NCBI RefSeq assembly: GCF_030144855.1
Contig: NC_082708.1
Location: forward strand, 170,562,001-170,626,000
Reading direction: 5' to 3'
Origin: Hypanus sabinus
Lineage: Eukaryota
Length of the DNA stretch: 64,000 nt
The notes below the pieces were generated by a model. The model worked only from the letters and a program-made list of their open reading frames with translations, was not told where the DNA came from and made no database searches. Each line of letters begins with the position of its first letter. Positions within the stretch are counted from its first letter, which is position 1. Below are positions 1 to 64,000 of the stretch, one piece after another. Made by a program: the position numbers and the translations under genes.

Positions 1-1967
1 GCTTCTGTGTTGAATGGCAGTGGCACACCAGTGGGGTCAAAGTGCACCTCAAGGTCAGCTGACCTGGTATGCGGCAAAATCATATGTTTCTTTACAAACT
101 GAGGGCCACCGAGCATGACTTGCAGCAGAGTGGCTGCTTCAACCATCTCTGGCTTCACACAAATATCCTGCTTGGCAAAATTCCAGAGCATTTCTGTGAC
201 TTCCTGCCGTAACTGCAAGGGGAGGCGGTGGCCTGTGTAATCGGGGCACTCAATTGCCACCGTTCCATCAAGTGTGAAGAGATCTTTCTTCAGCTCAAAT
301 GGACTCCCATTGGTTGCCAACTTAATAAAATGCGGACTCAAAGCAGTATCGATCAGGTTGTGAGGGAAGCGCTGACTAAATGCCAGTGCCATCAAAGCAG
401 TGAGAAAATGCTCTGGAAAACGCTGATATTCATGTATTTTAAGGTGCAACTGCTCAGTTAAGCTGGAGAAAAATTCAGTAGCATTTTCAGGCTCATAATT
501 CAAGGCTGAAAAGGACCAGAGGTATTTGGCAACGTCTTTGCTCCTACAGTACCGTACCGTTGAAGGCACCTTGGCAGCAACAGAATCCAGGAGATGAGTG
601 GCTCGATAGCGCAACGATGCACATGTCAACACAATATGCATTACCCCCTGAGTGCCAATTTTAGGAATCCGTTCAGCTGCTACCTCCCCTAGACGCTCCA
701 AGAAAGGCATGTGGCTCACGTGTGTATAGCGGAACATCTTCAACACGTTCACCAAGCTATAATTGCTAATGTCTTCCATTTTTGCAGCAACTTTGTCACC
801 AATCCTCCTCATCAGCTGCTCAGAAAATCCATTTTTTGACTTGAAGAAACCCAAGCAGCAAGCTCCAATCTCCTCCACATTCATCTGGTCCAGGTACTTG
901 GACAGCAGCAGTTCCAGTTTCTGCATGAGATCTGCAGGGGCTTGACGCCTTTCCCCAATTATGTAAAGGAGCTGAACTAGTTGGGGCACAGTCAGATCTT
1001 TCCAACGCAAGCCCACATAGCTCAGGACTAGTTCCATGTACCGTGGCACACTGTACCCAAGGTAGCGCCACAGGTCAGCTATGTACAAGAGCTGATTAAA
1101 CTCCATGTCCCACACACGGCGGCAAAACTCAGCGTTGAGGGGCTTCAGCAATGTGTGGGAAGAGGGCACCTGAAGGCGGACCATGGCCTTGAGAAGTTGG
1201 AAAAGCTGATGCAAAGTGAATGCACCCAGGCTGTCAATGCTGTACTGGCAAAGCATTCCAAAACGGAAATCAGCCTTCAGAAGCATGTGCTGCTCAGCTG
1301 GCAACCAGCTGAGGTGCCAAGCATAGTCAGATATGGTCTCTGGGGTCAGGCTGCTTTTCAAGATGGAAACATTACAGAGAATCTTCTGCCCCTCTTTCAC
1401 AGTGAGTTCCTCTCTCTGCTCGGAGCTGCAAAAACAAAGATCCTTGTAGGCACTTACAATTTTCTGGAATCCTCGAGGGTCTTCTTTTGTATCATAGACC
1501 TCCACAATGTCTAACTCTGCTTTTTCCTTTGAAGTCACAGTCCGCCAGGTATCGCTATGCTGGTCTTCACTGGGCTTGTTGTAAGCCAGATCCAGCAACG
1601 TGTTTCTGATGCTGGACAATCGGCGAGAACAAGTCACCATGTAGGTGTTACGTACTTGTTTGATTCCTACATTGGATGGAACATGCTCCAGGAAAAATGG
1701 GAAAGCATCTCTGTCAACTTTTGTCTCATTGGAAGCATTTTGCTGTGCCTGGATTTTAGCACTAGCATATGCTGCAGGACAGGAATATATTTTATAGTCT
1801 GTGCCAGACAAGAAGAGATTGGTCCTGTCAAACCTTACACCTGGCTTCTTGTTGTCATTTTCTTTCTTCTCTTCAGGTCTCGTCACTTCAGTGCATCGAA
1901 TGGTCTTTGAGTATGTTCTCCAGTTACAGATTCTTCTGGGAAGCTTCCAGGAGTTGATCCTAGCCAT
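1..1967 (-). CDS. FASTKD5: FAST kinase domain-containing protein 5, mitochondrial (single coding exon, runs off the window edge)
   Basis: Manual minus-strand translation is open from the ATG at 1967 (MARINSWKLPRRICNWRTYSK, an Arg-rich mitochondrial-type leader) to base 1, about 655 codons. It includes EFCRRVWDMEFNQLLYIADLWRYL, CLGFFKSKNG, RSKDVAKYLWSF, LDGTVAIECPDY and MILPHTRSADLEV, which I recognise as FASTKD5. A pyrimidine tract plus AG acceptor lies at 2006-2005. The ORF track misses it because there is no stop inside the window. Linkage to an oxytocin-type gene fits known synteny. Confidence 0.93.
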   Translation of the reverse strand, partial: MARINSWKLPRRICNWRTYSKTIRCTEVTRPEEKKENDNKKPGVRFDRTNLFLSGTDYKIYSCPAAYASAKIQAQQNASNETKVDRDAFPFFLEHVPSNVGIKQVRNTYMVTCSRRLSSIRNTLLDLAYNKPSEDQHSDTWRTVTSKEKAELDIVEVYDTKEDPRGFQKIVSAYKDLCFCSSEQREELTVKEGQKILCNVSILKSSLTPETISDYAWHLSWLPAEQHMLLKADFRFGMLCQYSIDSLGAFTLHQLFQLLKAMVRLQVPSSHTLLKPLNAEFCRRVWDMEFNQLLYIADLWRYLGYSVPRYMELVLSYVGLRWKDLTVPQLVQLLYIIGERRQAPADLMQKLELLLSKYLDQMNVEEIGACCLGFFKSKNGFSEQLMRRIGDKVAAKMEDISNYSLVNVLKMFRYTHVSHMPFLERLGEVAAERIPKIGTQGVMHIVLTCASLRYRATHLLDSVAAKVPSTVRYCRSKDVAKYLWSFSALNYEPENATEFFSSLTEQLHLKIHEYQRFPEHFLTALMALAFSQRFPHNLIDTALSPHFIKLATNGSPFELKKDLFTLDGTVAIECPDYTGHRLPLQLRQEVTEMLWNFAKQDICVKPEMVEAATLLQVMLGGPQFVKKHMILPHTRSADLEVHFDPTGVPLPFNTE

Positions 1968-3019
1968 GTCAGTGAAGAGTATGGCACTTGGCTTCTCTCC
2001 AGTACTGAAAAAAAGGCAGAATAGTAAGTGTGTTGAAGTTCCAAGATGACCAGCATTAGCAATTCACTGTAAAACTCCTGGGGATCTGAAATCACCTTTA
2101 ATTATCAACATCTGCTTTATGACAAGGAAACAATTCCTTTAAAAAAAACACTTAAAAGCACTTTCTAACTATTAATTCTATGCTAATATCCAACAGAACA
2201 CTGATGTGGTGGATGCAGGTGCTTTCCCTCATCTTCTGCAGTTTAACAAGGTATCAAACCAACTACAACTAGGTCTTCAATGGAGAATGACCTGAGTGAG
2301 ATAGCAGTGTTGGTTTGCTTGTTCTTCAGTGAATTTTGGAGAATTGTGTGATATATTTTTCCAAATCCTTTGAGATGTCTGCTCTAGATATTCCAAATCT
2401 CAGGAACACATTGTAAGGTAGAGATCATTGTTCCTCATTAGACTGAGTTTTCTACCAGATCTCAGATCTTGATTTTTTATTCTGGTGCCCTTTCCTTCAA
2501 TCAATCATGCCTACCTTCAAGAGGTAGCCCATAAGATATGGCTTAAGTACCAGGTTTTCTCTTGTTGATGCGTGGTGCAGCTGAGGGGTCACTTGCCTTG
2601 CGTCTGTTGAGCAGATGGCCCACTCTCTCACATGGTGAGAATGGCGATGATGACTTGGCTTCCAAGTGTATGCAAGCACAAATCTCTTGTCCAGAAGGCA
2701 GCCCGAATACTGAGGTTTCAGTAAGTCTGATTGTGGAGTGTGGTCATCTCAATTGACAACTTACCATTGACCCTGAAGATTATCATTCCCTCATGAGGAA
2801 AATTGTTTGCGGGTGAGATGCAATGTTGCGGCAAGAAATACTAAAAAATCATTGGGACAATAACACAGATTCCACTGAGAATGGTTTTCTTGTAGACCCA
2901 CTGGTTAACATTGTTGAGTAAATGCAAGATGCAGAAGATGATATGCCACTGTCCCTTTTGACTGGTGAAAGTCTTTGGTAAGGTTATATGGAGAGACAGA
3001 TGAAGAGATCTTCTAAGCA

Positions 3020-3767
3020 CAGTCAGCCCTCCTTATCCACGGGGGATTGGTTCAGGGACCTCCGCGGATACCAAAAACACGGATGCTCAAGTCCCTTAGT
3101 TAACCTGTCTCAATGCAGTGGACTTTAGGACCCAGCGGAGCTCAGGACCTGCCACCCGCAGTTTCTGTTCTGTTGATGGAAAACGATCACGACTGAAAAT
3201 AAAGTGTAAATAATAAAGCGATCGGAAAGAGGTGAAACGCCATCAGTCATTGGAAAAGCGTTAGGCTACAGTTGGTTAACGATCAGAACAATTTTAAAGG
3301 ATAAAGTAATGGAGCATGTGAAGGCCCTGCCCTGATGAAAGCTACAATTATTACTAAGCAACGCAGTGGTTGAATTATTGAAATACATACGTTTAAGTGT
3401 TTAATATGCATAGAAAGGTAAAATATATACTATATACTAAGACAAACATTTGACTAACTGCCACTAAATAATACCGGATGTATCTGTTCCGACTTAGAGA
3501 ACTTCCGTTTTTTTCCGATTCCTGATCCACGGTAACCTATGCACATCCTCCCGGATACTTTAATCATCTCTAGATTAGTTATAATACCTAATACCATGTA
3601 AATGCTATGTAAATAATTGTTATACTGTATTGTTTAGGGAATAGTGACAAGAAAAGAAGTCTGTAATGCTCAAACAACAAGTGCTGGACAGAGAAATTCC
3701 AGGTTTTCCCGATCTGCAGTTGGTTGAATCCTTGCATGCGGAACCCGTGTATAAGGAGGGCCGACTG
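3020..3767 (+). mobile_element. Internally deleted Tigger/pogo DNA transposon with MER2-like ends
   Basis: TIRs CAGTCAGCCCTCCTTAT...ATAAGGAGGGCCGACTG followed by TA. A decayed N-terminal HTH (IIKRSERGETPSVIGKALGYS..TIRTILKDK) lies at about 3180-3400. Confidence 0.85.
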
Positions 3768-4223
3768 TATAGCTTCAAGAAGCCAGTGCAAGCCCCTCTG
3801 CTTTTGAGTTCACCTCCTTTTCCGGCTCTCAGCAGGGTGGAGCCTTTGGAACTAGGACTGTATTTGGATTTGGCAATAAAGAAGAATGTGTGTGTCATGA
3901 CTAGCAGTTGACAAACTTTCTACACCATCTGTTTTGTTAGACCTCAAGCGTCCCCCTCCCCACCTGTGAGGAATGGTAAAGCTTTCAATCCCGGATGTTC
4001 CTGCACCTGCAGTTAATCAGCACTCAAAACTCCCAGTAATTCTCATCAAACCAACACTAGTTCTTCATGTTTGAGAAACAAACCCTCTTCATAGGTGCAA
4101 ATTGGGGAAGGAGTTCAGGATAGTTTTTGAAGTGCATAGCCTCTATATCTGCCTCTAGAGGTGCGGACTATAGATCTGGAACTACAAATTAAATTTAAAT
4201 GCAGTTTATTAAATCTGAAATTA

Positions 4224-5815
4224 CAAACCCCATTTCCAGAAAAGTTGGGATGTTTTCCAAAATGCAATAAAAACAAAAATCTGTGATATGTTAATTCACC
4301 TGAACCTTTATTTAACTGACAATAGTACAAAGAAAAGATTTTCAATAGTTTTACTGACCAACTTGATTGTATTTTGTAAATATACACAAATTTAGAATTT
4401 GATGGCTGCAACCCACTCAACAAAAGTTGGGACAGAGTTAAAATAAGTTTGAAAAATGCACAGAATATTCAAGTAACACCGGTTTGGAAGACTCCACATT
4501 AAGCAGGCTAATTGGTAGCAGGTGAGGTATCATGACTGGGTATAAAAGTAGCATCCATCAAAGGCTCAGTCTTTGCAAGCAAGGATGGGTCATGGCTCAC
4601 CCCTTTGTGCCAAAATTCGTGAGAGAATTGTTAGTCAGTTCGAAAGGAACATTTCTCAACGCAACATTGCAGAGAATTTAGGTCTTTCAACATCTACAGT
4701 ACATAATATTGTGAAAAGATTCAGAGAATTCAGAGACATCTCAGTGTGTAAAGGGCAAGGTCAGAAACCACTGTTGAATGTGCATGAACTTCGAGCAGCA
4801 CTGCCTAAGAAACCGTCATGCTTCTGTGACAATTATAGCCACCTGGGCTCGGGAGTACTTCGGAAAACCATTGTCACTAATACAGTCTGTCGCTGTATCC
4901 AGAAATGCAACTTGAAACTGCATTACGCAAGGAGGAAGCCATACATCAACTCTATGCAGAAACGCCGGTGAGTTCTCTGGGACCGAGCTCATCTCAGATG
5001 GACCGAAACACTGTGGAACCATGTGCTGTGGTCAGATGAGTCCACATTTCAGCTAGTTTTCGGAAAAAACGGGCGTCAAATTCTCCATGCTGAAGATGAA
5101 AATGACCATCCTGATTGTTATCAGTGAAAGGTGCAAAAGCCAGCATCTGTGACGGTATGGGGGTGCATCAGTGCCCACCGCATGGGTGAGTTGCATGTAT
5201 GTGAAGGTACCATTGACTCTGAGGCGTATATTATGATTTTAGAGAGACTAAAGTTGCCATCAAGGCGACGTCTCTTCCAGGGACATCCATGCTTATTTCA
5301 GCAGGACAATGCCAGACCACATTCTGCACAGGCTACATCAGCGTGGCTTTGTAGACACAGAGTGCATGTGCTTGACTGGCCTGCTGCCAGTCCAGATCTA
5401 TCTCCTATTGAAAATGTATGGCACATCATGAAGAGGAGAATCAGACAATGGAGACCACGGACCGTTGAGCAGCTGAAGTCTTATATCAAGCAAGAATGGA
5501 CAAAATTTCCAATTGCAAATTTCCTACAATTAGTATCCTCAGTCCAAAACGATTAAAAAGTGTTATTAAAAGGAAAGGTGATGTAACAATGGTAAACATG
5601 CGTCTGTCCCAACTTTTGTTGAGTATGTTGCAGCCATCAAATTCTAAATTTGTGTATATTTACAAAACACAATTAAGTTGGTCAGTAAATCTATTGAAAA
5701 TTCTTTCTTTGTACTTTTGTCAGTTAAATAAAGGCTCCCGTGAATTAACATATCACAGATTTTTGTTTTTATTGCATTTTGGAAAATATCCCAACTTTTC
5801 TGGAAATGGGGTTTG
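4224..5815 (+). mobile_element. Full-length Tc1 transposon (DD34E, long IR/DR-type TIRs), transposase disrupted
   Basis: TA-flanked ~210-bp TIRs (CAAACCCCATTTCCAGAAAAGTTGGGA). Transposase HTH at 4584-4970, then WSDES, VWGCIS, FQQDNARPH and SPDLSPIEN, with 34 residues between D and E. Stops and a frameshift are present. Confidence 0.95.
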
Positions 5816-6539
5816 TAAAATATATCAAATGCTTCCATCCATCAACTGACACATTTAATAATCCACTTAAATGAAAATCAAATTAGCAAGTTATTCAATC
5901 ATTCTGACTCCTTTGCCTTCTCCTAGATTATAATGAGCAAGAAGTGTGACCCTGCCTGTCTCATGTACAGCTGTGTCATCATCGGCTGCTCTATCTTTCC
6001 TAGCTAAACAATCAGCACCTATTTTTTAATTAACTATGGAAAACTCTACAGAGAAAAGGTCATCTGACACACCATGCCAAAGCAGGTTAAAAAACAAATG
6101 CTGCAATCAAGACTAACCTCACTATCGATACTTGTACCTGCCCCAACTTCTTATTCTGGTTTCTTCCTCCTCCTTTTCTAGTGCTGAAGGGTCCCAGCCC
6201 AAAATGTTGGCTCTTTATCTCCTTCCATAGATGCTGCCCGACTTGCTGAGTTCCTCCACTATTGTGTGTGTGTGTGTTAGTCTAGATTTCAAGCATAGGC
6301 AAAGTCTCGTGTTACTAGTCCATTTCCTCTAGCATTTTTGAATAACTGCTACAGTCTGAAATTCATTTCTTAAAAGATACTAGATATGTTTGAAAGAAAA
6401 AAAGCTGTAGAGCTGTTTGGAGTCAGAACCAACTTCAAACAGCTGGCACAGACACAATGAGCTGTTGGATGCCTTGTCTATTGCAACATATTGTAACCGT
6501 CATTGCCACAAAAAAATGTGAACGGTGTTTTCAACTGAA

Positions 6540-7040
6540 TCCTGTGCAGGTGGTAGGCCCCAATGGAGTATCTGGTAAGTCTCCGAAAACTTGTGACAAC
6601 CAACTGGCAGAAATATTCAAGGACATTTTCAACCTCTCACTGCCACGGTTGGAAGTTCCCACCTGCTTCAAAAGGGCAACAATTATACCAGTGTTCAGAA
6701 CAGCAGCGTAAGCTGCCTTAATGATTTATCATCCAATAGCATATAATTCTACGGTGGTGAAATGCTTGAAGAGGTTGGTCTTGGCTAGAATCAACTCCTG
6801 CCCCAGCAAGGACCTGGACCCACTGCAATTTTCCTATCGCTACAATAGGTCTACGGCAGACACAATCTCAATGGCTCTTCACACAGCTCTAGATCACCTG
6901 AACAATACAAACCCCTATGTCAGGATGCTGTTCATGGACTATAGCTCGACAATTTAACACCATCATTTCCACAGTCCCGATCGATAAGCTGCAGAACCTG
7001 GGACTCTGTACCTCCCTCTGCAATTGGATCCTTGACTTAG
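6540..7040 (+). mobile_element. Rex1/Babar-type LINE RT fragment
   Basis: VPTCFKRATIIPV, LDPLQFSYRYNRST and VRMLFMDYSS motifs. Confidence 0.75.
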
Positions 7041-7648
7041 ACCACAGACCAGAGGACATAGGAGCAAAATTAGACTATCTGGCCCATCTAGTCTGCTCCG
7101 CCATTCAATCATGGTTGATTTTTTTTTTGTCCCCTCCTCAATCCCAGTTCCTGACCTTCTCCCCGTAACGTTTGATGCCATGTCTAATTAATAATCTACC
7201 AATCTCTGTCTTATATGCACACAATGACCCGGCCTCCACAGCTGCATGAGGCAACAATTTCCACAAATTGACCACTCTTTGGTTAAAGAAATTTCTCCAC
7301 ATCTGTTCTGAAAGGAAGCCCCTCTATCCTGAGGCTGTGCCCTCTGTCCTAGATTCACCCACCATAGGAAACATCCTTTCCACATCTACTCTGTCTCGAC
7401 CTTTCAACATTCAAAAGATTTCAATGAGATCCCTCCTCATCCTTCTGAATTCCAGCGAGTACAGACTCAGAACCATCAAACGTTCCTCGTATGATAACCT
7501 TTTTGTTCCTGGAATCATCCTTGTGAACCTCCTCTGGACCCTCTCCAATGCCAGGATATAATTTCTACGATGATGGGCTCAAATCTATTCACAATACTTA
7601 AGGTGAGGCCTCACCAGTGCCTTATAAAGACTCAGCATCATATCCTTG
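7040..7648 (-). mobile_element. CR1 LINE 3' fragment
   Basis: Minus-strand CR1 C-terminus (LVRPHL.Y..QI; ERVQRRFTRMIPG) and typical 3' UTR. Confidence 0.8.
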
Positions 7649-7960
7649 CCCATCACTCTGCCTGTTCTCCATCTCTCTCTGGTGCTCCCCTGCCCCTTTC
7701 TTTCTCCCGAGGCCTCCTGTCCCATAATCCTTTCCCTTCTCCAGCTCGGTATCACTATCACCAATCACCTTTCCAGCTCTTAGCTTCATTCCACCCCCTC
7801 CGGTCTTCGCATTTCCCCCTCCCCCTCCTACTTTCAAATCTCTTAGTATCTTTCCTTTCAGTTAGTCCTGACGAAGGGTCTTGGCCTGAAACGTCGACAG
7901 CGCTTCTCCCTATAGATGCTGACTGGCCTGCTGTGTTCCACCAGCATTGTGTGTATGTTG
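7649..7960 (+). mobile_element. Penelope-like element 3'/pLTR fragment containing a minimal hammerhead ribozyme motif
   Basis: Pyrimidine-rich tail like 11400-11790; GTC-CTGACGA-stem II-GAAACGTC-GAC at 7865-7898. Confidence 0.7.
7865..7898 (+). ncRNA. Minimal type I hammerhead ribozyme motif (PLE type)
   Basis: Core CUGACGA 7868-7874, stem II 7875-7887, GAAA 7888-7891, palindromic ACGU stem III, predicted cleavage after C7895, stem I GUC/GAC. Confidence 0.55.
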
Positions 7961-8193
7961 TAGTCATTAATGAACAGCTCCTTCCCCTCTGCCGTCCAGT
8001 TCCCAAATGAACATAGAACCCATAAACACTACCTCACTTTTTTGACATTACTTCTGTTTTTGTACTCGTTTTATTTTAACTATGTAATATACATATATAT
8101 AGTAAGACGAACCTGCTGCCCGTCAATTTACTTCACGCTCTCGCTTTGTGTCAAACCTTTTCCAGCCTTGACCGGAAAGAATATTTTCTATAC

Positions 8194-8330
8194 CTCAGGT
8201 CTAAATCATAGCTATATAAACCACCGTGTTTTCTTTTCCCATTGAAAAGTTTTTGAATGTTCCAATTACCTTCAAGGGGCCTCAAAGGTTGACTCGCCAG
8301 GCCTCTCCAGATTCTGGCCTCCACACATGC
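8194..8330 (-). other. Probable non-coding exon 1 of FASTKD5 (shared with UBOX5 in other vertebrates)
   Basis: Minus-strand donor GAG|GTATAG at 8194/8193 just downstream of a CpG-rich non-TE patch, matching the acceptor at 2005. The TSS is approximate. Confidence 0.45.
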
Positions 8331-8555
8331 GCACAAAGCTCGAATTCAGCGCGTGCGCATAAGGGATCGCTGGCTTCTGCCCGTAAGCGCATGCGCACCT
8401 TCCCGGCTACCGGATGCCGTAAGCGCGTGCGCACCTTCCCGGCTACTGGCTGCCCCTCGGCGCGTGCGCACCTTCTCGGCTACCGGATGCCGTAAGCGCG
8501 TGCGCACCTTCCCGGCTACCGGATGCCGTATGCGCGTGCGTACTTTCCCGGCTGG
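8325..8555. promoter_or_regulatory. CpG-rich promoter with five tandem ~36-bp units carrying NRF1 (GCGCRTGCGC) and ETS/GABP-like (CCGGATG) motifs
   Basis: Units of CCGTAAGCGCGTGCGCACCTTCCCGGCTACCGGATG start at 8381, 8417, 8453, 8490 and 8526. An extra NRF1 site lies at 8349-8358. CpGs are not depleted. Confidence 0.75.
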
Positions 8556-10404
8556 CGGACATGCTATTTGCGCCCGTTTCTCTCCGAATCGATTCCTTCT
8601 CGAACATCTTCACGATTTATTGAACATCGATTTCTCTAACTTGGAGCAGCCAATCCTCTCGATTCTGTTTTCTCCATGGCCCACTGTCTTATCCAATCGG
8701 ATTCCTCCTTTCGAAAGTTCAAAGTAAACTTATCATCTTAGTACATAGATAACACCTAATACTTCCTTGAGATTCATTTTCTTGCAGGCACTTACAGGGA
8801 AAAAAAGTAGTACAATAGGAAAAAAAAACCCTTTTCATTTCCACCTATCAGCTTCCAGCTTATATAATTATCCTCTCCCCCACCTTCTTCAGCTGGACTC
8901 CCCTTCACATGGATCGGTCTATCATCCACTAACTGTTCCTGCAGCGCCCCTCACACACTTTAATGTACTTCTTTCTGGTTGTAATGAAGAATCTCAACCT
9001 GCAATGTTCCATGGCTGTCTTGAGAAGACAAATCTCAGAGTTGTATACTGCAAACGTACTTTGATAATAAATGAACCTTTGAACTTTATCATTTCCCTCT
9101 GTAGATGCTGCCCAAGTCCTCCCAGCTTTGTTGTATGTTGCTTCCTGCTTGGTTTTTTACACATGCACAGAAGTGTTGGTTGGGGTTTCTCAGCAAATGC
9201 AGAAAGCCTCCTTAGCACTAGGCACCCTCCACATGTGTATCACTGCCTCCTCCTGTGGCTTTTGGGAGTCTCCCGTTATAGGCCAGCTGGTGCCACTGGG
9301 GGTGAAAAGCAGCATCTGTGAGAGGAATGAATTCGGGATTGAGAGCAGACAGACAAAGTGGCCAGCATAGCAAGAGGAACGGGAGTGACAATTAAAGATT
9401 CTGAGATGAATGGTAAATGGGGAGGGCTGTAGGATGCCAAGCAGGTGGTGCACCGTAAGGAAGTGAGCAGGGGTAGAGTTGGAAGACTGTGGAAGGTGAA
9501 TAGATCGAAGCAGACAGAGGGAGGGGAAAAACAACGGAGTAAGGGAGTGTGAAGTTGGGATACAGTTGCTGGAGGGAGATAAGCAGGAACACAAAGCATT
9601 ACCAGACCTGGATTTGGAAAAGTGAACAAGGTGAGAATGGGAAGAATAGGAGAAAGGGGATCTTTAGAAATTGTAAAAAGGACAGTTGCATTCTGACACC
9701 ACTAGATGGAACACGATTATCATCTGAGAGTGTTGAGTCCAATTCTGTCACTCTGACAGACAGAAAGGTCTATTTCCTGCAGAGAACAGGAAATCACTGG
9801 GCAGGAAGATGAAGCAATTACCATTACCAACACCAAATTCAAGGTGACTCCACAAAGAAGATTCATATGTAGTTTGATAGAAAGAAAATGTGCCACAACA
9901 CGTACAGCACTGGAGGAATTCAACTAAATTCATTCAGCACTTTGTGTGTTGCTCCAGATTCCAGCATCTGATGTCTTCAGGAAAAATGCTATGAAGCCTC
10001 TACAGTTCAGGCAGCAACCGTTGAGAGAAAAACGGTCAATATTCTAGATGAGAATTGGGGAATGATCGAAGTATAACAGGTTTTAAGCAGCCTTTAGATG
10101 GACGCAAATGACCCGTCAGTTTACATCTCAATACGGATTAAATGGTCTAATGGTCTTTGTTGTTTGTGGAAGTTTTCTGTCCTACAATGTGGCAAGCTAC
10201 ATATAAATTAAATAAGCTTTCTCCCTCAAGAGACAGTTGCAAGCATCCATTCAATCAACAAACCCCAAAAAGCAACACTTGTCACGAAAGTGATGCTTTT
10301 GTTGTTCTAGTATACAGTGGGTATATAAAGAAACAGCTGATATGAACTAGACATGTTCTAATCCAAGGGACTGTATGAACAAGCAAGGAAATAAGTGATG
10401 AATC

Positions 10405-11795
10405 CTATGCTACATCGATGACTGCATTGGTGCTGCTTCCTGCAACCACACTGAACTTGTCAGCTTCCTCCACTTTGCCTCCAAGCCCCAACTGCCCTCA
10501 AATTTACCTGGTCCATTCTCGACACCTCCCTCCCTTCCTCGATCTCACTGTCTCTATCTCTGGAGGCAGCTTCTCCACTGATGTCTATCATAAACCCACA
10601 GACTCTTACAGCTACCTGGACTATACCCCCTCCCACCCTGTTACATATAAAGACACCATTCCCTTCACTCAGTATCTCCGTTTCTGCCACATCTGTTCTC
10701 AGGATGATGCTTTTCATTCTTGAATGAAGGAGTTGTCTCCCTTTTTTGAAAAAAGTGCTTCCTTCCTCCACCATCAACACTGCTCTCAATCGCATCTCTT
10801 CCATTTCATGCAAGTCTGTTCTTACCCCAACCTCCCACCACCCTACCAGGGATAGGGTTCCTCTTGTCCTCACCTACCACCCTACCAGCCTCAGCAACCA
10901 GCAGATAATTCTCCGGAACTTCTGCCAGCTCCACCTCCCTCCCCACTCCCCACTTTCATCTTTTCTCAGGGATCACTCCCTACATGACTCCCTTGTCCAT
11001 TCATCTCTAATCACTGATCTCCCTCTTGGCACTGATCCTTGCAAGTGGAATAAGTGCCCCTACACCATTTCCCTCACCAGCATCTTTCCAGTTGAGGCGA
11101 CACTTCACCGCTGAGCCTGTTGGGGTCATATACTATGTCCGGCGCTCCCGATGTGGCCTCCTGTATATCGGTAAAAACCGATGTAAATTGTGAGACTGCT
11201 TCACCATGCATCTACACTCCATCCGCAAGAAGAAGCAGGATACCCCAGTGATCACTTTTTTAATTCCACTTCCGATTGCCATTCTGATATGTCAATCCAT
11301 GGCCTCTACTGTCATGATGAGGCCATACTTACGATTGAGGAACAGCATCTTCTGGGTAACATCCAACCTGATAGCATGAACATCAACTTCTCGAACTTCT
11401 GATAATACCCCCCTCCCCCTTCACCATTCTCCATCCCCTTTTTCCTCTCTCACCTTCTCTCTTGCCTGCCCATCTAGTGATCACACCCCCTTTTCTTTCC
11501 TCCATGACCTTCTTCTATTAGATTCCCCCTTCTCCAGCCTCATATCTCTTTCACCCATCAACTTCCTAGCTCTTTACTTCATCCTTCCCCTTCCTGGTTT
11601 CACCTATCAGCTTGTGTTTCGCTCTCCCCTCCCCCATCTTTACTACTCTTATTTTCTTCCTCCAGTCCTGCCTATGGGCTCGGGCCTGAAACATGGACTG
11701 TACTCTTTTCCAGTAGATGCTGTCCGGCCTGCTGAGTTCCTCAAGCATTTTGAGTGTATTGCTTGGATTTTCAGCAGCTGCAGATTTTCTCTTGT
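10405..11795 (+). mobile_element. Penelope-like retroelement, 5'-truncated (RT C-terminus, GIY-YIG endonuclease, pLTR)
   Basis: FLDLTVSI..TDVYHKPTDSYSYLDY.SH..IPFTQYLR and RVPLVLTYHP motifs; VIYY..CGLLYIG GIY-YIG motif near 11125-11172. Confidence 0.88.
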
Positions 11796-12124
11796 TTGTC
11801 AATGGATTTATGGTTGTACTTTTATGCCAGCTATAGTGACAGAGGAATAAACAGGAGGTTCTGTTGCTGAGAGCCAGATTACCATTTTGTCTATTACCTT
11901 TCAGGTGGCAGGGTCAAGGCCAGCTTGGATGGAGTCCCCAGCATTCTTAAGTGGGAAAGGGAGCACTCAGAGTTCATGGTCCATGTCAGTATCTATCACA
12001 TAGGTAGGGAGGGTGATGATGTCCTGCAAAGTGAGTTCTGTGAGTTAGGAGCTAGGTAAGTTAAACCCTCCACGGGTTGATCACTATTCATGTCAAATTC
12101 AAGTGAGGCCAGAAACAGGAAGAT

Positions 12125-12780
12125 AGTAAGACTGTAAGACATAGGAGCAGAATTAGGCCACTTGGCCCTTCGAGTGTCCTCCACCATTCTATCCCGGCTG
12201 ATTTATTATCCCTCTCAACTCCATTATCTTGCCTTCCCCCCATAATCTTTGAACCCCCCCCCAAACTAATGAAGAACCTATCAGCCTCCACTTTAAAATT
12301 TACTCAATGACCTAGTCTCCACAGCTATTCGTGGCAATGAAATCCACAGAGTCACCACTCTTGGTCTAAACACATTCTTCCTCATCTCTGTTCTAAATGG
12401 ATGTCCCTCTACTCTGAGGCTGTGGCTAAAATAATTCTTCTTGTGTCCTCTGGTCCTAGACTCCCCCACTATAGAGTTATATAGTTATATAGACTCCCCC
12501 ACTATATATTCTCTTCACATCCATTTTATACAGGCCTTTCAATATTCAATAGGCTTCTATGAGATAGCCCCCATTCTTCTAAACTCCAGCGAGTACAAGC
12601 CCACATCAAATGTTAGCATTTTCATTCCTGGGATCACTTTTGTGAACCTTCTCTGGACCCTCTCCAAATTGAAAAATCTTTTCTTAGATAAGGGGCTCAA
12701 AACTGCTCACAACACTTCAAGTGCAGTTTAACCAATGCCTTATACAGTCTCAGAATTACATCCTTGTTCTTATATTCCAG
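12125..12780 (-). mobile_element. CR1 LINE 3' fragment
   Basis: Same 3' UTR and RT C-terminal sequence as the other CR1 copies. Confidence 0.75.
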
Positions 12781-13332
12781 TCCTGATGAAGGGTCTCAGC
12801 CCAAAGCATCAACTGTTTACTCTTTTCCATAGATGCTGCTTGGCCTTCTGGGTTCCTCCAGCATTTTGTGTGTGTTGTTTTGGATTTCCAGCATCTTATA
12901 TTCTAGAGCTCTTGCAACATCTGCTAATATTACATTTCCCTTTTTTTTAATCACCAACTCAACCTGCAAGTTATCACTTATGGCAGGGGTTCCCAATCTT
13001 TTTTATGCCATGGATCAAAACCAATAAGCAAGGGGTCTGTGGATGCCAGTTTGGGAAGCCCTGCTCTTGGGAATCCTGCAGAATGGCTCACAAACACGAA
13101 GAAATCTGCAGATGCTGGAAATTCAAGCAACACACACAAAATGCTGGTGGAACGTAGCAGGCCAAGCAGCATCTATAGGAAGAAATACAGTCAATGTTTT
13201 GGGCCGAGACCCTTCATCAGGATTAACTGAAAGAAAAGATAGTAAGAGATCTGAAAGCCGAATGGCTCACTAGTCTCTTTGCACCTTGGAGTTTTGAAAA
13301 TAAAAAATAGTCTACACTTTTTTTCTTCTAGC

Positions 13333-14129
13333 TGTTACGAACCCACAGGTTTCGTTTACTGTGGACTGTCACTTTAAAAGAGCGCTTTGTTGAGGCAGAA
13401 CTATGATGTTGTTCACTGACTGACTCACAGCTTGTTTACCTTTAAAACATGGACACAGACAGTCACAGTCAGGAATCAGAAGAAGAGAGAGAGAGAGAGG
13501 AACAAACCTGGAAAAGGTAGCAGCTCCAGCTTGTAGAAGCTGGGAATTTGGAACTCTGCTATACCCACAAGAGTGGGTTGATTATCAATCTACTGCACAT
13601 CAAATGTGTGTCTGTCACTTTGTATAATCCAAAGGAGTGGATTTAGGAATGTCCTGTGGGACCACTCGAAGTTAACCCTTGCATGGGTATGTTATGTGGT
13701 AATCGCTTGAAGATGACATCCTCTTGATAGATCACCTTGGTGGTAATTCATATGTGGATTTGGAACAGCCTGTTGCACGATCTTCGACAACTGATATTTA
13801 TTAATTACCATGGTGGAACCTGTGGAATTCGATGTGATTGCTTTCTCTTTGTGTTTTACCTGGGATTACAAATATTTCTCTCCCATCATTTATTCTGTGG
13901 ATGAACTGAACTTTCATGCTTTACCATTTCAAGGCTCTAAGCCTTGCTCCCCCAGGCTCGGTAGTTTGGGAGTTATATTTACACATATTGATACACATAA
14001 CATTGTTAACTTTTGGTTATCCTGTTTAAGTTACAATATTATAAGTAGTTAATAATAGAGTTTTAACATCAAAACCAAGTGTGAACTCTGTTGCTGCTGG
14101 TTCGTTTCTGAATTGTTACAGATCAATCA
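13333..14129 (+). repeat. Left LTR
   Basis: TGTTACGAACCCACAGG...AATCA followed by a 4-nt spacer and the PBS. Confidence 0.9.
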
Positions 14130-17100
14130 AAATTGCGGGCTCGTCTGGGATATGAACAATTGAGGGTTTATTGATTGATTAATTATCGATTTGATTGAGG
14201 AAATCCATTTTGATTTACTTGTCTGTGTAAATCGGAAGCAATGGATATTGAGGCATTTCTGGAAGCACTGGATCCTGGGGAATTAGAGTCACCAGAAAAG
14301 ACGAAGTGGTGGCTATTGCTAAAAAGCTGAGACTTGTTTCAATAAATGGTCTATGAGAAAGCCAGAGATTCAGAGGAAGATAGCTGAGTACTGTATTTCT
14401 TTGGGGAAGTTTGATGCTGAGAGATTAGAATTGTTCCCTGAACGTAAACCAGTTACCCATGAGCTCCAGGTACGGCTGGACCAATTAAGGTTCGACCGAG
14501 AGAGACTTAGATTAGAAGCTGCAGAAACAGACAAACAGAGGGAAGAAGCAGAAAAAAAGTATTTGAAGCTGAGGAAACAGAAAAACAGAGGCTGGAAGCA
14601 GAAAGACAGAGGCTGTTTGATTTGGAAAAGATAGAGAAAATGCAGCAAAGGGGTTTACTGATTGACCCTGGTGAGAATTTGTTGCCAATCAGGAAGCAAA
14701 ATTGGTCCCTCCATTTAATGAACCCAAGGTTGATAAATACTTTCAGTATTTTGAGAAGGTGGCTCAAAGTCAAAATTGGCTGGAAGGAAGCTGGTCTCTC
14801 TTGTTATGGACTATATTTATGGGTAAGGCTCAACAAGCTTACTCTGCTTTCTCAATTAGAGATGCTGCTAATTATGAGACAGTGAAACGGGCCATATTCA
14901 AAACCTATGAATTGGTTCCAGAAGCCTATAGGCAAAGGTTTAGAAGTTTGAGGAAAACTGTGAGTCAGACACGTGGAATTTGCTTATGAGAAGTTTGTGT
15001 GTTTTGAAAGATGGTGCAATCTGAAAATGTGAATGATGTTTTTAACAGCTTGAAAGAGTTGGTTTTATTTGAAAATTTTAAAGGGTGTGTCCCTGATGAC
15101 ATAAAGACCTATTTAGTTGAAAGGGATGCTGCCATTTTGCAGGAGTCTGCTAGATTAGCAGATGAGTTTTATTTAACCCACAAGGTTGAGTTTACCACAA
15201 GTAGGTGCTTCCAAAAGAGTAGCAGGGATAACCAGGATAAACCAGAAATTAAATCTGGAGCTAGTGACAAAAGTAAGGATGAAGGGAAGCAAGTGAAGGA
15301 GAAATATTCTGGTCTTACTTGTTACTATTGAGAGAAAGCTGGTCATGTTATGGCTAATTGTTACATCCTGAAGAAGAAAATGGTAAAGGAGGCAGCCCCA
15401 AATGCTTGTAGTCTGTATGTTGAAACACCTATAAACCCACAGGGGTCTGCACGTTCTGATGAGGCTCACTTAAGGACTGAGAAGTCTGACCGAGTTAAGA
15501 AAAGATTTGATCATTTTGTGTCAGATTGGTTTATATCAGTAAAGGAAGGGTCAACCAGTAAAAATTCTTTGAGATATTGGGGCTTCTCAATCACTTATAT
15601 TAGACAGTGTTGTGAAGTTTAATGATGAGACTGACACTGGTGAGGTAAATCTTATTAAAGGCATCGGGGGTGACGTTTTTCCTGTACCTCTGCACAAAGT
15701 TATTTTGCAGTTGGAGTTAGTGACAGGACTTGCTAAAGTAGGACTCCGGCCCAGTTTACCAATTGTTGGTGTTTCTTTGCTGTTGGGAAATGACCTAGCA
15801 GATGGTAATGTTGTTCCAGCAGTGCAGCTGACAGCTAAGCCAATCACTGATGTTTCCAAAACGGATTCTAACATTCATCCTTCCTGCGCAGTGATTTGAA
15901 GTATGGCTAAGAAGTCAGTCAATGTAGATAGTTCTGTGCAGCACAATTCTGCTACCATCCTAGACAAAATCGGGATTCAGGGTGTAATGACTTGTCAGGG
16001 ACGTTTCTGCCTTCATTTTTTCAACAGGATTCAGATAGTAAATCTGATGGGAAAGATTTATCTTTGTCTAGGAAGGAATTTATAGCAGAACAGAACTGAT
16101 TATATCAAGGATGAACTGTTAATGAGGAAGTAGAGACCACCTGCTATACCTGCAAGTGAGGAATGGGCGATTGTTCACCAAGTGGTAGTTCCAAAAGTTT
16201 ATAGGAAGGAGATTTTAACTTTGCCCCACAGTATGCCCTTAAGTGGCCATTTTGGTGTGAATAGAACTGTAAACAGGATCATGAAAGACTTTTTCTGGTC
16301 TAATTTGAGGAAAGATGTTGTGACCTTTTGCAGGAATTGTCACACTTGTCAGGTTGTGGGTGAACCTAATCAGCTCAATACAATGGCCCCACTCCGGCCT
16401 GTACCTGCATTCGGTGAACCTTTTTCTAAAGTTATTGTGGATTGTGTTGGCCCATTGCTGAAGACTAAAGCTGGCCATCAGTATTTGCTGACTATCATGT
16501 GTACAGCATCCGGATTCCTGGAAGCCATACCTCTCAGAAATATCAAAGCTAAAACTGTGTCAAACACTCTCATAAAGTTTTTTACTTTACTTGCTTTGCC
16601 TAAAGAAATCCTGTCTGATCAAGGAAGTAATTTTACATCTGGATTATTCCAGCAGGTAGTTTATGAACTGGGAGTTAAACAAATTACATCATCTGCGTAC
16701 CATCTGGAGTCACAAGGGGCTTTAGAAAGATTTCATTCTGCCCTCAAAACAATGATTAAGACATATTGTGTTGAAAATGAAAAAGACTGGGATGAAGGTG
16801 TATATTTGATTTCATTCACAGTGAGAGAAGTGGTACAGCAATCTCTGGGCTTTAGCCCCTTTAAACTTGAATTTGGTCATAGAGTGAGGGGACCTTTGAC
16901 TTTGTTAAAGGCACAGTGGATTAATAAAGACTTACATATTAATTTGTTAGCCTGTGTGCTGACATTCAAGGACAGGCTGTACAAAGTTTGCGAATTAGCT
17001 AAGCAAAACTTGAGAACAGCTCAGGGGAAAATGAAGGTTTGGTATCATCAACAGGTGAGAAAGAGACTTTTTAAACTGGGAGATAAGGTTTTAATACTGT

Positions 17101-18934
17101 TACTAACAAGTTCAAACCCTCTTCAGGTGAGATTTTTAGGTCCTTATGAGATTGTATCTCAGGTTAGTGATGTGAATTTCAGAATCAAAACACCTGATCA
17201 TAAATGAAAAACTGTGTTTTGTCATATCAATATGATAAAACCTTATTATGAGAATATTACCTTTGGTGAGACACATCCAGCAGCTGTGGTGGCTGCTGGC
17301 AGCCACAGTGAGACTGAAGACCCTGGGAAGGTAATTTTTGATTCTGCTGAGAATCATTTTAAACCAAACATCTTCCCAGTAAGACTAACAAATTCGGCTA
17401 TTTTAGAAAACATCGATAACAAGTTGGCCCATTTGCAGCCACAGCAAAGACAACAAATGAAAGAATTAATTTTGAAGTTTAAAAATTTATTTTCTGATAT
17501 TCCAAATCGAACCACAGTCACATCACATGATGTGGATGTTGGAGATGGCAAACCAATCAAGCAACATCCCTATCATATGAACGTGGAAAAATGTAAATTG
17601 GCTGAGCAAGAAATTGAATATATGCTGAAAAATGGTATTATTAGGCCTTCACCTTCAAATTGGATTTCACCTTGCATTATTGTACCTAAACCTGATGGTA
17701 GTGTTAGATTTTGCACTGATTGTAGGAAGGTAAATGCAGTAACAAAAAACAAATGCTTATCCTATCCCCAGAGAGGATGATTGCATAGATAAGGTTGGAA
17801 AAGATAAGTTTCTTACAAAGATTGATCTGTTAAAAGGATATTGGTGTGTTCCATTGACAGACAGAGGTAGAGAAATTTCTGCTTTTGTGACACCTCTGGG
17901 TTGTATGAATACAATATTTTGCTGTTTGGGATGAAAAATGCTCCTGGAACGTTCCAGAGAATGATTAATTCTGTGAATCAAGGGTTAGAACACACAGAAG
18001 CCTGTATTGACAATTTAGTCATGGGAAATGACACTTGGGAAGCTCATATCTCTGCAGTAGAAAAGCTGTTTAATAAGCTTTCCCAGCCCAACCTTACAGT
18101 TAATTTAGCTAAGAACAAATTTGGCCATGCTACTGTAACCTATCTTGGTTATATAGTGGGTCAAGGTGAATTAGCTCCTGTTTAGGCAAAAGTCCAGGCA
18201 ATTCCCGAAGTTCCGATTTCAATTGGGAAAAAGGTTCTTCGAAGATTTCTGTGAATGCTTGGATATTATCATAAGTTCTGTAAGAACTTTGCTGATAATG
18301 CTCCTCCTTTGAACGACCTCCTAAAGAAGGTTGAAAAGTTTGTTTGGACAGAACCTTTTCAGGAGGCATTTGATCAATTGAAAGCCATTTATGTCACCAA
18401 CCTGTGCTCAGGGCACCTGACTTTGCAAATCCCTTCTCTATAGCTGTTGATGTCACTGATGAAGCTGCAAGAGCAGTATTATTACAAATGGGTAACAATG
18501 ATGTTGAACATTCTGTAGCTTACTTTTCAAGGAAATTTAATGAACATCAAAGAAATTACTCCACCATAGAGAAAAGATTATTGTCACTTAGATTTGCAGC
18601 ATTTTGATGTTTATGATTGCCCAGCTCAGAAACCACTTGAGGTTTATACAGAGCATAATCCATTGGTGTTTTTGCATAAGATGAAGGATAAAAACAGAAG
18701 ATTGTTAAACTGGTTTTGCAATAATATATTATGATAATTCACATTAAAGTCAAGGATAATGTAATTGCAGATTGACTTTCCAGATGTTAAGCATGCAATG
18801 TATGGAATAGAATCTGTGTTTTTTAAATATGTATTTGCAAAATGCTGTGTAGTAGTTGCACCTGTATTGGTTTATATATTGTAGTTTGCTCTTCTAGATC
18901 AAATGTTTCTACTTTTGGGGGAAGTGGTGGAGAA

Positions 18935-19000
18935 TCTAGTGGTATGATTCTCACTTGAGGTGCGAGAGGTACCAGTTTTCAAATCCCGGACGAGCCCCCG
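18935..19000 (+). pseudogene. tRNA-Pro copy (about nt 11 to the CCA end) embedded in the retrotransposon
   Basis: TCTAGTGGTATGATTCTCACTTGAGGTGCGAGAGGT...TTCAAATCCCGGACGAGCCCCCG matches vertebrate tRNA-Pro but lacks the first ~10 nt, so the acceptor stem cannot form. Confidence 0.88.
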
Positions 19001-19004
19001 ATTT

Positions 19005-19793
19005 TGTTATGAATTGTAACAATTTAGAAACGAACCAGCAGAAATAGAGTTCATGCTTGGAGTCTGGTTTTGATGTTAAAACCACTATTTTATTAGTAAT
19101 ATTTCTAATATTGTAACTTAAACAAGATAAACAATAGTAAACAGTGTTATGTGTAAATATAACTCCCAAACTATCGAGCATGGAGTAACAAGCCATAGAT
19201 TCTTGAAATGGTAAAGCATGGAAGTTCAGTTCATCTACAGAAGAAATGAGAGAGGTATTTATAATCCCAGATAAAACATAGAGAGAAGGCAATTACGTTG
19301 AATTCCACATGTTCCATGATGCTAATTAATAAATATCAGTTGTCAAAGATCCTCCGTCGAGCTGTTCCAAATTCACATAGGAATTACCACCAAAGTGATC
19401 TGTCACAGGGATGTAATCTTCAATGGGTTCCCACATAACTTACCCATGCAAGAGTTAACTTTGAGTGGTCCCACAAGACATTCCTGAATCCACTCTTTTG
19501 GATTATACAAAGTGAGAGACACACATTTGATGTGCAATGGATCGATAATCAACCCACTCTTGTGGGTGTAGCAGAGTTCCAAATTCTCAGCTTCGACAAG
19601 CTGGAGCTGCTACCTTTTCCTGGTTCGCCCCTCTCTCCCTGCTCTTCTGATTCCTGACTGCGACTGTCTGTGTCCTTGTTTTAAAGGTAAACAAGCTGCG
19701 AGTTAGTCAGTGAACAACATCATAGTCCTGCCTCACTGAAGCACTCCTTTAAAGTGACAGTCTACAGTAAATGAAACCTGTGGGTTTGTGACA
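19005..19793 (-). repeat. Right LTR, in inverted orientation
   Basis: The reverse complement (TGTCACAAACCCACAGGTTTCATTTACTGTAGACTGTCACTTTAAAGG...) aligns along the full length of 13333-14129. Confidence 0.92.
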
Positions 19794-19799
19794 TACCAA

Positions 19800-20182
19800 A
19801 GTACATGTCCAAACACCTCTCTACACTGTTTTCTCTCTACTCCTCTTTGCTCATTGTCCCCACTTGTCTAAGCCCTTCTGTAGTCTCCCAATTTCCTTAA
19901 CACTCCCTGCCCCTCCATCTATCTTTGTAACATCTGCAAACATGGCCACAAATCCATCAATTCCATCATCCAAATCAATGAGATATAACAGGAAAAGAAG
20001 TGGTTGCAATAATGGCCCATGTAGAACCCCACTAATCACTGGCAGCCAACCAGAATAGGCCCCCTTTATTCACAAACTTTGCCTTCTGCCAGTCAGCCAA
20101 TCTTCTACACATCTTAATATCTTTCTTGTAAGGTCATGGGGTCTTAACTTGTTAAGTAGCTTCATATGCAGGACATTGTCAA
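19800..20182 (-). mobile_element. CR1 LINE RT fragment
   Basis: SGV..G..L.PLLFLLYLIDLDDG...FAD.TKI motif. Confidence 0.75.
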
Positions 20183-23100
20183 TGTTATGGTCCAGTCCGT
20201 GAAGTCCGCATTCTGGTTCATGGCCCGGTCCATCAGATTCAGATTCAGTTTATTGTCATTTAGAAACCACAAATGCAATGCAGTTAAACAATGAGATAAA
20301 CGTTCCTCCAGAATGATAGCACAAAAGCATATGACAAAACAGTCTACACCAGAAAATCCATATAACATTTGGCAATCCCCAATCCAGAGTCTGGAGAGGC
20401 TGCTGCGTATTAATATCGTGCTACCATATTCATGTGTTCCCCAGAAAGGAGCTCCAAATCCACCAGACAAAATAAGACCAAAAACTAAAGCTACAAGTCC
20501 TGCACAAAACCACATAGTTACAACATATAGCTGCAACAGTGCAAAGAATAGCATAATTTATAAAAAAAAACAGACCTTGGGCACAGTAAAAATAGTCCAA
20601 AGATGTTAAAAGACTACAAGTTCGAAAGAAACCACCACACAGATCCCACAAGTCATCAAGGTCCCGATTTGACTCGTCATCCCATGCTGGCGGCAGAAGG
20701 AAATGCCCCCGCTGTGGACTTCCACAGTGCCGCCCGACTCAGCCTCGCAGACACAGCACACAGTGAAAGGTTTGTTGAACCCAGCCTCGCAGATGCAGTA
20801 CACAGTGAAAGTGACCTGACTGCCGCGGACTCCGAGTCTGTCGAACCTCCAAGCCTCCAACCATCCCCTCCGGCACAGCTTCTCCGAGCACATTCCTTTG
20901 CTGAGCGTATTAAAACACCCCTGCCAATGGCCATCGGCAACATGACCCCGAGGACTGGGGGTCTGTTCTTCCCAGCAGAGACCCGGAACTCATAGCAGGA
21001 GCATCAACGAAGAAGGTCTTCCTGGAGATTTCCAGATGTTACTCCGTGCTCCCACGTCTGTTTTCAACCGATTATAATTGCGCACGGCACCCCGCTTCAC
21101 AAATAAGAGATAATCAGCTCCGGAGTGGCCGCTGCAAGCTGCATCGCGCCGCCATTTTGGATCGTTATTTAACTAATTATTTAACATCGTGCCTTATTCC
21201 AGGTTTTCCTCTTTTCCCTTGTTCTGTTGGCTGCTCCAATTGAGGCACCTGATTCTTGTTTTGGGCTGGCTACATAAATAGCTCCTGGGTTCAGCTTCAT
21301 TTGCTGGCTGGTGGGTGGGATTTGATGACTGTTGATTCGTGCCGTTTGGCGGGAAGTGGGCTGAGGTTTGATTAGCCACGAGCACTGGATTGGTCTGTGA
21401 GATGAAGGGTGGAGGAACTGCTGGGGTGTTGTGGGGGACATTCTGTGGAAATATGGACTGATGGCCTGTATAGATCCGGAATGATATTCATACATGGTTC
21501 CTTACAAACTCCGATAGGATGGCAGGGAGGGAGACTGATGGTGACAGCAGTAGCACAGAGTTTGAGTGGGAAGAGGTGGGGAGAGGGACTAAGAATAGGA
21601 AGGTGATGGGTCAGAAAAGAAAAAAAGGTGGGTCTAGTGTAGGTGGATCAGAAAATGAGGGAAGAGAAATTAAGAAGAAGGGCCCGAGGGCAAATTTGCT
21701 AAATGTAGTGGTAAGCTTTGAGGGGGAAGGCAGAGTAAAGAAAATCAATCTGCTTAATTTAACAAAAATCATCAGTTGGTAAGTAGGGGAAGTGAGCCAT
21801 GCGAGAATTTTAGGAGATTGAAACCTGCTGATAGGATGTAAAACTAAAGAGCAGATTGAGAAGGCACTGATGGTGACTAATGTTGGGAAAGTCAACATGT
21901 CCAGGGTTGTAAGAGTTGGAGCACAAAGGGTCAATGGTTGCAAGGGATGATCTCCGGGGTTCCCCTCAGTGTTAATATGAAGGAGCTAGTGGAGAACTTA
22001 AGGGTGAGGAATAGTTCAGTGAAGAATGTGAAAAGAATGACAAGGGGAGCAGAGAAAAGCGAGACTGAAGCTGTTCTGGTAGAATTTGAGGATAAGCTGC
22101 CTCCAAAGGAGTTGTATTTTGGATTTCTGAGATACAATGTAAGAGAATATATACCAAAACCTATGAGATGTTTCAATTGCCAGGAGTTTGGGCATGTGGC
22201 CAAAGTGTGCAAAGGAAAGAGAAGATGTGTAAGGTGTGGTGGGGAACATGAATATGGAAAATGTGGAGAGGGAGTGGGACCAGAGTGCTCTAATTGTGGA
22301 GGTAACCATAGTGTAGCATACTGGGGATGTGAAGTGGTGAATAAAGAGGTGGAGGTGCATGGATAGAGAAGAAATTGGTGACCTTTATAGCAGGAATGGT
22401 AAATGCAACTTGTGAGATCAAATCTAAAACTAAAAGGATTCAGATTATTGTGAAAGCTGCAGAGTACCATTTGTGTATGATAGGATTAAAATGGGAAGGG
22501 TAAATAATGAACTCAGGGTACAGTTAAGTCAAGAGACAGTATGTGTGGCTTGATATTACTAATAATGCTACTTCTTCAATGGAATGCAAGAAGCCTGATT
22601 AGTAATGGACAAGATTTCAAGCAGTTTATAGCTAGTAGGAGAGAAAAGCCAGATGTTGTGTGTATCCAGGAGACATGGTTAAAACATAATTTAGATTTTG
22701 TTTTATATGGTTATGAGGCAGTAAGGCGAGACAGGAGAAAGGGGGGAGGAGAAGGATGTGCAACTTATGTAAAAGCAAGGCAATTCTTATAGAATACTAG
22801 GTATAGGAAGTGAACAAGAGCATGTGGTAGTAAAAGTATGGGCTGAAAGGAAAGAGTTTGTGATTATGAACTATTATAATCCATGCAGACGGCCAGAGTT
22901 AAACAAGCTTGCAGTGATACAAGGGTAGAAGATTAGTAACATTGTTTGGTGTGGTGATTTTAATGGACAGTGTATTATGGGGGAGCAACAGAACAGACAT
23001 CAATGGTCAAGTAAAAGAGGAGTTGCTAGATGAGAAGTATTTAGTGTGTCTAAATGATGGCAGTAGTACTAGAATTGATGTTAATACAGGTAAAGAATCT

Positions 23101-23486
23101 GTGCTTTATCTTACATTAGTATCAAACTCTATTGCATCAGTATGTGAGTGGTTAGTGTACCAAGAAGGAACTGTAAGGAGTGATCATTACCCAATCTGGT
23201 GCAAGATAAATATTTCTGCCTCATTGGTTACAGAGAATATAGGTGGGAAATGGATCCTTCAGAAAGCCAATTGGGAGAAGTTTCTGGAAAAAAATGATAG
23301 ATGTCTGAGTCAGGTCAGTGATGAGATGGACATAGAAACACTTGACAGCATATTAAAACAAGGTATAATATCAGCTGCATTAGAATTCATTCCTAAAAGT
23401 AAATGAGGAATGAAGAGTAATACCATAGTGGGATGATAATTGTAAGGATGCAGTGAGAAATAGAAATAAGGCTTTTAAATTGGTTA

Positions 23487-23488
<2 letters not shown>

Positions 23489-23561
<73 letters not shown>

Positions 23562-23728
23562 CTTTATTCATCCCCAAGGGGAAATTCAACATTTTTCCAG
23601 TCCCATACACTTATTGTAGCAAAACTAATTACATACAGTATTTAACAGTATAAATATGATATACATCTAAAATCACCCTCCCAAAAAGCATTAATAAATA
23701 GCTTTTAAAAAGTTCTTAAATAGTTTTT
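23489..23728 (-). repeat. (AGAT)n microsatellite forming the tail of a short LINE 3' end (Rex1-like) inserted in the I-clade LINE
   Basis: About 18 perfect AGAT units at 23489-23561 directly adjoining CTTTATTCATCCCCAAGGGGAAATT (AATAAA on the minus strand). Confidence 0.7.
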
Positions 23729-24295
23729 AAAAAAATAACTCATAACTTCCAATATGTGATTCAGTACAAACAAGCTCAGGCAGAAGTAAGGACAATAATA
23801 CATGCTAAAAGGACGTACTGGAAAAAGTATTGTGATTCAAACGGAAACACAACCCTAGTAGGAGAGGTGTGGGGGATGATTAAAAGGATGGGAGGGGACA
23901 GGAGAGAGTGGAGGTACCCAGTTCTGGTGGATGGAAATGTGATTGCAGTAACAAGCAGGAAAAAACAGAGTTGTTGTCAAGTACTTTTGTTATGGTACAT
24001 AGTTTTGGTAATTTGTCTGAGAAGGGAAAAAGTGGTAGGGAGAAAACAAAAGCTGAAAATATGGAGGCTTTAGGTAGGAAAACTAACCTTGATGGTGTGC
24101 AAGATGTCCCTTTCAGCATGGGAGAATTAAGAAAGGCTCAAGATAGAACAGGAAATACTGCACCAGGTAAAGATGAAATATGCTATAGTATGATAAAACA
24201 CCTGAGTGAAGGAAGTCTGGAGAAACTACTGCTTCTGTATAACAAAGTCTGGGATAAAGACAGAATACCAGGGAGCTAGAAAGAGGCAATAATTA

Positions 24296-24932
24296 TGTAA
24301 TGCTTACGCAACTGGCTGGTGTATGTCTAGGGGAAAATTCATCCACCTGCCAACCCCCGCCTGTTGTATACATGGATGCTGTGAAATACACGCTAATACA
24401 AACTTGCACACACAATATCAAGCTCACATCAGGTACGTTTACAGAATACACTTCATAAATCTTACTAGAACTAAGTGATTAATAATTTTACAACATATAT
24501 GAAGGGAAAGAAAATAAAGAAAAGGTGCCAAAACTTATCAGAGTTCAGTAAATTAGTGCACATAGTTGGAGCTCAATCATCGACCCTCCGACCAGTCTTT
24601 GCTCTTCTCCGACCTCCACGACCCGCGCACTTGGGACCACCCTTGGTGATTGATCATCAGTGCCGCATCCGTCCACCTTCCTCGCCGTCTTCTTCCCGAT
24701 TCCCGAAAAGACCGCAGAATCCCAGCTCCCAGACCCACAAGAGAAAATAACATCCAACCCAATTGGTTAACAAATGAATACAATCCCCGTTATCAGCAAC
24801 TTTAACCTAAACAAGCTTTGAGAAGCTTCGAGAATGCTCTGCAAGAAAAAACTCCCTCACCAGTTAGCATAACAAAGAGCAGTTTTACTTTTAACAAACA
24901 AAGAAGCCATTTTGATTAACATATGCTGTATG
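24296..24932 (-). mobile_element. Solo LTR inserted in the I-clade LINE ORF2
   Basis: Starts TGTAA, splits the LINE reading frame (EAII|IPIS), and shares motifs with the LTR at 51642-52282. Confidence 0.6.
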
Positions 24933-26237
24933 ATCATTCCAATAAGTAAAAGATGCCAGCAGGCCAGGAAATTATAGGCCAATTGCCTCGACGTCTCATA
25001 TATGTAAACTTATGGAACGTATGATAAATGAGAGGTTAGTGTACTTTCTGGAAAATAAAGGTATGATGGCTACGTATCAAAGTGGGTTCAGGAAAGGTAG
25101 GAATACTATGGACCCAGTGGGTTGTCTAGAGGATGAAATAAGAAAAGCACAAGTAAATAAAGAGACAGTGGTTGCAGTTTTTTTTTTGATGTTGAGGAAG
25201 CTTATGATATGTTATGGAAGGAGAGGCTCCTAATCAAGCTGCATTTAATGGGAATCGGGGGGGGGGGCAATGTTCAATCGGGTTAAAAACTTTTTAAACG
25301 GGAGAACTATTCAGGAGAAGATAAGATCAGAGCTATCAAGCCAGTATGTTGTAGAAAACGGGATTCCTCAGGAGAGTGTAGTGAGTCCAACTTTATTCTC
25401 CATTTTGATAAATGATGTATTTATAAATATACCAACAGAAGTGGGGAGGTCATTGTTTGCTGATGACGGGGCTTTGTGGAAAAGAGGAAGAAATATTGAA
25501 CATATAGTTATGAAAATGCAAGATGGAATTAATCAAGTTGAAGAGTGGGGGACAAAGTGGGGTGTTAAATTTTCAGTGGAGAAGACAAAAACCATGTTCT
25601 TTACAAGGAAAAAACTCAGTGGACTTAATCTGACTCTGTATGGAAGTAATCTGGAGAGAGTTGAAAGTTTTTGGTTTTTGGGAATGCGCTTTGACTTGAG
25701 ATTAACATGGAGAGAACATGTTAGATATGTAGTTGCTAAATGTAAAAATGTGATAAATGTCATGAGGTGTCTTGCTGGTTTGGAATGGGGCACTGATTTT
25801 GCAACACTGAAGTATATCTATGTAGCATTAATAAGATCAAGATTAGATTATGGAAGTATTGTATACAGGTCAGCAGCAAAATCTGTGTTAGCACAACTGG
25901 ATATCATGCAAGCTCGGGCTCTAAGGGTGTGCTTGGGAACAGTTAGAACTTCCCCAGTGTGGTGCACTCCAAGTTGAGGCAAATGAAATGCCATTGGGAC
26001 TGTGACATAAACAGCTGGAGGCCAATTACTGGATTAACTTAAGGTGGCATTGTGATAGCCATCCTACAAAAAGGGTGTTGGAGACATGCTGGGAGAAGGA
26101 AAGGACTCAAAAAGAAAGTTTTGGCTGGACAGGAGAGCAAACAGCAAAAGATATGGGTGTATATGATAAAGAGTTTTGTCCAAGCGAGGTGTGGCCTGTC
26201 AGACCTTTCTGGTTATTAGAAAATCCCTCTGCAGCAG

Positions 26238-27255
26238 GTTCCCGGTGACGTCATCATTGAGAATGGCAGCTTAAGTCACTAGCTCCTCCGGAAAAACGTG
26301 TATTAAGCCCCGTTAACCCATCAAATATAGTATTTTTTGAATAATATTTGAACTGAAAAGAGGGGTGAGAATGGGGAAAAAGAATGGAAATAAAAAAAGC
26401 CACACTGCGGAGCCTGCGGCCGAGAGGAGTGCAGTGAGTGGCTCTTGTACCCGACCACGTGTTAGCGAGGCAAATGCTGGGCCTCGTTCAGGCGAAGCAG
26501 TGAATATGATTGAAATCCTGAAAGGGATAAAGGAGTTCCAGAAAGAAATAAAGCAGCAGCTACATGATATTAAGTCAGAGCTCGCCAATGTCTCAATCAA
26601 AAAATAGCGGTGGCAGAGACTCGAATTGAGAAGGTGGAAGATCGCATTCAAAACATTGAATGAATATTGAGTAAGACGATAAAAATATTAAATCACCAAG
26701 AAGGTAAACTGCTTGACCTGGAGGGAAGATCACGGCGGAAAAATATCAGAATCTACAATGTCCCCGAAGGAGCGGAGGGCTCGTCTATGACGGAGTTTGT
26801 CAGAAAGTTGCTGCGGGATGCGCTGGTGCTTCCCTCAACTATGGAGCTGGAAATCAAGAGGATGCATTGCACATTAGTCCCGAAATCTACCCGAGATAAG
26901 CCACTTTCAATAATAATTAAATTCCTTCGGTACAGCACCAAGGCGGAGATTCTACGAAGGGCCAGGGGTAAGAAGAGAGTGTTTTTGGATGATAAAGTAA
27001 TATATTTCAACCAAGATTACCCCCCCCCCCCCGTGGTCCTGCAGAAACGTAAAGAATACTCTGAAGTAAAGTGAGTACTAAAGCAAAAAAAGATTAGATT
27101 TCAAACTCCATACCCTGCTAAACTTCTAGTGTTTTATGACGACGGGACGCGGTTGTACCAGACAGTGGAAGAGGCAACTACAGACATGAAGGACAGAGGG
27201 TTGCCCATCAGTGTGACCAAACCGAGGGAAAGCCTGGCAAAGGAATTATCCCACA
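26238..27255 (+). mobile_element. L1-clade LINE 5' end and ORF1 (3'-truncated)
   Basis: CpG-rich 5' UTR, coiled-coil, and LEGRSRRKNIRIYNVPEGAEG RRM motif. Confidence 0.85.
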
Positions 27256-30200
27256 AGCTCTTCCAGATGGTGAAATTGACAAGGTGCCAGTAGGATATTA
27301 CTTGGAAAAAGGACTATTGATGAGGAAGTGAAGATCACCTACAATTCCTACAAGTAATGAATGGAATGTTGTTCACCAGGTAGTTGTTTCTAAAGTTTAT
27401 CAAAATGAGATTTTAACTTTAGCCCATAGTGTGCCCTTCGGTGGACATTAAGGGGAAAGGAAAACTGTGGACAAGATTTTAAAACATTTTTACTGGCCTG
27501 GTTTGAGAAAAGATGTGGCGACATTTTGCAGAATGTGTCATACTTGCCAAATTGTGAGTAAACCAAATCAATTTACTCGTGGCTTCAATGCAATCTATTC
27601 CAGCATTCAGTGAACCATTTTCTAAAATTACTATAGATTGTGTAGGTCTATTACCAAAAACAAAAACTGGTTATCAGTACTTGCTGACTATCATGTGCAC
27701 AGTGTCTAGGTTTCCAGATGCAGTACCACTTAGGAATATAACAACTAAAACTGTAATAAAGGCTCTTAATAAAATTCTTTATTTTGGGTTGCCTAAGGAA
27801 ATAAAATTACTGCCTTGATCAGATTGTATGTCTGGATTGTTTCAACAGATAGTTTATAAATTGGGAGCTAAGCAAATCACTTCATCTGCATATCATCCAG
27901 AATCGCAAGGTGACTTGGAGAGGTTTCATTCTACCTTCAAGACTATGATTAGGACATATTGTGTGGAAAATGAAAATGATTGGGATGAGGGTATACACTT
28001 CTATTTGCAGTAAGGAAGTCAGTACAGGAATCATTAGATTTCAGTCTATTTAAATTTGTATTTGGGCATAGAGTTTGAGGACCTTTAGCCTTATTAAAAG
28101 TACAATAGATTAATAAAGAGGTACACACTAATTTGTTGGACTATGTTTTAAGAATTAAGGTCCAATTACAAAAAGCTGGTAGTTTACCCAGGGATCTCAC
28201 CAGGAACATAATGGATGATTCATCTGAAACTCATTCTAAACCCAACATTGTTTCTGTCAGATTACCAAACTCAACCATTCTGGAAGATATTGATGAAAAA
28301 TTAGCACATTTACAGCCAGATCAGAGGCAGCAGATGAAGCAATTAATTTTTAAATACAAGGATTTATTTTGCAGATGTTCCTAGAAGAACCACAGTAGCT
28401 TCACATGATGTAGATGTTGGAGATGCCAAACCCATTAAAAATCATATAGGATGAATGTGGAAAAATGTGAACTTGCTGAGGAAAGTTAAATATGTTAGAG
28501 AATATTATTTGACCTTCTAACTCAAGTTGGAGTTCACCTTGTGTTATGGTGCCTAGGTCAGATAGTATTAGGTTTTGTACAGACTACAGCAAGGTGAATG
28601 CTGTGACGAAAACAGATGCATATCCAATTCCTAGAGTAGATGATTGTGTAGATGAAGTTGGAAAAGCAAAGTTCCTTACAAAGTTTAATTTATTGAAAAG
28701 GTATTGGTGTGTTCCATTACCAGATAGAGGTAGAGATTTCTGTATTTGTAACTCCATCTGGGTTATATGAATATAATGTTCTTCCATTTGGAAGAAAGAA
28801 CGCCCCAGGTACTTTCCAGCAGATGATTCATTCTGTGATTCAGGGATTAAAGGACACAGATGCCGATATTGAAGATTTAGTGATAGGAAATGATACTTGG
28901 GGAGCACACATTACTGTGGTGGAGAAAATATTTGAAAGGCTTTCAAAAGCTAACTTAACTATTAACTTAGCCAAAAGTGAATTTGGACATGCCACTGTGA
29001 CTTACCTTGGCTATGTTGTGGGTCAAGGTAAGGTTGCTCATGTTCAGGCAAAAGTTCAGGCAATTTTAGAGATTCCTACTCCAACTGGGAAAAAAAAAAT
29101 CAAGATTCCTGGGAATAGTAGGATATTACCAAAATTTTTGTAAGAATTTTGCTAATGTGGCCCTTCCATTAACTAACCTCTAGAAGAATGAAAAGTTTGT
29201 GTGGATAGTGCCTTGTCAAGAAGCATTTGAAAATTTGAAAACAATGATATGTCAACAACCTGTGTTCAAGGCACCTGACTTTGAAAAACCTTTTTCATTA
29301 GGTGTAGATGCTAGCAATGAGGCTACAGGAGCAGTATTAATGCAAAGGGATCAGGGTGATGAGGTTGATCATCCAGTACCTTACCTTTCTAAGAAATTTA
29401 ATGAGCATCAAAGAAACTATTCAACTATAGAAAAGGAATTGTTAGCTCTTGTTTTGGCCTAGAACATTTTGATGTGTATGTTGGTACAACTCAAAAGCCA
29501 CTCATAGTCTACACCAGCCATAGTCAGTTAGTGTTTCTGAGTAAGATGAAAAACAAAAATAGAAGGTTATTAAATTGGAGTTTAATGTTGGAGTGCCATA
29601 TTTTGATTACTCATTAAAGGCAAAGATAATGTGATTGCTGATTGTCTATCTCGATGTTGAAAGGACAAGGTAATTTTTATGGAGTGATATTTTAACCTTT
29701 GTAACATTCCTGATGTATAGTAAATTGTAAGATGCTGTATGTGTCACGAGAAGGGGACAAAGGTGCTGGAAGAGGACCCACATGCAGGACACAAACACTT
29801 TTTTCTCAGATACAATAAAATGCGTTTATTGCTAGTTAGATGATCGGAAAATCGAGGGCAAAGGAATACGAACCTCGGACTAGGGACTAGAATTGCCACA
29901 GACCTGGGATTTAGAAACGGGGAATGGGGATCGCCGCAGTCATGGCTTGGACAGCGGGAACACAGTCAGCTGCGGACCTTGGACTCGGACAGGTAGAACA
30001 TGGACAATGGACAGGAACATCAAGTCAGGACTCCGCCTTCCACTCAGGCACCAAGCTGAGACTCTTCAAGGGGTAGACACAGAGAAGGAACATAAACATT
30101 GAGTCAGGACTCCGTCTTCAACTCACCCCTGAGAGACTGACCTCGCCCTGACCTACTCTGGTGACGGAAGGTGAATTGCTGGTTCTCCGATGTGGGCTGG

Positions 30201-31383
30201 ATCGCTCTGGCTTGTCGTAGCGGCAGCAACTTGTAAAGGCTTCTTTAATGCTCGCACGATGAACTGCTAAAGTGAAGCGCTTATAAGTTGCTGGTTCGGG
30301 TCGAGGGTAGATTACCTTGATTGCCGAGTTTGAGGGACGAGTGAAACGCAATTAGACGGGAACAAGGAGTCAATGGTCCGGATCACAATCTAACTAAATT
30401 TAAAGGGGAACCGATCCAGACCATGACAGTATGATAATACTCTGTATACTGTAAATTTTATAAATTTGTATTTCTTCTCTTGTAAATAATTAATTGTTAA
30501 AATTTTGTTTATGACAGACCAAAAATTTTTTTTGGAGAGAGGTGTTACATACCCGTGGGTATCTTGTGCCTGTCACATAACCATGATGTAATTGAGGCTA
30601 TGCTGGGCATGATGTAATGGTCTTATGATGGTGGAGTGATGTAATTTTCCCGCCAGTGAAAGGTCACGTGATAGTTTTTTTTTCAGCAGGGTATAAAAGG
30701 AAAACACCTCCCTGTGACACAGGGCAGTTTGTGGATGAATTCGCCAGTGACACAGTTTTGTTTTAAAGTGGAGTTTTACTTTCTGCCTTAAGTCTCAAAG
30801 TTTATTGCCTGCAGTTTTGCTATAATACTGCCAGTTCAGTCCAGTTGGAGAGTGAAGATTTATTGAAGTTTGGGAAGCTGGAAGAATCAAGGAAAGTTGG
30901 TGTTGCCGGTTGTAAAGCAGGTTTGACCTTATTCTTGACCTTATTTGACCACTAATTCTTCATGCAAAGAATTAGTAACTTGTGTCCAAGTTAACTCTTT
31001 CATTTCTGAAAGCAAAGAGTTAGACACAAAGTTTCGCCAAGGAGAGGTCAGTGCCTTTAAGCCGTTTTATTTCCTTCAACCGTAATCCCTCAGCGAAGCA
31101 TACTTCGGCTGGGATCAGCAGTAGCATCTTGAACGAGGAGTTAATTACTCCAAGGAAAGTCTCTCCTAACTGACTGTAAGTCATTTTGGACTTTTTTTTC
31201 AATACTAAAGAACTGATTTTGCATTTCTTGCTTTAAGAACTGTTCAAGCTGCTGTATAGCAGTCGATTTCTGATTAAGTTAGTCATTTGTTTACTTCTGG
31301 GGTTTTTAGCTGTGTTTAATAAATGTTTTATTTGTTATAAAAAAAACCTGTCTCAATTATATATTCATTGTTGCTGGATCGTA
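27256..31383 (+). mobile_element. Second Gmr1-like Gypsy element, 5'-truncated (INT, RT, RH) with a normally oriented 3' LTR
   Basis: INT (IDCVGLLPKT, SAYHPESQG), RT and RNase H homologous to the 13.3-kb element; PPT GGAGAGAGG then an LTR starting TGTTACA at 30543. Confidence 0.85.
29742..30428 (-). mobile_element. Solo LTR with 5-bp TSD
   Basis: TGTCA...TGACA flanked by GTATG on both sides; a second copy lies at 39926-40575. Confidence 0.88.
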
Positions 31384-32360
31384 GTAGGACACACACATGG
31401 CCCTGCTCCAATCAGCTGATTGTAACCAGAGGATTGCCAATCATCATCGGACTCCGTGGCCTGAGTATCAATCTGGGCGGAAAGTGTGACTCTTGTCCAA
31501 AGACAGTCCTCTCCAAAATGACCCTAAGAAACTCACCCCTTGCTTCCTGCAACTTTTCAAAATCTAAAGTATCATCAACCTCACAGCAGTCCAACTTAAG
31601 TAACCTGGGTCTATGCACATCCACCCTATTTTTCGCGTTTCCCAATTAAAACCAGTTTCCGTCAGTCCCTTGTGTCCTCCAACCAAAGCCCCTCCACCCA
31701 CCCGAATTATCGACAACCACCCAACATGCACCATTGGAGCAGGGGCCTCAATACCTGGTTGACTGGGGAAGGTAAGGCCTTCTAAAGAAACCCAGACCGG
31801 ACAGTCCTCTCGATTAATATAATGTAACCAAAATGTAAGATTGCATATATTGACTGCCCAGTAATAAAACATAAAATTGAGCTAGGCTAAACCTCCTCTC
31901 TTTTCAGCATTTTGAAGATGAACTTTATTTAATCGAAATCTTATTTTTCCATACGTAAGAAGATACAATAGAATCCAGGGAATCAAAAAAGGGTTTAGGA
32001 ATAAAAGCAGGTATGACCTGAAATAAATATAAAAAAAGGCAAACTATTAATTAGAATAGAATTAATTCAGCCAATCAATGATAGAGAGAGGGCTGACCAA
32101 TTTGATAGTGCCTTCTTAACATAATTCAGAAGTGTAAAAAAAATTCTTTAAAATGGAATTTATAATTCCTACTAATTGCTCCACCCAAATAAGTACAAAT
32201 TTAAAAGGAAAGTTAGTATTAACTAATACCAAATTATTCATAGGAAAAAAGTTCATTCTTATGTAAGTTAAGTTTATATCCTGAAAACTGACTAAAGCAG
32301 TAGAGTAAAGAAAGTAGGAAGGTACAGAAGTGTCAACTTGAAATTATTAACCTGCTTAGT

Positions 32361-32773
32361 TGAGGAAAAACACCAGAGACACAAAATTACCTCAAACGGT
32401 TTTTATTCAGAGAGGAGTTTGCAGCCCCACACACTTCGGGCGTAAGGTGGCCAACTCCCAATTTGTCGGTTTACGAAGGTCATACTTATACCCAAAAGCA
32501 GGGTACTACATTCACAAATATGGTTACCGATTCGAATTCATCAATTGATTGGCAATTGCATAGCTAAGCACACAAAATACTCGGAATAAGCATAGACGCA
32601 AGCGTAATACTCAGAATGGGTATGGACGCAAGCAAAACACTCAAAATAAGTATATAGCTCAAAATACTTTGCCAAACACTCTGTCTTGTGGTTGCAGGTT
32701 CCCTTTTCTTTGTGGTTGCCACTTGCTATCTGGAATCTTATCTTAGCTACTTCCCCAATAACGTATCCTCTCA
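32361..32773 (-). mobile_element. Probable solo LTR with internal ~30-bp tandem repeats
   Basis: TGAG...CTCA termini interrupting the L1; repeats of AATACTCGGAATAAGCATAGACGCAAGC at about 32575-32660. Confidence 0.45.
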
Positions 32774-34130
32774 CTGGTCCTGTCTACATATTTTGCTACA
32801 CTTACCCCTCGCCCACCCCTTCTACATGTACTCCTTACCATCTTCACGTTCTCAGAAGACTCCACAATACAAATGTAGAACACAAGTTCATCAGAATAAA
32901 GCAAAACTTTGTGGATGATACCCCTCCTTAAAATACCAGTGATATCACTCATTTCTTGGAAAGCAATAGCTAAAGGTTCGAAGACAAAATCAAAAAGCAA
33001 AGGACTCATAGGACAACGTTGTCTAGTTCCATGTTGAAATTTAAAAGGTTTAGAATTCTGAGAGTTAGAAAGAAATTGAAACTTAAAGATGGGTCTCATC
33101 ACAGCTGTAAGAATTATATTGCAAAACTGGGAAAAAAAACCCAGATGTCCCACTGTGAGGGAATGGTTAAGATTTCATCATATGAACATATGTTGGGAAG
33201 AATTAACAGTGAGGGAAAAGTGCAAGATACATGGGATTGATTTTGGTTGTATGTTAATTTAAACTTAAATTAGGGGGTTTTTCTGCTTCTTAGTTTTATG
33301 TTTTCTTGTCATAGGATGGCCATGTAAATATGCTGTACTGTATCTGCTCTGTTATGCTGTGCTGCTTTGTAAAATGAGAATAAAAATAAAAATTTGAATT
33401 ACAAAAAAAAAATTGGGTCCAAAGTTTAATTTTTCTAAAATTTAAATAACTAATTCCATTCAACCCACCCAAAGACTTTCTCAGCATCTAATAATATCAC
33501 ACATCCTGATATCTCATTAGAAGGAGAATAAATAACATTCAGTAAATTACAAATATTAAAGTGGGAGTATCAATTTTTGGTAAATCCAGTCTGGTTATCG
33601 GAAATAATAGTTGGCAAAATATTTTCAATCCAATGAGCCAAAAGCATAGATAAAATTTTAGTATCAACGTTAAGTAAGGAAATTGGTGTATAAGAAGAAC
33701 ATTCAGTTGGATCCATATTCTTTATAAGAATATGCAAAATAGAGGCTTCATAAAAAGATTGTGGCAACCTACCTCATTTAAAAGAATCCAGGAGGACTGA
33801 ATATAAGTGAGGTACAAGCAAACAGGAAAACACCGTATAAAACTCTCCAGAAAATCCATCAGGACCCGGGGCCTTCCCCGAGTGCAAAGAGTGAAGAACC
33901 TCAGCAATTTTCTCATAAGAAATAGGTTGATCCAGCAATTTTCTGTTATCATCAGATCAGAAAGTGTAGGAATGTTTTTGAACTAAGAAATGATTCATTA
34001 CAGTATTATCTTTAGGAGGATTAGAACTAAAAAAGCTTAGAATAGAGTTCTCTAAAAGTATAATTTATTTCTAAATGATTAGTTGTTTGAGCACCATTAG
34101 CTTTACAAATTTCTTTAATCTGGCTTTAAG

Positions 34131-35277
34131 TATAGAACATACAACAGTACAGCACATTACAGGCCCTTCAGCCCACAATGTTATACTGACCCTCAAACCC
34201 TGCCTCACATATAACCCCGCACCTTAAATTCCTCCATATACCTGTCTAGTTATCTCTTAAACTTCACTAGTGTATCTGCTTCCACCACTGACTCAAGCAG
34301 TGTATTCCATGCACCAACCACTCTCTGAGTGAAAAACCTTCCTCTAATATCCCCCTTGAACTTCCCTCCCCTTAACTTAAAGCCATGTCCTCTTGTACTG
34401 AGCAATGGTGCCCTGGGGAAGAGACGCTGGCTGTCCACTCTGTCTATTCCTCTTAATATCTTGTACACCTCAATCATGTCTCCTCTCATCCTCCTTCTCT
34501 CCAAAGAGTAAAGCCCTAGCTCCCTTAATCTCTGATCATAATCCATACTCTCTAAACCAGACAGCACCCTGGTAAATCTCCTCTGTACCCTTTCCAATGC
34601 TTCCACATCCTTCCTATAGTAAGGTGACCAGAACTGGACACAGTACTCCAAGTGTGGCCTAAACCAGAGTTTTATAGAGCTGCATCATTACATTGCATCT
34701 CTTAAACTCTATCCCTCAACTTATGAAAGCTAACACCCCATAAGCTTTCTTAACCACCCTATCTACCTGTGAGGCAACTTTCAGGGATCTGTGGACATGC
34801 ACCCCCAGATCCCTCTGCTTCTCCACACTGCTAAGTATCCTGCCATTTACTTTGTACTCTGCCTTGGAGTTTGTCTTTCCAAAATGTACCACCTCACACT
34901 TCTCCGGGTTGAACCCCATCTGCCACTTCTCAGCCCATTTCTGCATCCTATCAATGTCTCTCTGCAATCTTCGACAATCCTCAACACTATCTACAACACC
35001 ACCAATCATTGTGTCATCTGCAAACTTGCCACCCCACCCTTCTACCCCCACATCCAGGTCGTTAATAAAAATCACGAGAAGTAGAGGTCCCAGAACAGAT
35101 CCTTCTGGGACACCACTAGTCACACCCTCCAATCTGAATGTACTCCCTCCACCACAACCCTCTGTCTTCTGCAGGCAAGCCAATTCTGAATCCACCTGGC
35201 CAAACTTCCTTGGATCCCATGTCTTCTGACTTTCTGAATAAGCCAACATGTGGAATCTTGTCAAATGCCTTACTAAA
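34131..35277 (-). mobile_element. CR1 LINE 3' portion (relatively young)
   Basis: SGVPEGSVLGPLL, KFADDT and EYCVQFWSP...LERVQRRFTR motifs plus 3' UTR. Confidence 0.92.
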
Positions 35278-38079
35278 TATAAAGGTAAGTTTAAAGTATA
35301 ATATAAATATAAGTATAAAGGTCTTTAATTGCTTAGCCAATAGTTTACCCGTTTTTATCTCCATGAACATAAAACTGACTTTTATCTTTCAAAAGCTGAG
35401 TTTCAATTGGATGTTAAAAGCAGATCGTATTTAGTTTTAATTGCAACGTGTCTTTTATATAAAACAGGATCTGGAGCCAAAAGTATATTTTTGGTCTAAT
35501 TGTTTCAACAGATTGGCTAATTCAATTCTCTCCTTATTAGCTTTTTTCTTAACACTTGCGGTAAAATAAATAATTTGTCCTCTAATATAAGCCTTAAAAG
35601 TATCCCATAAAATGAGACTAGAAGTGTCTTCTAGCATATTCTCTTCAAAATTATCTGTTAACAGAGTTGGATAAAAACACCAAAATCTGTTTATTTTGGA
35701 CACACCCTGAAGAAAGATAGAAACACAGGAGCATGATTTGAAACAGCAATTTCTTTATATTCATAGGATCAAACCAATGGAATCAATTGACTATCAACAA
35801 AAAAAAAAATCAATCCTGGAATACGTATGAAGAACATGAGAAAAATGAGTACTCTTTATCTGTTGGATACAAAAAGTGCCAAATATCAACAATATCACAT
35901 TTCATTATAAAAGTTGGATAAAGAAGGCAGAGCTACTAAAAGTCAATTGTTTGAAAGATGAGTGATCCAAAACAGGATCTAAACAACAGTTGAATTCTCC
36001 TCCAAAAACCAGAGAATGCAGACTTAAATCTGGTAAAAACAAATAAAAAGTGTTCAAAAGAAACCTGGATCATCTCTATTTGGGGCATGCAAATTAGCAA
36101 TAACCATTAATTTATTATCTAATTTCCCTGAGACAATAACAAAATGCCATTGGTATCAGATACTACATGATGTTGAATGAAAATAACTGAATTGTCTAGA
36201 AGAATCGAAACTCCTCTGGCCTTAGCCTGAAAGGAGGAATTAAAAGACAAGCCCGTCCAATGGCTCTTGTAAAAAATAATTGAGACATTCAATTTCTTAA
36301 TATAATTAAATAGCTTATTATATTTCACATGATGGTTTAATCTTTTCACATTAAAACAAAGTAAATTAATAGCATGATCCATTTAAAATATTACTTAAAA
36401 GAGAGGCTAGAATAAAAACTGCTGTAATATATTTTAAATCCAAACATTGAGCTTTAAGATAAGGTAACCAAGAAACAAATGAAGCTAAGAGAACCAAACA
36501 GCTGATAGAAAAGAAGAAATCCAGCCCCAACCCCCACCCAAAGAGAGAAAGTCGACCAAAGGACAGTCGACAGTTAACTCTACCCACACTACCCTCCCCA
36601 ACCAATCTACTGTCTGAGCCCCCAAAAAATTTCAAGGCTAACTACATTCCAACAAGATACAAGAAGAAATAGAGCAAAATTAAACTTATTAAAAAAAACA
36701 CATAAAATATAGTATAAAATTTTGAAAAGAATTAAGAAAATTCAGAACATTTTAACTTGGGAAGTATTAACTCAATGAAAACTTACCAATGTTAAATCCT
36801 TAATTTTCTAAGCAAATACATAAAAGTACAAAAAATTAGATACAAAGGTATACAAAAAGTAAAAAAAAACAATTATTCATAAAAGAAAGAAATGAACAGT
36901 TAAACTGCTGATTCTAAAACAAAATGATCCATCTGGCAGAAGCAACATGGATTTATATAGAGAACTATTGAACAGTTAAACTTCTGATACTGATCCAGAA
37001 ATTTAAAAAATGCTGCACCTGTTGAGTGAAATGGAACCATTTCCGAGAGCCATTTATCAAAATGATTCTAAGATGAGTGGGGTAACGAAGAGAAGGTTTA
37101 AAACCTTTATTATACAATTCAGACATAACCTTTTAAAACTTGAAGCGTTCATTCAACACTTTGGGTGAAAAATCTTCCACAATTCTGATCTTATGGCCTT
37201 CATAATCAATCATACCTTTCCAATGAGATTCACAAATTAAAAGTTCCTTTGTTTGAAAGTCGTGAAGGCAGATTATCACTGAACGGGGTTGTTCTTCTGG
37301 AGGAGATCTTGGTACTGGCAATCTATGAGCTCCTTCTATTTTATGTGGAGAATTTAAAATATTCAGAAATAATATAGCCAAAATGTTTGCAAAACATTCC
37401 AAAGGCTGATTGCCTTCCATTATCTCTTTAAAACCCAGAATTCATAAATTATTTCTTCTGCTTCTATTTTGTAAGTCGATCGTCTTCTGTCTTAATTTTT
37501 CATTAACCTTTGACTTTTTATCACAGATCTTTTCCAGGTGAACAATCTTCGCATCCAATATTTTCAAAGTGTTCTCTTTTACCTGTTTATTGTGTTCACT
37601 TAAATTTTTTTGAATAGAATCCTATTTTACATCTATTTGTTTAAATTCAGTGCTGAGTTGCTGGAATTTCTGCTGGAACTCCTCCGAAAGTTCATTTTTA
37701 TGCTTCTAAAGTGTCTCCATGTTAGATTCCAAAGTTATAAGAGGGTCCTCTTCTTTTTTAGTACCTTTGGAACCCCACATCATAAAACAATATTGCCTTT
37801 AAAAGTAAGTTTTCAAAACAAGTTGGAAACAGTAAATTTAGCTGAGTAGTAGCAGGTATAAAAACACTGCTACTCCACTCACAGCCAGTAGAATTCTGTT
37901 AATAAATTTTCTATCATTTCTCTTCTTGGATCCTCAATTTCTTTATCCTTAAGCAATTTAACTGATAATTTTGTAGTTAAACACACTTTGAGGATTTGGG
38001 TACAATTTAGAAAATATTTTGGCTTATTGTGTTTTTCATTTTCAAGTCCCATTTTTTCCAACTATTTTTTAAAAACTTC

Positions 38080-38455
38080 TACATTAAAAATGATCCCCAG
38101 ACCTGACTTCTGATGTTCGGTTCATTGACCTATAATTTCCTGGTTGATTTTTCGAGCCTTTTGTAAACAGCTGAACAACATTGGCTGTCCTCCAATCCTC
38201 TGGTACCTCACTTGTCAACAAGGTTGATTTAAATATCTCTACAAAGGCAGTTTCTGCACTTGCATCCCGCAGGGTCCGAGGGAACACCTGGTCAGGCATT
38301 TATCCACCCTGATTTGTCTCAGGGAAGCAAACACTTTCTCTAATGTAATCTGTACAAGATCCACGAAGCTGGTGCCACGTTGACTCGTGTCTATAGACTC
38401 TGTATCCATCAGCTGAGTAAATGCGGATAAATAGAATGCACTATTGCTCTTCCCC
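38080..38455 (-). mobile_element. CR1 LINE fragment
   Basis: EVPEDWRTANV..LFTKG...PGNYR motif. Confidence 0.75.
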
Positions 38456-38581
38456 CATCTGTTTTGGTACTGTTGGAAGTTGTTCTGTATTTTATTTAAA
38501 TACATAATTTGTTACTCAGTGTTGAAGACTTTACCCTGATTTATCATATTTTACTGATAAAAAATTATATCATCAGTTTGC

Positions 38582-41130
38582 TGTGAGAGACTTTACTCTG
38601 TTCGGGAACAGAAATAAAGACACAGACCTCAGTATAAGGTTAATCCTTTAATATGTGATCACGGGGAGCCATTGTCTTACGACTGCACCAAAGTCAGGAT
38701 ACTTATGAAACTTATACTGAAAATTTTAGGCAGTAGCCAACAGCTAAATGTACTTGATCAGAGATTCCAAGAAACGCTTGTTAGGTATTGACAAGCTTTC
38801 CAGTGTTCTCATGTGATACACAAAATTAGAATCGCACATCTACAATCAGTTCCTCTATTAGCTGGACAATCTCAGACAAAGGTTAACAATACCTCACCTC
38901 TATCATGATCTATTTAGAGCTGTTGTTAGCACACACAAACAAGGCAGCATCTGTATCGTATCCTGTCTCTGTCATGACACAAGTGTTGATCAATATTTAG
39001 CTAACCATGCTTAACAACAAAATTTAATTAAAAAATTAATTTTATTCTTAATTTTCTTCCACAGTCCCCTTCTTTTTGATCATCAGTTTAACATTAGCCT
39101 TATCTCTCACCCACCTCTTGAGGATGTTGCTTCTTTATTTCCCCAATGAGGAAAGGCCTCAGATTAAAACAGCCTTCTTCATCATATTCTGGATCATAAG
39201 GTTCCAGATCAACTTGCGAGGATCATTTTACAGGAATGATGGAGGCTGAGCTATCCAGGAACAGGCGCATCGTACAACCATGACCAATGTGATCATTGCT
39301 AAAATTAGCCTGAAATAGATAAGGGTTCTCCACCATAAAGCAGTCTTTTCTCTGCACCTACTCCTTCCCATTAACTGAGCTGTCCTACTTCTCCAGTATC
39401 AGCACCTTTCAGCTGTTTGAGTAGCTACTTACAATCTAGGTACATTATGATCTGTTAAATTATAATTAGACATATACCATCACTCAAAGAAATTTCCCTT
39501 AGAGAATAGCGATCTGATTGACATTCATGTAGCTTGTTCTTCTGTTGATTATCTATTCCCTCCTGTATCCATTCCTTCTTTTGTCTGGTCAATAATATTA
39601 AAATTGTTGGTTATTTTATTGAAGCATTCTTGCCTCTTTTTATTGAAGGGAATTGGCTCACTGCATAGGAATCCCCATCTTTACCCATAAACTAACCACA
39701 TTAAGTCCATATAAACTGAGCCTAAGTGAATATTATAGCTCTTCCCCAGCATAATGAACCCCAATAGTCCACATAACAAAAATTATTTCTTCATAAATCA
39801 TGCGTCTGGCTAGCACTGCTAAATTTGAATGGAACCCCTAATCTGGGATATATTTCCTTCATGGATATCTTAACTATGGATTGAGTATCATTTTCTTCTA
39901 GTGGAAAGGCCTCCAACCATTTGGAGGTCCGGAACGGTTCCCCTTTAAATTTAGTTAGGTTGTGTTATGATCCGGACCATTGACTCCTTGTTCCCTTCTA
40001 ATTCCGTTTCACGTGTCCCTTGACCTTGGCCATTAAGGTAATCTACTCTCGACCCGAACGGGCAGTTTATAAGCCACTGGCTTTAGCCATTTGGGGCCAG
40101 AGTGTTAAGAAGCCTTAGCAAGTCACCGTCGCTACTACAAGCCAGAGTTATCCAGCTCGCATCGGAGTACTGGCAATTGGCCTTCCTTCACCAGAATGGG
40201 TCCGGGCAAGGTCAAAATGCCAGGGGCAAGTTGAAGGCGGAGTCCTGGCTCGATGTTCATGCCCAGTGTCCGTGTCTATCTCTCGAAGAAGAGTCCTGTC
40301 TCAGTGCCTGAGTTGAAGGCGGAGTCCTGGCTTGACTGTGTTTGGTGCCCAGGTTTCTGGCTGCGGTGAATCAAGGTCCCATTTTCCTAGTCCAAGGTCC
40401 GCGGCGATCCAAGTTCCTAGTCTCCTAGTCCGAGGTTTGTGTTGCTCTTTGTCCTCCTTGATTTCCCGGTTCTCTGTGTAGTGAGTAATAAACGCTATTT
40501 TATTGAACCTAAGAAAGACGTGTTTGTGTCCCGCTTGTGGGTCCTCTCCCACACCCTTGCCCCCACCTTGTGACACATAATTACTATCACTAATAGATAT
40601 TTATAACCTCCACTGGTAGGCATGTTCATAAAGTCTATCTTTAAATTGGCAAATGGTGCCTTCATGGGTGGCAAATGATCAAATTCAACAGGTGACTTTC
40701 GTCCATTGTTTTTCTGGCAAATCTCACAGATTGGTATAACCTGAACTGCAATTACTGTTAGTCCAGGTGCAAATCATTTTTGATGTATAATACCCCTGAT
40801 TCTGGGGACACACAGGGTGATTATTTAAGTGTCTCCACACCCTCTGAGTCCCTAAAACTCTGCTTCACCTTGTGTACTCCCTGCCCCTTTTCTGGGGTCC
40901 CATCTTGCATGGAATTTAAATCTTGCAGGTTTGGGGTCAGGGTTACAGGAGTACATTGCTCCTGCATATGTACCAGCATAGCTTTTCCTGTATTAGCAGC
41001 TTATTTAGCAGCTGTGTTAGCAGCAGCATTTCCCTTAGTTATGGGGTCTGAGGCAATAATGTGAGCTTTGCACTGAATGACAGTAATTTGTTTGGGCAAC
41101 TGCACTGCTTGTAGCATTTTCTGAGGTCTG
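38582..41130 (-). mobile_element. Endogenous retrovirus remnant (RNase H, integrase, env TM-like segment, PPT, 3' LTR)
   Basis: Minus strand: LPKQITVIQCKAH..KGNAAA (RNase H); CEICQKNN..PFANLKIDF..GYKYLLVIV and SKWLEAFP..RLGVP (integrase); hydrophobic WWRTLIYFRLILAMITLVMVVRCAC; PPT AAAAGAAGGGGAC; LTR 39063-38582 (TG..CA). Confidence 0.75.
39926..40575 (+). mobile_element. Solo LTR, same family as 29742-30428, inserted in the ERV integrase
   Basis: Reverse-complement similarity to 29742-30428; ends TGACA; AATAAA near 40487. Confidence 0.85.
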
Positions 41131-41489
41131 CATGCTGAATGGGTCTACATGCAGAAGTAATGAACCCGCAAAGGTGCCAAAGTGACCCAGAATCATGTAC
41201 CACCCTGAAGGCATACCTAGAGATTGTATAGATGTTAAATTAATCATTCTTGCAGGCATTTGCAGGAAAGAAGAAATGGAGTAGAATTTGATGAAAAATG
41301 TGACATAAATAGATAAAGACAAAAAAACAACTAAAAGCAAGGTGACCAAAACTGAACACACCATTCCAAGTGTGTCTTCACCAACGTCTTATGTAACTGC
41401 TGCATAACATCCCACTTCTATGCACTGTGACTTAATCAATGAAAGCCAGCATAACTAAAGCCTGTTTCACCATCCAAATGTGCTGGAAT

Positions 41490-42255
41490 AGTAGGGTTGC
41501 AATCTCTGCTCAACTGAATGTGTGTTGCCTGGTGTGGGACGGGTCCTTGATTATGTTGCCTGCTTTCCTGTGTGAGTGGGAAGTGTAGACAGAATCAATA
41601 GAAGGGAGGCAGGTTTGCATGATAGACAGAGCTGTGTTCACAATTCTGTGCAATTTCTTCCAGCCTTGGGGAGAACAGTTGCCATACCAAGCTGCAGTAC
41701 AGCTAGATAGGATGCTTTCCACAGTGCATCAATAAAATTACACAATAACTCTATATAAGGGTACTGTGGGAGGTGAGGAGATTGCTGAACCTCTGGTGAT
41801 GGTCTCTGCATCATCAATGGGGATGGGAGAGGTTCTGGAGGAATGTGGTTCCTTTATTCAAGAAAGGGAATAGAGATAGCCCAGGAAACTATTCTATTGG
41901 AGAGATATTTGGAGAGATATAATATGAATAGGAATAGCTCGCATGGATTTGTCAAGGGCAGGTCATGCCTTCCGAGCCTAATTGATTTTTTTGAGGATGT
42001 GACTAAACACATTAATGAAGGAAGAGCCGTAGATGTGGTGTACATGGATTTCAGTAAGGCATTTGATAAAGTACCCCGTGCAAGGCTTATTGAGAAAGTA
42101 AATAGGCATGGGATACAAGGGGAAATTGCTTTGCAAGGCTTACCTATGCCTTGTATAGGTAAACCTGGTAATTTTTGTAAGGTAGGGAGATGTTCGGCAG
42201 AACTTTGTGGACCGAAGGGCCTGTATTGTACTGTTGGTTTTCTATGTTTGTATTC
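41490..42255. mobile_element. Rex1/Babar fragment (minus) followed by a CR1 fragment (plus)
   Basis: ESILSSCTAAWYGNC motif; HGFVKGRSCL..VDVVYMDFSKAFDKVP motif. Confidence 0.75.
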
Positions 42256-45250
42256 TATATAATCCCACAAGAGACATGCTGACTGTCATTAGAGAGATAC
42301 TTAATTTCCTTAACCTTCTGAGGAAGCAGGGGTTTTGGAGTTCTTTCCTGCTCATCACATCTAGAACACAGTTTGTCACTGGATCAGGACAAGTTGTTGC
42401 TGATATTTAGACCTGGTACCTGACACTTTCAATTTGCTCCACCTCAGCAACATTAAATAGGCATAGACTGGGACAGGATCTCCTGAAGTCAATGACTTAG
42501 TTATTCGGTTTTATGACATTAAGGGAAAGGTTGTGTGTTGACACTGTGTCACAAGATTCACCAACTTCTTTGTGTGTGTTGCTCTGGACTTCCAGCATCT
42601 GCAGAATCTCTTGTGTTAATGCATCATTTGTGTTAACCAAACGCATCGAAGGACATGTCGTTTATATGTGGTTTTGGAATGTCCCATTCTTTTTGTAATA
42701 TGATATCAACTGAAATGTCAGGGGTATTGATGGGGTGGATGGCAGGAAACAACCTCTTCTGTGCACAATTCTAGATGCATCGGTATTGGAGAGGTGTGAT
42801 TGCACTAGAGAGGGTCCAGTGCAGATTTCCAATGATATTGTCAGCACTGGAAAGTTGCACCAGTGAGGAAAGATTGAATAACCTGGCATTGTTTTCTATG
42901 GAATAGAGAAAGCTGAGGAGAGATTTAATTGATGTAAATAAATTTTTAGCAGTCAAAATAGAGTAAAATAGGAAGGACAATCTTCCCTTAGCAGAGGGTA
43001 GTAGAGGCAGTGGTGGTGGGGTGTGGTCAAAAAACAGAGACAAACATGCAAAGTCATTGGAAGTAGGGTTGGATTGCGTGGTGAGAGGGAGATAAGGCCT
43101 TTCTCAAATAGAATCAAGAATTCAAACAGCACTTATGCAGTTCAAACTTATGAAAGTATGTATACATCATGCAACCTTGAGATTTTTCTGCTTACAGGCA
43201 GCTAAGAAACAAGAAAACTGAAAGAACCCAGTTTAAAAAAAAAGAAAGACCAAGACCCAATCCTCAGAGAAAGAGAAAAAAACTCAAATCATATAAACAT
43301 AAACAATCCAAATCAAATTGAGTCCATAGCTCCAAATCCCCGGAGCATCCAAACCAGGGAGAAATCTTCAGTCTCAGTTCATCATAGTACCTGGACAAAT
43401 CACAGTGAAGCTTGTAGACATGAAACACAGCAGCCAAAGAGTTCACAGTATCATCACTGGAGAGAGAGGAGTGAATATCGTTGGGAAGCATGAAAAATCG
43501 GCCCAACCCTTGCCTCTGTTCCCTACACCCTGCCTTTCCAGCTCATCTGAGCCAGTGTTTAAATTGTCCAAATACAGAAATGCATCCCATATTCAGACCC
43601 ACGCCCCGGCACAGCAATACTCTCATGGTCTAGTCCTTGCCCTCCAGCCCAAATCCATTCTCAACCTCTCCAAATTGGCTCGGTGCTCAGAGCAATCGAA
43701 TTTCGCACATGGCTTAGGTAGATGGGGATCATATCTTCTCTGCCTCGACTCCTCCTCACTCCAACTCCATCTCTCAACAGTGACGCCATCTCCATCTCAA
43801 ACATGTTATGTTTCAAATCTGATTCAGCTTCATTTCTGCTTGCCTTTTTATTGTTTGCAACAATTTACTTCAGAAAATAACTTTGTAATAATGTTCTCAG
43901 TCAAATTACTTGCCTTTTGAACTACCAGTCAGCTGTCACTTGTCTGACACAGAAGGCTCTGGAATTCTCTCCTTGAAGAACTAGTTGAACTGAATATGAA
44001 GTTGAAAAGTTGTGACTTAGTGTTTTAGGTCAAGGGTGGGAAATCTGAATAAGGCTGCATGTTTCTTTATGACACACATCTGGATGATGGGCTGAATTGC
44101 CTCTATCTGTCTTGTAATTTTTCTTCTAGTTTGTGTTCTCCTTTCGACCAGCATGATAGTACTATTTAGCCTCTAACTTCTCTTTGAAGAAAGAGTTTGG
44201 TCACAAAGCTCCCAAATTTAGCTTAAACCATGTGAGCTACTGAACCATAAATCTATTCTTGTCATTAACCAAAAAAAAGAGAATGGTAATTTTCTCATTT
44301 CCATTTCCCTAACACCCAAGCCCAAACATCGCCATTTTTTCCTTCAGTATGATTTATAGAATCATAGAAACATAGAAAACCTACAGCACAAATACAGGTC
44401 CTTCAGCCCACAATGCTGTGCCGAACAATTACTTACTTTTGAAATTACTAGGGTTGCCTACAGCTATCTATTTTTCTAAGTTCCATGTATCATGAATGAA
44501 TATTATGAATGGATTTTAGCCAATGATCAGGCATGGTCTTACCGAGTGATGATAGTACACAGTTAGGGGCTGAATAGCCTGTTCCTGATCCTATTTCCTG
44601 CATTCACAAACTGACTTCTGAAACAGAGTTGTCCTCAACTTGAGTTTGTTTGTTTTTTTCTTTTTGATCAGCAGTGAAAACACTGCTTAGAATGTATTGC
44701 TCTAGACTCTCTTGGAAATGGACATCACTGGTATGGTGGCTGTTGTATATTGGTTGTTCTGACTGAAAGGCAAATTCAGCAGCTTCATCCAAAGTTCATG
44801 TTGTACCTTCCATTCACTCTACTGTGGTTCTTTGTATTGGGATTTGGTTATCATGAACAACACTTTTCTGAAACTTTCAAAGTCTTTGATGCTCTGTCAA
44901 TGTTCAGTCCCACCTCCTACTTTATTATTTCCTGGTACTTTTAGCCCCAAAGACAACTTTCTAAATCACAGTAATTTGAACTATTAATTTTCACCTTGCC
45001 CTTGATTGTGATGATCTTTATGCATTGAAGTACTAAAGTAATGCTTAATTGGTAAATGATATTCAGATTGGAATCATGTTTTGAATCAATTAAGTATTTA
45101 TAAAATTAAAATGTTGGGGTTATGGACTGACCTCAGGAGGATCATGAGTAGTACAGTTTGAGAATTCATTATAATGGTTTAGAAAATATAATTGGAATTC
45201 AACAAATTAGCAAAATTAATATATTCCAGCGCACTGATCATTTTTGTGGG

Positions 45251-45257
45251 TATAAAA
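45251..45257 (+). promoter_or_regulatory. TATA box of the oxytocin-like gene
   Basis: TATAAAA 78 bp upstream of the ATG, matching the short 5' UTR of OT/VT genes. Confidence 0.75.
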
Positions 45258-45328
45258 AGAGAGCAGAAGGGAAGTTGCTCAGAACAGTTTGGAACGTTTC
45301 CTGTGTCCAGATACATCAGGAGAACATC

Positions 45329-45448
45329 ATGCAGTCTACTTGCCTCATCGTTGCACTCCTCTGTCTCATCTCCTTCTCTTCAGCTTGCTACATCAACAAC
45401 TGTCCCATCGGAGGCAAAAGATCCATCGTGGACATGGAGATCAGACAG
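45329..45448 (+). CDS. OXT: Oxytocin-family prepro-hormone exon 1: signal peptide, nonapeptide CYINNCPIG, GKR, neurophysin 1-9
   Basis: MQSTCLIVALLCLISFSSA-CYINNCPIG-GKR-SIVDMEIRQ; 120 coding nt; phase-0 donor CAG|GTAAGG. Confidence 0.97.
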
Positions 45449-46009
45449 GTAAGGAGTAAATTTCTTCACATCTTTGATAATAATGCCTTGTAAGGGAATA
45501 ACACCTTTATTATTCAAAGGACTTTTTACAATTGGAAAACCGGTACAAATATTGAAATTTCTGTCGACTTGAAGATCGTACAGGGTTCTTTTCATGTTCC
45601 ACAGAGATTCATTCGGATAGTTCTTAAGCAAGGGTGGCTTCCAACCAGGTAGTCGGTGTTGTAAGAATCAGTGATCTGACCTTGTTCCGTAAAGACACTG
45701 AATTCAAATCCCCTCATCAAAACCCGTGGTTTCAGTGTGTCATTGAAAATGATACTTGACTCTCCAAACAGTTTTTTTTTGCAATTCCATAAAATGGATA
45801 AATCTAAAATTATCTCATGGAAATTTACTAAATAATTCTGAGAAAGGTGGAAGTTTCAGTGCCCGGTTATGTCTAAGCAAAGTGCAGTGTGACGTAATTG
45901 GAAGAAATGTACAGAATTCAGAACCACTGATATTGAGCAGGGGTTTCACTTTAAGAGGCTGCTCTGACATGATGATGGTACCACACAGAGAGTTTTGGCA
46001 CCTTTTTTG

Positions 46010-46390
46010 GTGTTTAGATGTTGGAGTTCAATAAAATGCATTGTGGGTTTCATAAAACATAAAATGCCCCACTTTATTTTATTTGTAAAAACCTACATTG
46101 GTAACCACAATACATTAGGATGATTCCAGAGTTATTGAACATGTTGCCCGGTGCAGTTGCTTTGAAACTGCTGGAGTTTTGGGAGCCAAATGCTGTCAGT
46201 TGGTTTCTGCGAGAAATCACAGCCAATGACAACAAATTCTACTACATGATGGAGTCCCTCATCAACTGCATGGTTGTGAAATTGTTAAGTGAGCTTGAAC
46301 ATGATAAATAGCGATGGCTGAAAACAGTTGCTCCCCTTGCCTAGCTTCGGCAATGCGAGGCTTTCGGAGCTAATAGACCACAAGCTAGAA
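46010..46390 (+). mobile_element. Gypsy remnant (LTR end, PBS, gag start); matching LTR piece at 52283-52366
   Basis: ...AAACCTACA-TTGGTAACC followed by VALKLLEFW..A.SWF..FYY gag; the LTR segment recurs at 52283-52366. Confidence 0.6.
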
Positions 46391-46683
46391 GGGCTGATTG
46401 ATAAGTTCATAGCCTAAGGAAGAAGGAGTCAATTTTAAAAAACCTAGCACATTTATTTTTCAAACATAGTCCCCTCCTACATTTACACAGTTAGTCCAGT
46501 GGTCGTGGAGCATACGGATCTTGGACCTCCAGAAAGTGTCCACAGCATGGGTGATTGATAGGTTCGTGGCCTAAGGTAGAAGGAGATGAGATAATAACTT
46601 CAAACTTTCTGCATGTGCATGTAACAAGAGCTGTATAACTCATCTGTCTACCTTAGGCCACAAACTTATCAAACACCCCTGTA
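46390..46683. mobile_element. Mariner-type MITE with three TIR copies
   Basis: GGG(C)TGATTGATAAGTTCRTRGCCTAAGG at about 46390 and 46549, with an inverted copy at about 46651-46681 ending in TA. Confidence 0.65.
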
Positions 46684-46749
46684 TTTCTCCTTGTTTTCAA
46701 TCAAAATTGTTTTATTTTTAAATAACTCTTCATTCAGCATGTTGCTGGC

Positions 46750-49700
46750 ATCTGGGTCTATTGACTGGAAATCCATACACAATTGATCAAGTGGCCCCAC
46801 AATTTGCAAGTGGGACAATGAAGCGGCCCTTGTAGGCTGCATCTTCTTCTGTATACATCAAATGCACGACTTGCAGTACTCTTCAACCTCTGGCTACATT
46901 TGGGGCCAGTAGGACCGATCTCTGAGAAATCTGTAGGTTTTGCCAACCCCCATATGGCCATAATCATCATGAAATAACTTTAATGCAATCCCTTGATACT
47001 TCTCAACCAGAACCAGCTGGAAATGCCGAGGGCCGCACAGAGGCGATGAGATCTGGTACAGCATCTGCTTCCTCAATGCCAATCTGGGTCATTCTCTCAG
47101 TAGTAGAGGCACCACAGAGTGTTTCATCTTGTTTGTTTGGGCTGTGTCCCCCTTCGCAACTGCTGACCAAACAGTACCAATACACGGGTCTTCTTGCTGA
47201 GCAGCTGCCACTTCCCCAGGGCTCAATTCTGGCAACTGCTTTGGTTTCAGAGTGGTCAGGGTGCAGTAAGCTTGTGGATTGGCACCATCAGAAGCTCCCA
47301 AATGATCTACCACTCGATTCTGCCCTTGTCTTTCCTCTGCCTTCCCCGTGATGGAAATCTGGCACATGGCATTGACTTCAGGGGCAGGAATGCTCTTTCA
47401 CTCTCCGTCCCTGTCCAGCCCTTCATGTGCATGTTGGGACAACGTCATCAATATTCCAACTTCCTGTCCAGTACTTCAGGCTGAAATCATAGGCAGACAA
47501 CGATGCCAACCACCGACGACCTACAGCATCCAATTTCGCCGAGGTTAGGATATAAGTTAATGTGTCCTTCCTCACCTCGAACTTGACACCATTTAGATAG
47601 ACGCTTAGCTTGGCCACCACAGCACAGTTCAATGCCAGGAACTCTAATTTGTATGTGGGGTAGTTTCACTCAGAAGGTGACAGACTCTGGCTGACAAATG
47701 CAGCAGATCTCAACCCTGTGCCCTGATCCTGATACAGAACATGCCCTAAGCTCTCTCTGTTGGCATCTGTTTGCAAAACATATGGCAACTGGGGGTCTGC
47801 AAAAACCAGCACAGGCACTTTCGTCAGCAGCTCCTTCAGCAACTGAAATACCTCTTTGCATTTGAAGTTTTGTCCTTGCCGACTGGGTCTGAATAAACCA
47901 ATGCTAATATATCAAGGTCTGCACCTACTCCAACACCGGCCTCCAAAAACTCCAGCTTCAAATACAAGTAACTATTGTACAGATAGTCATCTGTACTAAG
48001 ACCCCAGATCTCTAGCGCACTGAGTGACATCAATGGTAAATGAGTTAAATACCAGTTGGAAAACAAACGGTACAGCAAAGTAACCTGAGAGTCGAGATCA
48101 AGTAGGGCTCAAGCATAAATACCCTCAATCAGTAGCAATACACTAGAGCTTGGCCCCCTCTAAGTTTTCAGGGATAGGGTTGTTTGCTACTGTGCCACAA
48201 GCTCCTATACCACTGCCTGAGGTGAGTTATCAGTGGTCACTTCAGCCAAGAGGGCTACTACCAAAGACTGTACCCTGCTGATGGAGGCTGCCCACACCTC
48301 CATCGCATTCTCTTCCTCTCTTACTTCTCTGATCAGCTCAACAAACAAGGGTTCTGGGCACATCTTATGAGAGATTCAGAGATCCTAAGCGATCAGGTCC
48401 GGTGACTGGGTGCCTTTCACCACTTGGTCCATTCTGAACTGCTTCACATTAACTGTGAGAGAGGCAAGCAATTCAGCTGCTTCTCTAACACAAAAATGTA
48501 AGATAGAAACATAGAAGACCTACATCACAATACAGGCCCTTCAACCTACAAAGCTGTGCCGATCATGTCCTCACCTTAGAAATTTCGTAGGCTTACCCAT
48601 AACGCTCTATTTTTCTAAGCTCCATGTAGCCATCCAGGAGTCTCTTAAAAAACACTATTGTTTCCACCTCTACCACCGCCACCGGCAGCCCATTCCATAC
48701 TCTCACCACTCTCTGTATAAAAAAAAACCTACCCCTGACATCTCTTCTCTACCTACTTCCAAGCACCTTCAAACTGTGCACTCTCGTGCTAGCCATTTCA
48801 GCCCTGAGAAAAACCTCTGACTATCCACACAATCAATGCCTCTCATCATCTTATACACTTCTATCAGGTCACCTCTCATCCTCTGTTGCTGAAAGGAGAA
48901 AAGGCCGAGTTCACTCAACTTATTCTCATAAGGTGTGGTCCCTAATCCAGGCAACATCCTTGTAAATCTTCTCTGCACCCTTTCTATCCTTCCTTCCACA
49001 TCCTTCCTGTAGTGAGGCAACCAGAACTGAGCACAGTACTCCAAGTGGGGTCTGACCAGGGTCCCATATAGTTGCAACATTACCTCTCAGCTCCTAAACT
49101 TAACCCCATGATTGTTGAAGACCAATGCACCGTATGACTGCTGAACCACAGAGTCAAACTGCGTAGCAGTTTTGAATGTCCTATGGACTTGGACCCCAAG
49201 ATCCCTCTGATCCTCTACACTACCAGGAGTCTTGCCATTAATGTTATATTCTGCCATCATATTTGACCTACCAAAATGAACCACCTCATACTTACCTGGG
49301 TTGAACACTATCTGCCAGTTCTCAGCCCAGTTTTGCATCTTATCAATTTCCCGCTGTGACCTCTGACAGCTGTCCACACTATCCACAACGCCTCCAACCT
49401 TTGTGTCAACAGCAAATTTACTAACCCATCCCTCCACTTCCTCATCCAGGTCATTTTTTTAAAAACCAGAAAGAGTACGGGTCCCAGTGCAAATCCCTGA
49501 GGCACACTAATGGTCACCGACCTCAAGCAGAATATGACTCATCTACAACCACACTTTGCCTTCTGTGGGCAAGCCAGTTCTGGATCCACAAAGCAATCTC
49601 CCCTTGGATCCCATGTCTCTTTACTTTCTCAGTAAGCCTTGCATAGAGTACCTTATCAAATGCCTTGCTGAAATCCATGTACACTACATCTACTTCTCTA

Positions 49701-52282
49701 CCTTCACCAATGTGTTTAGTCATATCCTCAAAAAAAATTGAATCAGGCTCATAAGGCACAACCTTCCTTTGACAAAGCCATGCTGACTACTACTAATCAT
49801 ATTATGCCTCTCCAAATGTTCATAAATCTGCCCTCTCAGAATCATTTCCATCAGCTTATCAACCACTGAAGTAATACTCACTGGTCTATAATTTCCTGGG
49901 CTATCTGTACTCCCTTTCTTGAATAAGGGAACAACATCCATAACCCTCCAATCCTCCGGAACCTCTCATGTCCACATTAATGAAGCAAAGATCATCACCA
50001 GAGGCTCAGCGATCTCCTCTTCCCTTTTCCTACCTATGTCGTTGCTACCAATACATAACATGACCTCTGACTTTACTCCTTCCCACTTCAGGATATCGTG
50101 GGCGCGATCAGAAACATCCCGGACCCTAGCACCTGGGAGGCAAACTACCATCTGCGTTTATTTCCTGCATCCCTACCCTTCTGAGCACCAGGGGCAGACT
50201 CTGTGCCAGAGGTATGGCCTCTGTTTCCCCCAGCTAGGCTGTCCCCAACCCCCCCCCCCATACAGTACTCAAGCAGGAATACTTATTGTTAATGGGACAG
50301 CACCAGGGGTACTCTCTAGCCTCTGACCCCTGCCTTTCCCTCTCCTGACTGTTACCCACTTATCTGTCTCCTGAGGCCCCGGTGTGGCTACCTACCTGTA
50401 GCTCCTACCTATCACTTCCTCACTCCCCCTGACCAGACAAAGGTTATCGAGGTGCATTTCCAGTTCCCTAATGTGGCCTCTAAGGAGCTGCAGCTTGACG
50501 CATCTGGCACAGATGTGGCCATCTGGGAGGCTGGGAGTCTCTAGGACTTCCCACTTCTGACACCCAGTACAGAACACCGGCCTCACACACATACTTCCTG
50601 TCTGTATTCTATACAGGTAACTTACCTCACCTCGACCTGCTGTCGTCAAAGCCCTGTTGAGCCAAAACCCTCCTATTCTGTCTCCAGCTACTCTGTCAAC
50701 CCCTCCTCCAGCACCCACTCTATCAAGCTGTCTCCTTTTAAACTCTTCTCCTTGTTCTACCTGGCTGACATCCACGTGCTTTTGCACATGAACCACAGAA
50801 GTAACAAAGAAGTTCTGTGTCTTTATGGATCTCACTATGTCAGCAGCCGCCCCCCTCAGCCATTCAACTAATCACTGTCAATCAGAGCACTGCCCCTCAT
50901 CCAGCATCTGAAAAGTCACTTCACTCAAGTCTCAGATTCCTCTTCCCACTTGGGGGTGGGCTTCACTGCTCAGAACATTCTCAGCTTTCGATAACTAGGA
51001 CCCCCCCTACCTATGCACTTTGCTAATTATTTGCCAGGGAGGTAAGGGCTTATACCAAGTCAGAATTCTCACTCCTCGCTAGAGGACTTGTTTGACATCC
51101 CAAATCAGACCACAACTTCCCCTTGCTAAGCACAAAGCAGGGTAACCTGTTTTTGAAGTCCCCACCCCCAGATACGGGAGACTTGGCCTCTGATTTTGTA
51201 CACTCGCCTACACTCTCCTCCTCTGGGAAAGTATAGACAGCACACTGCCCCTCCCATCTACCGAGGCCCCAATAGTACCAGGCAGTTCCACTGCCATTAC
51301 GTCAGCGCTAGTCTGAGATAAAACAATGCCTTTGCCCATCAGTTTATCAAACCTCTGCTCCACAATAGCAACTGCTCCTACTGATTTAATGGTACTTAAA
51401 GTTTGAGTTAATAATTTGTTGGGAATACAAGTGTCAACCCCACTCAATGCACATGCATTCGTTACCAGTAACCTCATGGATTCACACCTCTGCCCAACCC
51501 TGTACAACATCCATTACCATGGATCGTAATCACTTTACCAGACAGAGTTTAACACAGGCTTAAGCACACAACTCACTGGATCAATGCTCAGGACAATCAC
51601 ACAGCATCCAACAAAATCGAACCTGGATGATAACCCCACAATGAAATCCTCTGATTTCCTCGGCTACAGAAGTCTAGGGAAAACACTCTCCAGTCCCACC
51701 AAACTCGTGAGATGGAGACAGCTCTCCAACCACAAAATCTGGTTTATGTGGCTGCTGTGTAATTTGCTATCGTGTTACAAATTAGTGCCATGAAATAACA
51801 GTACATTGCATACCATGAAAGAATTATATTTATGAATCTTAACTTCACTAAAGGGTTAGTAAAGAAAAACAAAGAAAAGGACCCATAGTAATTAAACAGT
51901 CAAATGTGCACGAATTGGAGCTCATCTTGAACTTCTCAGTCAGTCACGTGCTGGGCCCTTGGTCAGTGTGAAAGTCCACACCACCTCCCGAATGTCACTT
52001 GCAATCCATCTCGATCAAACGGGTCTCCCACTGGGTTGTAAACTATGATCAGTTCTCCCCAGTGTCTCTCCCTTCATCTCCCGCAGAACCTAAAAAACAC
52101 TGAGACCAACCTTAGAGACCCTCACCAAGAAGACCTCCCCCTAACTGGATGGCACACATTCCACATCACCCCTTACCTTTAACAATAACCCAAACAGGCT
52201 GAAAGCAGAACAGACTGCTCTTACAGAACTGCTCAATGAAATACATACAGCAAAGCAGTAAAGATGTGAACCAGGCATTACA
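46750..52282 (-). mobile_element. Gypsy LTR retrotransposon with PNMA-like gag, deleted and interrupted by CR1
   Basis: 5' LTR 52282-51642; gag about 51500-51050 and 48500-48250; protease about 48150-47900; RNase H (KLEFLAL..LTYILTSAKLDAVGRRWLASL); integrase zinc finger (LFHDDYGHMG..T..YWPQM). Confidence 0.75.
48500..50780 (-). mobile_element. CR1 LINE with ORF1 (Zn finger/esterase) joined by deletion to RT and the 3' end
   Basis: CTGC..HICARC; VVCLPGARVRDVS..IGSNDIG; PGNYRPVS; MDFSKAFDKV; LVRPHLEYCAQFW. Confidence 0.9.
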
Positions 52283-52639
52283 TTAGGTTTTGGAGTTCAA
52301 TAAAATGTGTTTCAGGTTTCATTAAACATAAAACCCCTCAATTTCATTTTATTTATGAAAACCTACAAAAGTGTCTAGAGTAGACTGGAATGGAATTCTA
52401 TTTCCAAGATAGTTTAGTGGTAGTTTGTGTGTAACAGGAAGCTGTCTGGTCAAAGAAGTCAATAACTGAGAGAGATAATTCATAGCAACAGATGATATTG
52501 ATCAAATGGACAAACTGATTCTAAAGAGTCTAAGTGGTATTAATCATCGCTCAACTGGAAGATGAATTTTCATATGATTTTGCTTTTAATATATTCTAAA
52601 ATGATCAAAATTTGATCTAACTTATTTTTCTAAAAATAG

Positions 52640-53600
52640 AACATAACAATTAGGAGCTGATTTAGGCCATTTTGCCCATCGGGTCTGCTCCACAATTTTA
52701 TCACAGCAGATCTAAATTCCTCTCGATCCCAATCTCCTGTTTTCTCCCCATATCCCTTCATGCCCTGACCAATCAAGAATCAATCAACTTCTGCACTAAA
52801 TACACATAAAGACTTAGCCTCTACAGCTGCTTGTGGCAGAGAATTCCACAGATTCACCACTCTCTGCCAAAGAAATTCCTCCTCATCTTTGTTTGAAAAG
52901 GTCACCGTTCTATTCTGAGGATGTGTCTCCACAATAGGGAGCATCCTCTCCTTATCCACTGTATCAAGGCTTTTTACCTTACAATATGTTTCAGGGAGGC
53001 CACCCCTCATTCTTCTGAATTCCAGTGAAAACAGGCCCAGAGCCATTAAAAGCTCTTCATATGATAAGCTGCTCAATCCAGGATTCACAAAAAAAATCTC
53101 TCAAAATTTAGTTGATTTGGTCCTGTACATCACAGATAATACCCTCCCAACCATCGAGCATATTGACATCAAATGTGGACAAAGAAATACATCACCCTCA
53201 CCACCTAGACCATGCTCTTTTCTCACTGCTGCTATCAGGAAGGAGGTACACGCGCCTCAGGACTCGCATCAGCAAGTTCAAGAACAGTTACTACCCCTCA
53301 GCCATCAGACTCTTGAGCAAAAGGGATAACTACACTCATTCAGTTTCTGGTGTACCCACAACCAATGGTCTCATTTGAGCACTCTATCTTCTAATTTCAT
53401 GTCCTTCCATTTCATGTTATTTCATACTTTTTATTTATTTCTATTTATTTATATTAACATTTGTACAGTTTGTTGTTCATTGATCCTGATTACAGTTACC
53501 ATTCTATAGATTTGTGAAATATGCCTGTAGGAAAATGAATCTCAGGGTTGTATGTGATGACATGTTTGTACTCTGGTAATAAACTTTGCCTTGAAATTTG
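52640..53600. mobile_element. CR1 3' fragment (minus) and Rex1/Babar 3' fragment (plus)
   Basis: LEFRRMRG..QRVVNLWNSLP; HALFSLLLSGRRY...FKNSYYPSAIRLL. Confidence 0.75.
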
Positions 53601-54365
53601 AGAAAGCACAGGGATAATGTAAATGAGTGTTTGATGGTTCATGTGGACTCAATGTGTCAAAGGGCCTGTTTCCAAGCTCTGTGGTTCAAAAACTCTGTAA
53701 AACACTTCTTGCAAATTTAATCAGTGTCACCAACTTACAAAAACGGTGCAACAAGAGAGACTGTAAATGTGGCGAATCTGGATCAGGAACTACAAACTGC
53801 TGGAGGAATCCAGCAATTCGAGCAGCATCCGTGGAGGCAAAAGGATCTCAACCCAACACTCCAACTGTCTCTTTGCCTCAATCGATGTTGCTCAACCTGC
53901 TGAGATCCTGCAGAAATCGGTTCTGTTGTTCATAACAAAAAAGATTTTCTTTAGAACTCAGTAATACAGTAAAACTTTACTCTTTTCATCGAGCACAAGG
54001 TTCAATGCCTGAACGTACAGACCACAAGGCTGACCAACCGCTTCTATCAAACTCTTATAGATTCACTTTATTTGTCACATGTACACCAAACCATTAAATC
54101 ATACAGTGAAGTGTATGACAAATGAACCAGTTTACCAAGTATTATTTATAATTTAGAGTAAGACAGAAACGCTAAAGGGCCAAGACTCTTACTCCATTAA
54201 TTCTTTGTTCCTCTCCATAGTTACTGCCTGACCTGCTGAGTTACTTGAGCATTTTGTCTGTGTTACTCTGGATTCCCAGTATCTGCAGAATCTCTTGTGT
54301 TTATGATTTATTATTTAACTGTCTTTGGGAGTGGCCATGCTGATATATTCTCTGCTCTTTCCCAG

Positions 54366-54570
54366 TGTCTGCCATGTGGTCCTGGCAATAGGGGCCAATG
54401 CTTTGGAAGCAACATTTGCTGTGGGGAGGAGATTGGTTGCTACATTGGAACTTCTGAGACATTGCGGTGCCAGAAGGAAGTCTACCTGCCCTCACCCTGT
54501 GAACCCTCAGGCAGGATCTGTGGCAGGAATGGTGGAAAATGTGCCACAGCAGGAATCTGCTGCACTTCTG
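54366..54570 (+). CDS. OXT: Oxytocin-family gene exon 2: neurophysin core
   Basis: Acceptor TCTTTCCCAG; [68 protein letters not shown]; 205 nt; phase-1 donor G|GTGAG. Confidence 0.97.
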
Positions 54571-55668
54571 GTGAGAGGTTTACTCCTTATCACACACTCT
54601 TTCAACGAACGTGAAAATTCCAAAACAATCTTAGCTGTCAAGTTGAAAGTAATGTATGGTCAATTTTGTCCTACAGGTCAAACATACCACAGATATAGCT
54701 GGAAATCTATCATATTAGAATACAGAACATAGAACAGTACAGCGCAATACAGGCCCTTCAGCCCATGATGTTATGCTGATCTTTTAACCTATGGAGGAGG
54801 TAGGGGTGTTCCACAGTGAATAATTTGCTTCAGTATTCGTCAGTGAGGGGAACTTGTTGAATGTGAGTTCAGCGTAGAACGGGATGATTTGCTGGAACAT
54901 GGTGATGCTCAGTAAGTCTGTGATGGAAGTACTGAGAATTCTATGATAGATAACTCCCTGGAACATCCACTTTCTTAACTTCAACATGTTCAAGCATGTT
55001 AGTCTGTTCTGCACTGATCTCACAGTTGTCAGGGTCCCTCTTGCCGGTGAATACTGAATCAGAGTATTCATTCAGGTCTTCCACGACTACGTTGATCTTA
55101 TTCTCCCTCTTACAGTGATTTGCTGTTGATCACTTATGCCCACATCACCCGAGCTGAAAATCTGAAATAAGTTGGACAATACTGGAAACACTCAGCAGGT
55201 GAGGCAGCTATAGAAGGAGAATCAGAGCAAACACTTCAGGTCCATGACACTTTGTCTTTAGACCTGAATCATTGACTTTATTCTCAATCCACAGATGCTG
55301 CCTGACCCGGTGAGTTTTTCCACCATTTTACAGCTCCTCTTGAGAGCAGTTAGGAAATTTTTTTCAGAAACAGTCTGCTGCCTTCTTTTCTTTGTCTTAA
55401 CTTCCAGCATTTCATTGGAGGAAGCACTCGTGATTTATCGACACTGCCTTAGACTTTATAGTGGTGGAGCCAAGCGTTTATCTCTTAATTACTTAATTAT
55501 TGAATTCATTTTTTATATTTGCACTGTTTGTCTTCTGAATATTGCTGTTTGTCAGTCTTTGTCTGAAATATTTAATTGATTCTATTGTATCCCTTTGTTT
55601 CACTGTGAATGCCTGCATGTAAATGAATCTCAGGGTTGTATATGTTAACATACATATACATCGATAAT

Positions 55669-56549
55669 TCTGGGCTCATCCATGCAGATCACATGGCCGG
55701 TCCATCTGAGCTGAGCCTTCAAAACCTTGGCTTCAATGCTTGTGGAATTGGCTCGGTCCAGGACTGTCAGGTTGGAGATACAGTCTTGCCAGCGGATCTG
55801 CATGATTGATCTCAGAGTGCAATTGCGGAAATGTTCAAGCTGTTTGACATGTCTGTGATACAGTGTCCAGGCTTCACAGCCAGACAGAAGTGATGAGACC
55901 ACAACAGCATAGTAAACCTTCAATTTAGTGGAGAGGCGAATGTCATTGTGCTGCAGAACTTTGACCCAGAGCCTCCCAAGTGCCTGGCTTGCTTTTTGGA
56001 TCCTTGACGTGATTTCTTTATCAAGGGCACCGTCGCTGGAGATGGCACTCCCCAGGTATTTGAATTTGTCAACGGAGAATAAGATATGTGTCATCGATGG
56101 TGACGCATGGCTGCGGCGGGGTGCTGTTAGGTGCAGGCTGCAGGAGGAACTCTGTTTTACCGAGGCTGATTGTTCTATGGAGAACTGGAGCAGGGCAACC
56201 ATGCCCAAGGTTGCCCAAGGAAGAGGTACAAGGACAACCTCAATTCAAACCTTAAGTAGGCCAAACTCCAGCCCCGCGATCTCAAACACACTGCTATTGA
56301 TCGGTCCAAGTGGCGCAATCTATGCTCCAAGGCAGCCGATAACTTCCAAGCCAACTGGCGCATGCAGCACCTCAAGGCGAGGCAAGAAAGACACAGGAGG
56401 GTGTCCACTCCTGCCCCAAAAGGCGGTGCTCCTTGCCCCATCTGTACCCATACCTGCGCTTTGGACTTCAGCCTCAGAAGTCATATGCGTGCCCACAAGC
56501 GTTGACTGCGCAACACATTCGTCTTCCTCGGACTTTGAGAGACTACTAC
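55669..56549 (+). mobile_element. RTE-clade LINE, 5'-truncated with a 5' inversion, 12-bp TSD
   Basis: 55669-56170 is minus-strand RT (FKYLGS..RIQKASQA..QLRWTGHV..MDEPRI). 56171-56549 continues on plus (LFYGEL..KRYKD..CPIC..SHMRAH*) with an (ACT)n tail. TSD TACATCGATAAT / TACATCAATAAT. Confidence 0.9.
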
Positions 56550-57499
56550 TACATCAATAATAAATTTATTTTGAAATTAGAACTTCAGAGTTCACGCCAG
56601 GAAAACTTTGGACAGATTTTTTCTTCACTTTGAACCTGGGATTAAAGTGGGGAGGAAATGCATATTCTTTATCACACTCAGCAGAGGACTGAGGTTTGCC
56701 ATCTTTCCCAAAGAGAATCTGACTCTGTATCATGAAGCAATGGTGACAATCTACTCCTGGGTGAGCTGGATATGAACACATGATTGCTTTAACTTACGGT
56801 GAAGGCAGAGAGCCGACCAGTTACTCCAAGGTCACATCTAGGAGAGGCTCAGTCTGTTTTATCTGGTGGAAAGCAAGTTAAATGTGGACATGACTAAGGT
56901 ATATAATATTATGAGAGGTATGGACAGGGTCTGAGTAGCTGTTTGCATGCTGTAGCGGCCACAACCCAGTACACTTTATCGACAGGCAGGGTAAACCAGG
57001 TGAGGGTAACCAATGGGTTTCATATCCCAGTGACATGCCTGTCCTAGAATGCAAAGACATCTTTGCTGGTCTGGGAGGATAAGATCAACAGTGAGATCTA
57101 ATATCTAGGAAGTCAGTTCTGCAATGCTTTGTGGAGAGTGAAAGGCACAATAAGGTACAGCAGTCAAGGCCATCCATTGCAATCAAGTAAGAGTCCAGTT
57201 GTGACGATGACTGATACCACTGGACCAAGATTTCTGAGGCTGAGAGAGTGGAACAGCCCCAGTGCAATGGCTTTTCCTTTGTAAAAACTTTCCACACAGG
57301 TTTCTTCATGCAATTCACATTAGATGAACAACACAAATCGAACTATCATTGAAAGATACGACAGACAAACAAATCAAATGATCAATCACTAAAGGTGCAG
57401 GATGTGGTTTCCCATACCAGAGGTAAGTAAAACTAGAGGACATAAATCTGGGATCACATGTTAATGATCCAGAGTGGATTTGTAAGCACTGGGCAGTAT

Positions 57500-57965
57500 G
57501 GATAATGTATGAGAAGTGTTTAATGGGTCTGGGCCCTTTAGGAGAATGAGGGGAGGGTGGAATCTCGTTGAAACCTTTCAAATATTGAAATGCCTGGATA
57601 GAATGGATAGAGTGTATAGAGTGGATGTGGAGAGAATGTTTCCAATAGTTTGAGAGTCTCGGACCAGATGGCACAGTCTTAAAATACAAAGATGACCCTT
57701 TAGAGCAGAGATGAGGAGGATTTTTTTTTAACCATAAAGAGGGTGAAGAATCTGTGGAATTCACTTCAACAGACAGTTCTGCAGACTAACTCTGGTAGAG
57801 GTGGAAGCAGAGTCACTGCCGGTATTTACAAAGCATCCAGATGAGAACTTGAATTGCAGAGACAGTGGAGGCTACATGTCAGCTGACAGAAGATGGGATT
57901 AACACAGAAGGGTCAGTGTGGACGAGTTGGGCCAAATGGCTTATTTCCATGCTGTATGACTCTGT
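57500..57965 (+). mobile_element. CR1 3' fragments
   Basis: Typical CR1 C-terminus and 3' UTR sequence. Confidence 0.6.
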
Positions 57966-58090
57966 GACTATTCACATAATGGATAGATCAATCGTCTGTC
58001 AGTCATGGCACTGACCGTGGCAATCTGAACAAGTACATGGATATGATTCACAATCCGTATTGAAAAGTGAAAATTCAAAGTTGTTTATTA

Positions 58091-59252
58091 TGTGGCAACC
58101 CACGTTCTGCGCAGGCGAACTAGCTCACAAATAGCCAGCGCACGGGGGGAGACTTTGGTAATGCACCTCTGACATCATTTCCGCCCGGAGAGGGCGGGCG
58201 CTAGGGATTAAATTCCAGCGCCGCAAAGTTTGAATAAACTAGTCTCGAAATGACTTACCGACTGCATGTCGTTATTTCAGTGCTGTGTGTAGCACATCGC
58301 TACATTGGTGACCCGGACAGACCAAACGGGATTTGGACCAAAGATGACCGACTCTTCATCTGTTCACGCAGTTTCGCTAAAACTGCCGACTTTCTGGATG
58401 CTGTGACCACACGTGTGGTTTAGTCAAGCAGAAGCCCAGTTCCAGATTCGGCAGATATCTTCTGATTCCACGCGTTACTACTACATGGTGAGCGCCCTTG
58501 ACCAGGAGATGGCCGCCCAGGTTGCGGATTTCATACAGTTGCCCCTGGAAGAAGGCAAATATGAAGCATTCAAAGCGCTGCTCATTGAGTCCTTTGGCCC
58601 CTCGCTGCGTGAGTGGGGTGCTCACCTGCTTCACCTGGACGGTTTGGGAGACAGGCTGCCTTCAGCATTGATGAATGAGATGCTGGCTCTGGCTGACGGA
58701 CACAAGCCCTGCCTTATGTTCGAGCAAGCGTTCCTAGAGCAACTGCCCGAGGACATACATCTGCTGCTGGCTGACGCAGACTTCAGTGACCCCCGGAAGG
58801 TGGCAACCCGGGCAGACGCGCTGTGGAAAGCCGAGAGAGAGAGTGGCGTCCGTCAGTCGGATTACCATGCCACGCACCCAACAGCGGACCAGACCAGGCC
58901 CGGCAGGGTGGCGCACAAAACACAGCGGCAGGAGTGAGGAGACCAGTGAACAGTGGTGTTTCTACCACCAGCGGTGGGGCACAAAAGGCTGCTGTTGTTG
59001 CCTGCCCTGCAAGGGCCAGGTCCAGGGCCAGCTGCTGCTAATGGCTATGGTGGCTGGCCACCAGGACAGACCCTTGTACGTCTGGGACAAATAGCCAAGG
59101 TGCAGCGGCACACGATAGCCCCGCCGCAGCAGTTCGAACCCACCCACCACCCACCACCCACTTCACCGCTGCGAAGTTTGAATAAACTAGTCTTGAAATG
59201 ACTTATTGACTGCATGTCGTTATTTTAGCGCTGTGTGTAGCACATCGCTACA
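58091..59252 (+). mobile_element. Small gag-only Gypsy (Mag-like) LTR element
   Basis: LTR 58091-58284 (TGTGG..CTACA); PBS TGGTGACC; gag (VSLKLPTFW..WFSQAEAQF..CFYHQRWG); partial 3' LTR about 59166-59252; ATTA TSD. Confidence 0.85.
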
Positions 59253-59479
59253 ATTATCGTATTATGTATATGTCACGGTATACCACCCTGAGATTCTTTT
59301 TCTTGCAGGCATTTAAGGAAAAATAAAGAAATACAGCAAAATTAATGGAATCAATACATAAATAAGCACACACAAAATGTTGGTGGAATGCAGCAGGTCA
59401 GGCAGCATCTATAGGAAGAAGTACAGTTGACATTTCAGGCTGAGACCCTTCGTCAGGAACCAATAAACAACCGATGTGC

Positions 59480-61740
59480 AAAATAATTTCCCGATGGTAG
59501 ATTTTGCAGGGGGCTGGGAACTGGAGCCCCAGGTCAGTAAGGAAAAGATCGGATCAGAAGGTAGATGTCAGGAAAAGAATTGAAAGGCAAAATCAAAATA
59601 ACAGGTACAATGGGTCAGATAGTTTGAAGTGTGTATATTTCAATTCTGGGTATATTATGGGTAAGGGTGATGAACTGAGACCATGCATCGGTACATGAAA
59701 CTACAGTATGGTAGGCATTACTGAAACTTGGTTGAGAGAGGGGCCAGAGTGGGTGATCAATGTACCAGGGTTCTGAAGTTTTAGAAAAGATAGAGGAGAA
59801 GGAAAAGTGGAGGAGTGGTGTTATGTACTTGTATTGTTGCCTGAATACGTAACAGTGGTTAGTTGCACTACTGTTCAAGGAAAATATCACAGCTGCACTT
59901 AGATGAGACATAACGGAGAGGTGAGACAATAAGTCCATTTGGAGGGAACTCAAGACTAAGAAGGGTGCAATCATGCTGATGGGACTGTATGACCTACCCC
60001 CTGATCGCCACTGGGACACTGAGGAACAGATGATATAATCAGATTAAAGAAAGGCATAAAAATAATAGGGTTGTTGTCATGGAGGATTTCAATTTATCTG
60101 AAGTCACACACTCAGTGATTCAGGAACAGCTTCTTCCTCTCTACTATCCAATTTCTAAATGGACATTGACCTGTGAACAGTACTTTACTTGCACGATTTT
60201 TAATCTATTCAATATACACATACTGTAATTGATTTACTTATTTATTATTATCTTTTTTCTTCTTCACCTATATTAGGTATTGCTAATTTAATAAATTTCA
60301 TGACACATAATAAATCTGATTCTGATAAACTGCGACATGTTTTGTGTAAGGGATTTAGATGGAGCAGAATTTGTTAAGTGTATCCAGGAGGATTTTAAAT
60401 CATCATGTGAGTGGTCCAGAAAGAAGAGGGACAAATTGGGCCTGGTTTTGGGTCATGAGCCTGGCCAGGTTACGGACCTTTCTGTGGGTGAACAGTTAGA
60501 GAACAGTCTGACCACAACATTTTAACTTAGGCCTTGTGTGAGAATTTTAAATTGGAGTTGAGCAAATGATGAGTGCATTAGGCAGGAACTAAGAATTGTT
60601 AATTGTGAACTCCATTTCTCAGGCAATAGTATCTTTGTGTCCACTCTAGACACATGCGAGGTCCTGAAGGACTGTTGTGTCTAATGTTGTAGTGTACCTT
60701 TATTTATGAAGGGAACATGGGAAATTCCTGGAAATACAGTCCAGTGAATCTCACGTCAGTTGCAGGGAAATTGCTGGAGAATATTCTTAGGGATAGGATA
60801 TGTGAGCATCTAAAAACCCATGGCCTAATTAGGAAAGCCAGCTTGGCATCGTGCATGACAGGTCATGCTTGACTAGATTTGTTTGAGTTTTTTGGTTAGG
60901 TGATGGGAGAGATTGATGAGGGTAGGGTAGTGGATGTCGTCTACATGGATTTCAGCAGGACATTTGACAAAGTCACTCATGGGAGGGTGATCGTGGAGAC
61001 TAAGATACATGGGACTTGCGGCGAATTGGCTGTTTGGTATCAGAACTTGCTTGTGCATAGAAGACAGGGGGTGGTGTTTGAAGGGACTTATTTGAGCAGG
61101 AGTTCCGTAATTAGTAGAATTCCTTAGGAATCTGTGCTGGAATCTCTGCTGTTTGCTATGTATATAAGTGACCTGGATGAAAATGTATTTGGGTTGGTTC
61201 GTTAATATGCATATGATACCAAGATTGGTGGATTTGTGGATAGTGTAGACTGGTAAAGAATACAACATGATACACAACAGTTGCAGATATGGGCTGAGAA
61301 ATGGCGGATGGAGTACCCAGGTAAATGTGAGGTGTTGCACCTCGTTAGGGCAAATGCAAAGAGAGAGTACACTGTTAAGGGAAAGATTCTTAACAGTGTT
61401 GCTGAGTAGAGTGATCTTGGGATCCAAGTTCGTAGTTCCATGAAAGTGGCTAGAGGGGTCAAAATGTGGTTAAGAAGGCTTGTTTTTATTAGTCGAGGCA
61501 TTGAGTGCAAATGTCAGGACGTTATTTTGCAAATTTACAAAAGTCTGGTTAGGCTACACATGAGTCAAATATTTTAGAGACTTTTACGAGATGTTGGACA
61601 GGCACATTGGTGGAGGGAATATGGTGAGATCTAGACATGGTGCAAGTTGGAGCGATGAGTGTTTGGGTGTCTTTGATTTGCTACTTAGCTGGATTGTGGC
61701 CGAATGGCCTGTTCCCATGCTGTACTGTTCTATGCTCTAT
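59480..61740 (+). mobile_element. Old CR1 LINE (APE and RT), decayed
   Basis: LKCVYFN, GITETWL, VVMEDFN and VDVVYMDFSRTFDKV motifs. Confidence 0.82.
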
Positions 61741-62231
61741 CTGCTTTCAGACAACTTAATCAGAAGCTGCATTATCTGATTAAAACTAATTTAAATCATA
61801 ACAATGTTGTCTCCTGAGACATGGAACTGGAATTAATATCCATTTCAGATTAGTGAATAATCTGTGAATAATCTGTGAATAATTAGTGAATAGAACAGAG
61901 AATGCTGGAAATACTTGGCCACTTGGGCAGCAACCAATAGAGAAACTATTAATACTTCAGGTCAGTGTCTTTTTTCTCACAACAGGGAAAACTGAGAGTA
62001 AATGTTTGAACGTTGCTCTGAGCCAGCACTGACTGTCTGGGCTAAGTGTCATCATTTGAGATCATAAGCAATTATAAGTATGACACCATCTGACCTCAAA
62101 TCCCAAGTATCCTGCAGTCTTGTTCTTGCAGTTCCTCCAGTTGAGTGAAGATCATGTAGTTATTGGAGATGGTCTATGTTGGTGTATGTCAATTACAATA
62201 ATGACATTTGTTCTGTTAATTTTTTTTTCAG

Positions 62232-62287
62232 ACAGCTGCACCATGGATCCTACATGTGACACCAGGAATATCTTCTCCGCAAATTAA
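62232..62287 (+). CDS. OXT: Oxytocin-family gene exon 3: neurophysin C-terminus, no copeptin
   Basis: Acceptor TTTTTTTTTCAG; phase 1 gives DSCTMDPTCDTRNIFSAN*, supplying the last two neurophysin cysteines. Not in the ORF track. Confidence 0.93.
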
Positions 62288-62489
62288 TGTGAGCTTCTGG
62301 GTTAAATCTGATCAACAGCACAAGGTCAGAAACTCAGAGTCACTACTGAAAGCTCCAGCCAATTATTGTTCAACACTATCAGTTTTTAATACTGAGTAGA
62401 TAAAAATTACAGACTGTAAAGATCTTCAGACATGCATAGTGTGTGTTAAAGAAATGTGAAATAGTGTAACACTTGTAATAATAATTAAC

Positions 62490-62495
62490 AATAAA
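62490..62495 (+). terminator. Polyadenylation signal of the oxytocin-like gene
   Basis: AATAAA about 200 nt after the stop, followed by T/GT-rich sequence. Confidence 0.7.
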
Positions 62496-62669
62496 TGAAA
62501 CATACAAACGACATGCTCTTCATTAGTTTTTATTGTAAGACTGGAAGTGGTTACTACTGATATTGGCAGCATTTATTCTCCATATCTAATGTCTGTGCTC
62601 TTGAGTTTGTCCCCATTAAACACAAAATCATTTTAAACAATTAATTTTAGACTTGTACATTATGTAAGG

Positions 62670-63420
62670 CCACAAGACATAGGAGCAGAATTAGGCCATC
62701 TGGCCCATTGAGTCTGCTTTGCCATTCAATCATGGCTGATCCTTTGGTTTACCTCCTCCTCAACCCCATGCAAGGCTTATTGAGAAAGCAAGGAGACATG
62801 GAATTCAAGGAGACATTGCTTTGTGGATCCAGAACTGGCTTACCCATAGAAGGCAGAGTGCTTGCAGGCGGGTCATATTCTGCATGGAGGCCAGAGTCCA
62901 GTGGTGTGCCTCAGGGATCTATTCTGGGACACCTACTCATCGTGATTTTTATAAATCACCTAGATGAGGAAGTGGAGGGATGGGTTAGTACACTTGTTGA
63001 TGATCCAAAGCTTAGGAATGTTGTGGATAGTGTGGAGGGCTGTCAGAGGTTACAGATGCAAAACTGGGCTGAGAAATAACATGGTGTTCAACCCAGATAA
63101 GTGTGAGGTGGTTCATTTTGGTAGGTCAAATATGATGGCAGAATATGGCATTAATGACAAGACTCTAGGTAGTGTGGAGGATCAGAGGGATCTTGGGATC
63201 CGAGGCCATAAGTATTTATAATTCTTAGTAATCGTTACACCCAAATAAGTAAATTGATTTCTTGCAATTTTAAAAGGGAGGTTAGTATTAATTGAAACCA
63301 AATTATTCAAAGGAAAAAGTTCACTCTTATGAAACTTAGCTTATATCCTGAAAACTGACTAAAACAGGAGAATAAAGAAAGTATAATAGGTAATGAAGTC
63401 TCAACATTAGAAATATAAAG
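62670..63420. mobile_element. CR1 fragments and an L1 fragment
   Basis: SGVPQGSILG RT motif; 63210-63415 resembles 32160-32345. Confidence 0.7.
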
Positions 63421-64000
63421 CAAAGGGTCATCATCATAATATGCAAGTTCTAAGGTAAGGACATGTTCGGCACAGATTTGTGGGCCGAAGGGCCTCTATT
63501 GTGCTGTAGGGTTTCCATGTTTCTATGTTCCTATCCTACCCGTTTCCTCAACACTACATGCCCCTCAACCAATCTTCCTAACACCTGCAAACCTGCAACA
63601 AAGCCATCTATTCCATCATCTAAGTCATTATATACAGCACAAAAAGAGGTGGACCCAACACCGACCCCTGCAGAACAGCACTAGCCACTGGCAGAAAACC
63701 AGAAAAAGATCCTTTTATTCCCACTCGCTGCCTCCTAGCAATCAGCTAATGCTCTAACAATCAAGAGCTCAAAGCATCATTGTGGATCCCTGCCACACAT
63801 CTCACAATCTCTTTGACCCATAATCATCACAAAGGAGGCACTGGAGCTTGAGAATTACTGCCAGAATGGGTAATAGCTTCTCCCATTTGGTTACAAAACC
63901 AATGAATGCCCTGCCACCACTGACCTCTTGTCCCAGGACAGTGAGCTATTTACTGTTATTTTTGTGCTGCCCACTGTCTGCATTGTGAATTATATTTTAT

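What the first reader, a model, noticed from the sequence alone, without database searches (positions are those of the whole stretch)
13333..19793. Gypsy (Gmr1) retrotransposon bounded by inverted LTRs
Seen: the ~790-bp LTR at 13333-14129 recurs at 19005-19793 as a reverse complement, exactly where a direct 3' LTR should follow the PPT. Both outer ends are therefore the U3 terminus (TGT...ACA). The flanks read TAGC and TACC, compatible with one decayed 4-bp TSD. Known: LTR elements have direct repeats, and integrase needs only TG..CA ends. Inference: either a fossil of aberrant reverse transcription (a flipped strong-stop DNA integrated through two U3 ends) or a family that propagates with inverted LTRs. 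The related element at 27-31 kb has a normal PPT-LTR junction, which serves as an internal control.
Basis: partly seen in the sequence, partly recalled or inferred. Interest (0 to 1): 0.8.

Follow-up and report, generated by a model that had tools for sequence, protein, structure and literature searches.

The report
Retrotransposon fossil with flipped LTR and tRNA copy
An old, dead Gmr1-type Gypsy retrotransposon really does end in an upside-down LTR, and between its polypurine tract and that LTR lies a DNA copy of most of the tRNA-Pro primer, which marks it as an integrated by-product of a reverse-transcription accident rather than a new kind of element.

Summary
The inverted repeat is real. 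The LTR at 13333-14120 recurs as a reverse complement at 19793-19015 (87% identity, K2P 0.14). Both outer ends are U3 termini, and the flanks read TAGC and TACC.

The interior is one collinear Gmr1-like Ty3/Gypsy element, with gag, PR, IN, RT and RNase H on the + strand and IN upstream of RT.

Its inner side carries the same spacer and tRNA-Pro primer-binding site as the 5' LTR. That PBS runs on, in register, into a sense copy of tRNA-Pro positions 11-76 (18935-19000; 57/65 identical to a published tRNA-Pro). Only 10 unassigned bases separate this copy from the PPT (18917-24).

Read on the + strand, the right arm is therefore primer tRNA followed by minus-strand LTR. [quoted passage not shown]

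Three relatives from other assemblies and element 2 in the window all have the PPT directly followed by a direct LTR. The three relatives also show a tRNA-Pro PBS and 4-bp target-site duplications.

Best reading (confidence about 0.6): a single aberrant reverse-transcription product integrated through two U3 ends. A family that propagates with inverted LTRs is very unlikely. Read-level support and an empty site could not be checked.

The parts
13329..13332 (.). Left flanking tetramer TAGC (candidate half of a 4-bp target-site duplication)
   Evidence: Relatives have 4-bp TSDs.
13333..14120 (+). 5' LTR (arm A), TGTTAC...GTTACA
14121..14133 (+). 13-nt spacer between the LTR and the PBS
   Evidence: Homologous to the shorter GAAAT spacer of relatives.
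14134..14157 (+). tRNA-Pro primer-binding site. The 18-nt core has 2 mismatches, and complementarity continues to 24 nt with a mismatch at the tRNA position-58 site.
14241..15899 (+). Decayed gag (SCAN-like capsid) and protease region, in several frames
   Evidence: ORFs. Weak SCAN hit. Collinear BLASTP matches to the gag-PR ORF of relative L004.
16182..17207 (+). Integrase ORF (H2C2 zinc finger, rve DDE core, SH3-like C-terminus), 341 aa
17214..18185 (+). Reverse transcriptase, broken into at least two ORFs
   Evidence: RVT_1 hit. DNA homology to element 2.
18404..18740 (+). RNase H domain and the end of pol
18913..18924 (+). T-run plus polypurine tract. GGGGGAAG occupies 18917-18924.
   Evidence: Aligns with the PPTs of element 2 and L002. 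The same motif occurs in L004 and L003.
18925..18934 (+). 10 nt (TGGTGGAGAA) of unassigned origin at the junction: a purine-rich PPT extension, filler, or a badly decayed piece
   Evidence: Matches tRNA positions 1-10 at 3/10 and the start of U3 at 4/10 (read from the sequence).
18935..19000 (+). Sense copy of tRNA-Pro positions 11-76. Its last 18 nt (18983-19000) are the reverse complement of the PBS.
   Evidence: [quoted passage not shown] The part outside the PBS scores 54 against a window background of 25. PBS hit.
19001..19014 (-). Spacer between the PBS and the LTR, reverse complement, homologous to 14121-14133
19015..19793 (-). Inverted LTR (arm B). Its U5 end faces inward and its U3 end faces outward.
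19794..19797 (.). Right flanking tetramer TACC (candidate half of the TSD, 3/4 match)

Best explanation
This is a single, old, dead insertion of a Gmr1-like Ty3/Gypsy retrotransposon. Its DNA was made by a derailed round of reverse transcription.

Normally the plus-strand strong-stop DNA starts at the PPT, copies U3-R-U5, and copies only the last 18 nt of the primer tRNA, stopping at m1A58. Here it ran on through the tRNA-Pro primer to about position 11. Such a strand cannot make the normal second jump.

Instead it became joined at the PPT to the plus-sense body of the element. The join arose either by an RT template switch (the read-through strand priming on a plus-sense template ending at the PPT, or a plus strand ending at the PPT copying the read-through strand) or by end-joining of two cDNA pieces.

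The product was a linear DNA ordered LTR, PBS, gag-pol, PPT, tRNA copy, inverted PBS spacer, inverted LTR. Both of its ends are U3 termini ending in ...ACA-3'. Integrase inserted it, making a 4-bp target duplication that now reads TAGC/TACC.

Shown: the anatomy, the tRNA identity, the PPT position, and the norm in relatives. Inferred: read-through as the cause, the joining step, and integrase-mediated entry. The copy could not replicate further and has since decayed by about 14%.
For: 1. The window holds exactly two tRNA-Pro PBS sites, one on the inner side of each arm and in opposite orientation, where zero are expected by chance.
2. The arms are collinear through LTR, spacer and PBS, and then diverge. 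Arm A goes into the leader; arm B continues along tRNA-Pro.
3. Window 18935-18999 matches tRNA-Pro positions 11-74 at 57/65, in register with the PBS. The non-PBS part alone scores 54, against 25 for the best unrelated place in the window and at most 27 for shuffled tRNA.
4. The tRNA identity (88%) equals the LTR arm identity (87%), so the block is as old as the arms.
5. The interior is complete and collinear up to a PPT that aligns with the PPTs of element 2 and of L002, L003 and L004. In all of those the PPT is followed at once by TGT of a direct LTR.
6. Relatives have 4-bp TSDs: CATA/CATA, AAGT/AAGT and TTAT/TTAC. The flanks here match at 3 of 4.
7. The U3 and U5 tips are near-identical inverted repeats (TGTTAC versus TGTAAC), so a DNA with two U3 ends offers integrase the usual ...ACA-3' ends.
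8. Arm A, L002 and L004 all have tRNA complementarity extending to 23-24 nt. That suggests copying past A58 is habitual in this lineage.
9. The literature states that without the m1A58 stop the plus-strand strong-stop DNA continues into the tRNA and then cannot complete plus-strand transfer (PMC11251516; PMC8599865).
10. The 13% divergence between the arms argues against a recent assembly or library fold-back artefact, which would give near-perfect palindromes.
Against: - There is one copy only.
- Read support, an orthologous empty site and other copies of this LTR family could not be obtained.
- The 10 nt at 18925-18934 are unexplained.
- The TSD is imperfect, and a 3/4 match has about a 5% chance expectation.
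- ARAGORN and Rfam do not call the tRNA, so its identification rests on a pairwise alignment to a human tRNA-Pro sequence.
- The positions of the usual hard stops (G37, A58) are copied as plain G and A. This needs a hypomodified primer or clean read-through.
- The joining step has no direct sequence signature such as clear microhomology.
- I found no published precedent for this integrated architecture. Absence from an open-access library is weak evidence either way.
Confidence: 0.6

Rival explanations
1. Two-step chromosomal event. A normal element with direct LTRs suffered a double-strand break near the start of its 3' LTR and lost that LTR. The break was then patched by end-joining capture of a free strong-stop cDNA (LTR, PBS and tRNA copy) from an active sibling element.
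For: The right arm is by itself a strong-stop-type molecule. Capture of retrotransposon cDNA at chromosomal breaks is documented in yeast (my own knowledge: Moore and Haber 1996, Teng et al. 1996; related work listed). Ten unassigned bases at the join could be filler.
Against: The break would have to fall within about 10 nt of the PPT/U3 border of a 6.4-kb element, roughly 0.3% if breaks were uniform. The deletion would also have to remove the whole 3' LTR while leaving a right flank that matches the left flank at 3 of 4 bases. The arm identity equals that of the tRNA block, as expected for one event.
Confidence: 0.15
2. Two independent insertions in opposite orientation, followed by a deletion that removed the 3' end of one and the body of the other.
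For: This is the commonest way to get oddly oriented LTRs in old, TE-rich DNA. The window is full of nested repeats.
Against: This does not explain the tRNA copy beyond the PBS, so the second element would itself have to be an aberrant product. There is no minus-strand coding remnant of a second element. The deletion ends would have to coincide with the PPT and with the end of the tRNA block.
Confidence: 0.05
3. Assembly artefact. Two loci were joined wrongly near 18925-18935.
For: Repeats are the usual place for misjoins. I could not inspect reads.
Against: The arms differ by 13%, so they are not collapsed identical repeats. A misjoin landing on a PPT on one side and a tRNA copy on the other is not what assemblers produce. 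Even if it were misjoined, the right arm (tRNA, PBS spacer, LTR) would remain an unusual strong-stop fossil.
Confidence: 0.07
4. A lineage that normally propagates with inverted terminal repeats (DIRS-like behaviour in a Gypsy element).
For: Only the inverted arms themselves.
Against: - The element has a DDE integrase and no tyrosine recombinase.
- There is no internal complementary region.
- There is only one copy in 64 kb.
- Relatives L002, L003 and L004 have direct LTRs and element 2 has a normal PPT-LTR junction.
- Transcription from the 5' LTR would find no 3' R.
- The tRNA block is explained by an accident, not by a replication cycle.
Confidence: 0.02

Closest known systems
Gmr1-like clade of Ty3/Gypsy LTR retrotransposons
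   Same: IN lies upstream of RT-RNase H (definition in PMC8220671). The gag is SCAN-like. The element has a tRNA-Pro PBS, a GGGGGAAG-type PPT and TGT...ACA LTR tips, as in relatives L002-L004.
   Different: The 3' LTR is inverted, carries its own spacer and PBS, and is separated from the PPT by a copy of the primer tRNA. The relatives have direct LTRs.
Read-through plus-strand strong-stop DNA (seen when tRNA m1A58 is missing; described for HIV-1/tRNA-Lys3 and drawn for HTLV-1/tRNA-Pro)
   Same: An LTR is followed by the PBS and then by tRNA sequence beyond position 58, in register. The literature says such products carry sequence absent from the genome and fail plus-strand transfer (PMC11251516; PMC8599865).
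   Different: Those are transient, dead-end intermediates seen in vitro or in mutant cells. Here the product was apparently rescued, completed and integrated into a germ line.
DIRS1-type tyrosine-recombinase retrotransposons
   Same: A retroelement bounded by inverted terminal repeats.
   Different: DIRS elements use a tyrosine recombinase, have an internal complementary region and no tRNA PBS. This element has a DDE integrase, PBS and PPT.
Retroviral autointegration (inversion circles)
   Same: They produce viral DNA in which one LTR is inverted relative to the body (my own knowledge: Shoemaker et al. 1980-81).
   Different: In autointegrants the U5 tip (CA) of the inverted LTR is joined directly to an internal target. 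Here the U5 tip is followed by spacer, PBS and tRNA, so it was never a free end.
Strong-stop-DNA model for the origin of tRNA-derived SINEs (Ohshima and Okada; my own knowledge, not retrieved)
   Same: Read on the + strand, the right arm is primer tRNA followed by minus-strand U5-R-U3. That is the molecule this model postulates.
   Different: There is no evidence that this copy was ever transcribed by Pol III or amplified. The A-box region is truncated and the B box has decayed.

Membership tests
Gmr1-like Ty3/Gypsy | Integrase domain upstream of reverse transcriptase | tested here: met
   IN lies at 16182-17207, RVT_1 at 17901-18182 and RNase H at 18404-18604, all on the + strand. Definition from PMC8220671.
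Gmr1-like Ty3/Gypsy | Gypsy-type pol domains (H2C2 zinc finger, rve core, RT, RT-linked RNase H) with closest proteins among such elements | tested here: met
   Pfam hits. 1174 homologues were found, including ones with IN and RVT_1 in that order and ones named Gypsy integrase-like.
Gmr1-like Ty3/Gypsy | SCAN-like capsid in gag | tested here: inconclusive
   The window ORF hits SCAN at E=0.0069, below the curated cutoff. However, the gag pieces align collinearly (E of 2e-31, 8e-18 and 1e-21) with the gag-PR ORF of L004, which carries PF02023.
LTR retrotransposon (canonical structure) | Two LTRs in direct orientation, with the 3' LTR abutting the PPT | tested here: not met
   The arms are inverted, and 90 nt separate the PPT from the LTR. 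This feature is met in relatives L002, L003 and L004, and the PPT-LTR junction is normal in element 2.
LTR retrotransposon (canonical structure) | tRNA PBS just inside the 5' LTR, and a PPT at the 3' end of the body | tested here: met
   PBS-Pro at 14134-14151. PPT at 18917-18924, aligned to the relatives' PPTs.
LTR retrotransposon (canonical structure) | Short target-site duplication (4 bp in this clade) | tested here: inconclusive
   TAGC versus TACC is a 3/4 match with about a 5% chance expectation. Relatives show CATA/CATA, AAGT/AAGT and TTAT/TTAC.
Strong-stop DNA joined to or copied through its primer tRNA | U3-R-U5, spacer and PBS continuing in register into tRNA sequence beyond position 58 | tested here: met
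   Arm B: LTR 19793-19015, spacer, PBS 19000-18983, then tRNA-Pro down to position 11 at 18935.
DIRS-like retrotransposons | Tyrosine recombinase instead of a DDE integrase | tested here: not met
   An rve DDE integrase is present, and no recombinase domain occurs in any ORF.
DIRS-like retrotransposons | Internal complementary region matching the ends of the terminal repeats | tested here: not met
   No further copy of any arm segment lies inside the element.
Autointegration inversion product | The U5 tip of the inverted LTR is joined directly to internal target DNA | tested here: not met
   The U5 tip is followed by the normal spacer and PBS.

The most novel reading that the evidence does not exclude
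The right arm is a germ-line fossil of the primer-tRNA-plus-strong-stop-DNA intermediate. It would show that a vertebrate LTR-retrotransposon RT can copy almost a whole primer tRNA, and that the failed product can be rescued into an integration-competent DNA with two U3 ends. If this is a recurrent pathway rather than a one-off, it supplies the physical intermediate postulated by the strong-stop model for the birth of tRNA-headed retroposons (SINEs).
Probability: 0.1. Interest if true: 0.8.

Novelty: new variant of a known kind. Interest (0 to 1): 0.6.

Why it matters
Reverse-transcription failures are normally invisible. They are studied in vitro or in mutant cells and are assumed to be dead ends.

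This locus appears to preserve one in a genome, with every landmark still readable: the PPT, the primer tRNA copied to about position 11, the PBS, the spacer and the LTR. It suggests three things:
- The m1A58 stop can be missed in vivo in an animal germ line.
- The resulting strand can still be built into a full-length DNA.
- Integrase can use two U3 ends.

It also gives a concrete search pattern, a PPT followed by sense tRNA followed by an inverted LTR. That pattern could be used to ask how often this happens across genomes, and whether such products ever seed tRNA-headed repeats.

For annotation, it is a warning that LTR finders requiring direct repeats will split or miss such copies.

Tried and rejected
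- **tRNA detectors:** ARAGORN on the whole window found no tRNA. Rfam, both over 12-32 kb and on the 131-nt junction alone with lax filters, gave no tRNA hit and only chance matches. Folding of the block shows no cloverleaf and a z-score near 0, as expected for a decayed DNA copy. The identification therefore rests on pairwise alignment.
- **Paralogous empty site:** the immediate flanks (13258-13332 and 19794-19891) have no other copy in the window, and no repeat spans the join.
- **Other copies of this LTR family:** none in the window. Exact-word scans of metagenome contigs (twice) and genome contigs with stretches conserved between the arms found nothing. The integrase search found nothing closer than 72% identity. 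Its length window also excludes intact polyproteins.
- **L001**, the closest protein hit, is nearer to element 2 and is cut by the contig end before its 3' part.
- **Loci without DNA:** three look-ups returned no DNA because the sample file was too large.
- **The 10-nt junction filler:** I tried to assign it to tRNA positions 1-10 (3/10), to the start of U3 (4/10), or to tRNA positions 6-10 with a 4-nt insertion (4/5). None is significant.
- **Autointegration, DIRS membership and simple nested insertion** were considered and rejected (see the membership tests).
- **Literature:** four searches for a precedent of an integrated PPT, tRNA and inverted-LTR structure found none. Lauermann and Boeke 1997 is not held.
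- **Inosine at position 34:** the G at tRNA position 34 could record inosine in tRNA-Pro(IGG) read as G. It rests on one base, so I do not rely on it.
- **Right-flank ORF:** Pfam on the ORF at 19854-20039 (-) gave nothing.
Full report
**1. Observation**

A repeat search of 12000-21500 and of the whole window finds one long inverted repeat, broken into collinear blocks (13333-13503 / 19623-19793, 13490-13882 / 19248-19640, and so on). It finds no direct copy of it. BLAST of the element against the window gives a single inverted match, 13333-14156 versus 19793-18978.

A MAFFT alignment of the two arms with their flanks shows that similarity starts exactly at TGT on both outer sides. The flanks themselves are unrelated.

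Counting over the LTR proper (13333-14120 versus 19793-19015) gives 87.2% identity in 767 aligned columns. There are 63 transitions (13 at CpG), 35 transversions and 5 indels, with K2P 0.142. The window contains no N. The repeat is therefore real, old, and far beyond chance.

**2. The body of the element**

On the + strand the ORF fragments are as follows:
- gag-like pieces at 14702-14986 and 15011-15328;
- a protease-region piece at 15612-15896;
- a 341-aa integrase at 16182-17207 (Integrase_H2C2, rve, SH3-like);
- RT (RVT_1 at 17901-18182);
- RNase H at 18404-18604.

The gag and PR pieces align in order with residues 155-244, 262-319 and 468-566 of the SCAN-bearing gag-PR ORF of a relative. 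Integrase upstream of RT is the defining oddity of the Gmr1 clade of Gypsy elements (PMC8220671). The integrase has over a thousand homologues in animal assemblies, some with IN followed by RT in one ORF.

**3.

The published 18-nt tRNA-Pro PBS occurs exactly twice in the window, allowing up to 3 mismatches, where none is expected by chance. One site is at 14134-14151 (+) and the other at 18983-19000 (-). Each lies on the inner side of one arm.

The arm alignment shows that homology continues past the LTR tip (…GTTACA) through a 13/14-nt spacer and the PBS. Then the arms part. Arm A runs into the leader and gag. Arm B runs on along the tRNA.

Window 18935-18999 aligns to tRNA positions 11-74 with 57 of 65 identical and one 1-nt indel, in register with the PBS. 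Without the PBS part, tRNA 1-57 still scores 54. The best unrelated place on either strand of the window scores 25, and shuffled tRNA scores at most 27.

ARAGORN and Rfam do not call the block, as expected for a 12%-decayed DNA copy lacking its first 10 nt.

The block's identity to its source (88%) equals the identity between the arms. It is therefore as old as the arms.

**4. The junction with the body**

Immediately upstream lie a T-run and GGGGGAAG (18913-18924). In a three-way alignment this is the PPT. Element 2 has ...GGAGAGAGG|TGTTACA and relative L002 has ...GGGGGGAAG|TGTTATG at the same place. L004 and L003 have GGGGGGAAG|TGTTATG and GGGGGAG|TGTCACG.

In all four controls the PPT is followed at once by the TGT of the LTR; in the three relatives that LTR is shown to be a direct repeat of the 5' LTR. 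In this element it is followed by 10 bases (TGGTGGAGAA, 18925-18934) that I cannot assign, and then by tRNA position 11.

The DNA homology with element 2 (72.6%) runs to 18788, the end of pol. The body is therefore complete up to its PPT.

**5. Controls from elsewhere**

Three Gmr1-like relatives from other assemblies were fetched.
- **LTRs:** all have direct LTRs. L002 has 6057-6530 / 11778-12251, L004 has 5997-6493 / 11780-12276 at 98.6%, and L003 has roughly 100-bp LTRs.
- **PBS:** all have a tRNA-Pro PBS 2-5 nt inside the 5' LTR.
- **TSDs:** 4-bp duplications of CATA/CATA, AAGT/AAGT and TTAT/TTAC.
- **tRNA similarity:** none has tRNA similarity beyond 23 nt.

Inverted LTRs and the tRNA block are therefore not features of the clade.

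**6. Interpretation**

Read 5' to 3' on the + strand, the right arm is tRNA-Pro (11-76), spacer', U5', R', U3'. That is the 5' end of a minus-strand DNA still carrying its primer. [quoted passage not shown]

By established knowledge, plus-strand strong-stop synthesis normally ends at m1A58. Without that stop the strand continues into the tRNA, acquires sequence absent from the genome, and fails the second transfer (PMC11251516; PMC8599865).

The join lies at the PPT, which is the one place in the body where reverse transcription creates a defined 3'-OH. This points to an event inside the reverse-transcription complex. Either there was a template switch between the read-through strand and a plus-sense strand ending at the PPT, or two cDNA pieces were end-joined before integration. 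The sequence cannot tell these apart, and this step is inference.

The resulting linear DNA has a U3 tip at both ends. The U3 and U5 tips are near-identical inverted repeats (TGTTAC and TGTAAC), so both ends offer ...ACA-3' to integrase. The flanks TAGC/TACC fit a decayed 4-bp duplication of the size seen in relatives. By my calculation, chance gives 3 or more matches out of 4 about 5% of the time, whereas a true TSD at 13% divergence would do so about 90% of the time.

**7. Side observation supporting the mechanism**

In arm A, and in L002 and L004, complementarity to tRNA-Pro extends to 23-24 nt, down to tRNA position 53-54. There is a mismatch at the site of position 58 (arm A) or 57 (L002, L004). 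The same pattern in lentiviruses has been read as use of a second stop at position 54 (PMC8599865). It suggests that passing A58 is common in this lineage.

**8. Rivals**

- **Chromosomal break with cDNA capture.** A break in a normal copy, patched by capture of strong-stop cDNA, explains the right arm. It needs the break to fall within about 10 nt of the PPT border, and it makes the TSD-like flanks a coincidence.
- **Two insertions plus a deletion.** This does not explain the tRNA block, and it leaves no trace of a second body.
- **Autointegration.** Excluded, because the U5 tip of the inverted LTR is not a joint.
- **DIRS-like biology.** Excluded by the DDE integrase, the PBS and PPT, and the absence of an internal complementary region.
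- **Misassembly.** This cannot be excluded without reads. However, the arms are 13% diverged, and the junction lands on two biologically meaningful boundaries.
- **A propagating inverted-LTR family.** Very unlikely. Such a copy has no 3' R, the window holds one copy, and relatives are canonical.

**9. Limits**

I could not obtain reads, an orthologous site, or any other copy of this LTR family. The tRNA reference is human. The 10-nt filler is unexplained. The literature search found no precedent for this integrated architecture, but it covers only open-access papers.

**10. Verdict**

The element is a new structural variant of a known kind: a Gmr1-like LTR retrotransposon frozen as an aberrant reverse-transcription product. 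It is of real interest to people who study reverse transcription and the origin of tRNA-headed repeats. It is a single decayed copy with no present function.

Noticed in passing
window 4219-5820: A short non-autonomous DNA transposon with about 216-bp terminal inverted repeats (94% complementary). It starts CAAACCCCATTTCCAG and is flanked by TA on both sides, so it looks Tc1/mariner-like.
   Followed up: partly
window 6182-6273, 7831-7960, 11668-11799, 12781-12896, 13088-13257, 59367-59458 and others: Many copies of one SINE-like repeat (core ...CATAGATGCTGC...CTGAGTTCCTCCAGCATTTTGTGTG), on both strands. Two copies (12824-12880 and 13125-13181) form an inverted pair just left of the element.
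   Followed up: no
window 27270-30545 and beyond: Element 2 is a 5'-truncated Gmr1-like copy (from IN onward, 72.6% identical to element 1) with a normal PPT|LTR junction at 30544|30545. It carries a nested roughly 685-bp insertion at 29738-30422. That insertion is related, in inverted orientation, to 39926-40579.
   Followed up: partly
window 14134-14157; L002 6535-6557; L004 6499-6521: The tRNA-Pro PBS complementarity extends to 23-24 nt, as far as tRNA position 53-54, with a mismatch at the site of position 57 or 58, in three elements. This parallels the 'second stop at position 54' pattern described for lentiviruses (PMC8599865).
   Followed up: partly
window 19892-20100 and 63543-63756: The right flank of the element is an old repeat (74% identity between the two copies). 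A minus-strand ORF reads ...MFADVTKI..., reminiscent of a LINE RT motif, but Pfam gives no hit.
   Followed up: partly
window 17214-17777 (+): The N-terminal RT fragment gives a weak Pfam match to TcdB_N (E=8e-4, 20 bits, below the 27-bit cutoff). I take it as a chance match inside retrotransposon pol, not as a toxin gene.
   Followed up: no
L001 217-310 versus window 23520-23611: A 94-nt stretch is 92.5% identical between the window and an unrelated part of an ENA contig (ERZ21784934). It is probably a shared interspersed repeat, which hints that this assembly is from a related species.
   Followed up: no
window 41986-42260 / 48496-49736 and 49182-49649 / 62763-63210: Several further inverted repeat pairs of 87-148 nt (78-91% complementary) link 42 kb, 49 kb and 63 kb. 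They are probably copies of one more repeat family in both orientations.
   Followed up: no

Follow-up and report, generated by a model that had tools for sequence, protein, structure and literature searches.

Anatomy of the locus

The window, that is, the whole 64,000-nt stretch of Hypanus sabinus DNA analysed here, carries at 13333-19793 a decayed Gypsy element of Gmr1-like organization in which the two LTRs are inverted to each other. The insertion comprises the following features, given with their window coordinates and strand.

13329..13332 (no strand): left target-site duplication (TSD); TAGC in the window, TACC in the duplicate copy
13333..14129 (+): left LTR (U3-R-U5) in normal orientation, from LTR comparison
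14134..14157 (+): ordinary tRNA-Pro PBS of 18 nt, extended by 6 nt that are mismatched opposite 58 and match tRNA 57-53
14323..15400 (+): gag with stops and frameshifts; weak SCAN-like stretch (SCAN E 0.007, under the cut-off)
15573..15899 (+): likely protease region, broken; placed by its position between gag and integrase
16134..17207 (+): integrase (H2C2 zinc finger, rve core), 5' of RT, from domain matches
17208..18790 (+): reverse transcriptase (RT) and RNase H, split among several frames; RVT_1 at 17743-18185, RT_RNaseH at 18374-18607
18917..18926 (+): PPT and TG, the first two letters of the expected 3' LTR, from other family loci
18927..18934 (+): 8-nt junction filler, from the sequence at the joint
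18935..19000 (+): copy of mature tRNA-Pro, positions 11-76; GAG anticodon 18957-18959, A58 at 18982, CCA-like tail
19001..19004 (-): U5-to-PBS spacer, identical to that of the ordinary PBS
19005..19793 (-): right LTR, inverted, with the U3 end outermost, from LTR comparison
19794..19797 (no strand): right TSD, TACC, from flank comparison

The pol region is ordered protease (by position only), integrase, RT and RNase H. No Pfam family matched the likely protease region, and the SCAN-like stretch of gag reached 16.6 bits against a cut-off of 27. An integrase ahead of RT and RNase H is reported for Gmr1 (PMC2582038), and a SCAN-like gag stretch is described for Gmr1-like elements (PMC4592553); the window element resembles these in its integrase before RT/RNase H, its weak SCAN-like gag, and the presence of a PBS, a PPT and a short, 4-bp TSD. 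Likened to Gmr1 as published through its pol order, PBS, PPT and TSD, it would be classed as a Gmr1-like Ty3/Gypsy element. The window copy is an aberrant member of this family: its LTRs are inverted, with no direct pair, and a tRNA copy replaces the start of the 3' LTR, whereas its siblings are normal and have direct LTRs. Among 28 other loci of the family, 23 have a TGT-type LTR start directly after the PPT and the remainder are decayed or deleted; no flipped LTR matched at any of the 28. The window copy is about 12% decayed.

DIRS elements carry inverted terminal repeats around gag-RT-RH, and in the window element, too, inverted ends flank gag-RT-RH. It differs from DIRS in possessing a DDE integrase and a TSD, and its inversion is an accident, not the family plan. 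No tyrosine recombinase was found among the 10 frames scanned in the window element, which together with the DDE integrase and the TSD rules out a DIRS-like identity. Two ordinary-looking features lie outside the insertion, namely two short repeats, inverted to each other, immediately to the left of the element (12781-13222) and a TAGA microsatellite (23468-23565).

The inverted unit is a single insertion

A segmental duplicate located 150 kb away has both the flanks and the joint in common with the window insertion. The 4-bp TSD, which reads TACC/TACC in the duplicate and TAGC/TACC in the window, encloses both inverted LTRs. In a tree of 18 LTRs, built from the four of the insertion and its duplicate and 14 others of the family, those four clustered together (95/95), a grouping present in 96% of the bootstrap trees. 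The left and right window LTRs are 87.5% identical, and other family LTRs are equally close. The inverted unit was integrated as a single piece, because the joint lies at the PPT/U3 boundary and there is one TSD and one LTR lineage; that the whole unit sits within one TSD goes beyond the initial annotation of this DNA. The window locus is a dead accident, and retransposition by the normal route is impossible for this copy, since it lacks a direct 3' LTR.

Identity between window 10771-20233 and the duplicate (L051) is 92-94% in the left part but falls to 88% in the right, a difference that suggests one half underwent gene conversion later.

A tRNA-Pro copy in PBS register at the joint

The joint consists of the PPT GGGGGAAG (18917-18924), TG (18925-18926), the filler GTGGAGAA (18927-18934) and then tRNA-Pro in sense orientation, with tRNA position 11 at 18935 and the gene end at 18997, followed by a CCG tail (18998-19000; CCA in the duplicate), the spacer ATTT (19001-19004) and the reverse-complement LTR (19005-19793). 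This is the arrangement that the initial annotation had read here, and it is borne out by the sequence: 65 of the 75 letters of tRNA-Pro lie between the element body and the flipped LTR, with 55/62 aligned columns identical to a tRNA-Pro-AGG gene of this genome (L033) and one inserted base. The 5' portion taken alone (tRNA 1-52), which no PBS match reaches, has a score of 53, whereas 30 shuffled 64-kb windows searched on both strands gave 30 at best. Both the window copy and the duplicate have a GAG anticodon.

The CCA, the spacer and the LTR end of the flipped copy stand in a register identical to that of the ordinary PBS. At position 58 the flipped copy carries the tRNA's own base, where the element's own PBS is mismatched, indicating that the long piece was copied from the tRNA and not from the PBS. 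A start at about nucleotide 11 had been proposed, and the best alignment does begin there; the exact end, however, floats, since tRNA 8-11 reads the same as TGGT at 18925-18928, and the stop can be placed only within 8-11.

Neither ARAGORN nor Rfam called a tRNA on the window or the junction, and none is expected of a piece without the 5' acceptor strand. A tRNA-Pro gene at 18935-19000 was rejected: a complete cloverleaf and a T-run terminator are absent, and a CCA-like tail is present, whereas the genes have no encoded CCA. For the filler, one-mismatch matches inside the element were within chance, and none was found on the minus strand of the duplicate. Homology at the window joint amounts to 2-4 nt at most.

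Ordinary PBSs match the primer to position 53

The ordinary PBS of the window element, at 14134, matches tRNA 76-53, in agreement with the roughly 24 nt noted initially, and is mismatched opposite 58. In a sample of 48 sites anchored on the PBS only, which includes some tandem duplicates and was drawn with a pattern favouring the 24-nt form, 42 ceased to match at 51-53 and continued into ordinary leader; the other six were longer, ending at tRNA 8, 13, 38, 38, 39 and 42. A subfamily in which the extended PBS is the norm, raised at the outset as a counter-explanation, is thus not what the sample contains (a 24-nt and not a 65-nt match in 42/48). The base opposite 58 in the ordinary PBSs (L210-L252, n=42) was A in 20, T in 19, G in two and C in one.

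Lentiviral and spumaviral PBSs are adjoined by a primer over-extension sequence (PMC13191261, section 10), which the ordinary PBSs here, including window 14134-14157, resemble in matching the tRNA to 53 (42/48 sampled, a sample selected on extension, so that this is not the share in the genome). They differ in that the base opposite 58 varies.

Long tRNA-Pro copies recur with two stop clusters

Through DNA and pattern searches we identified, among the matches listed, at least 40 separate CCA-tailed tRNA-Pro copies in several LTR families. From 52 candidates, 14 were dropped (two duplicates, ten genes, gene-like sequences or pseudogenes, one without the 3' half and one without an LTR after it), and two from the PBS-anchored sample were added. 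For the majority of the 40, repeats and a TG start lying 3-6 nt past the CCA are taken as the sign of an LTR, and L101, L110, L150 and L160 are counted with a putative LTR; for one pattern search 100 of 150 matches were listed, and a minority of the tRNA-Pro gene matches on unplaced contigs were examined.

The start positions of these 40 copies, among the matches listed, fall into two clusters, with 16 at 7-13, 20 at 32-42, one at 18 and three at 1, 45 and 49. Local alignment and short homologies blur the copy ends by 1-4 nt, and starts scatter over 7-13 and 32-42. The recurrence of the nucleotide-11 start, which had been put forward as a check, was observed as starts near position 10 in 16/40, and the second, larger cluster with a stop at 37/38 is additional to it. 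Six copies among the matches listed start exactly at 38, the base next to G37. In the 33 copies found with 3'-anchored patterns, the interval 14-31 held one start against 13.4 expected (p 9e-7).

Other arrangements were also seen. In L058:7934-10000 and L178:7927-8992 (oriented), the CCA end abuts directly on reverse-complement RNase H/RT with no LTR between, which suggests internal-site priming or a deletion afterwards. L163/L008 (G000:C24:100.99M) has an LTR end followed by sense tRNA-Pro 28-76 and no flipped LTR behind, and solo LTR-plus-tRNA pieces without a TSD occur, for example L053.

Inverted and direct units with target-site duplications

Besides the window, five inverted units carry a TSD, namely L055 (ATGG, terminal base changed), L056 (CTGG), L146 (AGAG), L174 (TGTA) and L176 (AGGGT), bringing the total to six with the window included. 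Direct-LTR units with internal loss and a TSD are L066 (ATTG) and L177 (AGAGG). Of the 15 inverted-arm loci other than the window that were inspected, five had a TSD, one was a direct unit and nine had none. Short tRNA/LTR homologies are present at switch points (8 nt in L174, 6-7 nt in L066, TGG in L146), and fillers occur at joints (8 nt in the window, 6 nt in L055, 3 nt in L060). Because six inverted units carry target duplications, it is likely that inverted over-extension products were integrated.

L169 and L174 are mini inverted units at different sites whose switch point is the same, some 85 nt inside U3, in a place where tRNA 38-45 and U3 are homologous over 8 nt.

Copies bear marks consistent with primer tRNA modification

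At position 34, the 17 spliced long copies among the matches listed have G in 12 (one of them, L055, ambiguous through an inserted base), T in two, C in three and A in none. The tRNA-Pro genes found have the anticodons AGG, TGG and CGG only; no tRNA-Pro-GGG gene was found in the genome, the 5/5 GGG-pattern matches being non-genes, and the GAG of the window is one further change away from GGG. According to PMC8062790, inosine 34 is read as G in cDNA and eukaryotes are without tRNA-Pro-GGG. The origin of G34 in copied inosine, initially offered as a weak clue, is now a strong one.

Position 58 departs from the tRNA base in 10/38 copies among the matches listed (8 G, 2 T), a figure inflated by search patterns in which this position was free, and positions 57 and 59 depart in 0/38. 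Among copies found by DNA likeness, where 58 was not free, it departs in 4/13 against a background of 3% (p 0.001). Position 37 shows a weak excess, departing in 4/18 (p 0.036).

In published work, G9 of human tRNA-Pro-AGG is virtually fully m1G (PMC7293042), m1G leads to stops more than to mismatches (PMC5066629), zebrafish tRNAs in general show m1G9, m1G37, m1A58 and I34 signatures (PMC11417395), and an m1G37 signal is absent from human tRNA-Pro-AGG in mim-tRNAseq (PMC8062790). Through these human and zebrafish papers we infer m1G9, m1G37, m1A58 and I34 for the primer here, and the stop clusters at 7-13 and 32-42 would fit m1G9 and m1G37. Alternatively, RT could have stalled at the hairpins that the D and anticodon arms form. 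The initial annotation had RT reading through m1A58 and the anticodon loop and stopping near G9/G10; the read-through and the stop are supported, with m1G9 preferred to G10 because of the virtually full methylation of human G9 (PMC7293042); in the window copy, which keeps A58, the A58 that RT crossed may have been methylated or unmethylated. The copies together likely record the chemistry of the primer tRNA. The idea, drawn from PMC8062790, that IGG primers pass 37 more easily gained no support, the proportion with G34 (12/17) being close to the AGG share of the intronless genes examined (10/15).

One copy, L177, has A34, starts at 18 and is identical over 74 nt, including the 18-nt intron, to an intron-bearing AGG gene. 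The loci concerned are L177 (G000:C87:61.58M) and L254 (G000:C31:3.05M); the element is young and has three LTRs, 99.7-100% alike, and the TSD AGAGG. The piece, which ends in CCA, is an unspliced, unedited precursor tRNA, copied either as primer or as a template switched to, and as the sole copy with A34 and an in-between stop it acts as an internal control.

An intron after 37 is unusual in animal tRNA-Pro. In this genome, tRNA-Pro genes with such an intron are present at L041-L050, L130, L158, L159, L255 and on many unplaced contigs, and ARAGORN miscalls intron-bearing tRNA-Pro genes as Arg or Ser.

Proposed formation and alternatives

The window sequence has the features of over-extended plus-strand strong-stop DNA, with the complement of the tRNA joined to U5 via CCA in PBS register, and the signs of a processed tRNA template, namely the CCA of the duplicate and, among the matches listed, G34 in 12/17 and A34 in none; the initial annotation had not assigned the tRNA copy to the plus strand. 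On its anatomy, the PBS register with CCA, the single TSD, the one LTR lineage and the recurrence with two stop clusters and G34, we consider it probable that the locus is one dead insertion, in which plus-strand strong-stop DNA over-extended into a mature tRNA primer and a template switch then linked it to a second plus strand. In this reading, the tRNA modifications and the path of the switch are what we infer. PPT-primed RT would copy U3-R-U5, continue beyond A58 and G37, place C opposite inosine 34 and stall at m1G9. The 40-nt surplus would be unable to pair at the PBS, blocking normal elongation of the strong-stop strand. A full-length plus strand may then stall two letters beyond the PPT, at the point where it starts to displace the strong-stop DNA ahead of it, and switch to the free 3' tail, whereupon both plus strands would copy one another. 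The product would have a U3 end at each side, acceptable to integrase, and its insertion would generate the 4-bp TSD. Genome-wide, continuation of the tail on the minus strand may yield direct-LTR elements with internal loss (L066, L177), and continuation on a plus-sense strand may yield inverted units. A second template of either DNA or RNA would fit the sequence, and a stalled full-length plus strand appears to be the simplest route for the window.

The main rival dispenses with the stalled plus strand and has the overrun strong-stop DNA jump to another genomic RNA, at the 3' end left by RNase H cleavage at PPT/U3, where it would prime a new minus strand. Sequence alone does not separate the two routes, and we regard this one as unlikely. 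RNase H cuts at the PPT/U3 boundary, the joint is no more than two letters away from it, and the fillers at the window, L055 and L060 joints would fit an end-to-end jump; however, two letters beyond the cut site are unexpected, and the left end needs a complete U3 and a clean TG start with a TSD. The RNA template has no complete U3, so further transfers would be required.

Two separate insertions, a normal element and an opposite LTR-plus-tRNA fragment fused later through deletion or repair, would explain why the window LTRs are no closer to each other than to other family LTRs, and solo fragments of this kind without a TSD do exist (L053). Yet a single 4-bp TSD spans both ends, the joint coincides with the PPT/U3 boundary, the LTRs form one cluster and five further inverted units have a TSD, which makes such a fusion highly unlikely.

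Less likely still is a self-copying subfamily that is regularly built with inverted LTRs and the long tRNA piece. L169 and L174 do have one joint in common at different sites, but its 8-nt homology makes that joint able to recur; the only other copy of the window joint is the segmental duplicate with its identical flanks, joints differ among the other long copies, and 42/48 PBSs are ordinary.

Scarcely credible is that a SINE head, a tRNA gene or a LINE-made tRNA retrocopy landed here, or that the element targeted a tRNA gene, a counter-explanation raised from the start: the genome does contain full-length but decayed pseudogenes of tRNA-Pro, among them L093 with GGG, but the piece lacks positions 1-10 and an intact tRNA 5' end, has no T-run, tail or TSD of its own, and carries its CCA in PBS register at U5, which refutes this origin at the window locus, whereas genuine genes end in T runs without CCA and the CCA-to-element joint is common to at least 40 copies across several LTR families.

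Relation to known products

The reading as over-extended strong-stop DNA has counterparts in HIV-1, in which plus-strand DNA products P1-P5 run from U5 into the primer tRNA and end at modified bases, namely A58, 55/54 and position 37 (PMC13191261, section 10; PMC8599865). The copies here are alike in being plus-strand extensions from U5 into the primer tRNA that would end at modified bases; they differ in being genomic and Gypsy-derived, and many extend beyond 37 to a stop near 9, which has no counterpart among P1-P5. The 3' tail of overrun strong-stop DNA cannot pair at the PBS (PMC11251516, PMC8599865), such cDNA is said to be non-integrable (PMC8599865), and HIV-1 products past position 54 are considered incapable of transfer or integration (PMC13191261, PMC8599865). 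By contrast, six inverted and two direct units here carry TSDs.

Complex LTR-retrotransposon insertions arising via template switching were described by Sabot and Schulman in 2007 (PMC1950507). Their cases resemble ours in that an abnormal RT switch yields a fused molecule inserted as one unit, and differ in that theirs share an LTR in direct order, whereas here the plus strands would be joined head to head via the primer tRNA. In a literature search with most subscription journals outside its scope, we found no published account of integrated tRNA overruns or inverted-LTR products. The overrun products themselves are already known for HIV-1; what is likely new here are genomic, Gypsy-derived overruns with a stop near 9, likely integrated.

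Implications

Over-extended strong-stop DNA of HIV-1, known in vitro and in cells, has been described as leading nowhere; in the present animal genome, products of this type have become fixed, frequently flanked by TSDs, and a rescue route to integration therefore likely exists. As a broader model, which we advance tentatively and at somewhat less than even chances, primer overrun would be routine in these Gypsy elements, whose PBSs match to 53, and long overruns would be rescued by plus-to-plus switches into inverted elements with two U3 ends that are competent for integrase. The copies would then amount to a datable germ-line fossil tRNA-sequencing library of I34, m1A58, m1G37 and m1G9, together with one young unspliced, unedited precursor used in the particle, and the inverted units would readily supply hairpin RNA directed at the family they belong to.

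These findings account for a type of insertion with inverted LTRs that would be divided into two elements in repeat annotation. What was copied is the tRNA molecule itself, not the gene encoding it; where the copies end and where they mismatch therefore likely tells which tRNA served as primer and how it was modified at the time of insertion. The same mining is possible in any assembled genome, so that the age and conservation of germ-cell tRNA modifications may be tested from DNA alone.

What the first reader, a model, noticed from the sequence alone, without database searches (positions are those of the whole stretch)
45386..45421. Apparently unnamed oxytocin-family hormone CYINNCPIG-NH2 ([Asn4,Ile8]-oxytocin)
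Seen: an intact three-exon precursor with signal peptide, TGC TAC ATC AAC AAC TGT CCC ATC GGA, a GKR amidation/cleavage site, a 14-Cys neurophysin, TATA box and poly(A) signal. Known: named elasmobranch and related peptides are aspargtocin CYINNCPLG, asvatocin CYINNCPVG, phasitocin CYFNNCPIG, phasvatocin CYFNNCPVG, valitocin CYIQNCPVG, glumitocin CYISNCPQG, isotocin CYISNCPIG and mesotocin CYIQNCPIG. This sequence equals none of them. From these codons, one substitution gives isotocin (AAC>AGC), asvatocin (ATC>GTC), aspargtocin (ATC>CTC) or phasitocin (ATC>TTC), so it is a hub connecting four known hormones. It is isobaric with aspargtocin, so mass spectrometry alone would misassign it. Inference: a functional and possibly undescribed neurohypophysial hormone.
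Basis: partly seen in the sequence, partly recalled or inferred. Interest (0 to 1): 0.88.

Follow-up and report, generated by a model that had tools for sequence, protein, structure and literature searches.

The report
Stingray oxytocin-family hormone gene, CYINNCPIG
This is an intact, evolutionarily conserved oxytocin-type hormone gene of the Atlantic stingray; its predicted nine-residue hormone (CYINNCPIG-amide) has no name in the literature I could search, but the same peptide is already predicted in public protein records of at least five ray and sawfish species.

Summary
Window 45329-62287 (+) holds a three-exon, 126-aa precursor: a 19-aa signal peptide, CYINNCPIG, GKR, and a 95-aa neurophysin with 14 Cys and no copeptin. 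The window is Hypanus sabinus chromosome CM057976.1. RefSeq already models the identical protein as XP_059819404.1, "oxytocin-neurophysin 1-like".

Contigs from four sequencing runs, carrying four different organism labels, show no difference in the hormone codons, so a base error is excluded.

The same nonapeptide is predicted in:
- a second Hypanus gene
- Hemitrygon akajei
- Mobula birostris (two genes)
- Mobula hypostoma
- Pristis pectinata, which uses different synonymous codons

Function is supported by dN/dS of about 0.15, identical splice positions, and a promoter, TATA box and 3'UTR conserved across four ray orders. On the gene tree, CYINNCPIG lies on both sides of the basal ray split. 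It is therefore the most parsimonious ancestral ray peptide, with isotocin (electric rays), glumitocin (skates) and CYINNCPTG (Rhinoraja) derived from it.

I found no name or mention of the peptide in 8.4 million open papers. I obtained no spliced RNA or peptide evidence.

Verdict: a real, ordinary-working oxytocin-family gene. It is a new, unnamed member of a known kind, not unique to this genome, and of moderate interest. This scan holds another first-stage note on the same gene in this window (s1-236373).

The parts
44877..45328 (+). Conserved promoter and 5'UTR region, including TATAAAAA at 45251-45258 (78 nt before the ATG)
   Evidence: This region aligns at 68-78% identity to the upstream regions of the orthologues in Pristis, Narcine, Rhinoraja and Amblyraja. 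The block GGGTATAAAAAG(A/G)GAG ... GGAAGTTGCTCAG..CAGTTTGG is near-invariant. Most intron sequence does not align in the three more distant orders.
45329..45385 (+). Signal peptide, 19 aa (MQSTCLIVALLCLISFSSA), with the predicted cleavage after Ala19
   Evidence: It has a hydrophobic core and small residues at -3 and -1. The A|CY junction is kept in all 17 oxytocin-family orthologues. No formal predictor was run.
45386..45412 (+). Nonapeptide hormone CYINNCPIG
   Evidence: Four runs show no differing letter here. Pristis encodes the same peptide with synonymous codon differences: TGT TAC ATT AAC AAC TGC CCC ATA GGA.
45413..45421 (+). Gly-Lys-Arg: amidation donor and dibasic cleavage site
   Evidence: GGKR is invariant in all chondrichthyan oxytocin-family precursors compared.
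45422..45448 (+). First nine residues of neurophysin (SIVDMEIRQ), up to the end of exon 1 (phase 0, donor GTAAGG)
   Evidence: Four orthologues have the same donor position and sequence.
45449..54365 (+). Intron 1 (8.9 kb), rich in transposable elements
   Evidence: The orthologous intron is 2.4 kb in Pristis and 1.7 kb in Amblyraja.
54366..54570 (+). Exon 2 (205 nt): the central neurophysin, with 12 of the 14 Cys
   Evidence: It is 80-88% identical at DNA level to the other ray orders. It is covered by the Pfam PF00184 match (residues 39-117).
54571..62231 (+). Intron 2 (7.7 kb), donor GTGAGA, acceptor t-rich tract plus AG
62232..62287 (+). Exon 3 coding part: (D)SCTMDPTCDTRNIFSAN plus the TAA stop at 62285-62287. 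It holds the last 2 Cys and no copeptin.
   Evidence: The orthologues have the same acceptor position.
62288..62520 (+). 3'UTR with AATAAA at 62490-62495
   Evidence: The alignment to Narcine ends at 62496 and the one to Amblyraja at 62520, at or just past the AATAAA; those to Rhinoraja and Pristis run on to 62600 and 62656. The exact poly(A) site is inferred.

Best explanation
This is a functional oxytocin-family (neutral neurohypophysial hormone) gene of the Atlantic stingray, Hypanus sabinus.

Inferred mechanism, following the established pathway for this family:
- The 126-aa prepro-hormone enters the secretory pathway through a 19-aa signal peptide.
- The nonapeptide folds into the binding pocket of its own 14-Cys neurophysin and forms the Cys1-Cys6 disulfide.
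- A prohormone convertase cuts after Lys11-Arg12, and carboxypeptidase E trims the basic residues.
- Peptidylglycine alpha-amidating monooxygenase converts Gly10 into the C-terminal amide. The product is CYINNCPIG-NH2, that is [Asn4,Ile8]-oxytocin.
- The peptide would be released from hypothalamic neurosecretory neurons and act on oxytocin/vasotocin-type G-protein-coupled receptors.

Shown here: the gene anatomy, family membership, sequence accuracy, purifying selection, conserved promoter and 3'UTR, and the peptide's presence in Myliobatiformes and Rhinopristiformes.

Inferred, not shown: transcription and splicing in this species, the processing steps, and the target receptor and physiology.

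Phylogenetically the peptide is most parsimoniously the ancestral batoid form. Isotocin of electric rays (Asn4>Ser), glumitocin of skates and CYINNCPTG of Rhinoraja would derive from it.
For: - Gene model with canonical splice sites, 126 aa and 14 Cys.
- The identical 126-aa product is on record as XP_059819404.1, 'oxytocin-neurophysin 1-like' [Hypanus sabinus], on CM057976.1. Locus L001 maps to window 45329.
- Pfam Hormone_5 at E=1.4e-27. Bovine neurophysin I at E=1.5e-34, with the cysteines aligned.
- No differing letters across the hormone codons in contigs of four runs.
- The same nonapeptide is in Hypanus copy 2, Hemitrygon akajei, Mobula birostris (two genes), Mobula hypostoma and Pristis pectinata. 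Pristis uses different synonymous codons at positions 1, 3, 6 and 8.
- Pairwise dN/dS is 0.10-0.25; Hypanus against Pristis gives 0.16 with dS 0.38.
- Splice positions and phases are identical in four orthologues.
- About 450 nt of promoter, including the TATA box, and the 3'UTR to at least the AATAAA are conserved across four ray orders.
- In the gene tree the protein lies inside the oxytocin-family clade, separated from vasotocin with 100/100 support. The batoid clade has 97/94 support.
Against: - No spliced RNA was seen. The runs labelled 'RNA?' that hold exon 1 or exon 2 carry contigs running 6-130 nt into the introns, so they look genomic or unspliced. No RNA run of this species with the transcript was offered.
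- The mature peptide has never been isolated, as far as I could find.
- Hypanus has two near-identical copies. Which copy is expressed, or whether both are, is unknown.
- The signal-peptide cleavage site was judged by inspection only.
Confidence: 0.9

Rival explanations
1. The window's copy is a redundant, transcriptionally silent duplicate. The other Hypanus gene (XP_059819405.1) would make the hormone, and this one would be intact only because the duplication or a gene conversion is recent.
For: There are two 126-aa genes on the same chromosome, differing at 2 residues. They are sisters in the tree (97/84). No spliced RNA was obtained for this copy.
Against: This copy keeps the full ancestral promoter, TATA box, splice sites, 3'UTR and poly(A) signal, collinear with the single-locus orthologues of four orders. 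It has no disabling change. Multiple active oxytocin-family genes appear common in elasmobranchs: there are at least five distinct protein models in Amblyraja and two peptides in Scyliorhinus torazame.
Confidence: 0.07
2. The unusual nonapeptide is an assembly or sequencing error at codon 3, 4 or 8, and the true peptide is a named one such as aspargtocin, asvatocin or isotocin.
For: None was found.
Against: Contigs from four independent runs show no other letter between 45372 and 45518. Six further gene models in five other species encode the same peptide, including Pristis with different synonymous codons.
Confidence: 0.01
3. The gene is as described, but the peptide is not new. It would already have been isolated, named or synthesised in literature outside the searchable open-access library, for example older work by Acher's group or Hyodo's group in General and Comparative Endocrinology.
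For: Most comparative-endocrinology papers on elasmobranch neurohypophysial peptides are in subscription journals that the tool does not hold. Stingrays (Hemitrygon akajei) are an active osmoregulation model (PMC12496175).
Against: 'CYINNCPIG' occurs in 0 of about 8.4 million papers. Searches for Asn4 + Ile8 + oxytocin and for stingray + neurohypophysial gave nothing relevant. The table in Gwee et al. 2009 does not list it. The five papers from 2017 on that use any of the six elasmobranch peptide names, the latest from 2023, were seen only as titles and abstracts, and none suggests a new elasmobranch peptide. RefSeq names are generic: 'neurophysin 1-like', 'mesotocin-neurophysin MT-like'.
Confidence: 0.15

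Closest known systems
Aspargtocin, CYINNCPLG-NH2 (Squalus acanthias; also encoded in Scyliorhinus torazame P0007)
   Same: Same oxytocin-family scaffold with Asn4. Identical except at position 8, and isobaric. Same precursor architecture of 126 aa with no copeptin.
   Different: Leu8 instead of Ile8 (one base, ATC against CTC). Found in sharks, not rays.
Asvatocin, CYINNCPVG-NH2 (Scyliorhinus canicula, Triakis scyllium; encoded in Carcharodon and Chiloscyllium models)
   Same: Asn4 and an aliphatic residue at position 8. The precursors are 77% identical to the window's.
   Different: Val8 instead of Ile8. Found in sharks.
Isotocin, CYISNCPIG-NH2 (teleosts; Torpedo marmorata Q91504; Narcine bancroftii)
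   Same: Ile8. The torpediniform precursors fall in the same batoid clade (97/94). Narcine uses the same ATC codons at positions 3 and 8.
   Different: Ser4 (AGC) instead of Asn4 (AAC). On the tree, ray isotocin looks derived from CYINNCPIG and therefore convergent with teleost isotocin.
Phasitocin, CYFNNCPIG-NH2 (Triakis scyllium; S. torazame P0008)
   Same: Asn4 and Ile8.
   Different: Phe3 instead of Ile3. It is a second, diverged paralogue in catsharks and houndsharks.
Glumitocin, CYISNCPQG-NH2 (skates: Raja, Amblyraja, Leucoraja)
   Same: It is the classical ray oxytocin-family peptide, and its gene is orthologous to this locus. Promoter, exons and 3'UTR align.
   Different: Ser4 and Gln8 (AGC, CAA). 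It is confined to Rajidae among the genomes seen. Rhinoraja, another rajiform, has CYINNCPTG.
Mesotocin, CYIQNCPIG-NH2 (lungfish, amphibians, sauropsids, some marsupials)
   Same: Ile8. The overall precursor is 58-65% identical.
   Different: Gln4 instead of Asn4.

Membership tests
Vertebrate neurohypophysial hormone precursors (vasopressin/oxytocin superfamily) | N-terminal nonapeptide C-[YF]-[IF]-x-N-C-P-x-G directly after the signal peptide, with Cys1 and Cys6 available for a disulfide | tested here: met
   CYINNCPIG at 45386-45412. It is the only such motif in the six frames of the window.
Vertebrate neurohypophysial hormone precursors (vasopressin/oxytocin superfamily) | Gly-Lys-Arg amidation and dibasic processing signal after residue 9 | tested here: met
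   GGC AAA AGA at 45413-45421. It is invariant in the orthologues.
Vertebrate neurohypophysial hormone precursors (vasopressin/oxytocin superfamily) | Neurophysin domain (Pfam PF00184) with 14 conserved cysteines | tested here: met
   PF00184 at E=1.4e-27, 96.8 bits against a cutoff of 27.2, covering profile positions 1-79 of 79. There are 14 Cys. Aligned to bovine neurophysin I (2lbh) at E=1.5e-34.
Vertebrate neurohypophysial hormone precursors (vasopressin/oxytocin superfamily) | Three-exon gene: exon 1 carries the signal peptide, hormone and N-terminal neurophysin; exon 2 the central neurophysin; exon 3 the C-terminus | tested here: met
   Exons 45329-45448, 54366-54570 and 62232-62287, with GT/AG introns. 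Positions and phases are the same in Pristis, Amblyraja, Narcine and Rhinoraja.
Oxytocin family (neutral peptides), as opposed to the vasotocin/vasopressin family | Neutral residue at position 8 (the basic family has Arg or Lys) | tested here: met
   Ile8, codon ATC.
Oxytocin family (neutral peptides), as opposed to the vasotocin/vasopressin family | Short precursor without a copeptin extension (non-teleost oxytocin type) | tested here: met
   The precursor is 126 aa and ends 18 residues into exon 3. Chondrichthyan vasotocin precursors are 159-163 aa.
Oxytocin family (neutral peptides), as opposed to the vasotocin/vasopressin family | Groups with oxytocin-family precursors, not vasotocin precursors, in a gene tree | tested here: met
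   The oxytocin-family and vasotocin clades are separated with 100/100 support. The window's protein lies inside the batoid oxytocin-family clade, which has 97/94 support.
Oxytocin family (neutral peptides), as opposed to the vasotocin/vasopressin family | Genomic neighbourhood of the vertebrate OT/VT locus (linkage to the vasotocin gene; UBOX5/FASTKD5 region) | tested here: inconclusive
   There is no vasotocin gene in the 64-kb window. Four ORFs at the window's 5' end gave no Pfam match. An earlier first-stage note (s1-236373) claims FASTKD5/UBOX5 nearby, which I could not verify.
Oxytocin family (neutral peptides), as opposed to the vasotocin/vasopressin family | Expressed in hypothalamic neurosecretory cells, processed to an amidated nonapeptide, and active on an oxytocin-type receptor | not testable with these tools
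   No spliced RNA contigs were found. Peptide chemistry and receptor assays need bench work.
Named chondrichthyan oxytocin-family peptides (oxytocin, isotocin, glumitocin, valitocin, aspargtocin, asvatocin, phasitocin, phasvatocin) | Identity of all nine residues with a named peptide | tested here: not met
   It differs from each peptide in Table 1 of PMC2656470 by at least one residue. The nearest, at one residue each, are aspargtocin, asvatocin, isotocin, phasitocin and mesotocin.

The most novel reading that the evidence does not exclude
CYINNCPIG-NH2 is the ancestral oxytocin-family hormone of all rays (Batoidea), still used by stingrays, mantas and sawfishes. The textbook 'ray' peptides are later single-lineage derivatives:
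- Isotocin of electric rays arose from it by AAC>AGC, independently of teleost isotocin.
- Glumitocin is a Rajidae-only novelty.
- Rhinoraja's CYINNCPTG is a further unnamed offshoot (ATA>ACA).

If so, the classical picture 'rays = glumitocin' describes a minority of batoids. The commonest ray hormone has also never been isolated, partly because it is isobaric with shark aspargtocin.
Probability: 0.6. Interest if true: 0.5.

Novelty: new member of a known kind. Interest (0 to 1): 0.4.

Why it matters
Cartilaginous fishes are the classic puzzle of neurohypophysial hormone evolution. Vasotocin is nearly frozen, while the oxytocin-like peptide varies from lineage to lineage; Acher and colleagues linked this to urea-based osmoregulation.

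All named ray peptides come from skates (glumitocin) and Torpedo (isotocin). The largest ray radiation, the Myliobatiformes, together with the sawfishes, turns out to share a different peptide that has no name. That peptide is probably the ancestral ray form.

This gives a concrete synthetic ligand for receptor pharmacology in euryhaline stingrays such as Hypanus sabinus and Hemitrygon akajei, which are current osmoregulation models. It polarises the direction of change among four or five named hormones. It also warns that mass-only identification would call the peptide aspargtocin.

It changes no concept. The gene works like every other oxytocin-family gene, and under the 2021 universal nomenclature it is simply 'OT'.

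Tried and rejected
- **RNA evidence.** The 'RNA?' runs X1, X25 and X26 hold contigs that run into introns: 45449-45454, 54571-54578 and 54571-54700. They are therefore genomic or unspliced and give no splice evidence. No RNA run with a strong share of exon 2 words was offered.
- **Logan-derived proteins.** Those in the homology search (P0026, P0078 to P0105) are vasotocin or tetrapod mesotocin-type products. None is from a ray oxytocin-family mRNA.
- **Orthologue DNA.** DNA for Hypanus copy 2, Hemitrygon, Mobula and S. torazame could not be fetched ('sample's file is too large'). As a result, the position of copy 2 relative to the window and the codons in those species are unknown.
- **Synteny.** There is no second nonapeptide or neurophysin frame in the window. 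Four ORFs at the 5' end gave no Pfam hit.
- **Literature.** Eight searches found no mention of the peptide. Subscription journals are outside the library.
- **Rejected readings.** A base error is rejected. A pseudogene is rejected. A vasotocin-family gene is rejected by Ile8, the missing copeptin and the tree.

Full report
**1. What is in the sequence**

Window 45386-45421 (+) reads TGC TAC ATC AAC AAC TGT CCC ATC GGA GGC AAA AGA, which is CYINNCPIG-GKR. An ATG at 45329 opens a 19-residue hydrophobic leader, MQSTCLIVALLCLISFSSA. The frame then runs through the nonapeptide, GKR and SIVDMEIRQ to a GTAAGG donor after 45448.

A six-frame scan for Cys-rich frames and for the nonapeptide motif found one of each in the whole 64-kb window.

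- Exon 2 is 54366-54570. It has a tcccAG acceptor and a GTGAGA donor, ends in phase 1, and holds 12 Cys.
- Exon 3 starts at 62232, behind a T-rich tract and AG. It completes an Asp codon and adds SCTMDPTCDTRNIFSAN and a TAA stop at 62285-62287.
- The joined product is 126 aa, with a 95-aa neurophysin carrying 14 Cys and no copeptin.
- TATAAAAA is at 45251-45258 and AATAAA at 62490-62495.

**2. Identity of the window, and whether the sequence can be trusted**

The exact 126-aa product is on record for GCA_030144855.1, chromosome CM057976.1. The fetched locus maps onto window 45329. The cluster look-up names the protein XP_059819404.1, "oxytocin-neurophysin 1-like" [Hypanus sabinus]. The gene is therefore already a public, automatically named model.

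Contigs of four public runs, carrying four different organism labels, were laid on 45150-45650. They show differences in the signal-peptide codons (45370, 45371) and in the intron (from 45519 on). They show none between 45372 and 45518. An error at codon 3, 4 or 8 is excluded.

**3. Family membership**

- Pfam Hormone_5 (PF00184) matches residues 39-117 at E=1.4e-27.
- Bovine neurophysin I (2lbh, 1l5c) aligns over 92 residues at E=1.5e-34, with the cysteines in register.
- Ile8 is neutral and there is no copeptin. In a maximum-likelihood tree of 22 chondrichthyan precursors, the protein sits in the oxytocin-family clade, split from vasotocin with 100/100 support.
- Splice positions and phases match those of Pristis, Amblyraja, Narcine and Rhinoraja.

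Every structural criterion of an oxytocin-family precursor is met.

**4. Evidence for function**

No spliced RNA could be obtained. Exon 1 was searched in runs of any kind and exon 2 in RNA runs; the runs labelled 'RNA?' that came back hold contigs that continue into the introns. X1 runs to 45454, X26 to 54578 and X25 to 54700. This remains the main gap.

Function therefore rests on conservation:

- Pairwise dN/dS among five ray orthologues is 0.10-0.25. Hypanus against Pristis gives 0.16 at dS 0.38.
- Pristis encodes the same nonapeptide with synonymous differences at codons 1, 3, 6 and 8.
- About 450 nt upstream of the ATG aligns at 68-78% in all four other species. The TATA block GGGTATAAAAAG and a putative start-site block GGAAGTTGCTCAG are near-invariant.
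- The 3'UTR alignment to Narcine ends at 62496 and that to Amblyraja at 62520, at or just past the AATAAA; those to Rhinoraja and Pristis run further.
- Introns largely fail to align beyond Pristis.

Together these are hard to reconcile with a dead gene.

**5. Distribution of the peptide**

| Peptide | Where predicted |
|---|---|
| CYINNCPIG | Two Hypanus sabinus genes (XP_059819404.1, XP_059819405.1; 2 aa apart, same chromosome); Hemitrygon akajei XP_072897931.1; Mobula birostris (two models); Mobula hypostoma; the sawfish Pristis pectinata XP_051897442.1 |
| CYISNCPIG (isotocin) | Electric rays Torpedo and Narcine |
| CYISNCPQG (glumitocin) | Skates of the Rajidae (Amblyraja, Leucoraja) |
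| CYINNCPTG | The softnose skate Rhinoraja longicauda |
| CYINNCPVG | Sharks Carcharodon and Chiloscyllium |
| CYINNCPLG and CYFNNCPIG | Scyliorhinus torazame |
| CYITNCPLG | Pristiophorus |

In the gene tree the batoid clade (97/94) splits into Myliobatiformes on one side. On the other side is Pristis, on a very short branch, together with Torpediniformes and Rajiformes. CYINNCPIG occurs on both sides of that split, and Asn4 is shared with sharks. Parsimony therefore makes CYINNCPIG the ancestral batoid peptide.

The codons agree:

- Ser4 is AGC in both Narcine and Amblyraja, one step from AAC.
- Thr8 in Rhinoraja is ACA, one step from the ATA seen in Pristis.
- Gln8 (CAA) needs two steps.

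This is still an inference from a short alignment and eleven batoid species.

**6. Is it known?**

- The string CYINNCPIG is in none of about 8.4 million open papers and preprints.
- Searches combining the elasmobranch peptide names, stingray terms and residue nomenclature returned no report of it.
- Table 1 of Gwee et al. 2009 (PMC2656470) lists eight chondrichthyan oxytocin-family peptides, and none is this one.
- Theofanopoulou et al. 2021 (PMC8081664) propose calling all of them OT.
- Most of the older primary literature is in subscription journals that I could not search. I put about 15% on an existing description.

My assessment: the peptide is unnamed and uncharacterised, but not unseen, because several RefSeq models carry it under generic names.

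**7. Mechanism**

By homology the mechanism is the standard one:

- signal-peptide cleavage before Cys1;
- binding of the hormone to neurophysin within the same precursor, with a Cys1-Cys6 disulfide;
- convertase cleavage after Lys-Arg;
- carboxypeptidase E trimming;
- amidation from Gly10;
- axonal transport to the neurohypophysis, and action on oxytocin/vasotocin-type receptors.

None of these steps was tested here. The physiological role in elasmobranchs (reproductive tract, osmoregulation) is unknown.

**8. Verdict**

The gene is real and almost certainly functional. It is an ordinary member of the oxytocin family encoding a residue combination that has no name, is shared by stingrays, mantas and sawfish, and is plausibly ancestral for rays. 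It is a new member of a known kind. Interest is moderate, because diversity of this peptide in elasmobranchs is expected, the sequence is already public, and no new principle is involved. It would be a useful correction to the textbook 'rays have glumitocin', and it is a ready ligand for stingray receptor work.

Noticed in passing
L005:1614-4990 (Rhinoraja longicauda, XP_078265035.1 / P0116): This is another oxytocin-family nonapeptide that matches no named peptide: CYINNCPTG ([Asn4,Thr8]-oxytocin). Codon 8 is ACA, one step from the ATA (Ile) of Pristis. The gene is otherwise intact, with the same splice sites.
   Followed up: partly
Proteins P0004 (Pristiophorus japonicus) and P0076 (Mobula hypostoma): The Pristiophorus model encodes CYITNCPLG ([Thr4]-oxytocin). 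A Mobula hypostoma 159-aa vasotocin-type precursor encodes CYIKNCPRG (Lys4 instead of the near-universal Gln4) and sits on a long branch (0.57) in the tree. Both are unnamed as far as I know. The Mobula one could be a diverging vasotocin gene or an error.
   Followed up: no
Proteins P0061 (H. akajei), P0109 (M. birostris), P0115 (Leucoraja) and P0116 (Rhinoraja): These RefSeq models look wrong. P0061 lacks exon 1 and has a foreign C-terminus. P0109 reads into intron 2: its tail GERLTLYHALFERM closely matches the translation of the start of intron 2 in the window. P0115 and P0116 carry a 38-aa N-terminal extension that reads through the conserved TATA box (EGYKKG = GAAGGGTATAAAAAGGGA).
   Followed up: partly
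window 54250-54310 (and a similar motif near 55280-55310): A piece of about 60 nt of a very abundant interspersed repeat (core ...ctgcctgacctgctgagtt...) lies just 5' of exon 2. The summed contig depth there exceeds 500,000 in DNA runs of related species, against about 10-20 over the exon.
   Followed up: no
window 45449-54365 and 54571-62231: The introns are 8.9 and 7.7 kb here, against 2.4 and 2.1 kb in Pristis and 1.7 and 1.5 kb in Amblyraja. They are swollen by transposable-element insertions, for example reverse-transcriptase-like ORFs at 49087-49437 (-) and 55645-56208 (-).
   Followed up: partly
window 54448-54700 in runs X8 and X9: In two related organisms, exon 2 and the start of intron 2 are covered by two contig variants at different depth (about 9-13 against 4-5). 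The minor variant has many extra differences. This is consistent with a second, more diverged paralogue in those genomes.
   Followed up: no
window 13333-29200: The region upstream of the gene is rich in retroelements. There is an integrase-like ORF at 16182-17207 (+). A CCHC zinc-knuckle gag-like ORF lies at 21938-22366 (+), and reverse-transcriptase-like ORFs at 25270-25977 (+) and 28709-29143 (+).
   Followed up: no
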